A stretch of 64,000 bases of DNA from an uncultured delta proteobacterium (lineage in GTDB: Bacteria > Desulfobacterota > Binatia > UBA9968): NCBI GenBank assembly GCA_963745835.1, contig CAVUZH010000003.1, positions 1,056,001 through 1,120,000 on the forward strand. Reading direction: 5' to 3'. The translations under genes and the position numbers were made by a program. The notes under the pieces are model-generated. The model saw nothing but the letters and a program-made list of their open reading frames with translations, had not been told where the DNA came from and did not search any database. Below, in pieces: positions 1 to 64,000 of this stretch; positions within the stretch are counted from its first letter, which is position 1, and each line of letters begins with the position of its first letter.

Positions 1-830
1 TTGCCGGTGTTCCGTGGCTTAGATGAATGGTGGCAAAAGTGTGTCTGAGATCGTGAACCTGGATGATCTTGAGATCTGCCTTCCTCATGGCTGCATTGGA
101 GATATTCCAGGTCGATTTACGGTGTAAGGGCTTACTATCAGCCTGGCAGAAAACCAGCTTCCAGGGCGCTTTGGGGCTTGCCAGCTTCCATTTTCGTAAC
201 TGATGAACCAACTCAGCAGAGATCGGGATGAACCGCCGAGAGCTTTTCGTCTTCGGCTTTTCTATAATGGGTGATCCATCTTCCTTGATACCTGAGAGGC
301 TCTGTCCAACGAAGATCTCTTCCTTCTCGAAATTGATGTGTGACCCATTTCAGGCCAAGCAGCTCGCCATGTCTCAGGCCGGTGAAGCATAAGCTCTGAA
401 GGATGGTCTTCTCTAAGAGTCCATCGGCGGCATCAATTAACCTCCTGACATTCTCTGGGCTGTAAACCTGGGAAGGGCTTACAACTCCATCCTCTTTATC
501 GAGCGGCTGCTTTACTGCCAGTCCGCTGACCTGAGCGAACGGGTTTGAATGGATCGACCGCCCGACCAAGTGGTCCGCCAATACTCCAGGGTGCTCACCT
601 TTCGCTCACCGCCACGCTTGCTCTCAGCAACCTTCTTCTCTTCGAACCAGGTTTTGCAGGCTTCGTTGACAGGTGGAACCTTGGCCGGTGCAACATAAGC
701 TTTGTTTCGAACAGCACAGGCGGACTTCGTCAAGGAACTTATCTGCATCCTTGTTTCTCTCAAAGGATTGTCGGCGAAGCTTCTTGTCTTGGTCTCGGAA
801 CAATACTTGCCATTTTGCCGGATGGTAGTT
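1..830 (-). pseudogene. Tyrosine recombinase/integrase, multiply frameshifted, runs off left edge
   Basis: Box I TGLRHGELLGLKW lies in ORF 213-581. Box II VHDLRHTFATIHLSHG was read manually on the minus strand at about 2-58 in another frame. An N-terminal part (EACKTWFEEKK...KVSTLEYWR) is in ORF 512-1006. Confidence 0.85.
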
Positions 831-884
831 GTTTTGGATTCATCGAAATCTTTCCCTTCACTAATATATATCAAACTCCAATTT

Positions 885-1031
885 TTTAGCGAGCCTTTTT
901 TCTTACGTTCCAAGAACTGATCGATTGCTCGCCTGATCAATTCTGCAACACTCAAATCTTCCTTCTTTGAAAGCCTTTTCAGATCTTCAATCTGCCGATC
1001 ACTCAAGAAAATATTTGTTCGCTCATTTCAT
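885..1031 (-). pseudogene. CopG/ribbon-helix-helix DNA-binding protein with a frameshifted start
   Basis: RTNIFLSDRQIEDLKRLSKKEDLSVAELIRRAIDQFL is a typical RHH. The nearest ATGs (1026, 1031) are out of frame. Confidence 0.7.
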
Positions 1032-1299
1032 CTCGTTTCTTACAGCGTGTGTCGACCATACGCACCGCAAGGCATAGAAGTCCACATGATACGAATGGAA
1101 GTTTATCTTAAGGGCTGAAGATAAATCTGATGACTACATATAGATCTCCCAGGAAAACAACTCCGACTACTACATAATGTGGTCGACAAAAAGAGGCGCA
1201 TTTTGTTGCACAGTTTGCTCGTTAAATCAATTACTTGTATTTACTTTCTTCTATTTTCAATACATTATCGATTTCGTGGAGATAGAGAATTCAAATCCA

Positions 1300-1552
1300 A
1301 TGGTCGTAATGTTTCGACCTATCATAGAGTCTCTCAGAGATGAGATTCTTGCAGGACTACGAGTACCTGCCAGTGAGCCAGCTCTGTCAGTTGAACAGAT
1401 CGCGGCGAGGCTTAACGTCGATTCACAACATATATACCGGTTGGTTAGATTTAGAAGACTTCGCTTTCATCGAAATCGAAAATTCTAAAATTCTACGAGT
1501 CGAAAGTGAGGGCGGCTACGAGACAGTAAATGAATGTGTCTTTTTTGAGTAG
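1300..1552 (+). pseudogene. Excisionase-like HTH protein, probably frameshifted
   Basis: LSVEQIAARLNVDSQHIYRLVR; divergent from the integrase; plausible continuation in the frame of ORF 1340-1552. Confidence 0.5.
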
Positions 1553-1605
1553 AACATTTGGAATTGCTAAATACTTCGAGATACTACTTCAAAGGAGAAC
1601 ATTTT

Positions 1606-1911
1606 ATGCGAAACAACATAGCACGGAGAAGGGACCCGCTGAGCAGTCACCTTGCCGCTGATGCCATCACCAAGTCAAATGTTAGATACACTCAAAGGAA
1701 AATGATCCTGGCTGTTCTGTGCAATGCCGGTGGCTATACCAGCGCGGAGCTGGCAAGGATGTGTGGCGAGGATGGATATATATTTGCACGGCGGTAGCCA
1801 GAATTGCGGAGAGAGAAGCTGGCACGGAGTGATCTCGAAAGAATGTGTCGACTTAGCGGGCGCATAGCATTGGGCTGGTATATAGAACCAAAAGCGTCAT
1901 TCGGCGGTTAG
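1606..1911 (+). pseudogene. Phage-type winged-helix protein with internal TAG at 1795-1797
   Basis: RBS AAGGAG. Reads ARRRDPLSSHLAA...TSAELAR...RR*PELRR...RMCRLSGR..W, and the frame continues to TAG at 1909-1911. Confidence 0.6.
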
Positions 1912-2243
1912 AGATTAACCATCAACGAGAGAGGAGAATTTCAATGCGCGACTTAACCGTAAACGAACTGAACACTTTCAGGACTATCAATTTGGGCACT
2001 TTACAAAGCAGTCCAACAATTTCGTGTTCCTCCCGTAAGGCGAGGTAAGAGAATATACTTCCAGGTTGCTGAAATCGCGACGCTTATTAAGGGCCGGCGA
2101 AACGCTTGAAGGAGATAATTTAGTTTTCTCGTGGGGTGGTTGAGATGGGAGATCGGTCCAGGTCCCGGATCGGTCGCCCGTCGCGTAAAACAATAATTCA
2201 AAAAAACATGGCTGAAGTTTAGATTTTGGTACTAAATAGTTTC

Positions 2244-2432
2244 ATGGAACCGAAAAGAAATTGCAGAAACTGCGGCGGAGAACACGAGATCTTCTATTTC
2301 GTGATGAGAAATAATCTGCATCACCTTGTGTTGATTTGCCAGTCTAGTTGGATCTACCTGCCATGTGAAGATGGTCTGGATATTCCAACACTGTTTGCCA
2401 AAAACTACAAACTAGAGAACGAAAACGTTTAA
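2244..2432 (+). CDS. Small Cys-rich hypothetical protein
   Basis: CRNC plus further Cys/His residues; mobile-element context. Confidence 0.35.
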   Translation: MEPKRNCRNCGGEHEIFYFVMRNNLHHLVLICQSSWIYLPCEDGLDIPTLFAKNYKLENENV

Positions 2433-2509
2433 TTTATTGAGTTTGTAAATGAAGCTAAATAATCAGGGCACCGGTGATATTATGCGCGCAAGAAATTATC
2501 TTTCTGCCC

Positions 2510-2564
2510 CGGAGGGTGGGGTTGGCCTGGTAACCCAACCCCCGTAAGGACCGGCCGCCCTCCG
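2510..2564 (+). ncRNA. Compact structured RNA candidate (three-way junction; reminiscent of the Acido-Lenti-1 motif)
   Basis: P1 is CGGAGGGUGG/CCGCCCUCCG. Inner stem GGUUGG/CCAACC closes loop CCUGGUAAC. A short CC-GUAA-GG GNRA hairpin follows. Family resemblance is from memory only. Confidence 0.4.
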
Positions 2565-2619
2565 CGCGAAGTATCCTCGGAGTTACTGTGGTGGGATTCA
2601 GGATGCGCTGACACCCCGC

Positions 2620-2705
2620 CTACTCGTCCAGCAGCTTCTGCTTGAACTCCGCATCCGTGATGACGCCATTCTCTATCAGCAGCTTTGCCAATGCCTCAAT
2701 ATCGC
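2620..2705 (-). pseudogene. 3' fragment of a small hypothetical protein
   Basis: Minus strand reads DIEALAKLLIENGVITDAEFKQKLLDE* with no start; it abuts the MBOAT cassette. Confidence 0.4.
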
Positions 2706-2742
2706 TAGAGTGAACAACCTGTGCCGATGTTTCAGTGTTTGT

Positions 2743-3783
2743 TCATATGTCTGATCCAATTTCAAGGTCATGAACGTGTTCGCCAAGCGATTTTCGGAGT
2801 GTCTTAATAAGGTGGCTTGTGCGGATTTGCTTACCCGCAAGAGTCAGGTGGTACTCGTGATCGAACATGTAATCTGCCGTAAAGCTCATTTCATCCGGCG
2901 TATCTAAAATAGGGAAATGGAGCCGTTTAGTGAGATGTAAAGAAATGTCATGAATCATTTCTGTGTAAGCTTGCAACTGTCCTAGAAAAAGCGGGGGATA
3001 GGAATAAAAAACTAAAATCCCCGCGTTTCGACAGTGGTCGTTAAATTCGTTCAGGCGATCAATCGTTCGAGCAATACTCTCCGGAGTGGGCGGGGTAAAT
3101 TGTCTGATAGTAATTTCTCTGCGTCTCAGGTTGTGGTGTCGGGTGATATCGCCGTACTTATTGAATGCACTACGTAGATATGGATTGTTTAGCTCTTGCT
3201 CGCTGCTCACACCCTCAATTACAAAACGTATGGCAGCTCTTGTGATATCACCGAACACCAACAAACCTTGATCTAATAACAGTGCAAAGTGTCTATAACT
3301 GAAAAACTGAATTGACGTCGGATAATTTGCTGCCTCGAAAAATAAACTAGTTACCTTGCCCGGATACATATCAACGAATTGTTCATATTCGGGAGAAACA
3401 ACGACAACATCTCCCCGTTCGAGCAATGGTTCAATCTCTCGTAGCATGAAGTCCAGACCCAGGCTTAAGTCCAATCCCATGTTTACTGTATTATAGCCTA
3501 AGGATCGCTCAATCGCCGCGGAGTCGAGCCCGAACGCTAGATTGGAACCGCCGACAAACACAATACGAGGAGAAGGCTGCTGTGCAAGCCTATTGTGTTT
3601 ATCGATTGTAGCTGCGGCATATCTTTTGCCAAATCCAGCCGGGTTTGTGGTTTCGTATCTGACGTATAGAGCCACTACTCCTGTCCAGATAACGCCTTGG
3701 ACAAGCATGAAGAGCAGCATTTTTCGAGCAAATAATTGCATGTCCGGCACGCGAGGGTTAGTCATAGGACAAGACTTCTGCAA
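2743..3783 (-). CDS. Membrane-anchored SGNH-like (DltD/AlgJ-type) acyl-transfer partner
   Basis: N-terminal TM; FVGGSN block I; C-terminal FDHEYHL (DxxxH); immediately downstream of the MBOAT gene. Confidence 0.7.
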   Translation of the reverse strand: MQKSCPMTNPRVPDMQLFARKMLLFMLVQGVIWTGVVALYVRYETTNPAGFGKRYAAATIDKHNRLAQQPSPRIVFVGGSNLAFGLDSAAIERSLGYNTVNMGLDLSLGLDFMLREIEPLLERGDVVVVSPEYEQFVDMYPGKVTSLFFEAANYPTSIQFFSYRHFALLLDQGLLVFGDITRAAIRFVIEGVSSEQELNNPYLRSAFNKYGDITRHHNLRRREITIRQFTPPTPESIARTIDRLNEFNDHCRNAGILVFYSYPPLFLGQLQAYTEMIHDISLHLTKRLHFPILDTPDEMSFTADYMFDHEYHLTLAGKQIRTSHLIKTLRKSLGEHVHDLEIGSDI

Positions 3784-5247
3784 TCAGAATTGAAAGTAGA
3801 TAAACTGTACCGGGCTATGTGTCCCCCAATAAATCACCGCCCAAAACAAGCCGGTATAGGCGATCCATCGGGCCGACACAGGGCACCCGCTTAGCCTCAG
3901 TGGATGAGGATGCGCTCTTTGCCACCACTCCATGCATAGTACAGCAGCCAGGATGAGAAACACTTTGCCCCCGATGGGAGAAATACCGCGGAGAACATTC
4001 GCAGAGCCGTAGGTTGAAAGATTGAAGGTGTCGACCGCTATTTTCCTAAAAATGGTAAGCGCTTCTTGAAGGCTATGGGCACGGAAAAAAATCCATAGTG
4101 CACAAGTCAGAGTAAAAGTTCTAAAGATCCGTAGCAATGTGACAAACCTAGGCAGACGACGGCCTCCTCCGGGAATTTCCGTCGCTCTAAGGGTAGTCTT
4201 GGTTGGTTGCAATGCTTCGGGAATCAGCGTGATACCGTTCAGCCCGCCCCAGAGAAGGAAATTCCAAGCTGCCCCGTGCCAAAATCCACTCAGTAAAAAG
4301 GTGGTTAGAACATTCCTAGCTCGGCAAAAAGGGGAGACACGCCCTCCTCCCATCGAGATGTACACGTAGTCGCGAAACCAAGTTGAAAGCGAGATATGCC
4401 ATCTGCGCCAGAACTCGCTCATCGTTTGAGAGAAGTATGGGTAAGCAAAATTGCGCATGAGATCGAAGCCAAAGAGCTTAGCCGTCCCAATGGCAATGTC
4501 AGAATATGCAGAAAAATCACAATAGATTTGGAATGCAAAACAGACGGTTGCGGCCGCGAGTTGCGGCCCTGTCATCGACGCTGGATCAGCATATATCTTG
4601 TCGACGATTGCGGCGAGATTGTCTGCCAGAACCATTTTTTTAAAGAACCCCCAGAGGATTTGTTGACACCCGTCAACTGCCTGCGAATAAACAAATCGTC
4701 TCGGTACCAGAAACTGCGGCAGTAGATGAGCAGCGCGCATAATAGGCCCTGCTACAAGGTGCGGGAAAAATGAGATGAACGCCAAGTATTCGATCGGATG
4801 GCGAGTGGGAACCATCTTGCCGCGATAGATGTCAATGGTGTAGCTCATCGCCTGAAAAGTGTAGAAGCTGATTCCTGCGGGCAGCAGGATCCGCAGCGTC
4901 ACCGGGTGCACCTGCCATCCTAAGGAGGCTGCAAGGACTTGAAAGTTATCTTCGAAGAAATTGAAGTACTTGAAAAACCCGAGCACACCCAGATTGCAGG
5001 CGATATTCAGAATCAGTAGACAACGGCGCCGCCGAAGCTCTGTTGTTCGATATATCAATAAGCCAACGCCATAATCCAAAATGCTGGTGCCAAACATGAG
5101 TATGCAGAATCGGTAATCCCACCATCCGTAAAAAAAGTAACTGACACAAAGCAACAAAACATTTTGGTGAAAGCGGCTCTTAAAACTCCAATATGCAATA
5201 AATACGAAACCGAGGAAGATAACGAAGGTGAGGCTAGTAAACGTCAT
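3784..5247 (-). CDS. MBOAT family O-acyltransferase (AlgI/DltB-like)
   Basis: GISFYTFQ, FFPHLVAGPI, DFSAYSDIAIG, EFWRRWHISLSTWFRDYVYI, SGFWHGA, C-terminal FIYFQF. Confidence 0.95.
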   Translation of the reverse strand: MTFTSLTFVIFLGFVFIAYWSFKSRFHQNVLLLCVSYFFYGWWDYRFCILMFGTSILDYGVGLLIYRTTELRRRRCLLILNIACNLGVLGFFKYFNFFEDNFQVLAASLGWQVHPVTLRILLPAGISFYTFQAMSYTIDIYRGKMVPTRHPIEYLAFISFFPHLVAGPIMRAAHLLPQFLVPRRFVYSQAVDGCQQILWGFFKKMVLADNLAAIVDKIYADPASMTGPQLAAATVCFAFQIYCDFSAYSDIAIGTAKLFGFDLMRNFAYPYFSQTMSEFWRRWHISLSTWFRDYVYISMGGGRVSPFCRARNVLTTFLLSGFWHGAAWNFLLWGGLNGITLIPEALQPTKTTLRATEIPGGGRRLPRFVTLLRIFRTFTLTCALWIFFRAHSLQEALTIFRKIAVDTFNLSTYGSANVLRGISPIGGKVFLILAAVLCMEWWQRAHPHPLRLSGCPVSARWIAYTGLFWAVIYWGTHSPVQFIYFQF

Positions 5248-5783
5248 AGACGCTTTCCTAAACGTTCCAGCAGTTTACTTCATGCAAAGATGTTCAAGGA
5301 ACTGTCCTTCTTGAGAGCACACTGTAGCACGCGTGAAAAAAAGCGCCGGATCACCCGACGCCCTCCGCACCCCAGCCCCAACTAGTACCATCATCTGATT
5401 GCCTCCGTGGTATAAAAAGGACAGCAATCGTAGCACAATAATTGTCCTGGTCAAGGACCAAGGGGCCGAACCTTTCGATCCGAGCCTTCAGGGATTGGGC
5501 GTCGCCACGCAGTGTCTTTGACCGGGCTGGCAAAAGATTGTATTTACCCGCCGCAACAAGGGCGCGTTAGTAGCATAGTAGGTATGGTGATCGGCACGTA
5601 CTTGTTTGGCATGCTGGAAGCTGCGAACAAGATCCGCGCGCTCAACCGATGTTAGTAGGCAATAGTGTTGATCGTGCACACGCGAGCCGCATTTTTCATG
5701 GAGCGGGTGAAAGGAAATATTATCGCTATGTGTCGCGGTATGGATACGGACCGGGAGCAGACGGAAAGCAAGCTGCTTTGATG

Positions 5784-6342
5784 CTATGTGCTACTTCCCT
5801 TTCGTTGCTTATAGAAATGCACCCACATGTCGTATATTTCCACCAATGTAAGTGTTTCAAGTTTCTGCGTGCCGACCGATCCAGTATAAGAAACCCTCAA
5901 TGTCTCACCAGTTCTAGAGATTTTCTGTAGCTCGCACTTCTTTTGATCAACGTACCAGCCCACGGTCCGTAAGACCTGTGGTAAGCTATGAGACAGTGGG
6001 CTGCGCTCCCAATCTGATCGAAGCGCCTGCCCCTCTCGTTCGAGTTTATCGATGTCGGCTTGCGTAAAGTCCAGCCGCAGTAGGCGAGAAGGGGCGGGGA
6101 CTTTTACGGCGGGCGTTGCGGATTGCGCGGCTGTTGACATCTTGCAGATGTCTAGGAAGGCTTTCTTAAACGCTTGCAGCTTTGTAACGGGCAACTTCTT
6201 CAGATTTTTTTCGCGTCGGAATCCCTCGAATTGAAAAAGCATTTCCAGCTACTTCTAAATCGAACGCTTCCAACGATAGCGACTCAAGGCCCTGTCCTAT
6301 AGCTCTAAGAGTGTGCTCATAACAAATCGCAGACTGCCTCAT
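5784..6342 (-). pseudogene. Hypothetical protein split by a frameshift near an A7 run (about 6205-6211)
   Basis: N-terminal half (MRQSAICYEHTLRAIGQGLE) is in ORF 6166-6378; C-terminal half (SLPQVLRTVGWYVD) is in ORF 5784-6242. The LRxxG motif appears in both halves. Confidence 0.55.
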
Positions 6343-7359
6343 GAGAGTGCCGTAATTGCATGGCGTATGCCGATCCAATGCGCTCAGTTAATACGGAACC
6401 TCTCCATTTTTCTTACGGGATCACGGCAAGCATACCCGATAGGCGTATTTGTTGTGATTGAGCAGACAAAAATTGCCGCCGGGTCGATTTGCTGATCCCG
6501 CACCTAACGACGCCTCTCGAGCGATTCGCGCAAGCTGCTCACAGAAGGACTTTGACAAATCGGAACTGTTGGTCGAACAATGCGATCTCAGAGTTTGTAA
6601 GTCCAAGAATAAAGTTTTTTTAGCCACGGCCATCGCATAGCCAGGAAAACCGTCACGAGTGATAGAAATCGAAAGTGGAGCGTCCTAGTATTTCTCTGAT
6701 TATCTCAATGCTTGGATTACCTCGACACAAGCTCGTAAGGACAGCATAACTCCATCAACGTGGGTCACTAGAGCACAGGGCATGCCCCACCGCTAATTGT
6801 TATGACCTGGTTAGAAATACCTGCTCATCGAATGCTTGAGATTGAGAAAGTAACTATCTACGAGCTCGATATGCAGGAGAAGCTGGAACAACACTGTACC
6901 GGCAGCAGCAACCTATCTATTCCCGTAAGAGAGCTGGCAGGAGATTCACGTTCGCTCGATTCGGTAACTTCTAGCCCAGTGTCGGACTAATAGTGCTTAT
7001 CTATAGGAGATTTGAATGATCAGCGTACTGGGCATGAACACCTTCGGGAACGTGATCTTCCATTCCTTTGTTCAGCATAATCCCGTCGCAGGAAGCTGTG
7101 GGAACATTTGTCGCCCGCGAGCCTCAGATTTTGAATTCTTTAGGCCTCTGTCGGCATCCACATGACAGCGAGTTGGTAAGCTAAAATAACACAAGCCTAA
7201 ATACGCCAAGAGATTTGCTGATTAGCCTCGTAACTGCTAAGTAAAAACAATAGGTAATAAAATAGATAGATGGTGGGATTCTTAATCCTCGAACGGCAAG
7301 TTTTAATCTTGCCGGGAGTCTTGCTGTGAAATTCGAAATGGTTAACGGGAGAATCGCTA

Positions 7360-8127
7360 ATGAAAGTTTCTAGCGCAGAGTTTGTTAAAGAGATTCAGCA
7401 GATGGTGCGTAAAAAACATTCAAAGGATCACCCCATTATCCGCATGATCGAGGAAGGAAAATTAGATCACGAGCAGCTTAAAGGATTTGTTGGTCAGTTC
7501 TATCTGTTTTTTCCAAAACCTTTTCCTAAGCCTATAGCCGCCATGCTCAGCCGCTGTCCAGACGACCCGGAACTCGAAAAGATGTGGATCGAAAACGTTG
7601 TCGAAGAAGGAACGGGGGAGATCACCGGCACGGACAGTCACAAGGGACTCTTCATTCAATTTGCTCAATCGTGCGGCTTTACCAAAGAAGAGTTAGACAA
7701 GGTAGAGCCGCTTCCGGAAAGCCAAGCCTTCCTTGATTGGCGCGAGCTTTTAATGTACCAGCGCAGCTGGCTGGAGTTGTATGCGTGCCAGGGTTTTTGC
7801 CTCGAAGGTACGGCAAACGAACGCATGACAAAGATTGTCAATGGACTTACAAAGCATTATGGATTCACGCGGGATTCTGAAACTATTCGGTACTGGACCC
7901 TCCATATGGGTGTTGATGAAGAACATATGAAAGTCGGGCCGTTGGCTGTGGAGAGGTATGCGATTACTGAACCTCAGCAGGCCCAGGTGCGGAGCTCAGT
8001 GCAAAAGACTCTGGATCAGTTCTGGCTTGCTTTTGATGGAATCAAACGCGCGTTCGTCGATAAAGATGACATTTACGCCAAGTGGAGAAATTCAGACAGC
8101 AATCAACATCAAAATAGAAGGGGATGA
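7360..8127 (+). CDS. Heme-oxygenase-like diiron protein (PqqC/CADD/TenA superfamily)
   Basis: HP near the N-terminus; ENVVEE...SH, CLEG and LHMGVDEEH metal-ligand pattern. Confidence 0.85.
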   Translation: MKVSSAEFVKEIQQMVRKKHSKDHPIIRMIEEGKLDHEQLKGFVGQFYLFFPKPFPKPIAAMLSRCPDDPELEKMWIENVVEEGTGEITGTDSHKGLFIQFAQSCGFTKEELDKVEPLPESQAFLDWRELLMYQRSWLELYACQGFCLEGTANERMTKIVNGLTKHYGFTRDSETIRYWTLHMGVDEEHMKVGPLAVERYAITEPQQAQVRSSVQKTLDQFWLAFDGIKRAFVDKDDIYAKWRNSDSNQHQNRRG

Positions 8128-8130
8128 TTC

Positions 8131-8784
8131 ATGGAGATGGTTGATCTTTCGCGAATTATTTACGACGGTATGCCCAAAATCCCGGCTCTGCCGGATGTTC
8201 ATGTGCAGAAGTTTTTTAGTCTCGAAAAGGGCCATCCTTTGAATGTGACGGAGCTGTCGTTGCCATGTCATGCCGGCACTCACGTTGACGCGCCAATTCA
8301 TATAGTGCCAAACGGCAAGTCAATAGAAGAACTTCCGCTGGATTCTTTTGTCGGCAACGGAACGATCATCGCTGTACGAAAGAACGGCGGAGAAGAAGTA
8401 ACCGCAAAGGATCTCCAAGCGTCAGGTGTTGAGGTGAAGCAGGACGATATCGTGATGCTCTATACCGGGTGGGACGAGAAGTTCGATAGTCCTGATTATA
8501 ATCTTCATCCTTATCTCTCGGTAGATGCCGCCAACTGGATGGTTGAGAAGAAGATAAAGATGTTTGGGATCGACTGCATCACCGTTGACCTGCCGACACC
8601 GCTTAGACCCAAAGGATTTGATTTCCCCGTGCACAAAGCTCTTCTGAGTAACAACATCTTAATCGCCGAGAATGTGACAAATCTTGGACCTATCGTTGGC
8701 AAGAGGTGCCGAATCCTGGCCTTTCCTCTTCGGATCAGAGGCAGCGATGCGGGACATGCTCGAATCGTCGCCGAATTAAGTTAG
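8131..8784 (+). CDS. Cyclase family metallohydrolase (kynurenine formamidase-like)
   Basis: HAGTHVDAPIH, GID, VHKALL, IAEN, GSDA motifs. Confidence 0.92.
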   Translation: MEMVDLSRIIYDGMPKIPALPDVHVQKFFSLEKGHPLNVTELSLPCHAGTHVDAPIHIVPNGKSIEELPLDSFVGNGTIIAVRKNGGEEVTAKDLQASGVEVKQDDIVMLYTGWDEKFDSPDYNLHPYLSVDAANWMVEKKIKMFGIDCITVDLPTPLRPKGFDFPVHKALLSNNILIAENVTNLGPIVGKRCRILAFPLRIRGSDAGHARIVAELS

Positions 8785-8800
8785 CGATAAGTAAAACCAT

Positions 8801-9769
8801 ATGGCTTCACCGCAAATTATCAAAGGGATTATCGGCGCTTGTCTGACGCCGTTCGACGATAACGATCATATAGATTATGCGGCGTTAGAGAAGGAAATGG
8901 ATTTTCTTCTTGGCGATTGTGACGCCGTAACAATTGCCGCTGTGGAAGCCGCCGAGTACACCATGCTCAGCCGCGAAGAGCGAAAAGAGCTTCTAAAAGT
9001 CGGCACGCAGATGGTCAACAAGCGCGTGCCGGTAATCATTGGCTGTTCCAGTCCGTCACCTCGGGAAGTAATCGACCTGGCCGAGTATGCAGCCACGATT
9101 GGCGGCGATTTTGTTCAAGTGCTGATGCCGCTCCGCCCGTGGGGAGGTCAACCGACCATAGCGGAGTTGATGGAATTTTATACACAAGTCGCATCGACAA
9201 GTCCCTTGCCGGTGGTTTGTTATCATAATCCTGGACCGGGCGCCGATCCGCCACAGGATGCGTTCGTCAAGATCAGCGAAATTGACAACATCCGATATTT
9301 CAAGGAAAGCTCGAGAGATATCACGAAGATCTCCAGATTGATTGAACAGATCGAACTTGCTGGTCGGGGTCATTACTTCACCACCATGCAGCCACTGCTA
9401 GTCACTTTGATGCTCGGCGGCTCCGGCGCCACTATGCCTCCACCTGGAACCCGCATCGGGGCGCAAATTGTGAAAGCGTTTCGAGCAAACGATCTTGAAA
9501 GCGCTCGGTTTTGGGCGCGCTGCTACGCATTATTTCCCGGAAAATGGGCCGCTTACGGTTTGCCGCCGGTGATGAAATCTGCCATGAAACACTTCGGCGT
9601 GGATATCGGCAATCCTTCACGGCCCTATGCTCCGGTGAGCCCCCGCGATCATGCCCAAATCGGCCAGTTTCTCCGCCAGGTTGGGTTAATTGGTGAAGCC
9701 CCACCGAATCCGAAAGCTTTGATAGACGCCGCTAATTTCCTTGCTCAGGAAGATACCTTTCTCCGTTAG
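8801..9769 (+). CDS. Divergent DapA/NAL-like class I aldolase
   Basis: LTPFD, CYHN and FKESS (Schiff-base Lys); the canonical GTTGE is replaced by AVEAAE. Confidence 0.88.
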   Translation: MASPQIIKGIIGACLTPFDDNDHIDYAALEKEMDFLLGDCDAVTIAAVEAAEYTMLSREERKELLKVGTQMVNKRVPVIIGCSSPSPREVIDLAEYAATIGGDFVQVLMPLRPWGGQPTIAELMEFYTQVASTSPLPVVCYHNPGPGADPPQDAFVKISEIDNIRYFKESSRDITKISRLIEQIELAGRGHYFTTMQPLLVTLMLGGSGATMPPPGTRIGAQIVKAFRANDLESARFWARCYALFPGKWAAYGLPPVMKSAMKHFGVDIGNPSRPYAPVSPRDHAQIGQFLRQVGLIGEAPPNPKALIDAANFLAQEDTFLR

Positions 9770-9837
9770 CTTGACGATGGATACTCGCTAGGAGCAATCG
9801 TCTCGCAAATATCCGCGCATAATTTTGTTGGAGTTGT

Positions 9838-10041
9838 ATGGAATGGATTAAAGATCTTTCCGATAAACTGGTTATTTGGTTTCTCCGCAAAACTTCCTCG
9901 TTCGGTAAAGAGCTTACCGGCGCAGGTCGAGCAGAGCAGCTCCTGTGGCGAGAGCAGCGCTTGCGGAATCTAAAAGGTCTCGCAATGCGCTACCAGCAAC
10001 GCCACGGTGAAAAAAAACTTCGGAATAGGTTTCCAGTCTAA
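9838..10041 (+). CDS. Small basic hypothetical protein coupled to the SQR-like gene
   Basis: GGAG RBS; TAATG overlap with the next gene. Confidence 0.55.
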   Translation: MEWIKDLSDKLVIWFLRKTSSFGKELTGAGRAEQLLWREQRLRNLKGLAMRYQQRHGEKKLRNRFPV

Positions 10042-11198
10042 TGCGTCGATTCAATGGGCGAAAACAAATTGTGATATTGGGCGGCGGGTGTGGCGGTGTG
10101 GTTGCCGCGACTCAGCTCGGCAGGAAATTAGGCGCCGACCATGATATTATTCTCATTGACCGCCGCGCTGATCACGTCTTTATGCCCGCATTTCTGTTCC
10201 TGATGACCGGCGACCGACAGCCGCAAGAGATTTGTCGTAGCCTCAGTGCGCTGAAGAAGCGCAACGTTAAAGTGATTCAATCCGAAATTCTCGACATCGA
10301 TCCTGTAGCTCAAAAGGTCAACCTTCCCAAAGAAAAGATCAATTACGACTATTTGATTGTTTCCTTAGGGTTGCAGACAAGACCGGACTTGGTGAGCGGC
10401 TTTAGTGAAGCCTCGCTCCATCCTTGGGAAATGGAATCGGCTCTCAGGCTTCGGCATGCGCTGTCTGAGTTTCGCGGTGGAAGGGTCGTCGTCGGTGTGC
10501 CTTTGGGGCCATACCGCTGCCCGCCAGCGCCGTACGAGGCGCAGTGGATGTTGGACGGCTATTTTAGCCAGCGCGGTATTCGCGATCGTGTACAGATAGA
10601 TTATTTTACCCGGGACCCTGAGCCGGCCGGCGAAGCCCACGATCCGGTAGTTTGGATGGATGCCGAAAGTAGAAGGCGCAAAATTGATATCCACTACGAC
10701 TTTGTCGTGCGCTCCATTGATCCGGTGAAGAGACAAATTAATGGACTCTATAACTATAATCTTCCCTACGATCTTTTGGTGATGGTTCCGCCGCACCGTC
10801 CCGCGCAAGTTCTCCTCGACTGTGGATTGGCAGAAGCCGAAACTGGTATACGAGTAGACTACGAGACGCTGCAAACGAAATGGGAAAACGTCTTTGCGAT
10901 CGGCGATTGCGCCGATATGCCGGCTTCGAAAGCGGGAGGTGTTGCCCACCAAGAAGCTGACGTGTTGGCGCACAATTTAGCTGTAGAAATCACGGGAAAG
11001 GGAAGACCGGTAGATCTCTGGCTGCATACAATATGACTGCTTGCCTTCGGCGCTGGACGCGCCGCTGCTAATAGAACAACTTACCCCACTGGATGGCCGC
11101 CTTACGGGGTCACCTATCCCCGAACATGGGGACCCAATCGACTGATTTATTGGGCTAAAATTGGCTTTGAAAAATGGTGGTTGTGGCGATACTTCTAA
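10041..11198 (+). CDS. Sulfide:quinone oxidoreductase-like FAD protein, candidate selenoprotein (Sec332 at TGA 11034-11036; 385 aa)
   Basis: GGGCGG, YDYLIVSLG, YRCPPAPYE (C160), VFAIGD. After the TGA the frame continues LLAFGAGRAA...YWAKIGFEKWWLWRYF to TAA 11196-11198. Confidence 0.85.
11037..11068 (+). promoter_or_regulatory. Bacterial SECIS-like hairpin
   Basis: CGGCGC (11048-53), loop UGGAC, GCGCCG (11059-64). The loop starts 17 nt after the UGA and has G at position 2. Confidence 0.7.
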
Positions 11199-11281
11199 GT
11201 CTAGAGTTTATTTCAGAATCAGCCCATTATCCAGCGGAGCAAATCAATCGACGGCGTCTTAGACGCGCTCATCAACGTTCC

Positions 11282-11310
11282 TTGTGGCACAACTAGAGGC
11301 AATCTATAGT
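11282..11310 (+). promoter_or_regulatory. Sigma70-like promoter in front of the tRNA remnant
   Basis: TTGTGG-17 nt-TATAGT; the -10 box sits inside the inverted repeat GGCAATC-N6-GATTGCC. Confidence 0.4.
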
Positions 11311-11332
11311 GATTGCCAGGAGTATTAATAGC

Positions 11333-11373
11333 CGCCGGAGTAGAGCAGCCAGGGGCAGGGGGCCCCCCAACAA
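11333..11373 (+). pseudogene. Collapsed initiator tRNA-Met-like remnant
   Basis: 5' CGCCGGAGTAGAGCAGCCAGG resembles the tRNA-fMet acceptor/D arm. GCAGG and GCCCCCCAACAA resemble the T stem and 3' end. Anticodon arm and T loop are absent. Confidence 0.5.
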
Positions 11374-11397
11374 ATCAAAAATTGAGCTATACGCAAA

Positions 11398-11425
11398 AGT
11401 TTACATAATATATCTTATCAGACGT
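11398..11425 (-). other. dif: dif site (XerC/XerD recombination site)
   Basis: Minus strand ACGTCTGATAA-GATATA-TTATGTAAACT has the 11-6-11 architecture with an XerD arm close to TTATGTTAAAT. It is intergenic and the flanking operons converge on it. Confidence 0.85.
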
Positions 11426-11724
11426 TATGTACGAAGCGCGTCTATCGCATAGCACACTGAAACGGTTCACCTCGGGTGATCCGCTTTAAGACCGGTGAAC
11501 CACGCCATCCTGAAAAATAGGCACTTAGCACCACGCCGGTCCTTCCTCATCATTCCGGTAAAAAACTGCGGATCGCGATCACTCACGATTCTACTAACAT
11601 CGTAGCGATTCGAGTGTTGTGAGATTTGTCTGCGAGACAAAACGCGCGATAGTGAGCGGATCTGAATTGGTAAATTCGCACGGGGCTTATGGTGAATTGC
11701 TTTTACGGCGGCTGAGTCCGTCAA

Positions 11725-12420
11725 CTATTTAACGGCTGGGTCCGGCTGAGTCTTGGCTTGCATTTCAGCAACTTGCAGCATGAGACGTGCGGCAATTGGT
11801 GAGTTAGGGTTTTCTTTGATGTACTGCTGATATGCAACAATGGCAGATTTGTTGTCACCGACAACCGTATAACACCGTGCCTTTCCAAGCACGGCGGATT
11901 CTTTCAGAGCTCCGGTAATCCGTTCAGCTTCGGTATAGTGCTGAATTGCGCCGGCGCATTGGTTTTTCAGTTCTTGTATGTGTCCAAGGGTCATCAAACC
12001 TATCTGTCGATAAACGGAGTTCTGATCGGTGGAAGCGATGAAACGCTGGGCCGCGGCGGCCGCTTTGTCCAGATCGTTTGTAGCTAGATGACTGTTGGCC
12101 TCGTAGAGATGCGCCAGAGCGGCATAATGAGACCAACGATACTCTTCGACTTTTTCAAATTCCAGAATGGCTTCGTTGTGTTTATTGGCGCGAAAAAACG
12201 TGATCGCCCTATCGAAATGCTGGGCTGCTTCCTGGTTTTGGCGGCTCTTATAAACCTGCCAAAGCGAAATCCCGATGATCACTGCCATGATCAAAGCACC
12301 AGCTATAATAAAAAGCCGACGTTTTTGTTGAACGAAACTCAAGGCCCGCTGGGTGAACAGCACGAAGTTGTCGGGTTGCCGGAGTTCCTTACGTGAAAAG
12401 TGCTTAGCGCTGGTCGCCAT
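11725..12420 (-). CDS. YfgM-like TPR membrane protein
   Basis: SRKELRQPD N-terminus, single TM, TPR-like helices. Confidence 0.8.
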   Translation of the reverse strand: MATSAKHFSRKELRQPDNFVLFTQRALSFVQQKRRLFIIAGALIMAVIIGISLWQVYKSRQNQEAAQHFDRAITFFRANKHNEAILEFEKVEEYRWSHYAALAHLYEANSHLATNDLDKAAAAAQRFIASTDQNSVYRQIGLMTLGHIQELKNQCAGAIQHYTEAERITGALKESAVLGKARCYTVVGDNKSAIVAYQQYIKENPNSPIAARLMLQVAEMQAKTQPDPAVK

Positions 12421-12477
12421 AGCTTCTGATCTGCGTCGAAGGGAAAAGATTGACTGTCACAGGCAGGTTAAGAGCTT

Positions 12478-13005
12478 CTACATCTTGTATTTGAAATCAT
12501 CGGGCGTCATCTTCTCTAAGATCTCTGCCCACTTTTCTTGGGAGACGTTTGAGACGTTTTCGACCGGAGGTTCCTTCCCTTCTTCGTTCTGTTGAAGAAT
12601 GCTGGAGGCTTCGAGAACTGCCTTGGCGACGAAAATCGGGCTTTTGGTGCGCAGAGCTAACGCGATCGCATCGCTGGGACGGGAGTCGATAACCACCTGA
12701 CGGCCTGAAATGTTTAAATACACCAACGCAAAGTAGGTATTTTCCTTAAGATCAGTGATTTCGATAGAGTCAACCGCGCAACCGACTTCGCCGAGAATAT
12801 TTTTGATCAGGTCATGAGTCATTGGCCGGGCCATCTTGATTCCTTCGATTTCCGTCGCCATGGCTGTGGCCTCCAGTAAACCGATCCAGATGGGCAGATT
12901 CAGTTTGTTATCGGTGTCTTTTAAAATGACAATGGGAGTTTTGGTCACTGGGTCGAGTGTTAGCCCACCCACGGACATCTGTATTGCGTCATCCCGTTTT
13001 GTCAT
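12478..13005 (-). CDS. Bifunctional nuclease family protein (DUF151)
   Basis: LPIWIG, RPMTHDL, IDSRPSDAIALALR. Confidence 0.95.
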   Translation of the reverse strand: MTKRDDAIQMSVGGLTLDPVTKTPIVILKDTDNKLNLPIWIGLLEATAMATEIEGIKMARPMTHDLIKNILGEVGCAVDSIEITDLKENTYFALVYLNISGRQVVIDSRPSDAIALALRTKSPIFVAKAVLEASSILQQNEEGKEPPVENVSNVSQEKWAEILEKMTPDDFKYKM

Positions 13006-14363
13006 ACCATTTCCCCCTGCGCTTGGATTTCTGAAGCTGCTTCTTCAATGGTGAGTTCTCCGATCAACGAGTTAACAGTTGCAGCGATGATCCGTGCGTT
13101 TACCATCTCGCCGATCAGATTCCCACGCCCTACAATGTTAACGATTCGATTGCTTCGCGTGCGTCCCATTACTTGCGCTCTATTGCGCGAATGGCCGTCA
13201 ATCAATACTTCTTCGATCCGTCCGATTTTTTGCTTGTTTTTTCTTAAAGAAATTTCCTGCTGAACATTCTGCACTTGCTTCAGCCGCTCTTTCTTCTTTT
13301 CTTCTAGGACGTCGTCGTTGTAAAGCTTTGCCGATACAGTCTGGATGCGCGGCGAGTACATGAACGAGTAAATCTCATCATACTCCACTTGACTCAGCAA
13401 TTCTAGGGTTCTTTCAAAATCGTCATCGGTTTCGCCCGGAAATCCGACAATGATGTCCGTGCTCAAGGCCACTTCAGGGGAACGTTGTCGCAAGCGATCA
13501 ATACGACCGAGATACTCACTGCGCGTATAACCGCGACGCATTCTCACGAGCACGCTATCGGAACCGGATTGAACAGGCAAATGAAGATGTTCGCAAACTT
13601 TACCCAGAGTAGCGTAGGCCTCGATCAGGTCCTCCGACAAATCTTGCGGGTGAGAAGTTGTAAATCGAATCCGTGAAAGTCCTTCAACTGCATCAACGCG
13701 CTGAAGAAGTTCCGCAAAGTGGATTTCCCCGGCAGATGTCTTACCATAAGAGTTCACGTTCTGACCAAGCAGCATCACTTCTTTGACGCCCTGAGTAGTC
13801 AGTGATTTAATTTCGGCGATAATTTTTTCGCTCGGCCGGCTCACTTCGCGACCACGAACGTGCGGAACGATGCAGAAGCTGCATACTTTATTGCAACCCT
13901 GCATGATGGTAACGAACGCTTTTGCGCCATGTACGTGAGTCCTGCCGTCGGGATCTTCCATGTAGGAAGGATCCCGGTAAAAAGCGATTTCGACTGGACG
14001 GGCGTGAGCCGACTCTACTTGTTCGATCATCTCGGGTAGCTTGTGGATATTGTGGGTGCCGAAAACGAGATCTAAATGAGCAATGCGCTTGAGAAGCCGG
14101 TCTCCTTCTTGTTGAGCAACGCAACCGCCGACTCCTATAATGAGATCTGATTTCTGCTGTTTGATTTCACGCCAGCTCCCGAGGGCGCTGTAAACCTTTT
14201 GCTCCGCCTTATCGCGCACGCTGCAGGTATTTAATAGAAGCAAATCCGCATTTGCGGGTTCGTCGGTCAGCATGTAATTTGCCCGGCCCATGACCTGCGC
14301 GATCCGTTCTGAATCATATTGATTCATCTGGCAACCGTAGGTCTGGATATACATTTTCTTCAT
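13002..14363 (-). CDS. miaB: tRNA-2-methylthio-N6-dimethylallyladenosine synthase
   Basis: TYGCQMN, NTCSVRDKAEQK, CNKVCSFC radical SAM motif, FTTSHP, C-terminal TRAM domain. Confidence 0.97.
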   Translation of the reverse strand: MKKMYIQTYGCQMNQYDSERIAQVMGRANYMLTDEPANADLLLLNTCSVRDKAEQKVYSALGSWREIKQQKSDLIIGVGGCVAQQEGDRLLKRIAHLDLVFGTHNIHKLPEMIEQVESAHARPVEIAFYRDPSYMEDPDGRTHVHGAKAFVTIMQGCNKVCSFCIVPHVRGREVSRPSEKIIAEIKSLTTQGVKEVMLLGQNVNSYGKTSAGEIHFAELLQRVDAVEGLSRIRFTTSHPQDLSEDLIEAYATLGKVCEHLHLPVQSGSDSVLVRMRRGYTRSEYLGRIDRLRQRSPEVALSTDIIVGFPGETDDDFERTLELLSQVEYDEIYSFMYSPRIQTVSAKLYNDDVLEEKKKERLKQVQNVQQEISLRKNKQKIGRIEEVLIDGHSRNRAQVMGRTRSNRIVNIVGRGNLIGEMVNARIIAATVNSLIGELTIEEAASEIQAQGEMV

Positions 14364-15781
14364 GGCGCGATGGCTTCAATGAGGTTGTAAAGTTGGCCGA
14401 TGTTACGGCACTCCTCCGCAACCTTACAGTAGGGAGCGTAACGTGACATTTCACTGTCGCCCACTCCCCAGGTCATCCTACTTTCAGGATTGAGCCAAAT
14501 CAGTTGCTTGGCCTTCTGCTGGATTTCTCGTAACACCCATTCGGCCGGACGATTATAATTGTTACGGCCATCGCCGATGATCAAAACCGTGGTCTTATTG
14601 GTGACGGCCGAAAAATATTCATTGTAGAACAGCTCAAAGGCGCGGCCGAAGTTGGAGTGCGAGTAAACATCGATGACATTTCCCGTGAGAGCCATTTCGA
14701 TGGCCTTGTGAATATCGTATTCTTCAAAGAGCTGAGTCACCTCTCCGATATCGCTGACGAATACAAAGCTTCGCACCTTTGAATAGAGATCCTGAATAGA
14801 ATAAACAAATTGCAGCATAAAGCGTGACGCGTTCAAGACAGAATCGGAAATGTCGCACAAGACCACGACCTGAGGCTTGGTTTTCGTTCGGCGGTCCAAT
14901 TGGATATGAAAAGGCACTCCACCAAATTGAAGATTTTTGCGCAGCGTTTCGTTTAAGTCGAATCGCCCGCGAGCAGCATTCTTACGCCGGACAGAGAGCC
15001 TATTCTTAAATCGCTGAGCCAGTCGTGTAACCGCCTCGTTCATCCGTTGAATGTCGTCTTCGCTATAGAAGCTGAAGCTCTTCTCCGCCAGTGACACCAA
15101 TCGATTTCGATCCGAACCGTCCATTCCGCGCTTTCGCTGTTCCTGCTGGATGATCTCGCGGAGCATCCCGTATAAGTCCTTGAGGCGCTGGTCAAGATAG
15201 CGACTAACCAATTCCGAGCTGTCGCCGCTTTGCGTCAGCATCTGTAAATGACTCTTAAGCCGTTCGATTTCATCCTGAAGCCTGTCGAGCTCAAGGTTGG
15301 ATGCGATCTTAGTAAACGGTGTGAAGCGAAAACTCTGATTGAACCCTCGTTCCGCTTCGGCGACAACTGCGTGCCGCAACAAGCGCTCCAGCTCTCCCTT
15401 GTTGCCGCTAAGCAGAGCTCGGGTTAGATCGGACAGCTCCCCTTCCATTTGCTTGAGGAACCTATCGATGCGGTCGAGCAGCTCTTGAAACTCCTGGGGT
15501 GACAAACCGAGCTGCTCCATCAACTGTTGGTCCGCCTGATTAAGGGATCGGCCGATACCCAAAAAGAACAAATCGAATAGTTCATCAAACGGCCGCAAAT
15601 CAATCGCGCGTTTTACCAGCGTGGTTCGGAGGGCGGCGCGAAACTGTGACAAATCTTCAATGCCCAGCAAATCGATGGCGCGAAATGCGTCGATATTCTC
15701 CGACAATGACACGCGCACGCCATTGCGCCTGAGGACGTTCGCAAATTCGATGATCTGGTCCTGCATTGAGTAACCTAGCAT
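14360..15781 (-). CDS. VWA domain protein (CoxE-like)
   Basis: MIDAS CDISDSV, GDGRNNY, WLNPE. Confidence 0.9.
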   Translation of the reverse strand: MLGYSMQDQIIEFANVLRRNGVRVSLSENIDAFRAIDLLGIEDLSQFRAALRTTLVKRAIDLRPFDELFDLFFLGIGRSLNQADQQLMEQLGLSPQEFQELLDRIDRFLKQMEGELSDLTRALLSGNKGELERLLRHAVVAEAERGFNQSFRFTPFTKIASNLELDRLQDEIERLKSHLQMLTQSGDSSELVSRYLDQRLKDLYGMLREIIQQEQRKRGMDGSDRNRLVSLAEKSFSFYSEDDIQRMNEAVTRLAQRFKNRLSVRRKNAARGRFDLNETLRKNLQFGGVPFHIQLDRRTKTKPQVVVLCDISDSVLNASRFMLQFVYSIQDLYSKVRSFVFVSDIGEVTQLFEEYDIHKAIEMALTGNVIDVYSHSNFGRAFELFYNEYFSAVTNKTTVLIIGDGRNNYNRPAEWVLREIQQKAKQLIWLNPESRMTWGVGDSEMSRYAPYCKVAEECRNIGQLYNLIEAIAP

Positions 15782-16741
15782 TTAATGCAGATGATCTTTG
15801 TCATCTTGGGGTTTGGCGCCCGAAATAGCGCGGCGCTCCGCCAAGTAGCTTTGTAATTCTTGCTGCGCCTTCCGGATATCGGCTTCATACTTCACGAGAG
15901 TCGATAGAGTTGCATTCACCAGTTCGTCATCCAGCGATCTAACGTTCAGTAAAGTTAGAGCTTTGACCCAGTCGAGAGTTTCGCTGATACTCGGGGTTTT
16001 TTTCAGGTCGAGCTTGCGAATACGTTGGATCAGCTGAATTACGTTCTGCGTCAATTTGTAATCGATTCCAGGAACTTTGAGGTTGACGATCTCGGCTTCC
16101 CGTTGGGCGTCGGGAAAATCGATATGAAGATGCAGACAACGGCGTTTAAGAGCGTCGGACATCTCACGGCTGCTGTTACTGGTGAGCACGACCAGCGGAA
16201 TGTGTTTGGCCTTCAGGGTGCCGATCTCGGGCACACTGATCTGAAAATCACTCAAAACCTCGAGCAAGAACGCCTCGAATTCAGCGTCAGACTTATCCAC
16301 TTCGTCGATCAGTAAAACGCTGCGTTTATCGGATAAAATCGCGCGCAGCAACGGACGCGGCAGCAAAAACCGATCGGAAAAGAAGACACCGTCCTGGCTG
16401 GCAATGCGGTCAACCGCCTGTTGCAGAGTTTTAGCTTCCTGCAAGACTTCGCCGATCTTGTCCTTGAGAATCTGGGTATATAGTAATTGCTTTGCGTATT
16501 CCCATTCGTAGAGCGCTTTCGCTTCATCTAAGCCTTCGTAGCATTGCAATCGGATGAGATCTAACCCCAATGAGCCCGCTAAAACTTTACCAAGCTCGGT
16601 CTTACCGACACCGGCTGGACCTTCGACTAGAATCGGTTTCTGCAGGCAGATACCAAGATACACGACCGTGGCTAAATTCTTGTTACAGATATAGTTTTGA
16701 GCGCCAAAACCAGCGATGACCTGATCCACAGACTGAAACAT
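15782..16741 (-). CDS. MoxR family AAA+ ATPase (CoxD-like)
   Basis: GPAGVGKT, RLQCYEGLD, LLIDEVDK, SDALKRRC. Confidence 0.95.
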   Translation of the reverse strand: MFQSVDQVIAGFGAQNYICNKNLATVVYLGICLQKPILVEGPAGVGKTELGKVLAGSLGLDLIRLQCYEGLDEAKALYEWEYAKQLLYTQILKDKIGEVLQEAKTLQQAVDRIASQDGVFFSDRFLLPRPLLRAILSDKRSVLLIDEVDKSDAEFEAFLLEVLSDFQISVPEIGTLKAKHIPLVVLTSNSSREMSDALKRRCLHLHIDFPDAQREAEIVNLKVPGIDYKLTQNVIQLIQRIRKLDLKKTPSISETLDWVKALTLLNVRSLDDELVNATLSTLVKYEADIRKAQQELQSYLAERRAISGAKPQDDKDHLH

Positions 16742-16846
16742 GAAAACCTCTCAATCCTCAGAACGCTAACACAATTGCAATATGACAACAAATCTCGCGG
16801 TTTGAAGTTTCGTGTTAGATTTCTTACCCTTCTGTGAATTGCCAGC

Positions 16847-17611
16847 ATGTGCACTTTAGCGCTCTATTTCAAAGTGTTTTCGGGTTACTCAATGGTTGTC
16901 GCAGCCAACCGGGACGAGCACTATGACCGGCCGTCGGCGCCGCCGTCGATCATCGGCGGTTCACCAACGATTGTCGCCGGTCGCGATTTGCGGGCCGGTG
17001 GCACCTGGCTAGGAATCAATGAATATGGTTTGCTCGTCGGCATTCTCAATCGCCGGCAGCAGCCGGGTCCGGTTGCACACGCTGCATACCGGTCGCGGGG
17101 TTTGTTGTGTCTCGAGCTTCTTCGTCTAAGACAAGTCGCTGAGCTCGATCAAGTTTTTCTAGATCTGGCTCCAGGCGATTATCAGCCGTTCACAGTAGTC
17201 TGTGCCGATACGGATCGCGCGTGCGTTGCCTACAACACCGATCAAACTATTGAGCGAATCGAGCTTTCTGATGGGCTTCACGTTTTCAGCAACAGCTTCG
17301 AATTTGGCGCTCCCTCTGAAAAAGTTGATCGAGTCTACCAACTTTTTCTCAAGCTGTCGGAAGACTGTGATCGTCAATTTAGCGCCGGAGCTTATCTCAA
17401 TGCCGCAGCTAAAGCGCTCGGCGACCATGCATTTAGCGATCACTTAAATGACCCCAGGGATGCTGTTTGTGTTCACGGCGATATCTCCGGGACTGTTTCT
17501 TCCAGCATCATCTTTTTTTTGGATGCCGAGCGGCAGTTTCAAATGCATTACTGCGTCGGCGCCCCTTGTCAAAATCCTTTTAGCCTATACTCGACTTTGG
17601 ACGTGCGGTGA
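16847..17611 (+). CDS. NRDE/TANGO2 family protein
   Basis: MC start, ANRDE, GGTWLG, SRG, GTVSS. Confidence 0.93.
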   Translation: MCTLALYFKVFSGYSMVVAANRDEHYDRPSAPPSIIGGSPTIVAGRDLRAGGTWLGINEYGLLVGILNRRQQPGPVAHAAYRSRGLLCLELLRLRQVAELDQVFLDLAPGDYQPFTVVCADTDRACVAYNTDQTIERIELSDGLHVFSNSFEFGAPSEKVDRVYQLFLKLSEDCDRQFSAGAYLNAAAKALGDHAFSDHLNDPRDAVCVHGDISGTVSSSIIFFLDAERQFQMHYCVGAPCQNPFSLYSTLDVR

Positions 17612-18333
17612 TCGAAACAGCTCAAGCAAAACAGGCTGGAACGGTGATCCTACTGCGGCCGGGACAGTCTGGAGGGATGGAAGTGCTGTTGACGCGCCGA
17701 CCTGACCAGATGGCCTTTCTTGGTGGGATGTACTGCTTTCCCGGCGGCACGCTGCAAAAGGAGGACTTCTCCAGTCGAATCCTCCGCCGGTGTCACGGCC
17801 TCTCCCCCACTGCCGCCCGAAAGATCATCGGTGCTCACTTCAGTCCGCAAGAAGCGCTGGGACTATGGGTCGCGGCCATCCGAGAATTATTCGAAGAGAT
17901 CGGAGTTTTGCTGGCTATTACAACAGATGGGACAATTGCGGCGATGGATCGCGACCTGAACCGCTCGCTTGTGGAAAAACACACGGCTCTGCTCAGCCGA
18001 CGCTTGAGTTTCGCCGCCTTGCTTGAAGCCGGGAACTTACGCTGTGATACAACCCAATTAGCCTATTTTTCACACTGGCGGACGCCGTCACAGTTTCAGG
18101 TGCGTTTCGACACGCGTTTTTTCCTCGCCGCCGTGCCAGCGGAACATTCGCCTCTGGCGTCTTCTCCTGAAGTTGCCGATACTCTTTGGCTTACCCCCGA
18201 TGACGCTCTACAACGATTTACCCGAGGCACTTTGCCGATGATCTTTCCGACATTTGCATCGTTACGAACCCTAGCGGACTTCGATTCTTTGGAGAGCCTG
18301 TTTGCAGAATTCACGCCGGCAAAGAGTGGGTGA
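17608..18333 (+). CDS. NUDIX hydrolase (Nudt19-like)
   Basis: FPGG...AAIRELFEEIG, HWRTP, RFDTRFF, MIFPT. Confidence 0.9.
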   Translation: MIETAQAKQAGTVILLRPGQSGGMEVLLTRRPDQMAFLGGMYCFPGGTLQKEDFSSRILRRCHGLSPTAARKIIGAHFSPQEALGLWVAAIRELFEEIGVLLAITTDGTIAAMDRDLNRSLVEKHTALLSRRLSFAALLEAGNLRCDTTQLAYFSHWRTPSQFQVRFDTRFFLAAVPAEHSPLASSPEVADTLWLTPDDALQRFTRGTLPMIFPTFASLRTLADFDSLESLFAEFTPAKSG

Positions 18334-18462
18334 GCTCACTAACAACCTATCAAGCAGCCGCTTAGAGCAGTAACGTACGGTTATACTAACTGAAAATAAT
18401 GCGCGGCGGTACTGATCGTCGCGGTCATCAGCCAGCCTCACAGGAGCTTCGCATCGTGATCG

Positions 18463-19611
18463 TTATTTGTCGCCGAGCCGTTCGCGAGCGTGTAGAACGC
18501 GCTCCACGGCTACATCTGCACTGGGCGCTAAAGCAGTTAAATGGCCCATCTTTCTGCCGGGACGAACTTGGTCCTTGCCATACAAATGCAATTTGACATC
18601 CGGACAACGCGCCGCGGCGGCCCAATTGGGCTCTCCGTCTCGCCAGAGATCCCCCAAGAGATTTGCCATCGCCGACGCTGCTAGAAAATCCGTCGCTCCT
18701 AGAGGCAAGCCGCACACCGCGCGCAGCTGCTGCTCAAATTGGCTGGTCAGGGCCGCGTTGATGGTTAAATGCCCTGAGTTGTGCGGGCGTGGCGCAAGCT
18801 CGTTAATGAAAATTCTTTGGTCGCGACTAAGAAAGAATTCGATGCACAGGACGCCTACCACATCGAGTGTCTCGAGCAGGTTTCTGGCAATCTCCACAGC
18901 CTCAATGCTCGTTGCTTGAGGCACACGCGCCGGTGCAAATGATAAATCCAAAATATGATTCCGGTGGGTGTTCTCGATCAGCCCCCAGTGTGAAAAAGTG
19001 CCGTCATGACCGCGGGCGGCGACAATCGAAAATTCCAATTCAAAATCTACGAAGGCTTCCAGGATCTTTTCCTGACTCCCTGTAGCCGCGAAACCGGCTT
19101 CGGCATCGGCGGGGTTGGCCAACCGGACCTGTCCCTTTCCGTCATATCCGGCCACTGCGGTTTTCAAAATTGCCGGACAGCCGATTTGCTCGACAGCCGA
19201 GCGCAGCTCATCGAGCGAATTCACCGGCCTGAAAGGAGCGACCGGGAAGCCGTTTCGTTTCAGAAAAGATTTCTCGCGCAAGCGATGCTGTGCAATGTTC
19301 AGTACTGAACCCGATGGTCGTACCGGAGCGAATTGCGCCGCTGCCTCGACCGCGAGCGCCGGGACGTTCTCAAACTCGAATGTCAGCACGTGAACCTTTT
19401 TAGCAAACTCTCTGATGGCATCGAGATCGTGATAAGGCGCGGTGATTTCAACGTCGGCAACCTGACCGGTGGGAGTATCCGTTTCCGGAGAAAACGTGTG
19501 CACCCGGTAGCCCATCTGCCGCGCGGCGATGGCAAACATCCGGCCCAATTGACCGCTACCGAGGACGCCGATGACGGCGCCCGGCAGGATCGGCGCCAAT
19601 GAATCTCTCAC
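18463..19611 (-). CDS. purK: N5-carboxyaminoimidazole ribonucleotide synthase
   Basis: [38 protein letters not shown]. Confidence 0.97.
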
Positions 19612-20102
19612 GGTAGTTTTTGCTGGCGAATGTTATCAGTTTGGTTTTTACGAAATTCCCGGAGTTTCTCGCGCAGCTCCGCACGTGAATTGCCGAGAAT
19701 AGCAAGAGCTAGTAAGGCCGCGTTTATGGCGCCGGCTTTGCCGATGGCCAATGTCCCCACTGGGATACCTCCCGGCATCTGCACAATCGAAAGCAGTGAA
19801 TCCATTCCTTTGAGGGCAGCGCTCTCCACCGGCACGCCGAGAACGGGAACGACGGTCTGAGCGGCGGCCATCCCCGGAAGGTGCGCGGCGCCACCCGCGC
19901 CGGCGATAATCACTTCAATACCTCGTGTTTCAGCCGTGCCGGCGAATTCTGCGAGCCAAGCCGGAGTGCGGTGTGCCGATACAATCAAGTTTTCGTGTGG
20001 TACAGCAAAATCTTTCAATGTGGAAGACGCATGCTGCATCGTCTCCCAGTCGGACTGGCTGCCCATAATAATACTCACCAGTGGATTGTTCGCCTCAGAC
20101 AT
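19608..20102 (-). CDS. purE: N5-CAIR mutase
   Basis: [30 protein letters not shown]. Confidence 0.98.
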
Positions 20103-20299
20103 TTAGTTTATCCAGCACTGCGGCCGTTAGTGGGCCACTCTTGCATATGGCGAAATCCGTCGCAACCACGGGCTCGGGTCCGCCATGAAATCGGGGGCTT
20201 TCAAATATCAGCCTTTGTCATTCGCCAGCTTGGACATGGATTCAACCAGCGCAAGTTAGATTGAAAGAATACAGAGCCGGGAGTGAGACCGCGCAGCCT

Positions 20300-20894
20300 T
20301 CAATACCCATCAATAATTTCCCGCCTGCGTCGGCAGGTTAAAACATGATCGTTGACCATTCCGGTAGCTTGCATATGCGCATAACAGATGGTCGAGCCGA
20401 CGAAGTTGAAGCCGCGCTGCTTCAAGTCCTTGCTAAGCGCATCAGACTCGCGGCTCGTCGCCGGATAGTCCTTCAGTGCTCGCAGCGTGTTCACGATTGG
20501 CTTACCGTCGACAAAACGCCAGATGTAGGAATCGAAAGTGCCGAACTCTTCCTGAACTGCCAGAAAACATTTTGCGTTGGTGATCGCGGCCGCCAGTTTT
20601 TGTCGATTGCGGATGATGCCGTCATCGTGGATTAAGCGATCGAGCTGCCGTTTGCCGTAGCGCGCGACCTTTTCAGGATCGAAATCGGCGAAGGCTCGTT
20701 TGTAGGCGGCCGCGTTTTCTCAACACGGTGTACCAACTGAGGCCTGCCTGTGCTCCTTCCAATATGAGGAACTCGAAGATAGTACGATCGTCGTGTACCG
20801 GAACACCCCACTCACGGTCATGATAAGCGACATAGTCCGCTTTTGTCAGATCGACCCAGGGACAACGGTCGGGCAAGGAATTTTTCACTGTCAT
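20300..20894 (-). pseudogene. tag: DNA-3-methyladenine glycosylase I with a +1 frameshift near 20711
   Basis: RCPW, YHDREWG and LEGAQAGLSW, then one extra G after LRKR. The rest (AAYKRAF...IIRNR...FVG...MQATGMVNDH...C) is intact in another frame. Confidence 0.9.
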
Positions 20895-20930
20895 TTTCTC
20901 TATGAAAGCAAGCTTGAGATCCTAAAATTA

Positions 20931-21470
20931 TTATCGGGCTTTCGGAAAGCGCCGATAGAGAGCCAGCACCCACAATCCCAGAGCCAACACAAAACCCAAG
21001 ACTATCGCGATAAACCAGGACTGCGGCAATGCGGCGGGCTCGGCTCGATTCGCAACCAGCACCACATAGTGTAGCCCGGTCATGAGTACGATGACCAAAC
21101 GGCCGAGCCGATGGCCATGTGCGGCGAGGAAATCCAGAGAATCATTCAAACGCGGCGGTGCCAGCCAATAGTCGCGGTTCGGTAGATTGATCAAATGAGA
21201 GAATTTCTTCGAGAGAATGCTGATACCGACGCTGATAGCGCTCGGAATGCTAATAAGAAGAGTCAAAATCATCAACAAATAAACATCGCGCGTCATCCAA
21301 CCGTCGGGCTGGTTGTTAATGTTGAAATGTGTGGCGACGCTACTGGGAAGATAATATGAGGTGTAAATTACAAAAGTAACCGAAAACACCATCAGGCAAA
21401 TCAAACTCACTAAAGAGCGCGCCCGCCGGCCACTATGAACTTGGATCTGCTTATTGGAATCAAGCATCAA
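20931..21470 (-). CDS. DUF1648 membrane protein
   Basis: LPSSVATHFN...PDGW, INLPNRDYW; about 4 TM segments. Confidence 0.85.
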   Translation of the reverse strand: MMLDSNKQIQVHSGRRARSLVSLICLMVFSVTFVIYTSYYLPSSVATHFNINNQPDGWMTRDVYLLMILTLLISIPSAISVGISILSKKFSHLINLPNRDYWLAPPRLNDSLDFLAAHGHRLGRLVIVLMTGLHYVVLVANRAEPAALPQSWFIAIVLGFVLALGLWVLALYRRFPKAR

Positions 21471-21707
21471 GCGTTCTTGTCAGAACGACCGGGAAACTAC
21501 CCGGTGGTACGGATGATTTTAGCAGTACCGCTCCGGCACAAACGATCGACAAACTCGCGTTTTCAGCTCTGCGCTCGGTATCAATGACCCTGGCGCTTCA
21601 CTGAGAATCAACCGGCCAATTAGGATGAGCTTTGAATAAACCTTTGGCATAACAGCGCTGTCTGGTATCATGTCACGACTTTTTTCTCTTCCGGAATGAG
21701 GTGATCT

Positions 21708-22289
21708 TTGAACCCGACTCGGTGCCGCTACTTTCGAGAGCTGAGGCCGTTTCTATTCACGACCGTGCTGCTCTTCGCCTTGGGAAGTATCGCGGGAAGC
21801 CTGCTGGCTGGTAACTCGATTTTTGCCGGGCTTAAGATCAACGAATCGCTCGGCGGGTTTGCCCAAATGTTTATAAATCTTCCTAAGCCGATCCTTGCGT
21901 TGATGATTTTTGCTAACAATGCTGTAAAAACTCTTTTAGTGATTGTGCTCGGGATTGCGTTTGCAATTGTTCCGCTGGTTTTTGTCGTTGTCAACGGCGT
22001 TGCCATCGGTGTTGTCCTGCATCTAGCCACGGAATCCAAGGGCCTCGCCTATTCGATACTCGCTATTGTCCCCCATGGTGTCTTTGAACTTCCGGGAGTC
22101 CTGTGCGGCGCTGCCATCGGTCTGATGTTGGGAAATAAAGCAATCAGGCGTCTATTTCGGAAATCTGAATTCAAGGTTGGTTCTGAACTAAGCCGCGCGT
22201 TGAAGATCTTTGCAACCACCATCGTCCCGCTCCTTCTGATCGGAGCGATCACGGAAGCTTATTTGACGGCAGCGCTTCTCGGGAAATAA
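21708..22289 (+). CDS. Stage II sporulation protein M family membrane protein
   Basis: IFANN, NG, PHGVFEL, AITEAYLT. Confidence 0.88.
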   Translation: MNPTRCRYFRELRPFLFTTVLLFALGSIAGSLLAGNSIFAGLKINESLGGFAQMFINLPKPILALMIFANNAVKTLLVIVLGIAFAIVPLVFVVVNGVAIGVVLHLATESKGLAYSILAIVPHGVFELPGVLCGAAIGLMLGNKAIRRLFRKSEFKVGSELSRALKIFATTIVPLLLIGAITEAYLTAALLGK

Positions 22290-22328
22290 CTGCAACAGTG
22301 TTTTATACGGTTGTCATATTCGTGAGCA

Positions 22329-23123
22329 TCAAACAATCAGACGACTGCCAATCGCGAAAGCATCGCAGAAGCGCTCCAGGCCATGAACTCCGCCGTTCAC
22401 CAGCCTTCGCGCCGATCTGAGATCATCGTCAAGCAGAGCCTCCTTGATTGCACGCTCCTTAGCCTTCAAGAAACTGGCAAGTAGTCTCCCCGCTATATCG
22501 CGATCGTTGGCCAGGTCCGGCGTTTGAACCAGGCGATCGCCTAATCCGATAGCTCTGCCATGGACTTCGTAGTTACGTCGACCGGTCAGCTGAATGAAGC
22601 CACGGCCCTTGTAGCGGTCCCCATCTCCCCGCTGATGATTGCCCAGATCCGTTCTGAGGTCATACAGGTCATAAGGATGGCCGCCGGGAGAAGTGTTGTA
22701 TTTTGATTTTTCCTCACAAATAGGCTCAAAACATTCCGCTTCCGCGCGAATAGTCGCCAATGCCATCAGCACCAACGGCTTATCGCCCAATCTTTCCGTG
22801 CGCAAAGCATTTAGCACATAGGGTAGATTCAAACGAATGTTATCGACCGGAGTAAAAGGAAAGATTTTTGATACCACCGTCACAGTCGCAGCCGGCAGCG
22901 CTGACGGCAGCGCATCACTCTTAGCCAATTTCAAAGCCGTCAGTGTGCGTGGGCCGGCGATGCCGTCCGCCAAGAGCCCGCAGCTTCTCTGAAACGCGAT
23001 GAGCGCCGCTTTGGTCGCCGGGCCGAAGTCACCATCGATCTTGCCCGGATTAAAGCCGAGTTTCTTCAACTGCTTTTGCAGTCTGATGACGGCTGGGCCC
23101 TTCGAATCTTCTTTTAGAAACAT
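22329..23123 (-). CDS. Peptidoglycan-binding domain plus GH19-like lysozyme/chitinase
   Basis: DGDFGPAT/DGIAGPRT PG-binding repeats; YKGRGFIQLTGRRNY; VNGG. Confidence 0.88.
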   Translation of the reverse strand: MFLKEDSKGPAVIRLQKQLKKLGFNPGKIDGDFGPATKAALIAFQRSCGLLADGIAGPRTLTALKLAKSDALPSALPAATVTVVSKIFPFTPVDNIRLNLPYVLNALRTERLGDKPLVLMALATIRAEAECFEPICEEKSKYNTSPGGHPYDLYDLRTDLGNHQRGDGDRYKGRGFIQLTGRRNYEVHGRAIGLGDRLVQTPDLANDRDIAGRLLASFLKAKERAIKEALLDDDLRSARRLVNGGVHGLERFCDAFAIGSRLIV

Positions 23124-23192
23124 CGTTGCCTCACCTATACGACGGCGGGACTTCATGCGTTCGACCTTGATCTGACTTCGCGCCGCTGCGTG

Positions 23193-23615
23193 TTAAAAGG
23201 CCTTCAGCAAATGATTTTGAGTCAACGTTGCGGTAAGAATGGCAATCCGCGCGAAGGAATAACCATCCGCGTCTACAAGATTGCCCCAAACCGGCGCCGG
23301 CCAACACGGATCAGTGGCGCGCCTGCCGACCACATGCAGATGAAGTTGCGACACGACGTTGCCGATAGCCGCAAAGTTGATTTTGCTGACGGCAAATTCA
23401 GTCTTTAGAAAACGCGCAGCGATTGCTGCTTCGTCCATCGCCATATTCCTCACCTGGTCTGGTAAGTCGAGCAAATCACCTGCTGGCGCGGTTTCGGGAA
23501 CCAGGATTAACCATGGCACCGCTGCGTTCTTGTGCAGCAGAACATGACATAGCCGGAGTTGGCCCAGTCGATGGCAATCGTGAAGCAATTGGGGGTGAAT
23601 TTCGAAACGAGACAT
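23193..23615 (-). CDS. HIT family protein
   Basis: PWLILVP, KINFAAIGNVVSQLHLHVV, WPAPVW. Confidence 0.9.
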   Translation of the reverse strand: MSRFEIHPQLLHDCHRLGQLRLCHVLLHKNAAVPWLILVPETAPAGDLLDLPDQVRNMAMDEAAIAARFLKTEFAVSKINFAAIGNVVSQLHLHVVGRRATDPCWPAPVWGNLVDADGYSFARIAILTATLTQNHLLKAF

Positions 23616-23633
23616 GTGCCGGTTAAAATTACA

Positions 23634-24350
23634 TCATTTCCGTGGGATTGCCCTGGCGCCGTGACTCATCGAGCTTTGTCTGGCCAGTGTTTTAAAATCA
23701 ATATCGGTTGAAGGCCGTGTATCGGCTTTTAAAACTTTCGCCATATACGCAAGCACGTGTTGATTATCCGCCTCGGTTTCAGAGGCTATACAGTCCTGGG
23801 GAACCAGCAGATTAAAATCGCGCATGTAAGCATCGCTAGCGGTGAAAAGCACGCAAATGTTTCCGGCGATGCCGGTCAATATCAATGTGTTGGCCTTGAG
23901 ATAGCGCAACAGCAGGTCAAGACTGGTTGAGTAGAATGCCGAGTGCTTGGGCTTTAAAACAAAATAGTCTCGCTCGTCCGGCCTCAGTAATCGCGCAATC
24001 GGCTTTCCTTTGACGTTATCCTCCAGACAATGGTCGACAAGCTTTCTGAAATCAGACTGCCACTTGCCAAAGTTATCATTAACATAGATTACTGGGATTC
24101 CGGCTGCTTTCGCGTTCTTCTTTAGTTTGGCAATCGGCTGAGCGATGGCGAGAGTGTTCGTAAACATCGGATCTGCGTCATCGAACTCAAAATCGTTGAT
24201 TAAGTCGATCAGTATCAATACGACAGAGGAATCGTCCGGAACGTTGCCGTGCAAATCTTGATTGTTAACTGGGCTTACCACAAAAATCCTCCGTCTGAGC
24301 GCCAGGGCTATCTGAGAGTAGCATAAGAATAGGGACCTTTTGGCACCCAT
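23634..24350 (-). CDS. Isochorismatase-family cysteine hydrolase (true start may be about 24280)
   Basis: LIDLIND, KPKHSAF and GNICV give the D-K-C triad. Confidence 0.9.
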   Translation of the reverse strand: MGAKRSLFLCYSQIALALRRRIFVVSPVNNQDLHGNVPDDSSVVLILIDLINDFEFDDADPMFTNTLAIAQPIAKLKKNAKAAGIPVIYVNDNFGKWQSDFRKLVDHCLEDNVKGKPIARLLRPDERDYFVLKPKHSAFYSTSLDLLLRYLKANTLILTGIAGNICVLFTASDAYMRDFNLLVPQDCIASETEADNQHVLAYMAKVLKADTRPSTDIDFKTLARQSSMSHGARAIPRK

Positions 24351-24377
24351 GAATGCTCCCGCGGCATTTAAGGGTGA

Positions 24378-27300
24378 TTAATGAAAATCCCGGCTTGACG
24401 ATTTGGCGGGCTGGGTGCTTACTTTGGGTTGCCAAAGTTTCTCCGCGACCAGGTGAACGATATTGTCTTCGACCTGGAGGATGCCGCTGATTCCTAGAAA
24501 ATTGACCGTCTTTGCCAAAACCGAGTAGCGCTGGAAAATATTTTCCCAGACCACAACATTGACGAATCCGGTCTCATCTTCCAAAGTCATGAAGACGATC
24601 CCGCCGGCGGTTCCTGGACGTTGACGACAAATCACTAAACCGGCGTAGTGAACCCTTTCGCCGTTTCGTTTAGCGGCGATTGAACGGGCATCCGGCAATC
24701 CCTGAGCAGCAAGCATACCGCGAAAAGGTTGTAGCGGATGGCGCCGAACGCTATGCGAGCTCGTCCGATAGTCCCAGCTCACTTCCTCGAACTCATTCAA
24801 TGGCTCAAATCTTGGGTCGGCTTCCTGAGTCGGTAAGCGCAGCGAATGGCCTCTTAACTGCACCCATCGCCGGCTATTCCACAATGCTGTACGGCGATCG
24901 ATTCCCAGATCATCGAATGCGCCGGCTTCCGCTAACAAACCAAGACTGCTTTCACTGAGATCTGTGCGCCGGACAAAATCTTCCAGCGATTCAAATGAAC
25001 GCGCCTGCCGTGCGTGTGAGATTCTATCCCAGTCGCGCTCTGCTAAACCCTTAATGTATCGCAGGCCCATGCGCACCGCGAAGCCTCCGGCACTGTCAGC
25101 GCAATTCTCCAACGTGCAGTCCCAATCACTGGCTTGCGCATCGATCGGCCGAACCAGCACCCCATGACGCTTGGCATCTTCGACAATCGTCGCCGGCAGG
25201 TAAAAGCCCATCGGCTGAGCATTTAACAGAGAACAGGTAAATTCCGCCGGATAATGGCATCGCAGCCATGCCGTGGCATAGGCAATCAAGGCAAAACTGG
25301 CGGCATGGCTTTCAGGAAAACCGTATTCTCCGAAGCCGCGGATCTGCTCGAAAACTCTTTCGGCGAATTCCAACGCGATCCCTTTGGCCTGCATACGTGT
25401 GATCAACCACTCGCGATGACGTTCCATCCGGCCGCTACGATGCCAAGCGGCCATATCCCGTCGCAATTGATCCGCCTCTCCCGGTGTATAATCGGCGGCA
25501 ACCACGGCCAAGCGCATGACCTGTTCCTGAAAAAGCGGCACGCCGAGTGTTTTTTCCAACACCGGAACTAAACTCTCATGCGGAAATTCAACCGGCTCTT
25601 TCCCCTGGCGCCGGCGCAAATAAGGATGAACCATACCGCCGGTGATCGGCCCTGGGCGGACGATGCTGATTTGAATCACCAGATCGTAAAAAGTTTTTGG
25701 CCGAAGCCGGGGCAACATCGCCATCTGGGCGCGGCTTTCAATCTGAAAAACACCCACGGTCTCGCTACGGCAGATCATCTCAAAGGTCGCTCCATCCTTG
25801 CCCGGAATGGTCGCCATAGATAGCTCTTCGCGGCGATGCTCGCGCAACAGCTTAAAACAGAGATTGAGCTGGGTTAGGCTGCCAAGCCCGAGCAGATCCA
25901 CCTTGAATAAGCCAAGATCTTCAAGATCATTTTTATCCCACTGAATCACGGTGCGTCCGGCCATGCTGCCGTTCTCAATCGGAACGATGTCATGCACCGG
26001 TTCGTGACCCAGAAGAAAGCCGCCAGGATGGATCGACAGATGACGTGGACAGTCTAAAATCTCGTTACTCAGTTGGAGCAGCTGGCTATGCAAGCCCACC
26101 GTCGGATCAATGCCCGTCTGTTGCAGCATTTCAGGCCGAATATGCTCATAAGGTGATAGAAATTTGGCGGCGCGATCGAGAGAAGTCTCGGATAGCCCCA
26201 AAGCCTTACCGACATCCCGCAACGCCGAGCGTGAGCGGTAGCGTACAATGTTGGCTGCCATGGCGGCGCGCTCGCGGCCGTACTTTTCGTAGACATGCCG
26301 GATCACTTCTTCGCGCCGGTTATGCTCGATATCGAGATCGATATCCGGCGGCTCGGCGCGTTCTTTGGAGATAAACCGTTCAAACAACAAGCCGATGCGC
26401 GCCGGATCGACGGCAGTAACGCCCAAGCAATAACAAACGGCGGAATTTGCCGCTGAGCCACGCCCCTGGCAGAGGATGCCGTTGGCGCGGCAGAACTCGA
26501 CGACCTCCCACATCGTCAAAAAATAGCCCGGGTAGTCGAGGCTCTCGATAACCTCCAGCTCTTTTTCTAATTGCTCGACGATGTCACCCGGGATCTCTTC
26601 ACCATAACGCCAGTGCGCTCCTTTAAACGTAAGCTGGCGCAGCCACTGCGCCGATGTGGTACCGTCGGGCAGTCGTTCCGATGGATAGCGATAACGAATT
26701 TCATCCAGTGAAAACCGACAGCGTTCGGCGACTTCGAGCGTGCGGGCGACAGCGGCTGGATCATCAACAAAGAGGCGGGCAAATGCGTAAGGCGATTTTA
26801 ACCCGTATTCGGCATTGGGCTTTAACCTGCGGCCGCAGGAAGCCACCGGTATGCCATGACGTATCGCGGTCAACACATCCTGCAGCGGACGGCGCGCGGA
26901 GCTATGGTAGAGAATTTCATTGGCCGCGACTAAAGGAAAGACATATCGCCGGGCCCGCTCTCGCAACCGGGCTTCCTGGCGGGTCTCTTCTTCACGCCTG
27001 TGCCGAGCGATCATACCGTACAGCCGATCGTCGAAGGCATCGCGCAATGCAGCGATAATATCAGCCGGTTCCTGTTCACTGACGAGCAGGCTCGAATCGC
27101 CGCCCCAGAGGGCAATCAGGTCGGGTGCATGGCGACAAACCTCATCCCAGGATACGCTGCTCTCCCCTTTTTCTGATCGCAGCCGTCCGCCGGTCAGGAG
27201 GCGGCAGAGATTGGCGTAACCGGCGCGATTCTGCGCCAGCAGAACAATCGACGAACCATCGTCGATGGAGATCTGCGAGCCAAAAATCAATCTGAACCCA

Positions 27301-27473
27301 AACTCCCGCGCTTTAACGTGCGCGCGCACGATGCCATAAACACCATCCCTATCGGTCACCGCGAGAGCCGGCAGCCCGAACCGGTATGATTCCTCGACCA
27401 GCTCGTCGGGATGGCTGGCGCCCTCGAGAAAAGAGAAATTAGTTTTGCACCAAAGCGGAACGTAAGAAGACAT
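24378..27473 (-). CDS. dnaE2: Error-prone DNA polymerase DnaE2 (ImuC)
   Basis: PHP motif [35 protein letters not shown]-terminal SRDFH. Confidence 0.96.
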
Positions 27474-27667
27474 GTTGGTCTATTCAGATTTATAAGCTAG
27501 CGCATAATGGGCGCGTGCCGATATTTTCGATAAGCAGCAGAAGCCGTTCCCTGGTAAGAGAATATTCGCGGGCATCCGCATCGTCAATCGTACCTTAGTT
27601 GTCGGGTTGGCACTGCAGCGATGGATCGACGAGCTTGAGCTTTCGATCTCCAGTCCGGGGAGCTGCC

Positions 27668-28567
27668 TTAATCAGATAGTCGAACCCGGGCAGCCTCTGA
27701 AATAGCGACCACCGCCGGATGCTTAAGCTTGCGATCCAGAGAAATAGCATAAAACCGCTCGCGAATATTTCCCACCCGCCCGAGGTTTTTTACATCGTAT
27801 TCCCGTTGCATCTCGGCGCTGATAATCGAAGGGGCGACGAAGAGACCAAGACCTCGCGCTCCGAACACCTTCAAGAGAGCGCTGTCCTCAAATTCCGCAA
27901 TGATCATCGGCCGGATCTTTTCCGAATCGAACCATTGATCCAAAGAGCGGCGCACGGTGGTATTATGGGTAGGCAACAAAAAGGGCGCGCCATCGAGGGA
28001 CTGCGGAAAGCCGCGGCGGTAGGCATTGACCAATTTCTGTGTTCCGAACAGGATTAAACCACATTCTCCCAGTAAGTGATTGAATGCCTTGACGTTGACC
28101 GCAGGATCTATCGGAGCATCAGTCAGGACGACGTCGAGATCATGGACGGCTAGCGATGACAGCAAGTCACCGTTGCCACCCTCCCGGCAAATGATTCGAT
28201 ATGATTCTTTAAATGCCAGGGCAGGTTCGATCAACTTGTACGCAACTAACTTAGGCAACACATCCGCAACGCCAACAGTCAACCGGGCGACACGTCCCCC
28301 GGCACGGCCTTTAAGAGCGCCGGTCAACTCCCGCCCTAAAGAAAAGATCTCCTCGGCATACCGAAATACGAGCTTGCCCATATCGGTCAGAGTCAGATGC
28401 CTCCCGCTCTTGCGGAAAAGCTTCTCGCCGATGGCTAGCTCCAACGATTTGACTTGGGCGCTGACCGTGGCTTGAGTCAAGCGGAGTTCCTCGCCGGCGC
28501 GCGAAACGCTGCCGCAACGCGCCACGTTCCAGAAATAAAAAAGATGGTGATAGTTGAGCCATTCCAT
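27668..28567 (-). CDS. nhaR: LysR-family transcriptional activator NhaR
   Basis: LNYHHLFYFW, EFEDSALLKVFG, KLKHPAV. Confidence 0.88.
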   Translation of the reverse strand: MEWLNYHHLFYFWNVARCGSVSRAGEELRLTQATVSAQVKSLELAIGEKLFRKSGRHLTLTDMGKLVFRYAEEIFSLGRELTGALKGRAGGRVARLTVGVADVLPKLVAYKLIEPALAFKESYRIICREGGNGDLLSSLAVHDLDVVLTDAPIDPAVNVKAFNHLLGECGLILFGTQKLVNAYRRGFPQSLDGAPFLLPTHNTTVRRSLDQWFDSEKIRPMIIAEFEDSALLKVFGARGLGLFVAPSIISAEMQREYDVKNLGRVGNIRERFYAISLDRKLKHPAVVAISEAARVRLSD

Positions 28568-28688
28568 AGGGCCTAGATGATAGTTCGATTTTTTCTATGG
28601 ATCAATATGAAATTATTAGTTTGTCGAATGATTGCGCCGGTCTTATGGTTAGACAGAAATCTGTGCGTCGCGAAAGGAAAGCAATGCC

Positions 28689-29117
28689 ATGTCAGCGATT
28701 CGCAACTTGTTTTCTTCAGAAGATAGCGGACGGCTTTTCGAACCCGATACTATTCTCAGCGCGCAATACTACGCATCTCATAAAGGTAGTCCGTATAAGC
28801 AGCCGGAGCTCCGCTTGATGGCTGCGGTACTCGAGGATGCGATCTCCTGCCTGTCGATAAAAACACGTTCCGCTACAGCGCGACAACGGAAACAAATTGA
28901 CAACGCCTGGGAGTGGTTGGCAGCAGAGGATGATAGCGAATGGATTTTCTCATTCAAGAACATTTGTGAGGCTTTAGGGATCGATCCAGCATACTTGCGC
29001 CGCGGCTTGATTCGGTGGAACGACGGAACAGAATCAGCTTCCGCCGGGGCCCCGCCAAGTGTTAGAACCGCATCCTCAGCGCGGCCGACAAAAATCAGGC
29101 TGCGCGCCGGCTCGTGA
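28689..29117 (+). CDS. Conserved hypothetical protein
   Basis: FEPD...PELRLMAAVLEDAI...WIFSFKNICEALGIDP; divergent from nhaR. Confidence 0.75.
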   Translation: MSAIRNLFSSEDSGRLFEPDTILSAQYYASHKGSPYKQPELRLMAAVLEDAISCLSIKTRSATARQRKQIDNAWEWLAAEDDSEWIFSFKNICEALGIDPAYLRRGLIRWNDGTESASAGAPPSVRTASSARPTKIRLRAGS

Positions 29118-29507
29118 CCGCCCGGAATCGGCCGCGCGCAATTCGACCGTAAACGCGAGTCACCCAATCACGAGAAGCTGGAAGATTCCAGCAAGCATAG
29201 CCTTAGGCCGTCCATCCGAGTCATACTACAAGCGCCATTTCGAATACATCGGGCACATTGGCAGCTGTACTGGGTACGCAAGATCCTCCTTGGCGCTCTT
29301 GATATCGCTTTTTGAGATCCTGGCCCGAGTTAATTTGCCTCAAGCTGCAGTTATCGTTTGTCGCGTCTAAATTTCAGCGCTCTAGATCATTCCACCTACA
29401 CGTTTCATGCCGGCGATAGAAAGACGCCGCGATTGTCTTGACATCGGGCGAAGCAGAACGATAGAACGAGCCTGTCATCGCTAAATGACTGGCCAAAGGA
29501 GACCGTT

Positions 29508-31040
29508 ATGTCGCCAATGTTTCGAAAACTCTGTCTGCTGATGTCGTTGACGTCGATCATCCTCATCGCTGGCGCGGAGCGGCCGTCAGCTCAGACCCGG
29601 GTTTCAATCGGCGTCACGGAAACGATTGAGACTCTCAATCCGTACGGCGACAGCGTCTCGCTCCTGTACGGTATTTGGAGCGAAATCACCGGACCGTTTT
29701 GCACCTACAATTATGACAAAGGAGATTTCGAAGGGCGCCTCGCCGAGCGTTGGAAGGTGGAGAACCCGAACACCTGGGTTTTCTATCTAAACAAAAGCTA
29801 TCGCTTCAACGACGGATCCGAAGTAACCGCCGACGACGTTGTCCATTCGATGATGAATCGGGTCATCAAGGATCCGCAATCCAAGCAGAAAGCATCGGTG
29901 GCGGGCCCCATCGTCAAAGCAGAGGCTGTCGATAAGCACACTGTAAGATTTACCACTGACAAACCTTCGGCGCCGCTGCTCGGTTTTGTTTGTGACCGGC
30001 TAATCGTGACGAGCAAGGCGATGTTCGACAAATTTGGCCGCGATGTCGCCGACAAGGAGCATATGCTTGGCGCAGGCCCATACCGGCTCAAGGAACTTAT
30101 TCCCGGCCAGCGTATGGTCATCGTCAAGCGTTCGGATCATCCGGAGGCGAAAAAACGTCCGAACGCCCCGGATGAAATCGTTTATCGCGTCATGCGCGAG
30201 ACCGAACAACGGGTCACCGCATTGCTCAACGGGGAAATTCAGATCGCTCAATTCATTCCACCGCACTTGCGACAGCGTGTCGAGAAATCGCCCAACTTAA
30301 AGATAATCCCCACCGACTCAGTGGAGATCATGTTTCTCGCCATGCAACCCAAGCCTCCCTTCGATAAAAAAGAAGTGCGCCAGGCGGTTTGTCATGCAAT
30401 CAACCGCGACCAGATCATCAGTACCCTGCTGGAGGGATTCGCCAGCCGTCTCGATGGACCCATCGGTCCCGGACAGTATGGTTACGATCCTAATTTGAAA
30501 CCGAAGTTGAGTTACGATCCGGAACGATCGAAGAAACTATTGGCGCAAGCGGGCTATCCTAACGGCGTTGATGTCGAGCTCCAGACTCCCGTAGGACGTT
30601 ATACCTTGGACAAACAACTGACCGAAGCGATGATCCCCATGCTAAATGCCGCTGGATTCCGCGCCAAACTCTCGACTCCCGAGTGGCCGACACTTTGGGC
30701 CAATGTTCAAAAGGGAACCGTGCCTTTTTATTACATGGGCCGTGGTTCGGTTCAGGATCCCAGCGCCGCGCTGCACCAGTACTTTCATTCTAAAGAGACG
30801 CCGCGGATCGGCTATTCTAATTCCAAGCTCGATGAACTCTTGGACAAGGAACAGGCCGAGTTCGATCCAAAAAAGCGCCGGCAACACCTGTCCGAGGCGA
30901 TGAGTCTCATCACCGAGGAAGCGCCGGCTTGTTTCATGTGGCGCCACAAACTTCTATGGGGCATGAACAATCGTATCGACTACAAACCGCTGCCGGATGC
31001 GCGGATCTTCGGCATGGATATCAAAGTGGTAAAAAAGTAG
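29508..31040 (+). CDS. ABC substrate-binding protein, family 5 (DppA-like)
   Basis: Signal peptide; LAERW, FNDG, GAGPY, VRQAVCHAINR; RBS AAGGAG; TTGACA at 29438. Confidence 0.93.
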   Translation: MSPMFRKLCLLMSLTSIILIAGAERPSAQTRVSIGVTETIETLNPYGDSVSLLYGIWSEITGPFCTYNYDKGDFEGRLAERWKVENPNTWVFYLNKSYRFNDGSEVTADDVVHSMMNRVIKDPQSKQKASVAGPIVKAEAVDKHTVRFTTDKPSAPLLGFVCDRLIVTSKAMFDKFGRDVADKEHMLGAGPYRLKELIPGQRMVIVKRSDHPEAKKRPNAPDEIVYRVMRETEQRVTALLNGEIQIAQFIPPHLRQRVEKSPNLKIIPTDSVEIMFLAMQPKPPFDKKEVRQAVCHAINRDQIISTLLEGFASRLDGPIGPGQYGYDPNLKPKLSYDPERSKKLLAQAGYPNGVDVELQTPVGRYTLDKQLTEAMIPMLNAAGFRAKLSTPEWPTLWANVQKGTVPFYYMGRGSVQDPSAALHQYFHSKETPRIGYSNSKLDELLDKEQAEFDPKKRRQHLSEAMSLITEEAPACFMWRHKLLWGMNNRIDYKPLPDARIFGMDIKVVKK

Positions 31041-31095
31041 CGGCTGCGATCTTAGTGGGTGAACTAGGAAAATTTTCTGGACCAAAGGCGCACGC

Positions 31096-31974
31096 ATGAC
31101 CGGAGAAAAATTCGTCGACGTAGACGGCATAAGAACACGCTATTTCGACAAAGGTGACGGACCGGTTGTCGTACTGTTTCACGGCGGCCATTTTGGTTCC
31201 AACGATGTGGCCGATTGCGCTGAAGACTGGGGCCTGAACTTTGACGGACTGGCTAAGTGGTTCCACGTTTATGCGGTAGACAAGATTGGCCAAGGCCATA
31301 CCGACAATCCTAAAACGGATGCCGATTACACGATGTCGACCGTGGTTCAGCACGCTTACGGTTTTCTTAAAGCTCTCAATCTGCGCAACGTCCATCCCGT
31401 AGGGCATTCCCGGGGCGCGTATTTGGTAGCCCGACTGACCTTGGAACATCCCGAGCTGTTCCGATCGTGTATTTTGGCCGACACGAATACGCTGGCGCCG
31501 GGCATCAGTAAAAACGAGACGGTGATGGCAAACCCGCCGTTGCCACGGCTGAGCCGAGAGAGTCAACGGTGGGTGCTGCAGCGGTACTCCTTCGCCTTTG
31601 AACACATCACCGAGGAATGGCTCGAGGCGATGATGCGGATTGCGGCGCTGCAGAAATACCAGGACGCGGTGACCAAGATGGAAAACACCGGTCTCAGGAC
31701 AATCCGCTTTCTACCCCATCTGGCTAGGCAGAAGGACGAAACGCTAGGATGGATTCGGGAGCGCGGCTTGGCCAAGCCGACCCTGCTGGTTTGGGGTTAC
31801 AACGATCCCACGGCGACGTTAGATCAAGGTCAGGCTTTGTTCGATCTGCTTGCGCGTAGTACGCCGGATTCGCGGATGCAGGTTTTCAACCGGGCCGGTC
31901 ATTTTACCTATCGGGAGCACCCGGTCGAATTCAATGAGTTGCTGCGATCGTTTATCCAGCGAAACATCGGGTAA
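31096..31974 (+). CDS. Alpha/beta hydrolase (C-C hydrolase-like)
   Basis: HGG, GHSRG nucleophile elbow, WGYND, AGH. Confidence 0.9.
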   Translation: MTGEKFVDVDGIRTRYFDKGDGPVVVLFHGGHFGSNDVADCAEDWGLNFDGLAKWFHVYAVDKIGQGHTDNPKTDADYTMSTVVQHAYGFLKALNLRNVHPVGHSRGAYLVARLTLEHPELFRSCILADTNTLAPGISKNETVMANPPLPRLSRESQRWVLQRYSFAFEHITEEWLEAMMRIAALQKYQDAVTKMENTGLRTIRFLPHLARQKDETLGWIRERGLAKPTLLVWGYNDPTATLDQGQALFDLLARSTPDSRMQVFNRAGHFTYREHPVEFNELLRSFIQRNIG

Positions 31975-32023
31975 ACGCGAACAGATGGCGAGAATTTCGT
32001 AAACCTTTGAAAGATTCGATAAG

Positions 32024-33025
32024 GTGGCAAGTTATCTCCTTCATCGACTCGCTGGCACCATTCCAGTTCTTCTTCTCATTAGTCTGCTTGTTTTCCTGCT
32101 CATTCATGCGGCGCCGGGCGATCCAACGCTGCTCCTCCTAGGGGAAGAAACCAATGCAGCGGAAGTCGCCAGGGCCAAGGAGCGTTGGGGATTGGACCGG
32201 CCGTTGTACGTTCAGTATCTCAAATTTCTCAATTCGGCGGTTGCCGGAGACTTCGGCAAGTCCTTTAAATACGGCGAGGCGGTGACCAGTGTCATCAAAT
32301 CGAGACTGCCTGCGACTATAGAGCTGGCGGTTTTCTCTATCATCATCGCAACTTGTCTGGCCATTCCGTTAGGGGTATGGGCTGGCTCGCGACCCAATTC
32401 ATGGCTCGACAATTTCGGAACGACATTCGGCCTTTTCGGGATCAGCATGCCCAGCTTCTGGCTTGCCATCATGCTGATTCTGCTCATGGCCGGGATCCTC
32501 AATCTCCTGCCAACCTCCGGGCGCAGTACCTACGGCGTCGCTGGACCCGAACAGACCGGGTTCTACATACTGGATAGTCTTCTGCAGCAAAACTGGCCGG
32601 CGGCTTGGGATGCGCTCAGGCACATTTTGTTGCCGGCCTTGGCCCTCGGCGTCAATATGCTGGGAATTTTAATGCGCGTTACACGATCGTCAATTCTTGA
32701 GGTGATGAACGAAGAGTATGTCACCACCGCCCGCGCAAAGGGATTGGCGGAACGTAGAGTCGTCTGGCGCCACGTCATTAGCAACGCTCTGATTCCGGTA
32801 ATTACAGTGGTGGGCCTGGAGCTTGGGACTCTGCTAAGCGGCTCGATCATCGTAGAAACCGTGTTCGCATGGCCAGGCAGTGGCAGCCTGCTAATTACCG
32901 CTCTTAATTCGCGCGACTATCCTCTGGTCACGGGTCTGGTGATGAGCTATACCGTGGCATTTGTCATCATTAATCTAATTATCGATGGATTATATGCGGT
33001 CATTGACCCTCGAATCCGCTTCTGA
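32024..33025 (+). CDS. ABC permease DppB-like
   Basis: PGDP, RLPATIEL, TARAKG (EAA loop), DPRIR. Confidence 0.93.
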   Translation: MASYLLHRLAGTIPVLLLISLLVFLLIHAAPGDPTLLLLGEETNAAEVARAKERWGLDRPLYVQYLKFLNSAVAGDFGKSFKYGEAVTSVIKSRLPATIELAVFSIIIATCLAIPLGVWAGSRPNSWLDNFGTTFGLFGISMPSFWLAIMLILLMAGILNLLPTSGRSTYGVAGPEQTGFYILDSLLQQNWPAAWDALRHILLPALALGVNMLGILMRVTRSSILEVMNEEYVTTARAKGLAERRVVWRHVISNALIPVITVVGLELGTLLSGSIIVETVFAWPGSGSLLITALNSRDYPLVTGLVMSYTVAFVIINLIIDGLYAVIDPRIRF

Positions 33026-33891
33026 AAAAACCCCCGGCGCGGTCTCAAGCGCGTTAGGACGGCTTCACGCAAAAGCATTCAGCGGCGGTTCAATCGTTGT
33101 TGATTTTTATCCTCCTCGGAATCTTCGGTCCGTCGCTCGCGCCCCACGATCCAAACAAGCAGGAACTCACGGCAATGATGAAGCCGCCACAAGGGATGGG
33201 CGGCGCGCACGTGCTCGGCACAGACAATTTGGGACGTGACATTTTGAGCCGCATTGTTTATGGCGCGCGGGTTTCGCTCCTTGTGGCATTTGCGGTGGTT
33301 TTCGTTTCCGGCCTCATCGGTGTCATCCTGGGCGCAATCTCCGGATATATCGGTGGCAAAGCCGACTTCCTCATTCAAAAATTGGTGGAGGTCATTTGGG
33401 CGTTTCCGCCGCTTTTGCTCGGCATCACCATCATGGCCTTCTTTGGCCAGGGTCTAACCAACCTGATCTTCGCGTTGGTGGCGCAGCGCTGGATTCCTTA
33501 CTGCCGAGTGGTGCGCGGCCAAGCTCTCTCCCTGCGCGAGCGCGACTTTGTTATGGCGGCTCGCTGTCTTGGCGCGACCAAAAGCCAGATTATCGGGCGC
33601 CACATTCTTCCCAATCTGATTCAAACATCGCTGGTAATCGGCACCTTTGCGATGGCATCGTCAATTATCGCCGAAGCGAGCTTGAGTTTTCTCGGTGTCG
33701 GCGTGCCGCCGGACATTCCCACGTGGGGTACCATGCTTGCCGATGCGCGCATCTACATCAGCACTTCATGGTGGATGCCGCTGTTTCCCGGCCTGTGTAT
33801 CTTCATAACGGTTTTGGGCATAAACCTGCTCGGCGATGCCTTGCGCGACATTCTCGACCCGCGGCTAAAAAGAACCGGCTCCGGCGTTTAA
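32994..33891 (+). CDS. ABC permease DppC-like; N-terminus apparently frameshifted near 33096
   Basis: HVLGTDNLGRD, AARCLGA, SLSFLG, LRDILDP. An overlapping ATG at 32994 is one frame off; TTG 33097 lacks an RBS. Confidence 0.85.
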
Positions 33892-34015
33892 GGTCGCATC
33901 AGCAATTCGGTTAATGCTGCGTTTTCGGATGAAATTCCGTTAGTAGCTAAAGCGAACCTCCACCTCAAGCTGCGCTTTCATTGATTCTCTTAACAACTCG
34001 TGTAATTTTACTAAA

Positions 34016-35419
34016 ATGCGTAGAACCAAGATCGTTTGCACCATCGGTCCGGCCAGTGCCTCAAGCAAAGTTCTTAAAGGCCTCATTCAAGCCGGCATGA
34101 ACGTGGCGCGCCTGAACTTTAGCCACGGCGACTACTCTTTTCACAAACAGGTAATTCAAAACATCCGCCAGATCGCCCGCCGGCTCGACAAACCTGTGGC
34201 GATCTTGCAGGATTTGGCCGGACCCAAGCTTCGTCTCGGACCGGTGGCTGCCGACCGGGTACGCTTGACGACGCGGCGCCCTTTCGTCCTCACTACCCGG
34301 CAGATTCTCGGTTCTGAGCTGGCGGTTTCCGTCAATTACAAAGGTTTGACCCGCGCGGTAAAGAAAGGCGATCCGATTTTGCTCGGAGATGGCGAGATCG
34401 AGCTCGAAGCGGTCAAAGTCAGCGGCACCGAAGTAACCTGTAAAATTATCTTCGGGGGTATCCTCGGATCGCACAAAGGTATTCACTTCCCGCGTAGCAG
34501 TTTGGATGTCCGCTCCCTCACTGCTCGCGATAAGCAGGATCTCGCGTTCGGCATCGAGCAGAAAGTAGATCTGGTTGCTTTGTCTTTTGTGCGTAATAGC
34601 GAAGACATAGTCTATGCGCGCCGCGAGATGAAGAATCGCGGCGCCTCCATCCCGATCATTGCAAAAATCGAGAAACACGAAGCGCTCGACCACATTGACG
34701 CGATACTCGAGAAAGTCGACGGTATTATGGTGGCGCGCGGCGACCTAGGTCTAGAGATCGCGCCGGAGAAAATTCCGGCGATGCAAAAAATGATGATTCG
34801 CAAGGCCAATACGCTCGGCAAGCCGGTCATCACGGCGACTCAGATGTTGCGCTCCATGGTTCAAAACCCGCGCCCGACACGCGCCGAGGTCGCGGATATC
34901 GCCAATGCGGTGCTGGATGGCACCGATGCGCTTATGCTGTCGGAAGAGTCGGCTGCTGGTGACTACCCGGTGGAGTCGGTTAGAACAATGGCTCGGGTCG
35001 CGGAGGAGACCGAGCAGATCCTTGAGCCGCGTTATCAATTCCCCGGCCGCCGGCAGAGCGTGCCCGAAGCGATCAGTTTTGCAGCGATCTCTTTGGCGCG
35101 AGACCTGAAGGTCAAAGCGTTTCTCATTCCTACTTCATCTGGCAGCACCGCGCGAATGATTTCTCGTTACCGACCGCCTCATCCGATCATCGCAATCAGT
35201 CCGGAACCTCAAGCCGTGAAAATGCTTTGTCTGGTTTGGGGTGTCTATCCAGTGCAGGTGCCCGGCTTCCAGAGCACCGATGTGATGTTGAAAGTCGCGC
35301 AGCAAAAAGCAGTCAAGTTCGGCTTTGTCAAACGCGGCGATCTTGTCGCCATCACCGCCGGCCTACCGCTACACCAGCCGGGTACCACCAATATGATTAC
35401 TGTCAAAGTTGTCGAGTGA
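34016..35419 (+). CDS. pyk: Pyruvate kinase
   Basis: RRTKIVCTIGP, ARLNFSHG, IIAKIEK, MVARGDLG, ATQML, PTRAE. Confidence 0.98.
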   Translation: MRRTKIVCTIGPASASSKVLKGLIQAGMNVARLNFSHGDYSFHKQVIQNIRQIARRLDKPVAILQDLAGPKLRLGPVAADRVRLTTRRPFVLTTRQILGSELAVSVNYKGLTRAVKKGDPILLGDGEIELEAVKVSGTEVTCKIIFGGILGSHKGIHFPRSSLDVRSLTARDKQDLAFGIEQKVDLVALSFVRNSEDIVYARREMKNRGASIPIIAKIEKHEALDHIDAILEKVDGIMVARGDLGLEIAPEKIPAMQKMMIRKANTLGKPVITATQMLRSMVQNPRPTRAEVADIANAVLDGTDALMLSEESAAGDYPVESVRTMARVAEETEQILEPRYQFPGRRQSVPEAISFAAISLARDLKVKAFLIPTSSGSTARMISRYRPPHPIIAISPEPQAVKMLCLVWGVYPVQVPGFQSTDVMLKVAQQKAVKFGFVKRGDLVAITAGLPLHQPGTTNMITVKVVE

Positions 35420-35709
35420 TGCTTGCTGACGCTGATAATTCCGCCTGAAAATCTTTGGCTCTAGCGATGGATTTCTCTCGGCCACCTGATCGGTTAAAGG
35501 CTCGTTCGCCAGTCTGTCTTATTGGCAATGCGCAACGCTAACGCACCGACTTGCGCGCCCGCCGTCTTCACTCCTTCATAGCGCATCAGATTTCATCCGA
35601 TGCGCCGTTAGCTTCCCGTTCTGTTTCTCTGGGCTACCGAGTTCACGCCTTGCAAGCGTGACTCAAAGTGGGCTAGAACCACAATGAATCACCATGGAGG
35701 TAAAGAGCC

Positions 35710-36720
35710 ATGTCCGAGCTACTCAAAGCGTTCGAGGATGAACTTCAGAGTAAAAACTTCAAAGGCTATTGGCAAAATGTTCAAGGCGATGTCCATCGAG
35801 AACCGGTGCCGTCATATGAACCTTGTCACTGGAGGGGCAAAGATCTCTTTGCCGCCATCGAGAAAGCCGGCGAGGTTGTCGGGCTCGATCTGTCGTTTCG
35901 GCGGGTGATTCAACTCTGGAATCCATCGCTAAAGAACGGCACGACCCGGACTTTAGTATTGAACCTGCAGATGCTGAAGTCCGGCGAAGAAGCTCTTAGC
36001 CACCGTCACATCGCCGGTGCGGTCCGTTTTGTCGTTAAAGGGAGCGGCGCCCGGCTGATCGTCGAAGGCGAGTCTTTCGAAATCGGCGAAGGAGACTTTG
36101 CGACGACGCCGAGTTGGACCTGGCATGATCACGAAAACAATGCAGGTCAAACGATGCTCTGGCTAGATGGCTTGGATTCCCCGCTGGTCCGACTGCTCGA
36201 AACTGACTTTCACGAACCCGATCCGCGCAAGAAGCAAACCGTAAACAAGCCCGAAGGTTATTCGGCGTCAACGCTCGGAGCATTGCGGCCCTCGTGGATG
36301 CGCGCGCACGGTATTCAGCCTCCGGCATTTGCCTACAAGTGGGCCGACACTGAAAAGGCCTTGAACAAAGTCGGCGAGCAACCTGGCGACCCCTACGATG
36401 GCATCGTCTTGGACTATGCCAATCCGCTCACCGGCGGACCCACTTTACCGACCATGTCTTGTCAGATCCACATGCTACGCTCAGGCGAAAAGACCAAAAG
36501 CCATCGTCACACGAGTTCAACGATCTATTATGTTCATCGTGGCAGCGGCGTGAGCACCATCGGCGATAAACGATACGAATGGGAACAAGGCGACTCGTTC
36601 GTTGTGCCCCTCTGGTACCATCATCATCATGAGAACACCGCCAAAGATCCGGCAATTTTTTTCGTCATGTCCGACAAGCCTCTAATGGATGCGATCGACC
36701 ATTATCGCGAACAAGCCTAG
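35710..36720 (+). CDS. Bicupin, gentisate 1,2-dioxygenase-like
   Basis: SHRH, TPSWTWHDH, WLDGLD, YANPLTGG, second SHRH. Confidence 0.88.
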   Translation: MSELLKAFEDELQSKNFKGYWQNVQGDVHREPVPSYEPCHWRGKDLFAAIEKAGEVVGLDLSFRRVIQLWNPSLKNGTTRTLVLNLQMLKSGEEALSHRHIAGAVRFVVKGSGARLIVEGESFEIGEGDFATTPSWTWHDHENNAGQTMLWLDGLDSPLVRLLETDFHEPDPRKKQTVNKPEGYSASTLGALRPSWMRAHGIQPPAFAYKWADTEKALNKVGEQPGDPYDGIVLDYANPLTGGPTLPTMSCQIHMLRSGEKTKSHRHTSSTIYYVHRGSGVSTIGDKRYEWEQGDSFVVPLWYHHHHENTAKDPAIFFVMSDKPLMDAIDHYREQA

Positions 36721-36780
36721 GTTCATCTTCCCGGCCGTTTTAGAAAAGATCGAGATACCGTAGCCAGAGGGAGCAGTGAG

Positions 36781-37527
36781 ATGTTCAATCTAACTGACCG
36801 ACTAAGCCCCGACGAATTCATCGATACCTTTTTCGAAGTTAATAAACGCGACCACCAACGCCCGCCGCACCCGTGGGATGCTCTGTTTCGCGATGGCCGG
36901 TGTACCAAGGAGCAGCTCCAGGGTTGGGCCAAGGAACGTTACTACTTCACCAAGCAGGTGCCGATCAAGGAATACTCAATTCTATACAATTGCCCCTTCC
37001 CGGAAGTGCGCCGATCCTGGCTGCCTAAGGCAATCGAAGAAGAAGGCGAAGATCTTATCGGTAAGCCTGGCAAGCCGCATCCTGAATATTGGTTGGACAT
37101 GTGCGAGGGTCTCGGTCTGGATCGCGAATTTGCCAAGAACTCAGAACCGCTTTATGGCGTAAAGTTCGCCGTCGATAGCTTCGCCAACGCCGCGTTCAAA
37201 GAGTCTTGGTTGATGGGGGTCGCCGTCTCCGAAGGAGACGATACCGCCAAGGCCATGATCCGTGACTTGGAGGTTTTCCGGAAACACTATACGTGGGTTC
37301 CGGACCATGCGTTAGAATTTTATAGGCTGCATGCCGGCGTCGACGTGGAGCATGGCATTCTTCGGAAAGAGATATTAAAAAAATATGCGACCACAAAGGA
37401 ACTCCAGGAACAGTGCATCAACGCCCAGCTGATGAAAAACAATATGCGCCGCGTCATGGCGGATTGCATCTACATGGCGTATGTCGTTCAGGGCATGACT
37501 TGCGAGTCGACTAGCGCCGCGGCCTAG
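36781..37527 (+). CDS. Second heme-oxygenase-like diiron protein (PqqC/CADD-like)
   Basis: HPW, RYYF...PIKE, IEEEG...PH, VSEG, LHAGVDVEH. Confidence 0.82.
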   Translation: MFNLTDRLSPDEFIDTFFEVNKRDHQRPPHPWDALFRDGRCTKEQLQGWAKERYYFTKQVPIKEYSILYNCPFPEVRRSWLPKAIEEEGEDLIGKPGKPHPEYWLDMCEGLGLDREFAKNSEPLYGVKFAVDSFANAAFKESWLMGVAVSEGDDTAKAMIRDLEVFRKHYTWVPDHALEFYRLHAGVDVEHGILRKEILKKYATTKELQEQCINAQLMKNNMRRVMADCIYMAYVVQGMTCESTSAAA

Positions 37528-37661
37528 CGTGAACGCGAGAAATCGCCGGCCCATGCTTACGCTGTCGCCTATCACGTCTCATTTTGGCCGTACACTGGTT
37601 AGATCTCGCTCCATTTAGCGTTCGGAGGGATTTGCCGGTTCGGATCGATTCGGCGAGACTA

Positions 37662-38636
37662 ATGATGACACGATTCTACACCGCGATATTACTGCTGCTG
37701 ATCTCGCTTCTGCTGTCAAATCAGGCCGGCGCCGCTCCCCTGCGCATCGCTTACAGCTCGATCAGCGGTGCCATGCTACCGCTGTGGGTGGCCAAAGACT
37801 CCGGGCTTTTCGCCAAGCACGGTGTCGACGTTGACTTAACTTACATCCGAGGCGTTGCTATCGAAGCGCTGCTAGCGGGCGAAGTCCAGTTTGTCCGCGC
37901 CTCGCCGCCCTCGGTTGTGCGCTCCGCACTCCGAGGTTCCGATCTCGCGTTTATTGCCAATACCATCAACGTTGCGGTTTTTTCCCTGATGTCGAAACCT
38001 GAACTGCAAAAGCCAGAAGATTTGAAGGGTAAAAAAATCGGCGTCACCAATCTTGGCGATTCGCCTGATCTGGTTTTGAGTTTACTGCTGGAGAAATGGG
38101 GACTGCAGCGCGGCAAAGATCTTGCGGTTTTAGGGATCCGCGGCGGCATGCCCGAACTGCTCATTTCCGTCAGTAAAGGATTCGTCGATGCAGGCATGAT
38201 TTCGGCGCCAAGCAATCGACGCGGCATTAAGATGGGCTTGCGCGAGTTTGTCGACACAGCGGATTTGGGCATTCCATATATCAATTCACCGCTCAGTACT
38301 CGGCGATCTACCATCAAAAACCACCGCGACACGGTACTGCGCGTGCTAAGAGGCTACTACGAAGCGGTACTACGAACCCGACGTGATCGGGATAGTGCGA
38401 TGAAGATTCTTGCGAAATACGTGCGCGTCAGCGATCCGGAGATTTTGTCCGAAGTTTACCAAATCTACGGCGTCAAGCAGCTGCAGCCGGATATCAACGT
38501 CGATATCGATGGCATCAAGGGACTGTTGAAAGGTTTGGGCAGCGAAGCAGTGGGAGCAAACCCCGCTACGTTTGTCGATTTGTCGTTGATCGAGCAACTT
38601 GAACGAGAAGGATTTTTCTCCGCCAGAGATCGGTGA
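37662..38636 (+). CDS. NitT/TauT-family ABC substrate-binding protein
   Basis: Signal peptide; PLWVAKDSGLFAKHG, DLKGKKIG. Confidence 0.88.
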   Translation: MMTRFYTAILLLLISLLLSNQAGAAPLRIAYSSISGAMLPLWVAKDSGLFAKHGVDVDLTYIRGVAIEALLAGEVQFVRASPPSVVRSALRGSDLAFIANTINVAVFSLMSKPELQKPEDLKGKKIGVTNLGDSPDLVLSLLLEKWGLQRGKDLAVLGIRGGMPELLISVSKGFVDAGMISAPSNRRGIKMGLREFVDTADLGIPYINSPLSTRRSTIKNHRDTVLRVLRGYYEAVLRTRRDRDSAMKILAKYVRVSDPEILSEVYQIYGVKQLQPDINVDIDGIKGLLKGLGSEAVGANPATFVDLSLIEQLEREGFFSARDR

Positions 38637-38738
38637 TTCGAGCCCAGAAGTCAGATAGATTCTGCGCCGGAGTTACAAGGGTCTTTCCGGAACATTTATG
38701 CCGTCCGGAGAAGACCCTTCGAAAATTCGCCGTCCGAG

Positions 38739-39371
38739 CTAACGCGCGCCCTCTTTGGATCCGCTCTTTGCTCCACTTCTCGACCCACTCTTTGCGTTAC
38801 CTTTGGATTCTGTTTTAATCTGCTTCTCCGTTGATTGCGCAAGCTCAAGGTGTTTCTTCAAAATCGGCAGGTTTTCGCTGGCGAATTTTTTTAATTCGGG
38901 GTCCTTACCCTTATCTGCCTGAGTCTGAAATTTTTCGATATCCTCTTTGTGATCATCGACCATCGTCTCCATGTACTCCCGATCAAATTCGGCGCCGGAT
39001 AGTTTTGTCAACTTATCCATCGTCGATTTGTGCTCTCCTGAAGGTTGGGTAGGAAGATCCACGCCTTTGCTGGAAGCGATTTTTTTTAACTGCGTATTAG
39101 CTTTGCTGTGATCGGCCTGCATGCGTTTGCCGAATTCTTTTACACGCTGGTGCGACCCCTTTTCAGCGGCGATCTTACCCAGCTCCACTTCCATTAGCCC
39201 TCCGGAAGCGGCTTCTTTCATGAATCGCTCCTCACCGCTAGGAAGCTTGCCTTTACTCTCCTTGCGGCTTTCTCCTGCCTTTGTGCTGTCACTTGCCGCT
39301 AACGCAAAGTCACTGGAAAATATGAAAGCTGCCGCGATCATCAACGCCGAAACTTTGGCTAGTCGTATCAT
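38739..39371 (-). CDS. DUF4142 secreted protein
   Basis: Signal peptide; EVELGKIA, MQADH, FDREYM..MVDDH, HLELA; RBS GGAGG. Confidence 0.9.
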   Translation of the reverse strand: MIRLAKVSALMIAAAFIFSSDFALAASDSTKAGESRKESKGKLPSGEERFMKEAASGGLMEVELGKIAAEKGSHQRVKEFGKRMQADHSKANTQLKKIASSKGVDLPTQPSGEHKSTMDKLTKLSGAEFDREYMETMVDDHKEDIEKFQTQADKGKDPELKKFASENLPILKKHLELAQSTEKQIKTESKGNAKSGSRSGAKSGSKEGAR

Positions 39372-39410
39372 GGGTCCACCTCCGTTTTTAATCATCGTGG
39401 ACCTAAGTTG

Positions 39411-39426
39411 AGCAAAGCATATGCCA
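39411..39426 (-). promoter_or_regulatory. Sigma54 (-24/-12) promoter of the DUF4142 gene
   Basis: Minus strand TGGCAT-ATGCT-TTGCT matches TGGCAC-N5-TTGCW. Confidence 0.7.
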
Positions 39427-39774
39427 CAGAGCTGCGTAAAAGTTCGCGCACACGTCGAAGGTTTCTATCAGGATAACTCTTCATGTCGAGGATCATGCGC
39501 GCATCTCATGAATCATTCTCAGGACAGCCAGATTCGGCCCGTCACGGCCTTGGGACAATACATGATCCAGGGGCTTTGTGATGAAAACGAGATCAAAGAC
39601 TATGAGCAAAACACGCGAGCTGTTTGGTAGGAAAACGGTATGACAATCGCTCGACGATTCCACCTCGTCAGGAATGTGGCGATTTAAATATTACATGGCT
39701 AGGGCTATAGCGGCGGGCTGATATAGCTTACCTTGATGTGATGCACGGCAACGGCATGTGCCGATTCTTGACGG

Positions 39775-40752
39775 TTACGGTTTCCACCCGGCTTTGGTGA
39801 GTTGCTGGTCTGCTTGGCGGGCGAAACTAAAGTCATAGGCTCGCTCAATCGGCACGACTTCACTCACCCCGGCTATTTCACGGACGATGGCGAGGTCATT
39901 GCGTTGCGCCTCTTCGTCGACGACTCCGTTGGCCGTGAAAGTTTTTGCGATATCGTCGTACATGCGTATGACGAGTGTGTTATCGAGCTCGGTAAATTTG
40001 GTTGCCGCGGCAATTGCCCCTTCGCGATTGTGCCGCACAAAACGCAATGCTTTGACAACGGCGCGGGCGAAACCGGCCATCACCTTAGGCTGTTCTTTGA
40101 TGAAGCGGTCCGAGGTGGCGATGGTGCCCCAGGAATTTTTCACTTCCTTGCCCATAAACATAAGATCTTTCATTCCTTGGTCGATCGCAGCGTAACGTTC
40201 CTCGGGGCTCAAGATAGCGGCATCCACGGCGCCGGATAGAAGCGAAGGCAACCGATTGACCGGCCCGGGATCGACAAAGACCACATCTTTATTGCCGTCC
40301 ATGCCGTATTTGCCCATGATGTTTCTGAACATGAACGCCGCGATGGAGGCAACGCCCGTGGTTCCGACCTTTTTACCTTTAAGATCCTTAATCGATGAGA
40401 TATTGGGCCGCGCTACCACCCATTGCAGAACCTGATCATTGGCAGCGATAACAGTTTTTAAAGGCGCGCCCCCTTTGGAAATTGCCACTAGCGCGCTGCT
40501 GCCTGAACCAGAAAATTGCACGTTACCGGCAGTCAACGCCTGTAGACCAGGCGCGTTTTGCATGTAAACAAGCTTAAGCTCGATTCCCTCTTCCTTCAGG
40601 TATCCTCGATCCTGAGCGATCGGCAAAATCGTGTACTGAAAAGCCTTCGACGTTAGTGCCACGGTAACCGTCTCCTGGCTGAGTCCAACCCGGTCCGAAA
40701 TACCCAGGAAAATAGCGGAACAAAGAAAGAAAGAGAAAAACTTAACTGACAT
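39775..40752 (-). CDS. NitT/TauT-family ABC substrate-binding protein (orphan)
   Basis: RBS AAGGAGG; IAQDRGYLKEEG, DLKGKKVG; no cognate permease adjacent. Confidence 0.88.
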   Translation of the reverse strand: MSVKFFSFFLCSAIFLGISDRVGLSQETVTVALTSKAFQYTILPIAQDRGYLKEEGIELKLVYMQNAPGLQALTAGNVQFSGSGSSALVAISKGGAPLKTVIAANDQVLQWVVARPNISSIKDLKGKKVGTTGVASIAAFMFRNIMGKYGMDGNKDVVFVDPGPVNRLPSLLSGAVDAAILSPEERYAAIDQGMKDLMFMGKEVKNSWGTIATSDRFIKEQPKVMAGFARAVVKALRFVRHNREGAIAAATKFTELDNTLVIRMYDDIAKTFTANGVVDEEAQRNDLAIVREIAGVSEVVPIERAYDFSFARQADQQLTKAGWKP

Positions 40753-40910
40753 TGAAAGCACCTCCTTTGATGCTGACCCTTTCGTCGGGCCTATGTCGAC
40801 GCTCATTCTTGAGAGCGTCGAGCTTACCGTGCCAACGAGAACTGCGCCGTACCCTACTACCGCATCGTCGTTTCAGTCAATTGAAATACTCTCACGCGTT
40901 GAGGTACGCA

Positions 40911-40940
40911 TTGACATAGCAGCTTAGGCTTGGATAGGCT
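40911..40940 (+). promoter_or_regulatory. Sigma70-like promoter
   Basis: TTGACA-18 nt-TAGGCT upstream of RBS GGAGGAGG and ATG 40974. Confidence 0.5.
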
Positions 40941-40973
40941 GATTGGGAAAGACACGACGGAGGAGGAGCGAAT

Positions 40974-41945
40974 ATGAAAGCTGTTCGCATTCACAATTTC
41001 GGTCCAACCGAAGATGTGCTCCAATTCGAAGAAGTGCCCATGCCGGAGCCGGGCCCTGGCGAGCTATTGATCAAAGTCGAGGCAGCTTCGCTGAACCGAG
41101 CCGATCTCGGCTTACGCAGCGGTAACTATCGCGTTGCTCCGCAAGATCTGCCGATCATTCCAGGCCGCGAATTCGCCGGGCGAGTGACCAAACTGGGCGA
41201 CGGTGTGAGTGACTTCCAAGTCGGGCAACGCGTTGTCGCCTACACCGGCACCGGCGGATATGCCGAGTACGCCAAAGCGAAAGTATCTGAAGTGCGGCCG
41301 CTACCGGATGGCGTGGACGCCGCTGCGGCAGCAGCGATTCCAACAGTCTTTTTAACCGCTTGGTTCGCTCTGATGGAAGAAGGTAACCTCAGGTCGGGCG
41401 AATGGCTGCTGGTGCAAGCTGGCAGCAGCGGCGTCGGTATCGCGGCAATTCAAATCGGCAAGCATGCCGGCGCTAAAGTAGTTACAACGACGAGTGGCGA
41501 TGAGAAAGCGCGCAGACTGCGGCAACTTGGCGCCGATGCGGTAATCGATTACACCCAAACGGATTTGGTTGCGGAAGGTAGGCGCGCTACAGGCAATCGC
41601 GGCTTTGATGTCGTGCTCGAGATGATCGGCGGCGAGGTTTACCAGAAAAGTATCGAACTCCTTGGGCCCGCCGGGCGGCTGGTTTCTATCGGCGGTGCCT
41701 TTGGCAAAATCCCGGACACGCCTCCCGCTCTCAAGGACGGACGAACCGCCAGCCGCTTCTCGATCACGAACTACTTAAAAGCGCAGCCCGAAGGATTCAA
41801 ACAGCTCGATGTTGCCCTGCAATGGGTGCGTGATGGAAAATTCCAAGTAGTAATCGATCGAAGCTTCCCGTTGGCCGAAACACGCGCCGCGCAACGTTTT
41901 CTCGAAGGGCGGGAGCACTTTGGTAAGATCGTCTTGATTCCGTAA
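40974..41945 (+). CDS. NADPH:quinone oxidoreductase (MDR family, Zn-independent)
   Basis: LNRAD, GREFAG, GGYAEY, AGSSGVG, GKIVL. Confidence 0.92.
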   Translation: MKAVRIHNFGPTEDVLQFEEVPMPEPGPGELLIKVEAASLNRADLGLRSGNYRVAPQDLPIIPGREFAGRVTKLGDGVSDFQVGQRVVAYTGTGGYAEYAKAKVSEVRPLPDGVDAAAAAAIPTVFLTAWFALMEEGNLRSGEWLLVQAGSSGVGIAAIQIGKHAGAKVVTTTSGDEKARRLRQLGADAVIDYTQTDLVAEGRRATGNRGFDVVLEMIGGEVYQKSIELLGPAGRLVSIGGAFGKIPDTPPALKDGRTASRFSITNYLKAQPEGFKQLDVALQWVRDGKFQVVIDRSFPLAETRAAQRFLEGREHFGKIVLIP

Positions 41946-41965
41946 GCCCGAAACAAGGCCGCGTC

Positions 41966-42514
41966 TCAAAGGCGCCAATCAGGATCGGTCGTCTTAGGGC
42001 TGTTCTCAGGTTCCGGTTCGACATTGGCAACTGCTGGCGCTGGTTCTTTGCCGGCGCCCATGAGAAGCAAGCAAAACTCTTCAGCGGCTTCGTAATTAAC
42101 GGGCGTTCCACCGATGCTGCCGGTGCCACCAAGGATTTGAATTTCATTTTTCTTGTGAAACCAAAACAGTGCAATTAGGGCTAGGCCGGCAACCAGCAGG
42201 CCGTATTGAAACAAGGACAAGGTCGATGGCGAAACAGCAAACAGCCGGGTGTTGAAGGCGATCCCTTCCGGCTGGTTCATCTGGTTGACAATAATCAGAG
42301 CCAGCGAAGCGAGAAATAAAATCAAGCCGAAAACCAGCACCCCCCTGCTTCTTTGCCAGCTTAAACGAACTGTCGTGATTGCCCGCCGCGGGATGATCGC
42401 TCGATTTTCGCCGAACATACCGTAATCCTGATGTTGAAAAACGTGGCCGGTCGTTAGCACTAACTGGCTCTTGTCGCTTAATCGCAACCAGCCGAGTTCC
42501 CTCTCGTCGTTCAT
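41966..42514 (-). CDS. Hypothetical two-TM membrane protein
   Basis: 182-aa ORF with two hydrophobic segments filling an intergenic gap. Confidence 0.7.
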   Translation of the reverse strand: MNDERELGWLRLSDKSQLVLTTGHVFQHQDYGMFGENRAIIPRRAITTVRLSWQRSRGVLVFGLILFLASLALIIVNQMNQPEGIAFNTRLFAVSPSTLSLFQYGLLVAGLALIALFWFHKKNEIQILGGTGSIGGTPVNYEAAEEFCLLLMGAGKEPAPAVANVEPEPENSPKTTDPDWRL

Positions 42515-42624
42515 CGGTTTCTCCGTCAGGCGGATAGAATGCCGTCCAGTTCGATCTCAGCCTCTTGGCATAGTTATCTGGCTAGCCTTGTCTGTGACGC
42601 AACAAAACCGGCTAATCGGCCGCT

Positions 42625-43677
42625 TCAATTTGCCGCTAATGGATACATTCTTTTGGGATTCTGCGTCATGATCTTTTGCTTGGTTTCCATCGCGAGGTCC
42701 TCACGAGCGACAAATTTGCTGATATTTTCCCTGAATTCCGAGCGCGGTTCGTGAGGAAAGTCAGTCGCGCAGAAAAGGATATCGTCGCGGAGAAGCTCGA
42801 CGATTCTCGGAATGCCGAGTTCCTCGAGTTCGCAATGGATAAATATGCGGCCGCTCTTTAGATGTTCCGAGGGAGTAATCTTAAGCTCGGGAACCTGCGC
42901 GCTACGGTGTTCGTATTCCAGGTCCATGCGTTCCATCAGATATGGCACCCAACCGCAACCAGCCTCAGCGAACGCCACCTTTAGCTTGGGAAATTTGTCA
43001 AAAATGCCGCCATAGATCATCCCCGTCATTTGAATCATCTGGCCGAAGCCGTGACTCAAGGTGCGAACCTCGATCAAACGGTCGAAGGCGTCCACGCCAA
43101 TGCCTTGCGTCGGAGCGGCATGAACAGCCAGGAGCGCGCCCAACTCTTGGGCCGCCTCATAGACCGGAAAGTATCTCTCGTCACCGAAGGGCTGCCTCAT
43201 TCCGACTGCCGGGAGAATCGCGCCTACCATGTTGAGTTCCTTGACCGCTCGCCGTAGCTCTTTGACCGCCTCCGGTATGGATTGCAGCGGAATCAGAGCC
43301 ATGCCGCGAAGCCGCTTTTCCTGCTTTAAGAATACTTCGGAAAGATAATTGTTATAGCCTTGGGCGATCGCACAAGCCCAGTCCTTGTCCCGGATCAATC
43401 CAAAAGTAAGCCCGGCGGTGGGATACAGCACCGACCATTCGATCTCATCTTCATCTAGAAAATCCTTCCATTCCTTGAGCGATCCCTGCGCCACATAGCG
43501 GCCTTTGCCATCGACGACGCGCAAAGCCTGACGGTGAAATCCATCCAAGGTCGGGAAGAACGGGAACGACAAGAGATCCTCCCTGCCCTTGTAAGGCGGC
43601 GGCAAAAAATCTAACAAAGCCCGATCATTTTCCACCACATGTCCGTCAGCATCGATAAATCCTTTAACCTTAGTCAT
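42625..43677 (-). CDS. Amidohydrolase_2 family protein
   Basis: IDADGH, LYPT, AVH, EAGCGW, ATDFPH. Confidence 0.92.
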   Translation of the reverse strand: MTKVKGFIDADGHVVENDRALLDFLPPPYKGREDLLSFPFFPTLDGFHRQALRVVDGKGRYVAQGSLKEWKDFLDEDEIEWSVLYPTAGLTFGLIRDKDWACAIAQGYNNYLSEVFLKQEKRLRGMALIPLQSIPEAVKELRRAVKELNMVGAILPAVGMRQPFGDERYFPVYEAAQELGALLAVHAAPTQGIGVDAFDRLIEVRTLSHGFGQMIQMTGMIYGGIFDKFPKLKVAFAEAGCGWVPYLMERMDLEYEHRSAQVPELKITPSEHLKSGRIFIHCELEELGIPRIVELLRDDILFCATDFPHEPRSEFRENISKFVAREDLAMETKQKIMTQNPKRMYPLAAN

Positions 43678-43897
43678 TGAAATGCCTCACTCTCCCGTGG
43701 TTTGTCGCTGGCAAAATTTGCGCAAGTACTATTAGCGGTGTTCTCTCAAGCGTATTAGTTATCAAGAAAAGCTGAGGCTCTGCAATGCATAAAGAGAATT
43801 GCGGCAACTGCCAGACCAAGTTGAGATGTCAACTCCAGGTATTTTTGAGAGCGGGGACAACCTCGCCTAGCTACCTGGAAATTGACGTCGGCCTATC

Positions 43898-45469
43898 TCA
43901 CCGATCATTTAAGATCATTTTGTGCGACAAAAACTCGCTGACCACATCTTTCGCCTGCCGCTGATCGCCATCGACAGCATAGTTGAGCTCACGCATCTCC
44001 TCGACGTTCAGAATTCCGCCCAGCTGTTTTAGGACTTCTCTTATCTCAGGATGATTCTCCAAAGCCTTCTGCCGCACGACCGGTACCGCATCATAAGGAG
44101 GAAAGTAGTGCAGATCGTCCTCGAGTTGCACCAGGCCGTATCGGCTGATCAGGCCGTCGGTCGAATTCCCGGCAATCAGATCCACTTGCCTCTCCGATAG
44201 AGCGCGATAGGTCAAGGACAGGTCCATTTCACGAATTTCCTTGAATTGAAAACCATAGGTCCGCGCAAAGCCTGGATAACCGTCAGGCCGTGACATGAAA
44301 TCCTGACCGAATCCGGCGCGCCATTGTGTTGACATCCGTGCCGCGTCAGTAATCGTCTTGAGATTATGGCGTCGTGCTTCATCGCCTCGAACCAGGATCG
44401 CAAAGGTATTGTTGAAGCCAAGCGGTTCGGTCCATTCGATGCCGAACTGTTCGACGTAAGACGATTTGACCTGGCGATACACCTCTGCCGGATCCTTAAT
44501 CGCCGGATTTTTTAAGATCGCCAGCAGAGCAGTACCGGTGTATTCGACATAAACATCAATCTCGCCGGCGATCATCGCCTGATGAGCCAGATTTCCGCCC
44601 AGATCGAATCGGCGCTCTACTTGGAGGCCGGTTTTGGCTTCAATCGCCTGCGCCAGCAATTCACCCATAATGATCTGTTCGGTAAAGTCTTTTGAGCCAA
44701 CAGCGATGCGGCTGGCACTGTAACCTCGCAGAAAACTGACAGTGCCAACCGCTATCAGGATGAGGGCTGTCACCAGTGCCGGCCACAAAAGCTTGCGAAT
44801 TTTGTGACTTGCCGCGCCGCGAAAACGGATTGCGCGCTCCAAAAATCCAAGAAACAAATCGGCAACCAGGGCAATCAAAGCAGCCGGAACTGCTCCCGCC
44901 AGAATCAACACGTTGTCATTCGCTCTTAAGCCGCGGAAAATGTATCGTCCCAATCCGCCGGCATCGATGGCGGCTGCGATGGTTGCCGTGCCGACGCAGA
45001 TAACGGTGGCGACGCGCACGCCGGCGATAATGACGCCGAGCGCTAGTGGCAGTTCAACTTGAAGGAGCAGCTGCCGATCAGTCATCCCCATGCCGCGGCC
45101 GGCCTCCCGAATAGCCGGATCGACGCCGCTGATTCCGGTAAAAGTATTTCTAATGATCGGCAGCAGCGAGTATAAAACCAGCGCGGCAATGGCGGTGCGG
45201 GCGCCGATACCGCCGACTATACGCACATCAAAAAGAATCAGGTTGACCGGTATCAGAAAGCCAAAAAGCGCCAAGCTCGGAACGGTTTGCATGATGTTGG
45301 CAAAGCCCAAGACGGGCTTGCTCAACGCCGGTTTACGCGTAAGGAGAATGCCGAGTGGCACACCGATCAGGAGCGCAATACCGATTGAAACGCCGACTAG
45401 AAACAGATGCTCAAAGATCAGTGCAGCCAGTTCAGCCCGGTGCTCGGCGAAAAAACGCAGCAGGCTCAT
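43898..45469 (-). CDS. Fused permease/substrate-binding subunit of a quaternary-amine ABC importer (OpuBD/EgtU-like)
   Basis: QTVPSLAL, EAGRGMGM, GGLG; SBP motifs GSKDFTEQ, EYTGT, LGFNNT, FPPY; ATGA overlap with the ATPase. Confidence 0.9.
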   Translation of the reverse strand: MSLLRFFAEHRAELAALIFEHLFLVGVSIGIALLIGVPLGILLTRKPALSKPVLGFANIMQTVPSLALFGFLIPVNLILFDVRIVGGIGARTAIAALVLYSLLPIIRNTFTGISGVDPAIREAGRGMGMTDRQLLLQVELPLALGVIIAGVRVATVICVGTATIAAAIDAGGLGRYIFRGLRANDNVLILAGAVPAALIALVADLFLGFLERAIRFRGAASHKIRKLLWPALVTALILIAVGTVSFLRGYSASRIAVGSKDFTEQIIMGELLAQAIEAKTGLQVERRFDLGGNLAHQAMIAGEIDVYVEYTGTALLAILKNPAIKDPAEVYRQVKSSYVEQFGIEWTEPLGFNNTFAILVRGDEARRHNLKTITDAARMSTQWRAGFGQDFMSRPDGYPGFARTYGFQFKEIREMDLSLTYRALSERQVDLIAGNSTDGLISRYGLVQLEDDLHYFPPYDAVPVVRQKALENHPEIREVLKQLGGILNVEEMRELNYAVDGDQRQAKDVVSEFLSHKMILNDR

Positions 45470-46233
45470 GAACAGCTCTGCGCCTTTCCGGTATCGCGAA
45501 AACATTGAACAAAAGCCCGAGCCTCAGGATGATTCGAAGCAAGAAGCTCGGCAGGCGGTCCCAAAACGATCATCTCGCCATCCTTGAGTAAGCCGATGCG
45601 CGTTGCCAGGGCGAAAGCTTCGTCCACGTCATGAGTGACGAAAACCATGGTCTTGCCCAGCTGTTTTTGCAGTGAGCGAAACTCTTGTTGGATTTCGCGG
45701 CGCGTAATCGGGTCCAAAGCACCGAAGGGCTCATCTAGAAGGATCATCGGCGGATCTGCCGCCAACGCACGTGCCACCCCGACCCTTTGTCGCTGGCCAC
45801 CGGAAAGTTCCGCCGGATAACGGGCGGCGAATCTGTCAGGCTCCAAACCCACCATCGCTAACAGTTCCCGAGCACGGTTTCTAATTTTATCGGCCGGCCA
45901 ACTTTCAAGTCTGGGTACCAGCCCAATATTCTCTTCAATGGTTAGATGAGGAAATAAGCCAATCTCCTGAATAACGTACCCGATCCGTCGCCGTAAAATT
46001 ATGGGATCCCAAGCTTCTGTTGAGATTCCCTCGACCCTCACTTCGCCGGAAGTCGGCGCAAGTAGACGGTTAATCATCTTCATGGTGGTTGTTTTACCCG
46101 AGCCGCTACGGCCGAGAAGCACCACTGTTTCGCCCCGGTCTATCCTAAGGTTGAGATCAACGAGAAGTTTTTTCCCTTCCGCGATCTCAAAGCTTACGTT
46201 GTTGAATTCGATAGCTACTCGATTGTCGATCAT
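45466..46233 (-). CDS. ABC ATPase (OpuBA/EgtV-like)
   Basis: GRSGSGKT, GYVIQEIGLFPH, LSGGQ, DEPFGALDP. Confidence 0.93.
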   Translation of the reverse strand: MIDNRVAIEFNNVSFEIAEGKKLLVDLNLRIDRGETVVLLGRSGSGKTTTMKMINRLLAPTSGEVRVEGISTEAWDPIILRRRIGYVIQEIGLFPHLTIEENIGLVPRLESWPADKIRNRARELLAMVGLEPDRFAARYPAELSGGQRQRVGVARALAADPPMILLDEPFGALDPITRREIQQEFRSLQKQLGKTMVFVTHDVDEAFALATRIGLLKDGEMIVLGPPAELLASNHPEARAFVQCFRDTGKAQSCS

Positions 46234-46290
46234 CGATCCATTGTCCCCCCGGGTCGCATCCGATTACACTTTCTTATATTCTATTTCGAT

Positions 46291-47319
46291 ATGGAAACAG
46301 AGCCGCTGCCTTCGATCCTTGCGCCGCATCAGAAGGCGCGATGGAAAACCAATCAGGATGGTATCTGGACCTTGGACGGCTCCCGCGTAGATGAGGTCCC
46401 AGCCCGTTCGATTTTGACAACCTTGTGGGATCAGCCGCGCTGGTTGGAGGCCTACCACTTATACGATCAACGAGGCTCCGAGCTTTTCGAACAGATTTGT
46501 CAGCTGCCGGAGTATTATCTGACTCGTACAGAAAATAGCATTCTCGAAGCGCAAGCCGCCGCTATCATCGCCGCCGCGCCGGTAGAATGCATTGTCGAAC
46601 TAGGCGCAGGCTATAGCAAGAAGACGATTCATTTGCTTACCGAACAGCTGCGGCAGCGCGACAAAGGGATCTTCGCGCCCATCGATGTCAGCGAATCAGG
46701 ACTACTGGCCTCGCGAGAAGCGGTCGCCCGAGATTTTCCGCGATTAGAGTTTCACGGACTTCACGCTCGCTATGAGGACGGCTTTACCAGTATCGAGCAA
46801 GCCGTACCGACCCTGTTTGTGTTTCTCGGCAGCACTGTCGGCAACTTCAATCACTCTGACTTTCCACGTTTCTTTCGCGCGTTATCGGAAGCGATGGGAC
46901 CGAAGGATTATCTCCTGCTCGGCGCCGATCGTATTAAAGACACAACGCTTCTCGAGCAGGCTTACAACGATTCACAGGGACTGACCGCGCAGTTCATTCT
47001 GAACGTGTTTTGTCATATCAACGATCTGCTCGGGAGCAATTTTGACCTGGCAAAAATGCGCTATCACGCGCGCTTCAATTCGGAATGGCAGCAAATCGAA
47101 ATGTACGCCATAGCGGAGCAACGTCATCGAGTAAGCTTCCCTACAGTAGAAACATATTTCGAGTGGCAGAAAGACGAAAAAATTCTGGTGGAGATCAGCC
47201 GTAAGTTCGACCCGCAGCGGTTACAGGAACAGCTAAGGTTTTTCGATCTCCTACCGATCGAGCACTTCACCGATCGTAATCAATGGTTTTCCGTTCTGCT
47301 CTTCCGCAAGCAAGGCTGA
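46291..47319 (+). CDS. egtD: L-histidine N-alpha-trimethyltransferase (EgtD family)
   Basis: YDQRGSELFEQI..LPEYYLTRTE, VELGAG, FLGSTVGN, AYNDSQG, EISRKF. Confidence 0.88.
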   Translation: METEPLPSILAPHQKARWKTNQDGIWTLDGSRVDEVPARSILTTLWDQPRWLEAYHLYDQRGSELFEQICQLPEYYLTRTENSILEAQAAAIIAAAPVECIVELGAGYSKKTIHLLTEQLRQRDKGIFAPIDVSESGLLASREAVARDFPRLEFHGLHARYEDGFTSIEQAVPTLFVFLGSTVGNFNHSDFPRFFRALSEAMGPKDYLLLGADRIKDTTLLEQAYNDSQGLTAQFILNVFCHINDLLGSNFDLAKMRYHARFNSEWQQIEMYAIAEQRHRVSFPTVETYFEWQKDEKILVEISRKFDPQRLQEQLRFFDLLPIEHFTDRNQWFSVLLFRKQG

Positions 47320-47395
47320 ATCTTAGACAACTCCGAAGCTGCCCGGATCGTATCCCGCCGCCGCACATGCGTTAAGAGTGGGCACCCCTTCTCGG

Positions 47396-48040
47396 TCAAG
47401 GCATTCCCAATAACGATCCCAGTGGTGAAATACTCAGCAACAGAACACTGCCGAAGACGGCAATGCCGCCGCCTGAGATGCGATGGATCCACCACAAAAG
47501 ACGCAAATTAAATCTGTCGCGAAACACCGTTAGGCCGAGAAACAATGCCACCCACCACGATGCCGAACCTACAAAGACGCCGGCGGCGAATAGCGCCGCG
47601 CCGCCATACTGGCCAATCATGCTCTGGGAATTCCAGGCGGCATAAATCGCGGCAAAAGACAGTATGGTCACGGGATTTGACAAGGTCAGAAGAAGGGTTG
47701 CCACGTACGTTCGCAGAAGCCCATTGATTCTCTTTGTTCGCGGCGGCGATTGTCCGGGACGCGTGCAGCAGATTTCGTAACCGAGATAACAAAGAAAAAG
47801 CCCGCCGACGAGTCGGAAAGCAAACTGGTGATCAACTAAGAACTGCGATACCAGCGAGATGCTCAGGGCCGCGATGCCTCCGGCCAAAGCATCAGCCGTG
47901 GCGATACCCAGGCCGGAAAAAAGGCCATACCATGGGCCTAGAGACAGCGCTCGATTGATGCACAACAGTCCGAGTGGGCCAACCGGTACTGCCACGACAA
48001 ATCCCATCATGGCGCCTTTGATGAGAAGATGAATTGCCAT
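47396..48040 (-). CDS. LysE family translocator
   Basis: PVGPLGLLCI, GLGIATAD, LTLSNP, GSASWW. Confidence 0.9.
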   Translation of the reverse strand: MAIHLLIKGAMMGFVVAVPVGPLGLLCINRALSLGPWYGLFSGLGIATADALAGGIAALSISLVSQFLVDHQFAFRLVGGLFLCYLGYEICCTRPGQSPPRTKRINGLLRTYVATLLLTLSNPVTILSFAAIYAAWNSQSMIGQYGGAALFAAGVFVGSASWWVALFLGLTVFRDRFNLRLLWWIHRISGGGIAVFGSVLLLSISPLGSLLGMP

Positions 48041-48056
48041 TCCTGCCGTCGGAACT

Positions 48057-48878
48057 TTAACTTTTTGAGCGCGCGCAGCGAAAGCCGATATTGTGATGAC
48101 CCGAACGGAAATTCCGTGAGACATGAGCGCCTCGATGGGTCGTCGTCAACTCTTCGGCTGCCGAATCCTGACCGCCTCCTCTGGTGACGCGTACGAGGTC
48201 CCGCTGCAACTCTTCACGGCCGTCAGCGGCATTATAGGGATAAGGAAGATACGCGCTGCTCACCCATTCCCAACCGTTGCCCGCGAGATCGAGCACGCCA
48301 TAGGGGCTTGCTCCTTTCGGCAAGCTCCCCACAGGACGGAAGTCATTCCATCCTGCGCTGAAATGCGCCCGGGTGCGATCGGGCGGATCATTGCCCCAGG
48401 GAAATTTTCGCCCGTCTATGCCGCGCGCCGATTTCTCCCATTCCGCTTCAGTCGGCAATCGTTTACCTGACCAATCGCAGTACGCTGCCGCGCCGAACCA
48501 CGAGGCCTCGATTACCGGGTGGTTCTCAAAGCCGGGATCAGACTGCCATTTACCGGCGCGAAGGTGAATGCGCGCGTCGTTATCATCGCTATCGTACCAC
48601 CGTTCGGCAGCTGCACCTCGAACGCCTTTGGCCTCGAGGAACTTGGCAAACTGCGAATTCGTCACCGGTAAACGATCGATGAAAAATTCCGGCAAATCAA
48701 TCCGGTGCTGTGGCCGCTCGTCGGCGGGCCCGTCGTCTCTGCCCATTGAAAATGGCCCGGCAGGGATTCTTCTCATGTCAGCGCCATCGTTTGCATCGGC
48801 GCCGGTCGTTTGCGCGATACAGGCGGTCAATAATACGACCGAAAGTAAACCCCTCCGCCCAAGAAGAAAACGGCTCAT
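48057..48878 (-). CDS. Exported FGE-sulfatase (SUMF1/PvdO-like) domain protein
   Basis: FSMG, VTN, RLPTEAEWEK, DLAGNGWEW, GFRC; N-terminal RRGLL and LTAC lipobox-like signal. Confidence 0.88.
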   Translation of the reverse strand: MSRFLLGRRGLLSVVLLTACIAQTTGADANDGADMRRIPAGPFSMGRDDGPADERPQHRIDLPEFFIDRLPVTNSQFAKFLEAKGVRGAAAERWYDSDDNDARIHLRAGKWQSDPGFENHPVIEASWFGAAAYCDWSGKRLPTEAEWEKSARGIDGRKFPWGNDPPDRTRAHFSAGWNDFRPVGSLPKGASPYGVLDLAGNGWEWVSSAYLPYPYNAADGREELQRDLVRVTRGGGQDSAAEELTTTHRGAHVSRNFRSGHHNIGFRCARSKS

Positions 48879-48973
48879 GATCGCAACATACCGCTTTTGA
48901 AAATTCTAGGAAACACCACGAATAGGACGAGCTAAACTTGTCACAGGTTTAAGCCTGTGCGACAGTCCCAACA

Positions 48974-50119
48974 ATGCGCAACTCGCAATCGTTTCGCCGC
49001 CGCGGTGTTGTCGAAGGATTCTTCGGCCCGGTGTGGAGCATGGCCCATCGCCGCCGCCTATTCGAGTTCGGCGCCGCTCGGGGAATGAACACCTATCTCT
49101 ACGCGCCAAAGGACGATCCCTTCCATCGCGAACGCTGGATGGAACCTTATCCTGAGAAGGAATGGCAGGCGCTCTTGACTATCATTCGCGAAGCACGAAA
49201 GCGCCACATCGAGTTTGTTTATGGCTTTCATCCCGGCAAGGCACTTTTGTTTAGCGCCGAGCAACCGCTGCGCGTTCTGCTGTCGAAGGCGCAGCGTTTC
49301 TACGATGCGGGAGTCCGTACCTTCGCAGTGCTGTTCGACGATATCCCTTCTCGCCTGGAGCATGCCGCCGATCGCAAGCATTTCAACAACAGCTTGGCAC
49401 GAGCCGAAGGAAATTGGCTGGCAGAAATCATCGCTCGTCAGCCGCCTGCATGGTCCGACGTGGAGTGGTGGATCTGCCCTTCGTTTTATACCCCTGATCC
49501 ATTACTGGCGCGTGTGTTTGGCGCCTTTGAGCCGCATTTTTTGGAAAATCTAGCGAAGTACCTTCCGTCCAATGTCTCCTGCTGCTGGACCGGCCCTTCA
49601 GTGGTATCGACAAAGATAACCCTCGCGCACGTTAGAAAAATTGCCAAGCTCGTCGGTCGGCCGTTGATTCTCTGGGACAACTATCCGGTGAACGATCTTT
49701 CAATGAAGGACGAGCTTCACCTGGGTCCGTTGAAAAATCGTGACACGCATCTGCCGGAAATCGTTTACGGCTACCTCAACAATCCGTTAGTTCAAGAAGA
49801 ACTGAGCTTTATCCCTTTGGCCACCTGTTTTGATTATGCCTCAAACCCTCTGGCCTATAGAGCGGAAGAAAGTTGGAATGCGATCGTTACACGCTCTTTC
49901 GGTCAGCGCGAGAGCGCGCACTGGCGCGCCATTCGAGCCTTCTGCGAAAGAGTTCAGCGAACTAAACGATCAAAAGTTGCCTCGCGCATGCCGCGCAGAG
50001 AACTGGAAGCCTTGCAAGAGGCGTCAGAATATATAAGGGCACACCGTCAAGAAAGATGGGCCGTGGAAATCAAGCCATGGAAAGAACAGATCGAACGAGC
50101 GCTTAAAGCGCAGAAGTAG
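48974..50119 (+). CDS. GH84 O-GlcNAcase-like beta-N-acetylglucosaminidase (catalytic domain only, no signal peptide)
   Basis: GVVEGFFG..W, NTYLYAPKDDPFHR..W, catalytic VLFDDI, CP..Y, WTG, WDNYPVND, NP. Confidence 0.9.
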   Translation: MRNSQSFRRRGVVEGFFGPVWSMAHRRRLFEFGAARGMNTYLYAPKDDPFHRERWMEPYPEKEWQALLTIIREARKRHIEFVYGFHPGKALLFSAEQPLRVLLSKAQRFYDAGVRTFAVLFDDIPSRLEHAADRKHFNNSLARAEGNWLAEIIARQPPAWSDVEWWICPSFYTPDPLLARVFGAFEPHFLENLAKYLPSNVSCCWTGPSVVSTKITLAHVRKIAKLVGRPLILWDNYPVNDLSMKDELHLGPLKNRDTHLPEIVYGYLNNPLVQEELSFIPLATCFDYASNPLAYRAEESWNAIVTRSFGQRESAHWRAIRAFCERVQRTKRSKVASRMPRRELEALQEASEYIRAHRQERWAVEIKPWKEQIERALKAQK

Positions 50120-50183
50120 ATCGCTATAACTACAATTCGTCCGAATCTTGATCGCGCGCCGAGAGTAGCGTAAGTTTTTCAGA

Positions 50184-51614
50184 ATGATTGATCCCCATAT
50201 TACGGCGAGTTTGCGCGGCAGGCCACTTCCGGCAATGAATGGCGCTGAGCTGATTTCGCTGATGCGAGAGTATCGTTCCCGTACCCGAGAGTTGGTTGCA
50301 GATCTTGATGAGCGACAACTGATCGGGCCGCGTTTAGCAACGGTGAACCCGCCGTTATGGGAGATCGGCCACGTCGGGTGGTTTCAGGAGTTTTGGCTTT
50401 TGCGCCACCTGCGCCGGCAGAAGCCACTGCTTGAGAACGGTGATCAACTCTATAATTCCACGGATGTAGCTCATGATGTTCGCTGGGACCTTCTACTGCC
50501 TTCGCGCGATAATACCTGGCGCTATCTGGACGAAGTCTTGAACCGAGTCATCGAACCGATCGAAGGTAAGCATGATTTATCCGAGGAGGAGGTCTACTTT
50601 TACTCTCTGACCGCGTTTCATGAAGCCATGCACGCCGAAGCCTTGGCGTGCACAAGGCAAACCCACGGTTATCCCAAACCGAGCTTCCTGCCCGACCAGC
50701 GTATCGGCAAAAATCCATCTGATGATTTCCCAGGAGATGCAGATATTCCGGGCGGTGCATTCTTGATCGGTGCGGCGACTGACGGGCCGTTCGTTTTCGA
50801 CAACGAAAAATGGGCTCATGAGGTAGTTCTTCGGCCCTTCCGCATCTCGCGCGCGCCGGTGAGCAATAGAGAATTTCGAGAATTCGTCGAGGACGGCGGT
50901 TATGGCCAGCCAAACTGGTGGAGCGAAGAAGGCTGGCGCTGGCTGGAAACCGGCGGCGCGCCGCAGCTCGAGAATTCGTTCGCAAAATTCTTCAACAAGC
51001 CGATCAAGCAGTCGAGTCAAGCTATTGCCGGTAAAGAGAAACTTGATCATCCCATGTACTGGGACCGTGACCCTGATGGCCACTGGCAACAGCGGGTTTT
51101 TGATCGCTACGTTCCGCTGCATGACAATCTGCCGGTTGTGCATGTCAGTTGGTACGAAGCGGAAGCGTTTTGCGCTTGGGCCGGACGGCGTTTACCGAGC
51201 GAAGCAGAATGGGAAACTGCCGCATCGGCAGAACCAGCTTCCGACGGTTGCAGCTTGATCAACAAACGGCGTCGTTTTCCCTGGGGCGATACGCCACCAA
51301 CAAGTGCCCAGGCAAACCTTGACTGGCAGAACGGAATCGTTGAAATCAGCGCCCATGGAGCAGGCGACAGCGCGTTTGGTTGTCGTCAGATGATCGGCAA
51401 TGTCTGGGAGTGGACCGCTGACAACTTCATGCCGTATCCAGGATTTATCGCGGATCCTTATAAGGAATACTCGAAGCCGTGGTTCGGCACCCATAAGGTC
51501 CTGCGCGGCGGCTGCTGGGCGACCTCTTCGCGGCTCATTCGCAACACCTGGAGAAACTTCTACACGCCGGATCGTCGCGATGTTTTTTCCGGCTTTCGAA
51601 CATGCGCAAAGTGA
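50184..51614 (+). CDS. senA: Selenoneine synthase SenA (EgtB-like DinB plus FGE domains)
   Basis: NPPLWEIGHVGWFQEFW and FHEAMHAEA (SenA-type rather than EgtB HEQQHQE); FDNE, RLPSEAEWE, GNVWEW, WRNFY; 9 nt upstream of senB. Confidence 0.88.
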   Translation: MIDPHITASLRGRPLPAMNGAELISLMREYRSRTRELVADLDERQLIGPRLATVNPPLWEIGHVGWFQEFWLLRHLRRQKPLLENGDQLYNSTDVAHDVRWDLLLPSRDNTWRYLDEVLNRVIEPIEGKHDLSEEEVYFYSLTAFHEAMHAEALACTRQTHGYPKPSFLPDQRIGKNPSDDFPGDADIPGGAFLIGAATDGPFVFDNEKWAHEVVLRPFRISRAPVSNREFREFVEDGGYGQPNWWSEEGWRWLETGGAPQLENSFAKFFNKPIKQSSQAIAGKEKLDHPMYWDRDPDGHWQQRVFDRYVPLHDNLPVVHVSWYEAEAFCAWAGRRLPSEAEWETAASAEPASDGCSLINKRRRFPWGDTPPTSAQANLDWQNGIVEISAHGAGDSAFGCRQMIGNVWEWTADNFMPYPGFIADPYKEYSKPWFGTHKVLRGGCWATSSRLIRNTWRNFYTPDRRDVFSGFRTCAK

Positions 51615-51623
51615 TGCTCCAAC

Positions 51624-52574
51624 GTGAAAATCCAGCTCGTCACTCCGGCGCCGTTGCGCTTTAACAACGGCAACAAGATTACCGCCCTGCGGTGGGCGAA
51701 AATCCTTAGAACCCTCGGACACCGCGTAACGGTTTTGCAGCATTACGACGATAAGCCCTGCGATGCGCTGATTGCACTTCATGCGAGACGGAGCTATCAG
51801 TCGATCCGCCGTTTTCGCAAACTTCATCCCGAATTACCCTTGATCGTCGTCCTAACCGGCACGGACCTCTATCGCGATATCCGCAGCCACCGCAGTGCTC
51901 AACGGTCGCTCACGCTGGCGACGCGGATTGTCGCGTTGCAGAAGATGGCATTTTCCGAATTATCCGAATCCTTGCATCCAAAAACTCGGGTGATCTATCA
52001 GTCAGCCGAGCGCTGTTTGAGCCGTAATTCAAAAAATCGAGGAGATGGATTCAAAGTCTCAGTTATCGGTCACCTGAGAAACGAGAAGGACCCGCTGCGA
52101 ACCGCATTGGCGATCCGCCGTTTGCCGAAGCACTCGCGGATCGAGGTACAGCATATCGGCCGGGCGTTGGATAAAGACCTCGAGCGCCGGGCGCGAGCCG
52201 AAATGGCGAGAAACCCACGCTATCGGTGGATCGGAGAGTTGGCGCATAAAAGGACCCGGCAGATTCTAGCGCAAAGCGATGTAACGGTTATCACCTCGCG
52301 CATGGAAGGAAGCTCGAATGTGTTATCCGAAGCGCTCGCCTGCGCCGTGCCGGTTATCGCTTCGAGAATACCCGGATTGATGGGAACCCTAGGAACCGAT
52401 TACCCGGGCTATTTTGCCACGGGCGACACGGGTTCACTGAGAGAAATTCTATTCCGAGCCGAAAGCGATCGGGCCTTTTACCGATCGTTGCAATCAATTT
52501 GCAAGAGCTTATCACCCGTGGTGGCGCCCAAGCGAGAAGTGGCTGCTTGGAAACAACTTCTACAAGAGCTGTAA
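51624..52574 (+). CDS. senB: Selenosugar synthase SenB (glycosyltransferase)
   Basis: VTPA...GNKITALRW, ALHARRS, LTGTDLYRD, GHLRNEKDP, SRMEG. Confidence 0.92.
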   Translation: MKIQLVTPAPLRFNNGNKITALRWAKILRTLGHRVTVLQHYDDKPCDALIALHARRSYQSIRRFRKLHPELPLIVVLTGTDLYRDIRSHRSAQRSLTLATRIVALQKMAFSELSESLHPKTRVIYQSAERCLSRNSKNRGDGFKVSVIGHLRNEKDPLRTALAIRRLPKHSRIEVQHIGRALDKDLERRARAEMARNPRYRWIGELAHKRTRQILAQSDVTVITSRMEGSSNVLSEALACAVPVIASRIPGLMGTLGTDYPGYFATGDTGSLREILFRAESDRAFYRSLQSICKSLSPVVAPKREVAAWKQLLQEL

Positions 52575-52585
52575 TCTTAAAGCTA

Positions 52586-53842
52586 TCAAGATTGCGAAGG
52601 CTCCTCGCGTATCCAGGGTTTCACCCAGGGCAAGAGCAGATAAGCGGGCATAGATAACAAAAAAGTTAAGGCGAAATAGTTGCCATAGCCATAATGCTCT
52701 GCGCCAAGCCCGCTAATCCCGCCGATCAAGCGTCCGGTCAGCGAGAAGATCGAAGAAAGAAAGGCATACTGCACGGTTGCATGCTCTTTTTGACAGATGT
52801 TCATGAGAAAGGCCAGGAATGCCGCCGTTCCCAGGCCGCCGCTAAACGACTCGAACATCGATGCGCTATAGAGGCCGTACCTTCCAAGACTTAACCATTC
52901 GACGGCCGAATAACCCAGATTGGAAAACGCCTGCAGTAAACCCAATAACCACACTGCATGAAAGATTCCGTAACGCGTGATAAAGGCGCCTCCGGCTAAT
53001 GCTCCAGCTATGCTGAGAACGATGCCAAAGCTGGTGGGAAACAGTCCGATTTGAAACATGAGATCTTCCTGCAGCGGCCAAATCGATTTACCGTAATCCA
53101 CCCAGAACGGTTTGACCATCGGGCCGATGGCAAACTCGCCCAGCTTATACGTCAACACGAAAGCCACAAGAGGAATTACCCGCCAAGTCCCGGCCCATCC
53201 GATAAAGCCTCGCCACCAATGCTGGCGCGCTTCCTCGGGCAGATGAAGCCGCGGAATCAGGAGCGCACACAATCCCAGAACAATGAATAGCGCTCCCGCC
53301 AGGTTGAATAAAAGGCTCCAGCGCAGCGCTGCGGCGAGAAACACCAGACCACCACCGACGAATACCAAAGCCACTCGGTAGGCGGAAGCGCGCACGCCGT
53401 TGGCGGGCCCCTCCTCCTCCCGAGCAATCAGCCCGACTGAATAAGAATCAATGGCAACGTCTTGCGTCGCCGACAAGGTCGTAAAAGCGAGTACCAGAAC
53501 GAGAACGAGCAAGCCGACACCGGCAACGTCTACCCACGGCAGCGCAAACAACATCGCTGCGATGCCGAGCATACAACCCAGTACCCACATGCGGCGATCG
53601 CCGTGTCGATGCACCAGCGGCGACCAGATTACTTTTAAAGAATACGGCAGTTCCAGCAGCCGCAAGCCGCCGATGGCGCGCAGCGAAACGCCGTGCAGCC
53701 GAAAGTAAACCGGCAGCACTTCCCAGAGAATAGCCGCGGGCGCGCCCTGAATGAAGTAGAGCAGCGCGACCACACCCAGTTTGTTCTTGGTTTCTGGCGC
53801 CGCCCGACTTACGCCGAGGCATTTCCACATCAGTTCCTGCAT
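52586..53842 (-). CDS. AmpG-like MFS permease
   Basis: LYFIQG, PYSLKVIWSP, SATQDVAIDSY, YKLGE, GLGTAA, ATVQYA. Confidence 0.88.
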   Translation of the reverse strand: MQELMWKCLGVSRAAPETKNKLGVVALLYFIQGAPAAILWEVLPVYFRLHGVSLRAIGGLRLLELPYSLKVIWSPLVHRHGDRRMWVLGCMLGIAAMLFALPWVDVAGVGLLVLVLVLAFTTLSATQDVAIDSYSVGLIAREEEGPANGVRASAYRVALVFVGGGLVFLAAALRWSLLFNLAGALFIVLGLCALLIPRLHLPEEARQHWWRGFIGWAGTWRVIPLVAFVLTYKLGEFAIGPMVKPFWVDYGKSIWPLQEDLMFQIGLFPTSFGIVLSIAGALAGGAFITRYGIFHAVWLLGLLQAFSNLGYSAVEWLSLGRYGLYSASMFESFSGGLGTAAFLAFLMNICQKEHATVQYAFLSSIFSLTGRLIGGISGLGAEHYGYGNYFALTFLLSMPAYLLLPWVKPWIREEPSQS

Positions 53843-54267
53843 GTCGGTCCTAGGTTAAAAGCAATTACGGTTAGATTCCAACGTTTTCTCACTGTTTATG
53901 GCGGCGTGCCCGCTCATTGTAATGGCTGGGCTCAGTTTAATGAAGCGAAATACACGATTGCCGCGCCGGCCAGTGGGTGAACAGCATAGGCGCTTCACCA
54001 CGTACTATCGGCAAACCACATAATTTGCCCGCCTACGAATCCCCAAGGATCTCCCCGTACCCATTCCTTCATCGATACTTCGTTGTTTCGTTACATTGCC
54101 TTAACAATCGCCGGGCTAGTATCGCCGCATCTCACGTGAGGAAAAGTGAAAGAAGCAAACAGGCAATGGCTCACGCCTTTTAGTAGCTAGAGCAGCATGG
54201 ATTGATGGCACTTTTGCGTTGCCCAGTCATTCGATCGAAGAGGAGAAACCCAACAAGAGGAGGTTTT

Positions 54268-54804
54268 ATGGAACGGATCGATTTAACCAAAACAATCAAG
54301 GAAGCGGCCGCCACATTCTGCCAGAACCGGATCGGCGATAAACCGCCGATCTCGGTCACGGTTCCCGCCATCAAGACCGATATTCTTTGGCCTGATCGCA
54401 AGCTTCAGGAACTCGTCAAGCTGTTCCTCTACGAAACGCTTCTAACCAATGATCCTGACGCCGAAGTTACGGTATCACTGCGGCGCCGATCACAGCTGAA
54501 AGATCTCAGCGAGTTTGTCGGCGTGCAACCTACATACTGGCTTCATCTACGTATTTCCGGCCGCGGTGTGAGACTCTCCGAATTTTTCATTGACGAGTTC
54601 TTTAGCGACATCGGCTACACGTGCGCGGAATGGGTCGGCGTTGCGGAATCGGAGACCCGCCTAGGAATATTCACGGCCGCCGGTAAGCCGGAGATAAAAA
54701 TAGTCTTCTGCCTGGACGATGGCCGCTTCAAGCGGAAATTCGATCTCCTGTTGCCGGTGCGCGAGCCGGTTGCGCTTTCACCCGACATCAATGTCAAACA
54801 TTGA
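54268..54804 (+). CDS. Hypothetical protein
   Basis: Strong RBS GAGGAGG before ATG 54268; no family recognised. Confidence 0.65.
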   Translation: MERIDLTKTIKEAAATFCQNRIGDKPPISVTVPAIKTDILWPDRKLQELVKLFLYETLLTNDPDAEVTVSLRRRSQLKDLSEFVGVQPTYWLHLRISGRGVRLSEFFIDEFFSDIGYTCAEWVGVAESETRLGIFTAAGKPEIKIVFCLDDGRFKRKFDLLLPVREPVALSPDINVKH

Positions 54805-54899
54805 ACGCCAGCATTTAACCGAAACGTAGCGGTTCTGAGATACAGAGTTAATCTTCAGGTCGCATCATCTCACTAAAACTAAATGGGAGGGATATCATC

Positions 54900-55442
54900 A
54901 TGATGCGCCTAAAAAACATTTTATTGCCAACCGACTTTTCGCAACGTTCCAAACGATCCTTGCGCTATGCCCTGTCTCTGGCGACGGAATACAGCGCAAC
55001 GGTCACCGTGGTGCATGTGGCCAATGAGTTGAATTCCTGGGAGCTCTACTGCGATGAGTTCAGTTTCAGGATTCCAGGCGAAAGAGCCTGGCCCGTTGAC
55101 CGGGTAGTGGCGGAAGCACGCCTCGAGCTGAGCAATTTTCTTGAACCTTATAGCGATACGATCAAGAGACTTCCTGCGCTCTCCAAGCGCATAGGTTTAG
55201 GTCCGATTGCGGATGAAATCGTTAGTGCTGCGGAAGATCTGCAGGCCGATTTGATTGTCATGTCACCGCGCCGGCTTAGAGGTCTGAAACGGATTCTAAC
55301 CCCCAGCATCACCGATCAGGTTATGCGAATAAGTCCGTGTCCGGTTTTGTCTGTCATAGATCCCCTTCCCTCCCATCCATGGCGAGGGAAGGGGATAACT
55401 AGACTATGCGCCTGGCCAAAACCAAGGTTCGCCAGTGTTTGA
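54900..55442 (+). CDS. Universal stress protein
   Basis: ILLPTDFS, VHV, ADLIVM, SPCPVL. Confidence 0.92.
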   Translation: MMRLKNILLPTDFSQRSKRSLRYALSLATEYSATVTVVHVANELNSWELYCDEFSFRIPGERAWPVDRVVAEARLELSNFLEPYSDTIKRLPALSKRIGLGPIADEIVSAAEDLQADLIVMSPRRLRGLKRILTPSITDQVMRISPCPVLSVIDPLPSHPWRGKGITRLCAWPKPRFASV

Positions 55443-55459
55443 CCAAAACGGAGGAGAGC

Positions 55460-56047
55460 TTGCTCAACTATCATAACGGGCGGACGATCAGGCAGTCTCG
55501 TCGTTTCACTCTGGAGGAGGAGTTACTGCGATTATGGCAACACTTCGATGCGTTGACGTTCTTCAACCGGGTCATGGACCTGTTTTTCAAGCTACTGATC
55601 TTCTTCGTTGTCGTTGTTCTCGGTATGGGACTCGTCAGGCTGTTCTGGGAGACCTGGAGGATCATGGCAGTCAGCGAACTGAAAGACGCTTTCAGTTTTA
55701 CGGTCACCAACCTGCTGACATTTTTCATAATCCTGGAGCTGTTTAAAAGCCTGGTGGAATATTTTCGCGAGCACCGTCTTAGACTGACGTTTATTGTCGA
55801 TGCTACCTTGGTATTCATACTGCGCGAGGTCATGATCAGTCTCTACCAACATCAAAGCCCGCCACTGTTGATTACAGCGCTCGCGTTCCTGGCGCTCGTA
55901 CTCGGCGTGTTGCGGACTTTAGCGATTGTCTATTCCCCAATGGAACGAAATATGGTCGAGCATCTCGTCGAGAGTAAGCACCATGCGCAGCATTCCGAGG
56001 AGAAGATAGCCGGACGTTCGGAAACGGCGAGCCTTTTCGCCTTCTAA
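55460..56047 (+). CDS. PsiE family membrane protein
   Basis: LTFFIILELFKS..EYF, DATLVFILRE; TTG start after GGAGGAG. Confidence 0.82.
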   Translation: MLNYHNGRTIRQSRRFTLEEELLRLWQHFDALTFFNRVMDLFFKLLIFFVVVVLGMGLVRLFWETWRIMAVSELKDAFSFTVTNLLTFFIILELFKSLVEYFREHRLRLTFIVDATLVFILREVMISLYQHQSPPLLITALAFLALVLGVLRTLAIVYSPMERNMVEHLVESKHHAQHSEEKIAGRSETASLFAF

Positions 56048-56439
56048 ATAACACGGAGAATAATAATGATGCCCGCGCCTTTTATCGAACTGGAAGTCCA
56101 ATATGTTGACAAAGCTTCATTTGATCGATCGTTGGCCGCGATGTCCAAGTTGGCACACGAGTTGATCGATCAACTGAATATCATTTGACTTTGCTTTGGA
56201 CCCGGCGATTTCCTACAGTTGGTACCGAGCCTCTCCAAACGTGTTTCGCGAAACAGTCATGAACTTAGCGGGGCCATGAAGAACACACGCTGCGGCACCT
56301 GTACTATAAAGAGCGGGCTTGAGCAGAATGGCTCTATTGCTTCAGATATAATCTTCGAGTTTAGCATGATCGCGTTAATTTGTTTGATTGTTCGCTCCCT
56401 AGAAGGAGAAGCCCTCCTAGGGAGCTTGCGTTTCTCGGA

Positions 56440-58395
56440 TTAGGTGCCGATCTGACCGCCATCATCCTTGGTAATCACAATACACGCCGAGCGCGGACGT
56501 CCGCCCGCATCCCCATCGGGCCACGAGCTGAACCGCTTCGGATTGGCCGGATCGTTGGGCGACTCGTCGGCAGTCTCGCCGGGGTGCTGAATGCCGACGA
56601 ACATGGTGCGTTCGTCAGGCGTGACGAATACGCCGGTAACCTCGCACTGCTGCGGGCCGACAAGAAAACGGCGGACCTCGCCGGTTTGCGGATTGGAGCA
56701 GAGCATCTGATTGTTGCCGAATCCGGCGTAGTCGCCGGTGTTGATGGTCGAGGTTGATACATCCGTCTGAATCCAGAGCCTGCCGCTCGGCGCCACGTAA
56801 ATACCGTCGGGGGAACCGAACTTGTCGCCTTCAACGTCCGAGCCGTGCGCCGGCACCGCCGGGTCACCGGCGAGCATGAAAATCTCCCACTCGAACGTCG
56901 GCTCGGTCCAGTCCTTTCGGTACTTCCACGTAACGATGTGACCGTACACGTTGTTGGGCCGCGGATTGATGGCATCCACCGGCGGGCGGGCCGAACCCGC
57001 CAGAGTGGTGCCATCCGGATTGTTTACCGAAACCGGAGTAGTGCCGCGCCGGTTGTTATTGGTAAGCGTGCCGATAGCAGTGAGCGCGTGGGGAAAAGTA
57101 TCGATCCACTCAGGGCGATCCATCATTGTGGCGCCGACCGCATCGGCCGCGCCTCGGGTATTGAGCAGAATGTCGTTCAGTGACCAAGCAGCCAGCGCCG
57201 GATTGGCCGGGGTCAGCGGCAGCCATTCGCCAAAGCCGCTGTCATGAAACTTGGCGACATAAAGAACCCCATCGTCAAGCGGATTGATCCCCTGCCGCCG
57301 CGCCCTGCGCCAGGGCAGGTTCGAGACATAACGATAGATGTACTCGTTGCGCTCGTCGTCGCCCATGTAAACGACGATTCTGCCGTCGTTCGCCTCTTGT
57401 ACCCAGGCGCCCTCGTGCTTTAAGCGCCCGAGCGCGGTGCGCTTAACCGGCGTCGATTTGGGATCGAACGGATCGATCTCGACCACCCAGCCAAACCGGT
57501 TCGGCTCGTTGGGCTCGAGATCGGCGTTGAATCTGGGATGGGTGGTGTGCCAGCGTAACCCCGAACTGGAGGGAGAGATGCCGTATCGCAATTCCAGCGG
57601 CGTCCTGTTGGGAAGAGTCTTTTGAAAGAAACCGTGGAAATTTTCCTCGCAGCTGAGAAAAGTTCCCCAGGGCGTAAAGCCCATGGCGCAGTTGTTCACC
57701 GTACCGAATACGATGCTGCCGGTCGGATCCGCGCTCGTTTTTAATCGCTCATCTCCGGCCGCCGGGCCGCCGATAGCAATCGGCGTCTGGGCGGTGATAC
57801 GCCGCCCGTATCTTGACGGACGTACCACTTGCCACTTGCCGCCTTGGTTGATGATCTCGATGATCGCGATACCATGGGCGTTGAGCGATTTGTTGGTCTT
57901 TTCTTCATTCCAGTTGGCGATGCCATCTGAAAACAGTAGTCCATCGTCGGTGTACTCATTGTTTTGCACGAGCAGGCCATGCGCCGATCCCCTGATTGGG
58001 AAGTACACCACGCCGTCATTGTGCATGCCCCATTGCTGCGCCTGGTCGGCAGCGCTGTTGCTGCCATCCTGCTTGAACTCCGGGCCATTGGAGACCGGAT
58101 CGCCCCATGCGACGAGAACTCGCGCGCTGTATCCCGGGGGCACTACGACGGTATCTGCATCAGAAACCGGCACGCCTCGAAAGCCCAGCAATGGTCGAAG
58201 CGAGCCCTGGCCGATATCTTGGGCCGAGGCCGGAACAGATCGCAGCAGAGCATTAACACCGCTGAAAGAAACTGCCGCAGCCGCAGCAAGACCGCCGCCG
58301 AGAAAGCCCCGTCGAGATAGGCGGGCTTCGACAATGTCTTGGAAACTCCGGTTGCCAGAATTGTTACTTACCTCATCGTCATCGATTTTAGCCAT
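56440..58395 (-). CDS. phoX: PhoX family alkaline phosphatase (Tat-exported)
   Basis: SRRGFL, HNDG, NNEY, NNCA.G.TPWGT.LSCEEN, GRLKHE, DRPEW, SPDG, CEVTG, QHPG. Confidence 0.95.
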   Translation of the reverse strand: MAKIDDDEVSNNSGNRSFQDIVEARLSRRGFLGGGLAAAAAVSFSGVNALLRSVPASAQDIGQGSLRPLLGFRGVPVSDADTVVVPPGYSARVLVAWGDPVSNGPEFKQDGSNSAADQAQQWGMHNDGVVYFPIRGSAHGLLVQNNEYTDDGLLFSDGIANWNEEKTNKSLNAHGIAIIEIINQGGKWQVVRPSRYGRRITAQTPIAIGGPAAGDERLKTSADPTGSIVFGTVNNCAMGFTPWGTFLSCEENFHGFFQKTLPNRTPLELRYGISPSSSGLRWHTTHPRFNADLEPNEPNRFGWVVEIDPFDPKSTPVKRTALGRLKHEGAWVQEANDGRIVVYMGDDERNEYIYRYVSNLPWRRARRQGINPLDDGVLYVAKFHDSGFGEWLPLTPANPALAAWSLNDILLNTRGAADAVGATMMDRPEWIDTFPHALTAIGTLTNNNRRGTTPVSVNNPDGTTLAGSARPPVDAINPRPNNVYGHIVTWKYRKDWTEPTFEWEIFMLAGDPAVPAHGSDVEGDKFGSPDGIYVAPSGRLWIQTDVSTSTINTGDYAGFGNNQMLCSNPQTGEVRRFLVGPQQCEVTGVFVTPDERTMFVGIQHPGETADESPNDPANPKRFSSWPDGDAGGRPRSACIVITKDDGGQIGT

Positions 58396-58599
58396 AGCCT
58401 CTCCTTTGTCGGATAGAATGGCTTTGGTTTTTATGCGCGAGAGGTTATGGCTTTGCTATGAAAGTATTAAATGTCGATGAACGTTCGCGTAAACAGACTG
58501 ACAGAATCACTGCCGTGTAGCGGTGCGGAAGAACGCGAGGTAATCTTACGAAGGCCTTAAGGCGAGGGAGATTTCGTCTTGGTTGAGATAAGACGGAGA

Positions 58600-59508
58600 C
58601 TACTTAACGGTCAATAACGCTTCTTTTGCTTCGTCGAGTTGCTTGAGTTCCTCTTTGCTTAGTTTTGGATACTTCAAATCGAGCGATGCGAGAAGGTCCA
58701 CCAGAGCAGCCGCAACGATGAGGTGAGTAAACCACTTGTTATCTGCCGGCACGATGTACCACGGCGCTTCTTCTGTCGCGGTGTGCCCAATCATGTCCTC
58801 GTATGCCTGCATGTAGTCGTCCCAGTGTTGGCGTTCATGGACGTCATTCACTGAAAACTTCCAGTTCTTCTCCGGTTCATCGATCCGCTTCAGGAACCGT
58901 TTTTTCTGCTCTTTCTTAGACAGATGCAGAAAGAATTTGCGAATAACTATACCGTTGCGCGTCAGATAGCGCTCAAACTTTCGAATATCCTGGAATCGCT
59001 CTTTCCAGATATTCTTGGTGACAAGTTCAGACGGGAGCTTCTGCTTCTCCAACAACTCCGGATGAATCCGAACGATAAGCGTTTCTTCGTAGTAGCTGCG
59101 ATTGAATAGCCCGATCATGCCCCGCTCCGGCAAACGTCTCGCGCAGCGCCACAGGTAATCGTGATCGAGATCCTCACTGCTTGGCGCTTTGAAGGAGTGA
59201 ACCTGACAGCCCTGGGGATTGACGCCTGACATGACATGCTTAATGGCGCTGTCCTTGCCTGCCGTATCCATCGCCTGAAAGATAGCCAGCACAGCCCAAC
59301 GGTTCTGTGCATAGAGTATCTCCTGGAACTTGGCCAACGCTTGAACTCCGGCGACTAGGTTTTCCTTAACCCGCGGTTTGTCCTCTGATTTAAAGTCGAG
59401 TGTGTCGGCAGGGTCAAAATCCTTGAGACGAAAACTCTGACGATCCGTGACCCGAAAGGCTTTGATCAGCTCTCTTGCGCTCTCTATTAGTGTATCTATT
59501 TCCATCAT
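58600..59508 (-). CDS. ppk2: Polyphosphate kinase 2 family (class III-like)
   Basis: QAMDTAGKD, GVNPQG, FKAPS, HDYLWR, FNRSYYE, KNWKF, PADNKW. Confidence 0.95.
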   Translation of the reverse strand: MMEIDTLIESARELIKAFRVTDRQSFRLKDFDPADTLDFKSEDKPRVKENLVAGVQALAKFQEILYAQNRWAVLAIFQAMDTAGKDSAIKHVMSGVNPQGCQVHSFKAPSSEDLDHDYLWRCARRLPERGMIGLFNRSYYEETLIVRIHPELLEKQKLPSELVTKNIWKERFQDIRKFERYLTRNGIVIRKFFLHLSKKEQKKRFLKRIDEPEKNWKFSVNDVHERQHWDDYMQAYEDMIGHTATEEAPWYIVPADNKWFTHLIVAAALVDLLASLDLKYPKLSKEELKQLDEAKEALLTVK

Positions 59509-59899
59509 TCCGTCCTCGTTTAAGGTCTTAAAGCAGAAACTTTCACATGGTTGGTAGGGCTCTAATCGGTAATTCGTTTTACAAGCCGGCTGCTCGTAGA
59601 TCTACACTTCTCCCCGATCAGTGTTGATCGGAAGTTAAACTGCCCTTTTACCCGGAGGTTGCATTCGGAAGCGACATTCACGACGTGTTCAGTACATTGT
59701 TTGAGTAACACACTTATAAACATGGCGATACGCCACTCGACCGTTCGCCGACTGGATCACCTATTATCTCTGCTGCAAGAAACGGGAGCAGCCGCCATTG
59801 ATTGATCAACTCTCGCGAGGGCGCAATGATTCTCCAGCCTGCTTGGCTGGTGAACATGATGTCCAGTAGACGCCGTCCATGCACGGCATAAACCGGTTT

Positions 59900-60107
59900 T
59901 TCATGAGTACGATCCGCGGCTCCTGAGATGAAAGCGATCTTTTATGCCGCTGGACCATATTTCCAGCGAAAGACGATCAAGGAGGTGGAAAATATCGACG
60001 TTGCGCCGACCATTGCCGAGGTACTTGGCATCAATCCGCCGCAGGACGCGCAAGGAAGAAAGATTGACACCCGCGATAATGGCAATCGGGAATCCTTCTT
60101 TAGGTGA
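59900..60107 (+). pseudogene. C-terminal remnant of an alkaline-phosphatase-superfamily phosphodiesterase (NPP-like)
   Basis: Manual translation gives HEYDP, then MKAIFYAAGPYF...VENIDVAPTIAEVLGINPP..AQG (59928-60107). Absent from the ORF track; upstream region is broken. Confidence 0.75.
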
Positions 60108-60313
60108 GACAACGAGAGGACGGTTTGCGCTGCAGCGCACCTGACGAAAGACACCCTGCACAATATCTCCCGGATTTAGCGAAGCGCAGAGTCACCCGCG
60201 CATAACGGATAATTCCTATGCTTCCAGCTTGTGTCTAAGCGGCTTAGCACAATGGAGCTCGCAACAAAACTCAAGAACCGACCGCGAGCAGCGGCATGAT
60301 GCAAGAAGAACGC

Positions 60314-60850
60314 TTAAAACTCGTATAAGGTTGCCAATTGTCGCGTCAATCGCCTGCCTCTGTCGGATGAAAAATGCTCAATTTGCGGTGGGCACAAGGA
60401 GAGTACCGGACACGGAGCATTTGCGGTTACAACGTCGGAAATACTGCGTGCAAAAGTACGAGGCAAAACACCGCGTTTACGCTTCGCCATTACGATGCAA
60501 TCGGCTTCCTGTTGAACCGCCGCCACAACGATCTCCCGGGAAACCTTGCCGATGCTGGTGCGGATCGTCCAAGAGACGCCCGGAATGTTAGCCCTGAAAT
60601 GTGTCTGAACAAACATCTCCAATTCGGAAGTGGCAACCTTTAGGAGATGTTCCACGACAAGTTGTGAACGCCATTGTTCCACCGGTACTTCGTCAAGTCG
60701 GCAAGACGCCATTTTTTGCCATGGAAATTGGATGACATGAAGAAAAACCAGCTCCGCCTTGTGCTCTCGTCCTAATGAAAGAGCATAGGCCATTCCGGTT
60801 TTGGCATTTTCGGAACGATCGGTCGGGCAGAGGATTTTTTTGATTAACAT
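60314..60850 (-). CDS. Universal stress protein
   Basis: ILCPTD, FLHV, ADCIVM, APCPVL. Confidence 0.9.
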   Translation of the reverse strand: MLIKKILCPTDRSENAKTGMAYALSLGREHKAELVFLHVIQFPWQKMASCRLDEVPVEQWRSQLVVEHLLKVATSELEMFVQTHFRANIPGVSWTIRTSIGKVSREIVVAAVQQEADCIVMAKRKRGVLPRTFARSISDVVTANAPCPVLSLCPPQIEHFSSDRGRRLTRQLATLYEF

Positions 60851-61074
60851 AGTATTTCCCTTCTTCGTACAAGCAGACGTCTATAGGTTTGTAGGTCGCA
60901 TGCACATCGATCTCACAGCTCAATCGTAAGCAGTCTGCTGGAAGGAAGTTAAAGGAAAAAGTCAATATGATGAAGCTCTTGTAAAGCGACGAACTTTCCC
61001 CAAATCGGCTATGGACAAGCTGCGTGCTTATTATCTCAGCAGCACTGGAAGTAAAATAAAAGCCGCGGCAACCA

Positions 61075-61275
61075 TCAGTAATAACAATGATGCCGTATCG
61101 TACCTATCAAACCGCAGCCCTGATCTGCTGAACGCCGGCTCTTCTCCACCGTGGCAATAAGCTCATCGTAAATGCAGCGGTAGAACTCAACAACTTCCTT
61201 GGCATTTTTGCTTGTTACTCCGGTACCTATCCATGCAGCAGTCAATGCCTTGGCGGTTTCTGATGCATCAGCCAT
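61075..61275 (-). CDS. Small hypothetical protein
   Basis: GGAG RBS; 66-aa helical ORF. Confidence 0.45.
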   Translation of the reverse strand: MADASETAKALTAAWIGTGVTSKNAKEVVEFYRCIYDELIATVEKSRRSADQGCGLIGTIRHHCYY

Positions 61276-61359
61276 AAGACAATTCTCCGTTCAAATCCTG
61301 AGCTTGAGTAAATCAGAGTGCGAGGTGCAAGCAGAGAGCGTAACGAACTTTTAACATTC

Positions 61360-61626
61360 TTACCGTCTCGTTGTTGTGCGAAGGCCGATACTGTTTACCT
61401 CTGTCAGCGAATCCAGAAACGCATTTGTGGATTCCTCGGAAGCCTTTCGACGAAATAATTTCCAGGAGAGATGGTGATCACAGCGGCCGCAAAAGCCGTT
61501 GATCCACTGCATCAGGGAGTCACGATCGAGTAGAACAACGACAAAATCGAAGGTGCACTCCGGACACTGACGGTTAGACAGATATCTGAGCATCTTGCGA
61601 GGCGATTCCTTAACGTGTAACTGCAT
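61360..61626 (-). CDS. Small CxxC...CxxC zinc-ribbon-like hypothetical protein
   Basis: CPEC and CGRC pairs. Confidence 0.45.
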   Translation of the reverse strand: MQLHVKESPRKMLRYLSNRQCPECTFDFVVVLLDRDSLMQWINGFCGRCDHHLSWKLFRRKASEESTNAFLDSLTEVNSIGLRTTTRR

Positions 61627-62006
61627 GAACGATTGTTGTTGAAATCTCAGGGAACGGGATCGCTTTCCAACGCCCTAAGACTAACGGGATGACTGAACAA
61701 AGCAAAGCTTGAAACAAAGATTTAACTCACATACGCGGCTCGACGATCGGGATCACGGATTATCATAAATTTACTGGCGAGTTCTGATGATTTTACTCAT
61801 CGCCGCTCGAGCCACTCACCTAGTGTTCCCGCTTCTCTGGCAAAGTTGCTGTTGCTGCTTAACTCTCAGCTGCAGTTCCTTGAAGGAATTACCGGAGGAT
61901 GCTTCCTAGGACGAGGATAATCGTCGACAATCCAACTATGATGATTGCATCAAAAAGGTCTTCACTCATAGAACTCAACGAGTTCTCCATATCAGAAGCA
62001 CGCAGC

Positions 62007-62369
62007 CTAAGCGTGTCTTCCAACAGCTTCAATAAGCTCTGTAGCAGCGAACGGCTTGATTAAGAACTCTACAATTCCAGCCTCTTGTGCCTCAACTTTT
62101 ACCTCACTCTGGGTCCAACCTGAACATGCAACGATCGGAATCTTTGTGGTTGCAGGGTTGTCTTTGATCCTTCTTGCCAGATCGAATCCCCTAACATCGG
62201 GTAGCGACACATCCATCAAAATTAAATCAGGGGGTTCAGATAAAGTCTTTTCCATTCCCTCATTCGCGTTCTCAGCTTCCCTGGTCTCGTGCCCTGCGGA
62301 ACATAGAATCAGACTAAATACACGACGAGCATCGGGATGATCCTCTATGATCAAAATCTTTTTGCCCAT
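62007..62369 (-). CDS. Single-domain response regulator (CheY/DivK-like)
   Basis: ILIIED, PDLILMD, LP..G, KPF; GGAG/AAGGA upstream. Confidence 0.93.
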   Translation of the reverse strand: MGKKILIIEDHPDARRVFSLILCSAGHETREAENANEGMEKTLSEPPDLILMDVSLPDVRGFDLARRIKDNPATTKIPIVACSGWTQSEVKVEAQEAGIVEFLIKPFAATELIEAVGRHA

Positions 62370-62690
62370 TTTGATTTCCTTCTCCTTTTTAGGTGCGCCA
62401 GCGGTTTACGAGTTCGCAATTACCTGATGACCTTTGGAGAGAAGGTAATCCGTATCTGTTACGTGACTGTTAACGTTCGGCAAACTCTGAATGAATAGTG
62501 CTACTGGGAAGAAAATCTCAGTGAAGTTCGAGGAGGCTTGCTCCTACCGATTGATTCTCAGGAAGGAGGCATATGACCGGGTGCGTAACGGGGATTGTCA
62601 GGAGCCGCTCCAGGCCGCGAACCAGGTCAACTGTTCTCGAGACATCATCAAGCGGCTGGCCATGAGATGGAATCCGGCGGGCAACAATTA

Positions 62691-63939
62691 CTAGATCACA
62701 TCATTGGTCAAATCGTTTTCGGCTCGTAAGATCTCATAGAGCTGGTCCTGAGAACGGATGTGTGGGCGACCCGTGCTAGTGATGCGCGATGAGCTACCGT
62801 CAGGCTGGATTTGCCAGCTTTTGGCAGTATCACTGAGCTGAATTTCCAAAATCCCTCTCAGTTTAAGCTGATGCTGCGGGTCGAGTACAGGGAAAGCGAT
62901 TTCAACCCGTCGGTCGAAATTGCGCGGCATCCAGTCGGCGGAAGCTAACCAGTACGCGCAATCACCGCGGTTATGGAAGTAGAAGATGCGAGCATGCTCT
63001 AAGTAGCGGTCGATGATTGAAATGACACGAATGTTCTCCGACACGCCCGGAACACCCGGACTCAAACTGCACATGCCGCGTACGATCAAGTCGATCTGCA
63101 CTCCCGCTTGGCTGGCACTGTAAAGCTCATCGATGATCGCCGGATCCGTGAGGCTATTCACTTTGGCGATGATCCGCGCCGAGTCGCCGCTGCTCGCATG
63201 CTCTTTTTCCTTCCGGATGCAGTTAACGAAGTGCTCCCTCAATCCAGTCGGCGCCAGTAGTAACTGCTGAAACTTCTGCGGTCGGGTGTAGCCGGTCAGC
63301 AGATTGAATAACTCCGTGAGATCCTGACCCAAGTCTTCCCGGCAAGTAAATAGCCCTAGATCGGTAAGGAAATGAAACGCGGCACCACATGCGTAGGAAT
63401 GTGAAGGATTGAAAGATCAGCATGCGGCAGGCGGGAAGCTGCAGCCGTATGCAGGGAGACGACAAAGCACAATGAACGGTTTGCCAAGTAGGGAAACGGA
63501 TGGCCCGGATCGATGGCGAGCGGCGTTAGTATCGGGTAGAGAGTGCGATTAAAAAAATCTTCAAGAAAGCGCCCCTGCTCGTTATTCAATTCTTGCGGCC
63601 GTACCAAGTGAATGCCTTCCGACGTAAGTTGCGGAAGTATGGTGTTGATGAAACAGAGATGCTGCTCTTCGGCGAGCTCATGGACACGTTTGGAGATGGC
63701 GCTTAGAGTTTCAGCCGGTGTCAGTCCATCAGGGGTGATGCTTCGAATTCCTTTTTTTAACTGGCGTTTGATTCGCGATACTCTCACCATGAAAAATTCA
63801 TCGAGATTTGAGCTGAAGATCGCCAGGAATTTGATCCTTTCCAGCAATGGAACTGCCTCGTCTTTTCTTCCTCCAAGACTCGTCGGTTAAATTCAAGCCA
63901 TGATAACTCGCGATGTAAATATTTGTTGTTTTGCTCCAT
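62691..63939 (-). pseudogene. ppk1: Polyphosphate kinase 1 with a frameshift (about 63865) and a large internal deletion (junction about 63362-63366)
   Basis: RELSWLEFN, SNLDEFFMVRV, HPFP and PRF are joined out of frame to TDLGLFT...AKVNSL, RYLEHARI, SADWMPRN. Confidence 0.92.
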
Positions 63940-64000
63940 AGCCGATGCCGTCCTTAGAACATCCTAAAGAGTGACTATGCTTGGAATTCGTAAGCCTCTT

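Follow-up and report, generated by a model that had tools for sequence, protein, structure and literature searches.

Structurally characterised sulfide:quinone oxidoreductases (SQRs) include human SQOR (PDB entries 6OI5 and 8DHK) and the enzymes of Aquifex aeolicus (3HYV) and Acidithiobacillus ferrooxidans (3T31 and 3SZ0). As described for the human enzyme in PMC11039317, Cys201 and Cys379 carry an active-site trisulfide; the persulfide of Cys201 engages the FAD, and Cys379 bears the sulfane sulfur destined for the acceptor, after which it resolves the flavin adduct. A form with selenocysteine (Sec) has been described as well: a table in the 2026 review PMC13188914 contains the NCBIfam model NF049943 as "type III SQR, selenoprotein subtype" (SQR_III_seleno) with the motif HxxU, and the review cites Xiao & Zhang 2025 for the SQR selenoprotein family. 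According to the latter source, a Sec-containing NAD(P)/FAD-dependent oxidoreductase was predicted in Desulfosediminicola. The TIGR03385 family belongs to the same pyridine-nucleotide-disulfide-oxidoreductase superfamily and likewise has Sec replacing a catalytic Cys, but it is a distinct family with Sec at another position, and the gene described here scores merely 34.4 bits against its model.

We analysed a stretch of 64,000 nucleotides from an uncultured delta proteobacterium (assembly GCA_963745835.1, contig CAVUZH010000003.1), referred to as the window. It contains an SQR-like reading frame which seems to stop at a TGA, and the original prediction held that residue 332, encoded by this TGA, is Sec. 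Our analysis supports this reading by a conserved TGA, a Cys column in homologues, a hairpin, a coding tail and the presence of the Sec machinery. Positions 10041–11198 of the window most probably (roughly 85%) encode one membrane-associated SQR-family flavoprotein of 385 residues, whose UGA codon 332 is decoded as selenocysteine. Judged from the sequence evidence, the apparent early stop is almost certainly a Sec codon replacing a catalytic cysteine.

Anatomy of the locus and fold of the encoded protein

The predicted coordinates and the tail translation agreed exactly with the sequence: the frame starts with an ATG at 10041, remains open for 53 codons beyond the in-frame TGA at 11034–11036 and ends with a TAA at 11196–11198. 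The proposed hairpin (CGGCGC/GCGCCG with loop UGGAC, beginning 11 nt after the UGA) is also present as specified. The features of the locus are as follows:

9838–10041, + strand: conserved small ORF of 67 aa directly upstream, identified by tblastn and alignment A4; a link to the selenoprotein is suggested by its position
10041–11198, + strand: predicted CDS of the SQR-like selenoprotein with 385 codons, Sec332 among them, and the TAA stop; equal to residues 1–385 in related loci
10074–10097, + strand: N-terminal FAD-binding glycine motif ILGGGCGG, residues 12–19 (Pfam Pyr_redox_2, E 3.4e-18)
10518–10520, + strand: TGC codon of Cys160 in YRCPPAPYE, the putative partner redox cysteine, aligned with human SQOR Cys201
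11034–11036, + strand: in-frame TGA, codon 332 in the motif HTIU, almost certainly read as selenocysteine; conserved TGA, Cys column in homologues
11037–11195, + strand: C-terminal tail of 53 codons after Sec, supported by conservation, homology and a model, with three predicted beta-strands and an amphipathic helix (residues 367–384)
11048–11064, + strand: bSECIS-like hairpin with stem 11048–11053 (CGGCGC)/11059–11064 (GCGCCG) and apical loop UGGAC (11054–11058)

The SQR motifs named in the original prediction are recognisable in the translated frame, with C160 located in YRCPPAPYE and the tail carrying LLAFGAGRAA and YWAKIGFEKWW. Apart from Pyr_redox_2, the protein matched the Pfam family FCSD_central (E 1.9e-7), and alignments A2 and A3 show conservation of G14, G16, G18 and G19 of the FAD motif. 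Among sequences of the PDB, human SQOR was the best match (phmmer E 2.8e-33), accompanied by bacterial and archaeal SQRs and flavocytochrome c sulfide dehydrogenase (FCSD). An AlphaFold2 model of the read-through product, calculated from alignment A3 with the TGA entered as Cys, reached a pLDDT of 92.7 and a pTM of 0.92; the block means of the pLDDT within the tail were 86–96, except for a value of 69 at residues 351–360. Residue 332 is located within a modelled strand (residues 329–337), which is followed by two more strands and the terminal helix (367–384). Foldseek searches with this model returned SQRs first (3HYV, 6OI6 and 3T31, TM 0.80–0.85), then FCSD and then NDH-2.

The predicted protein shares with the structurally characterised SQRs the FAD fold with two dinucleotide-binding domains (at the TM values given above), the FAD motif, a redox pair corresponding to Cys201 and Cys379 and a predicted C-terminal amphipathic helix. 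It differs from them by Sec at the Cys379 position, by its length of 385 instead of 405–437 aa and by an identity of only 21–26%. The flavoprotein subunits of FCSD (1FCD, 3VRD and 5N1T) are similar in fold (TM 0.83–0.85) and share the FCSD_central match, but there is no cytochrome partner gene near the locus, and the protein is predicted to end in an amphipathic helix, as is typical of SQRs bound to membranes. As to the SQR type, the sole indication among types I–VI is that the nearest curated model is named type III.

The phmmer alignment placed C160 and U332 at chain positions 161 and 339 of human SQOR, which correspond to Cys201 and Cys379 after adding an offset of 40 according to our own count. 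C160 is invariant in alignment A2 and present as Cys in 38 of the 45 rows of A3. In the latter alignment, 26 of the 32 homologues lacking a TGA have Cys at the Sec column. Cys forms include P0006, a protein with 70% identity, and human SQOR with Cys379, and this bears out the expectation that position 332 should be Cys in homologues. The six remaining homologues without a TGA are devoid of the C160 partner as well, indicating that the two residues come and go together.

Conservation of the UGA codon, the tail and the hairpin

Relatives were collected by scanning one genome per prokaryote species, which yielded 111 relatives, of which 80 loci were kept. One of these (L088) is cut short before the Sec column, leaving 79 related loci with protein identities of 63–95% to the query. 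All 79 contain TGA at this column, 74 recognised by a first sequence pattern and five by a second, which is strong evidence against a chance occurrence. Even a locus with an upstream frameshift (L091) has kept the TGA and the tail. For the tail statistics, we used 79 full-length sequences, i.e. the window and 78 loci. The amino acids of the tail are strongly conserved in this set, while the four-fold sites are near saturation with entropies of 1.2–2.0 bits; because the tail is conserved as protein and synonymous sites vary freely, it is under purifying selection as a protein. The stop follows at codon +54 in every one of these sequences, as TAG in 30, TGA in 26 and TAA in 23 cases. Full-length Cys homologues of 33–38% identity have C-termini homologous to this tail and share the ending K..FEK.W.WRWF. 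At 11034–11036, the contigs of four runs (two of DNA, two of RNA libraries) showed no alternative letter, which excludes an assembly error at this site; the RNA runs contain small shares of the sequence words (0.12–0.16), and RNA-library contigs spanning the site are no proof of transcription. TGC, TGT or TGG in relatives or reads would have spoken against Sec; instead, the four runs agree, and a TGA together with a conserved hairpin recurs at the same column throughout the related loci, as the original prediction had anticipated.

It had also been anticipated that standard gene callers would truncate the gene. The best 120 matches in the protein database include 110 entries of exactly 331 aa and nine of 327–334 aa, consistent with truncation at the UGA. 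The single full-length entry among these 120, P0006, is a Cys form of 385 aa with 70% identity, which reads LHTICLLAFEPGKAAANR. Searching 5.8 billion protein clusters with the tail as query also retrieved a single full-length protein, again P0006, and so the full-length form of the clade appears to be unannotated. Nearly all public records of the clade thus seem to lack the active-site residue and the membrane helix. Our literature searches, among them one on selenoproteins of Binatia, gave no publication on the clade.

The presence of selA, selB, selC and selD in the genome had been named as a further test of the prediction. We identified selA (608.6 bits), selB (394.3 bits) and selD (383.4 bits), all above the curated cut-offs and side by side on one contig (C22), with selD itself containing one in-frame TGA. 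A tRNA-Sec was found with 74.2 bits, again above the curated cut-off, and was called as tRNA-SeC with anticodon TCA by ARAGORN. At an assembly contamination of 9.33%, it is likely, if not proven, that the Sec machinery and the SQR-like gene come from the same cell. Five of five other genomes checked that carry the TGA form contain selB.

The hairpin was compared with the bSECIS rules as given in PMC13188914, which comprise a loop of 3–9 nt, a stem of 4–16 bp, a G in the first two loop positions, a distance of 16–37 nt from UGA to loop and an MFE of at most −7.5 kcal/mol. Its stem has 6 bp, and its loop has 5 nt with G as the second and third base; at a spacing of 17 nt from UGA to loop (the stem starting 11 nt after the UGA) and −10.6 kcal/mol for the hairpin alone, it conforms to these rules. 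A 6-bp Watson-Crick hairpin of this kind follows 35 of the 2159 TGA triplets in the window (1.6%). The fold of the single 57-nt sequence is weak evidence, with a z-score of −1.28 and 24 of 200 shuffles folding as well. RNAalifold analysis of 73 distinct sequences returned exactly the 6-bp stem, in which 436 of 438 cells pair; apart from two G-G cells, all substitutions are C to U with the G-U pair kept. An extended lower stem seen in the single-sequence fold was discarded, since RNAalifold keeps the 6-bp stem alone and columns 12 and 33 do not covary by eye.

Of the tail's 22 four-fold sites, three belong to the stem (nt 27, 18 and 30 as counted from the T of the TGA), and precisely these have the lowest entropies, with 0.10, 0.17 and 0.23 bits, respectively. 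The loop sites at nt 21 and 24 show 1.80 and 1.55 bits and the flanking sites 1.69–1.95 bits. By our own arithmetic, the chance that the three lowest-entropy sites are those of the stem is 1 in 1540. Compensatory double changes were observed in none of the six stem pairs of the 73 sequences, and the RNA evidence consequently lies in the frozen synonymous sites and not in covariation; because the stem is nearly invariant, a shuffle control for covariation was uninformative. The motif G-x-G-[RK]-A is moderately conserved as protein in Cys homologues, which explains part of the stem conservation. Scanning positions 9500–11800 against Rfam at E ≤ 1 gave no bacterial SECIS family. An Rfam miRNA match was dismissed as chance (25.3 bits vs. 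a gathering score of 54), and a promoter and terminator scan of 9700–11800 gave no more sites than shuffled sequences.

If the TGA were a genuine stop, a protein of 331 residues would be produced from a truncated gene or pseudogene, and the frame downstream would be a chance or decaying remnant. The public gene calls of 327–334 aa for 119 of the best 120 database proteins would fit this reading, and termination at the UGA probably does occur under selenium scarcity. It is hardly credible, however, that all 79 full-length sequences kept the frame and the amino acids of a meaningless tail at nearly saturated synonymous sites. The homology of this tail to the C-termini of intact Cys homologues and the absence of other letters in the four runs also argue against a genuine stop, as does the model, according to which a 331-residue product would have neither the second redox residue nor the membrane helix and would be short of three strands. 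A little less remote, but still very improbable, is that the UGA is read without selenium, either as a standard amino acid (e.g. Trp or Cys) by a near-cognate tRNA or after reassignment of TGA. In 78 of 80 sequences, the UGA is followed by C, a context in which termination is weak in E. coli. On the other hand, 26 of the 79 homologues end the same gene with TGA, which is therefore still a stop codon in these organisms. Read-through as a standard residue is further opposed by the complete Sec machinery of this genome and the selB genes of the other carriers, by a hairpin that conforms to the bSECIS rules and has frozen synonymous sites, and by the column itself, which is that of a redox Cys and hence the usual place for Sec.

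Relation to the known Sec-containing SQR family

The original prediction had left open whether the family is already described. The kind of enzyme is not new, since a Sec-SQR was first predicted in 2025 with Sec in the same HxxU column, corresponding to NF049943; the clade found here, however, falls outside the cut-off of this family. NF049943 is the best NCBIfam match of the window protein (E 4e-76), but the score of 256.5 bits (250.6 bits on the genome) is far below the cut-off of 525 bits that NCBI sets for membership, whereas true members score 643–669 bits. Both groups belong to the same superfamily, share the fold and have Cys-form relatives, and their Sec residues occupy the same HxxU column (LHTIU here, DGHATU in the NF049943 loci L107–L109). 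The window protein is only 31% identical to the NF049943 member L107, and the tails after Sec differ, reading LLAFGAGRAAANR... here and MVVTGYEKGSLLDF... in NF049943. The frequency of Sec differs as well: it is near-universal in the clade of the window (79 of 79 loci, with one Cys form known), while a survey of 201 genomes of the same phylum gave 11 NF049943 hits over the cut-off, three of which contain one TGA.

The putative SECIS elements are also dissimilar. In place of the 6-bp GC stem starting 11 nt after the UGA, the NF049943 genes contain an 8-bp CGAGAAGG/CCUUCUCG stem 17 nt after the UGA, with the loop GGUC and a distance of 25 nt from UGA to loop; this 8-bp hairpin is absent from the nearest Cys form of the NF049943 Sec genes. 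In a quick maximum-likelihood tree of 55 rows, the clade of the window (13 Sec rows and P0006) and that of NF049943 (seven Cys rows and three nested Sec rows) are separate, each with 100% SH-aLRT support, and the former has a branch length of 1.06. Given its well-supported branches, this tree cannot be explained by fewer than two changes of the Sec state. With a score below the NF049943 cut-off, a separate clade and a different SECIS, the gene represents a second Sec-bearing branch of the same enzyme kind, and the Sec lineage described here was probably converted independently of NF049943.

Gene neighbourhood and possible function

The neighbourhood was analysed by tblastn of the window's own neighbours against the 80 loci, and the counts are lower bounds because of the short flanks. 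Upstream on the same strand, we found a PF14518 (haem-oxygenase-like) gene in at least 62, a PF04199 (cyclase) gene in at least 68 and a DHDPS-family gene in at least 77 of the 80 loci. Genes for TPR (at least 51), bifunctional-nuclease (at least 46) and MiaB-like proteins (at least 25 of 80) follow downstream. By tblastn, 79 of 80 related loci have the ORF for 67 amino acids immediately before the SQR-like gene; searches of Pfam and NCBIfam gave no family for it at E ≤ 1. In the window, its TAA stop and the ATG start of the SQR-like gene overlap. No gene of sulfur metabolism or sulfur oxidation was found near the SQR-like gene in the window, and its predicted sulfide:quinone activity is accordingly one suggested by the fold and the residues of the protein.

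The selenoprotein might use its Cys/Sec pair on a substrate other than that of SQRs. Candidates would be persulfides, organic compounds of sulfur or selenium and whatever the conserved genes upstream produce, and the small upstream protein might then be a partner. Several observations are in line with this possibility, namely the lack of sulfur-oxidation genes nearby, the fixed upstream neighbourhood with the three gene families and the uncharacterised small ORF, the long branch separating the clade from the named SQR model, the modest score against NF049943, and the FCSD structures matching nearly as well as those of SQRs. However, the protein has both redox residues of SQRs as well as the FAD motif and the predicted C-terminal amphipathic helix, and SQRs are the best matches in sequence as well as in fold. 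Moreover, downstream housekeeping genes are conserved too, so the synteny may reflect shared descent rather than shared function. We regard a different substrate as a serious but unlikely alternative to a sulfide:quinone oxidoreductase. The original prediction had also suggested a tuning of the Cys/Sec pair to selenide, which found no support beyond the general ability of SQRs to bind or oxidise selenide, as indicated by the title of PDB entry 3SZ0 and by bioRxiv 10.1101/2023.04.13.535674.

For the SQR-family selenoprotein as the preferred reading, the following mechanism may be proposed. Going by the anatomy of the locus, the hairpin with its apical loop UGGAC would act as a bacterial SECIS and bring SelB with its Sec-tRNA(Sec) to the ribosome; the UGA would then be read through and the tail of 53 residues made. 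By homology to human SQOR, Sec332 would take the role of Cys379, first carrying the outgoing sulfane sulfur and then resolving the flavin adduct formed by Cys160, and the two residues may constitute a selenenyl-sulfide or a bridged redox centre. The FAD would hand the electrons to quinone, and the C-terminal amphipathic helix would serve as the membrane anchor. The substrate may be sulfide or a related compound of sulfur or selenium.

According to the labels on MAGs and sequencing runs, the clade occurs in soil and rhizosphere bacteria. A far-reaching and rather doubtful extension of our reading would be an independently evolved, obligately selenium-dependent SQR branch which is widespread in soil bacteria (Binatia-labelled and deltaproteobacterial MAGs) and works with the 67-aa protein; its substrate would be a sulfur or selenium species other than free sulfide, possibly linked to the diiron-oxidase-like, cyclase and aldolase-family neighbours. 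The interest of the locus lies mainly in annotation and in the selenium-dependent sulfur chemistry of soil bacteria, as it implies that a membrane flavoenzyme for the oxidation of sulfide (or a related compound) would be selenium-dependent in these organisms. Together with NF049943, the clade would make up a pair of Sec lineages that are placed apart and use unrelated SECIS elements for the same SQR residue. This pair may serve as a natural experiment on what Sec contributes at the Cys379 position.

Genes upstream of the probable SQR-like selenoprotein gene

The putative selenoprotein gene (window 10041–11198) is preceded on the same strand by the following features:

7360–9769, + strand: three closely spaced genes for a haem-oxygenase-like/TENA protein (PF14518), a cyclase (PF04199) and a DHDPS family protein (PF00701)
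9838–10041, + strand: conserved 67-aa ORF (MEWIKDLSDKLVIWFLRKTSSFGKELT...), its TAA overlapping the ATG of the SQR-like gene

The 67-aa ORF lies directly upstream of the SQR-like gene in 79 of the 80 related loci, and PF14518, PF04199 and PF00701 are encoded upstream in at least 62, 68 and 77 of them, respectively, these counts being lower bounds owing to short flanks. The 67-aa product matched no family in Pfam or NCBIfam at E ≤ 1, and its aligned homologues share no conserved Cys. The ORF may encode a partner or regulator.

Deviating relatives

In one related locus (L091:3001–4156), the reading frame shifts by one base some 12 codons before the TGA; TGA and tail are both preserved in the alternative frame. 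This locus is either misassembled or a pseudogene of recent origin. Six distant homologues with about 30% identity (P0161, P0208, P0223, P0230, P0264 and P0267) lack both redox cysteines together and are probably paralogues of differing chemistry.

Probable selenocysteine decoding and the context of the UGA

The genome of the window encodes adjoining sel genes outside the window:

G000, C22:65479–70161: selA, selB and selD

Because selD contains a single in-frame TGA, SelD itself is probably a Sec-containing protein. Three true members of the Sec-type SQR family NF049943 with TGA, reading DGHATU (L107, L108 and L109, from genomes G122, G088 and G051), share an 8-bp hairpin, CGAGAAGG-GGUC-CCUUCUCG, with a UGA-to-loop distance of 25 nt; this hairpin was not found in L105, the closest Cys form.

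Around the UGA of the window clade (window 11031–11037), the Ile codon ATA precedes the UGA in 76 of the 80 sequences, with zero synonymous variation among the Ile codons at this position, and the base 3' of the UGA is C in 78. These ATA-UGA-C surroundings may constitute a context requirement favouring Sec decoding over termination.

Follow-up and report, generated by a model that had tools for sequence, protein, structure and literature searches.

A short GH84 gene heading a senA-senB selenoneine gene row in an uncultured delta proteobacterium

Results

Gene order and features of the cluster

In the 64,000-nt window (the whole stretch of DNA analysed), which comes from a soil bacterium, a short GH84 β-N-acetylglucosaminidase gene directly precedes senA and senB, and conservation of this gene order within one bacterial order suggests that the sugar carrier of selenium is removed or recycled in a step not yet described. 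GlcNAc would probably be a recyclable selenium carrier, with the GH84 subfamily dedicated to removal of the sugar, either as a Se-glycosidase or as a 2-acetamidoglucal hydratase; the last step of selenoneine biosynthesis in these bacteria would then be enzymatic and spare selenium, instead of being a spontaneous elimination. No published link between GH84 and selenoneine genes was found in literature searches.

Table 1 Genes of the GH84-senA-senB row and flanking region (coordinates within the window).
Feature	Position	Strand	Details
Amidohydro_2 protein, cluster edge, association uncertain	42625..43677	-	PF04909, 94 bits
ABC permease fused to OpuAC-type quaternary-amine binding domain	43898..45505	-	BPD_transp_1 + OpuAC
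ABC ATPase, betaine/proline/choline type, partner of the permease fusion	45466..46233	-	ABC_tran
egtD, histidine N-alpha-trimethylase (hercynine supply)	46291..47319	+	TIGR03438, 296.5 bits (cut-off 290.9)
LysE-family exporter, downstream of FGE-domain gene	47396..48124	-	PF01810, 60 bits
Exported FGE-sulfatase-domain protein, divergent from GH84	48057..48878	-	PF03781, 173 bits
GH84 β-N-acetylglucosaminidase, short, predicted cytoplasmic	48974..50119	+	381 aa; PF07555; first gene of GH84-senA-senB row
senA, selenoneine synthase	50184..51614	+	476 aa; NF041186; DinB_2 + FGE-sulfatase domains
senB, selenosugar (SeGlcNAc) synthase	51624..52574	+	316 aa, GTG start; TIGR04348
AmpG-family MFS permease, convergent with senB	52586..53842	-	TIGR00901, 241 bits (below cut-off 350)

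The three genes are co-directional, with gaps of 64 nt (GH84-senA) and 9 nt (senA-senB), the open reading frames being recovered exactly where the original prediction had placed them. SenA scores 494.8 bits against the NF041186 equivalog model (cut-off 420) and 330.5 bits, below the cut-off of 360, against the EgtB model; SenB scores 397.9 bits against the TIGR04348 equivalog (cut-off 300). No terminator-like site was found on the + strand, and a sigma-70 promoter scan returned 0 sites against 3.7 expected, a result that is uninformative for this lineage. Contigs bridging senA and senB are present in three RNA-library runs (DNA carry-over possible) and GH84 itself is covered in runs X15, X16 and X20 (DNA in the libraries likewise possible); the GH84-senA gap is unbridged among the soil metatranscriptome pieces listed, which are short contigs whose uncovered stretches prove nothing. 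As had been noted at the outset, no senC/selD is adjacent: selD is missing from the window (which is on contig C3), and the single selD above cut-off in the genome, containing an in-frame TGA, is on contig C22.

The GH84 protein

Residues 10-319 of the GH84 protein match positions 1-289 of the 295 in the PF07555 profile (GH84 catalytic domain; 271.5 bits, cut-off 25). The catalytic Asp-Asp pair that had been read in VLFDDI is indeed retained as D122-D123 of AVLFDDIPS, aligning with that of Clostridium perfringens NagJ and invariant in 17 clade members. NagJ and the T. terrenum OGA also align with the protein at the WDNYPVND, YAPKDD and CPSFY motifs, and the GlcNAc-binding residues are all retained. 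In GH84 enzymes the first Asp of the pair polarises the acetamido group and the second acts as acid/base. The predicted structure (pLDDT 81.5, pTM 0.82) has the (β/α)8 barrel followed by helices that defines the GH84 fold, and the top Foldseek matches of the model are all GH84 structures (TM 0.83 to 5DIY, the T. terrenum OGA, also the closest solved relative by sequence, E 1.4e-68). The protein is a complete GH84 catalytic domain with a predicted β-N-acetylglucosaminidase activity.

The expected lack of a signal peptide and of carbohydrate-binding modules was also borne out: a signal peptide is impossible, since the Pfam domain already covers the protein from residue 10 and the frame stays open for only 388 codons against 381 in the ORF, and the Pfam search gave no second domain or CBM. 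Against NF041654, the NCBIfam equivalog for GlcNAcases of the long secreted type, the protein scores 188 bits, far below the cut-off of 1000, and the match covers the catalytic part only (model positions 144-423 of 732). Compared with bacterial GH84 O-GlcNAcases (5DIY, C. perfringens NagJ, B. thetaiotaomicron BT_4395), it shares the (β/α)8 catalytic fold with C-terminal helices, the Asp-Asp pair and the GlcNAc-binding motifs at 26-32% identity in structure-based alignments, but is shorter, lacks carbohydrate-binding and N-terminal domains, has no partner OGT in the genome and sits with selenometabolite genes. This is the only GH84 gene in the genome, which is 97.1% complete and in which no match to GT41 O-GlcNAc transferase (PF13844) was found; a NagZ-like GH3 is encoded separately, so that neither of the two usual jobs of such an enzyme clearly calls for it.

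Linkage of GH84 to sen genes in related bacteria

In a set of 80 species-level loci with a close GH84 homolog (57-96% identity), senA is found downstream of GH84 on the same strand in 64, within 200 nt in 38 of these, and senB lies no more than 10 kb from GH84 in 61; recurrence in 64/80 loci is far more than expected by chance. Where at least 3 kb of sequence is available downstream of GH84 (n = 64), 52 loci have both senA and senB, five senB only, one senA only and six neither, GH84 in these six being in unrelated contexts without sen genes nearby. The neighbourhood survey suggested in the original prediction therefore found close homologs to be mostly linked. Adjacency is kept down to 57% GH84 identity and persists through insertions of up to 3 kb, and in four loci (L041, L044, L046 and L051) GH84 and senB remain side by side, senA being elsewhere in all four genomes. 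The most persistent partner of GH84 is senB, not senA, and GH84 stays with senB when the cluster splits. In one locus labelled Burkholderiales (L032), 2.3 kb separates senB and GH84, and the cassette is a different one that contains rhodanese genes and a SemiSWEET-like gene.

As phylum-level samples were too sparse (2/301 and 1/201 genomes SenB-positive, centre genome counted), a class sample of 301 genomes was used instead. GH84 is 1.2-5.3 kb from senB in 44 of the 58 SenB-positive genomes in this sample. All 44 come from a single order, in which they are spread over three families, so that much of the count is explained by one ancestral juxtaposition followed by inheritance. Eight of 38 other GH84 genes of the class were examined; they are 31-36% identical, mostly longer and without sen genes within 6 kb, and the linked GH84 subfamily is, on sequence comparison, distinct from these unlinked genes. 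Six genomes of the same class carry SenB and SenA without GH84, and in a Burkholderiales sample (401 genomes) GH84 is lacking from 134 of the 136 that are SenB-positive. GH84 is not essential for the selenoneine pathway, and most sen clusters dispense with it. SenB is present in 4/6 Burkholderiales-labelled genomes with this GH84 against a background of 136/401 (34%), and co-occurrence outside the order was dropped as weak support. The original prediction is therefore upheld in part: the linkage recurs, the Se/S-glycosidase that would release selenoneine or recycle SeGlcNAc is putative, and the reading has to accommodate both a dispensable GH84 and senB, rather than senA, as the main partner.

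Discussion

Possible roles of GH84

SelD produces selenophosphate and EgtD produces hercynine. SenB makes 1-seleno-β-GlcNAc (SeGlcNAc) from UDP-GlcNAc and selenophosphate, and SenA joins this to hercynine, giving a hercynyl-SeGlcNAc selenoxide with two possible fates, spontaneous elimination to selenoneine or thiol reduction to a stable selenoether; this reduced hercynyl-SeGlcNAc was detected in SenA reactions containing DTT, and no glycosidase takes part in selenoneine formation, whether in vitro or in canonical producers (bioRxiv 10.1101/2022.04.13.486033). The available text of this preprint (Kayrouz), which in 2022 presented a selenoneine pathway of three enzymes with an enzyme-free last step, agrees with the pathway facts quoted in the original prediction.

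In the bacterium analysed here, selenophosphate from the unlinked SelD would allow SenB to load selenium onto GlcNAc, and SenA would pass it to EgtD-made hercynine. The preferred reading, a tentative one, is that GH84 may be a dedicated cytoplasmic hydrolase (Se-glycosidase) of the β-GlcNAc-Se bond made by SenB. The anomeric C-Se bond would be cleaved by the ordinary substrate-assisted mechanism of the family, in which D122 would polarise the acetamido group and D123 would serve as acid/base. The favoured substrate, possible though somewhat unlikely when taken singly, is the reduced hercynyl-SeGlcNAc selenoether, cleavage of which would yield selenoneine and GlcNAc and keep scarce selenium from being trapped. 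GH84 would then be an accessory for yield or selenium economy, not an obligatory step. A SenA product as substrate would, however, lead one to expect GH84 to be linked more tightly to senA than to senB, and the reverse is observed. Action on free SeGlcNAc, which accumulates in an ovsA mutant (bioRxiv 10.1101/2024.04.10.588772), would return selenide to the pool, but this is improbable, and a hydrolase beside its synthase would mean a futile cycle. Enzymatic displacement of ergothioneine on an anomeric carbon is described in lincomycin biosynthesis (JACS 2026). A Cys-S-GlcNAc peptide is reported to resist hydrolysis by human OGA, so cleavage of a Se bond by GH84 would depend on the leaving group.

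If true, the conserved GlcNAc hydrolase of this row would be a fourth activity in selenoneine biosynthesis. It would be the first natural Se-glycosidase, or else the first enzyme linked to the glycal by-product, showing how cells spare trace selenium from dead-end sugar adducts or clear an inhibitory compound; engineered selenoneine production could gain yield.

An equally natural GH84 substrate, absent from the original prediction, is 2-acetamidoglucal, which is released stoichiometrically on elimination of the SenA selenoxide and is a documented sugar by-product, from a reaction described as analogous to that of SenA in the text available. In this main rival reading, GH84 would hydrate the glycal to GlcNAc by protonating the enamide double bond, forming the usual oxazoline intermediate and hydrolysing it, so that the sugar carrier is reused and a possible hexosaminidase/epimerase inhibitor is cleared; although somewhat doubtful, such a sugar-directed role would explain why GH84 accompanies senB irrespective of the neighbouring NHISS gene and why every GlcNAc-binding residue is retained. 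Glycals undergo hydration by retaining glycosidases, and hexosaminidases either turn over N-acetyl glycals slowly or bind them tightly. The literature search found no paper tying 2-acetamidoglucal to hexosaminidases (topics among the matches listed were epimerases or ovoselenol). Further points against hydration are that salvaging carbon exerts little selective pressure, selenium being a trace element, that most sen-bearing genomes manage without GH84, and that the NagZ-like GH3 is already available. GH84 might instead be a general cytoplasmic GlcNAcase without any selenoneine role, fixed beside senAB in one ancestor and acting, for example, on GlcNAc-containing compounds brought in by the neighbouring AmpG-like permease. 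The restriction of all 44 adjacent cases to three families, the six loci with GH84 in unrelated contexts and the uncompelling SenB frequency in Burkholderiales-labelled genomes fit this explanation, as does the position next to senB of the genome's sole AmpG-family match, an AmpG-like gene being downstream of senB in 33/80 loci. It is nonetheless rather unlikely: adjacency has survived divergence to the lowest GH84 identity in the set, insertions and loss of senA from the locus, L032 provides a second, differently organised GH84/senB neighbourhood, and the linked subfamily differs from the unlinked GH84 genes of the class. The AmpG-like gene, moreover, is convergent with senB, outside the GH84 operon, and is absent from the 16 loci of one clade (f99-type) and several others that keep GH84-senA-senB; the separate NagZ-like GH3 also speaks against this explanation.

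Production of ergothioneine by a selD-less cluster, with SenA and SenB making a hercynyl-S-GlcNAc sulfoxide that would not eliminate unaided and would be cleaved by GH84, would fit the absence of selD from all 80 loci and the presence of egtD in a genome where no EgtB above cut-off was found, but is very improbable. No natural supply of 1-thio-GlcNAc or thiophosphate is known to us, SenA and SenB reach equivalog scores for the selenium enzymes, and an unlinked selD is present in this genome and in 5/5 complete related genomes tested, making selenophosphate available. SenA converts thioglucose to a stable sulfoxide and not to ergothioneine, so that a cleaving enzyme would be needed, but thioglucose is a very poor SenA substrate (bioRxiv 10.1101/2022.04.13.486033). 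Least credible of all is a protein O-GlcNAc eraser like the T. terrenum OGA, despite that enzyme being the best solved match in both sequence and fold, given the negative GT41 search and operon partners that are small-molecule biosynthesis genes. Peptidoglycan-recycling and O-GlcNAc-cycling readings were ranked low in view of the NagZ-like GH3, the AmpG-like gene and the GT41 search.

Relation to known chalcogen pathways

The senABC cluster of Variovorax paradoxus (bioRxiv 10.1101/2022.04.13.486033) shares adjacent, co-directional SenA and SenB equivalogs with the present cluster, as well as, in a published subset of such clusters, co-localised egtD, and both genomes encode a selenophosphate synthetase. 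However, senC/selD is part of the senABC cluster, while here it is absent from the cluster, the window and the related loci (0/80), and the upstream GH84, betaine-type ABC importer, LysE, exported FGE-domain protein and AmpG-like permease are additional. The published sen search required selD co-localisation, as described in the available text (bioRxiv 10.1101/2022.04.13.486033), and would therefore miss the GH84 variant. Clusters for ovoselenol (ovs; senB/senC with OvsA/OvsM, sometimes chromosomally separated) have the same SeGlcNAc donor and 2-acetamidoglucal by-product, but differ in the NHISS, the methyltransferase and the acceptor (histidine, not hercynine), and no glycosidase is mentioned in the available part of that report (bioRxiv 10.1101/2024.04.10.588772). 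Mycobacterial EgtC/EgtE follow a shared logic, the donor carrier being stripped by separate enzymes after an iron enzyme has joined chalcogen donor and hercynine. These are, however, an amidohydrolase and a PLP lyase acting on a Cys-derived sulfoxide, unrelated in family and chemistry to GH84, a glycoside hydrolase that would act on a sugar-selenium bond; for selenoneine, a carrier-stripping step has been thought unnecessary because the selenoxide eliminates unaided.

Flanking genes

The larger cluster around GH84-senA-senB also includes egtD and the genes for a betaine-type ABC importer, LysE and the AmpG-like permease (Table 1). Of the 80 related loci, 25 have an EgtD homolog no more than 10 kb away. 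The permease-OpuAC fusion has the same architecture as EgtU, but its best solved relatives are choline/betaine/carnitine binders (E 1e-67 to 1e-49; EgtUC, E 2e-42), and its ATPase partner scores 278.9 bits against TIGR01186 (proV subfamily), below the cut-off of 326.6. Many related loci also keep the LysE gene next to the cluster. The FGE-sulfatase-domain protein has a lipoprotein-like N-terminus (LLTAC lipobox-like signal), with homologs of at least 45% identity in 29/80 loci. Amidohydro_2 genes are a candidate fifth member of the cluster. In the nearest loci the protein is conserved at 94-99% identity; another Amidohydro_2 paralog, 29% identical to the copy in the window, is found directly upstream of GH84 in 16/80 loci.

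Gene row and GH84 protein

GH84, senA and senB lie in a row on the forward strand of the window (Table), and the ORFs match exactly the predicted positions and intergenic gaps (64 nt, GH84-senA; 9 nt, senA-senB). The EgtB model score of the window SenA is below that model's own cut-off. Compared with the SenA model (382 positions), the protein has roughly 90 extra residues, present as insertions.

Table. Features of the sen cluster and its surroundings in the window.
Feature	Position	Strand	Remarks
Amidohydro_2 gene	42625-43677	-	upstream side of cluster
Permease fused to OpuAC-type binding domain	43898-45505	-	upstream side
ABC ATPase	45466-46233	-	upstream side; partner of permease-OpuAC fusion
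egtD	46291-47319	+	296.5 bits (cut-off 290.9)
LysE exporter	47396-48124	-	neighbour of FGE-domain gene
FGE-sulfatase-domain protein	48057-48878	-	exported, lipoprotein-like signal; divergent from GH84
GH84	48974-50119	+	381 aa; PF07555, 271.5 bits, residues 10-319, sole domain
senA	50184-51614	+	476 aa; NF041186, 494.8 (cut-off 420)
senB	51624-52574	+	316 aa, GTG start; TIGR04348, 397.9 (cut-off 300)
AmpG-family MFS permease	52586-53842	-	convergent with senB; sole AmpG-family match in genome
PhoX	56440-58395		phosphate neighbourhood
PPK2	58600-59508		phosphate neighbourhood
PPK1 domains (two ORFs)	62691-63332 and 63356-63847		

The catalytic Asp-Asp claimed for GH84 was found within AVLFDDIPS (D122-D123); HMMER alignments pair it with the catalytic Asp-Asp of C. 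perfringens NagJ and the T. terrenum enzyme (residue roles as in the GH84 literature), and the YAPKDD, CPSFY, WDNYPVND and NNP motifs are also conserved. As predicted, the protein lacks a signal peptide and CBM: its single domain starts at residue 10 and the open frame extends over just 388 codons, leaving no space for a signal peptide. A structure model based on the sequences of 17 clade members (pLDDT 81.5) has T. terrenum O-GlcNAc hydrolase 5DIY as its nearest match (TM 0.83), and all other structure matches are GH84 as well. Searches of the window's genome found one NagZ-like GH3 and no second GH84, no GH20 and no GT41 O-GlcNAc transferase. The window GH84 is predicted to be a cytoplasmic, catalytically complete GlcNAc-specific hydrolase.

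Recurrence of the linkage

A database search with GH84 retrieved 1,685 relatives (E <= 1e-10). The 120 best have lengths of about 380 aa throughout and identities of 63% or more, and those with names are Candidatus Binatia or 'Deltaproteobacteria' MAGs. Scanning one genome per species yielded 80 loci (GH84 57-96% identical to that of the window), against which the window proteins were run by tblastn. SenA lies downstream on the same strand as GH84 in 64/80. The distance from the end of the GH84 match to the start of the SenA match is at most 200 nt in 38 of these loci, 201-1000 nt in 15 and greater in 11; long gaps are filled by unrelated genes (e.g. glyoxalase-type, NMT1-like and alpha/beta-hydrolase genes in L042). 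SenB is found within 10 kb of GH84 in 61/80 loci, selD within 10 kb in none of the 80. Where 3 kb or more of sequence follows GH84 (64 loci), 52 have both SenA and SenB, five SenB only, one, near a contig end, SenA only and six neither. The senAB linkage for which the original prediction proposed surveying this clade therefore recurs, and close GH84 homologs are for the most part linked to these genes.

In an independent sample, SenB (58 genomes) and GH84 (88 genomes) were both sought in one set of 301 genomes from the window's class, and their coordinates compared. Of the 58 genomes with SenB, 44 have the two genes on one contig, with starts 1,235-5,250 bp apart, all 44 belonging to three families of one order (21/26 in the window's family, 20/20 in a second, 3/3 in a third). 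In the window's family, the five SenB-positive genomes outside this count come from fragmented assemblies, in which the genes sit at or close to contig ends or are lacking altogether. The nine remaining SenB-positive genomes, from other families, either have no GH84 (six) or carry a divergent GH84 on another contig (three); their sen genes form divergent senB/senA pairs or senA-senB-egtD rows, with selD beside senA once. GH84 occurs without SenB in 39 genomes, including the unpublished G683; in another of them, G597, the contig stops right after senA. Eight of these other GH84 genes, retrieved for comparison, are only 31-36% identical to that of the window, seven encoding 475-623 aa and some having hydrophobic N-termini, and no sen genes were found within 6 kb of them. 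The sen-linked GH84 therefore forms a subfamily of its own.

Spread and persistence

A rapidly built tree of 83 GH84 sequences places a very long branch between the sen-linked proteins and its one outgroup sequence (36% identity). The five sequences labelled Betaproteobacteria or Burkholderiales group in a single, well-supported clade within Binatia-labelled ones, which fits one transfer, while those labelled Verrucomicrobiia or Chloroflexota lie next to near-identical Binatia-labelled sequences, which looks like labelling or binning noise. Near-identical or closely related GH84 at L016/L019, L038 and L049 carry conflicting NCBI phylum labels (Binatia, Verrucomicrobiia, Chloroflexota, Udaeobacter), suggesting mis-binned or mislabelled MAGs rather than wide phyletic spread. 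With one nested transfer clade and label noise, a single ancestral juxtaposition can therefore explain most of the linkage count, which measures maintenance, not repeated invention. That maintenance still carries information.

At four loci (L041, L044, L046 and L051) senB directly follows GH84 and senA is absent, SenA over cut-off being encoded elsewhere in these genomes and in that of L032. The latter locus (6699-11143), from a Burkholderiales-labelled MAG, is organised in another way and provides a second type of GH84/senB neighbourhood: one strand carries senB and an ArsR-rhodanese gene, the other a fatty-acid-hydroxylase-family gene, a rhodanese gene, a weak SemiSWEET-like ORF (18.4 bits, below cut-off) and a sen-type GH84, and senA is on a different contig. 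GH84 therefore follows senB more faithfully than senA. Six loci have this GH84 in unrelated contexts. Across 401 genomes sampled from the Burkholderiales, GH84 occurs in two and SenB over cut-off in 136 (a count including unpublished genomes G831, G1099, G1184 and G1010), so GH84 is dispensable for the selenoneine pathway at large. SenB is present in 4/6 Burkholderiales-labelled genomes with this GH84, a weak association against a 34% background.

Selenium supply and expression

The absence of selD beside the row holds: the single copy over cut-off in the genome is on another contig (C22:69235-70161, L001). It has one in-frame TGA at the active-site Cys/Sec position (...KAAG*AAKLGP...), and 5/5 complete related genomes tested (L095-L099) likewise carry selD away from the cluster and with a single in-frame TGA. 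It follows that these bacteria make selenoproteins, their SelD itself probably containing selenocysteine. Selenophosphate is thus available in trans, and the selD-less cluster does not have to be read as a sulfur variant.

In soil metatranscriptome libraries from separate studies, short contigs 90-99% alike cover GH84 (X15, X16, X20), senA, senB and neighbours, and the junction between senA and senB is spanned in X16, X17 and X20; as contigs are no proof of one transcript and DNA carry-over is possible, this is a weak hint that the cluster genes are expressed in soil.

Possible roles of GH84

In the Kayrouz preprint (bioRxiv 10.1101/2022.04.13.486033), the SenA selenoxide product was unseen and selenoneine is proposed to arise by spontaneous internal elimination; with DTT, the reduced selenoether hercynyl-SeGlcNAc was detected, and the thio-analogue sulfoxide was stable. 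The cluster search described there required egtB, TIGR04348 and selD together (827 clusters), so a selD-less GH84 variant would be excluded. The ovoselenol preprint (bioRxiv 10.1101/2024.04.10.588772) reports that the sugar was observed to depart as 2-acetamidoglucal and that SeGlcNAc accumulates in an ovsA mutant. An unbiased tabulation of what lies up to 5 kb from NHISS genes (JACS 2026) includes egtD, senB (8.1%), senC (6.3%) and Opu-type ABC transporters, and no glycoside hydrolase. No published link between selenoneine and GH84 was found in the literature searched, and pairing selenoneine with glucosaminidase returned nothing but an unrelated mycology paper; the supplementary figures of the two preprints might show such neighbourhoods. 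The arrangement here appears to be a sen cluster that lacks selD and has GH84 as a dedicated accessory. These searches did not find it in print; it is directly testable.

GH84 is durably linked to the enzyme that makes the GlcNAc-Se bond. Beyond the row itself, which was confirmed, the original interpretation is borne out in part, in its recurrent linkage. Three GlcNAc-derived species of the pathway are possible substrates (the selenoether, free SeGlcNAc and 2-acetamidoglucal), and the choice between them is one we infer. Hydrolysis of the anomeric C-Se bond by GH84 is tentatively preferred, at a little short of an even chance. Its favoured substrate would be reduced hercynyl-SeGlcNAc: selenium is in short supply, and in a cytoplasm rich in thiols some of the selenoxide should end up as this selenoether, a dead end. 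Free SeGlcNAc, the alternative substrate, would fit the tighter linkage to senB and the rhodanese context of L032, but its hydrolysis would imply a futile cycle. The senB-centred linkage fits equally well the main rival, hydration of 2-acetamidoglucal by GH84, a reaction that may have chemical precedent; we consider this reading rather unlikely. Since the linkage evidence comes essentially from one order, inherited synteny also stays in play, with GH84 a GlcNAcase of unrelated role; this seems the least probable of the three.

Wider gene neighbourhood

The cluster extends beyond GH84-senA-senB (Table). No EgtB over cut-off was found in the window's genome, so egtD would most simply supply SenA. 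Divergent from egtD is a betaine-type ABC importer (43898-46233), the OpuAC-type domain of which is closest to choline/betaine/carnitine binders, with a more distant, lower-scoring likeness to EgtUC; it could be an uptake system for hercynine, ergothioneine or selenoneine. An EgtB/SenA-like stretch elsewhere in the genome (C14:474946-475977, L117; 173.7 bits to the EgtB model) contains four stop codons and is probably a decayed NHISS gene.

The FGE-domain gene, with the LysE gene, forms a divergent pair adjoining GH84 in the window; it is found at 45% identity or more in 29/80 related loci, and immediately adjoins GH84-senB in L044, L046 and L051, where senA is absent. The AmpG-family permease is the best-conserved cluster protein across loci (68-99% identity) and could serve as the housekeeping permease for muropeptides or transport GlcNAc conjugates. 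In 16/80 loci (L067, L069-L076 and L078-L084), GH84 is immediately preceded by an Amidohydro_2 gene, giving a four-gene, single-strand amidohydrolase-GH84-senA-senB row (Amidohydro_2 at about 8840-9990 in each, 2120-3241 in L080); these copies are 91-100% identical to that of L069, and the window Amidohydro_2 is only 29% identical to them. Downstream, a phosphate/polyphosphate neighbourhood (54900-63847) includes two Usp genes, PsiE, PhoX, PPK2 and PPK1 domains, the split of PPK1 between two ORFs perhaps reflecting a frameshift or assembly error.
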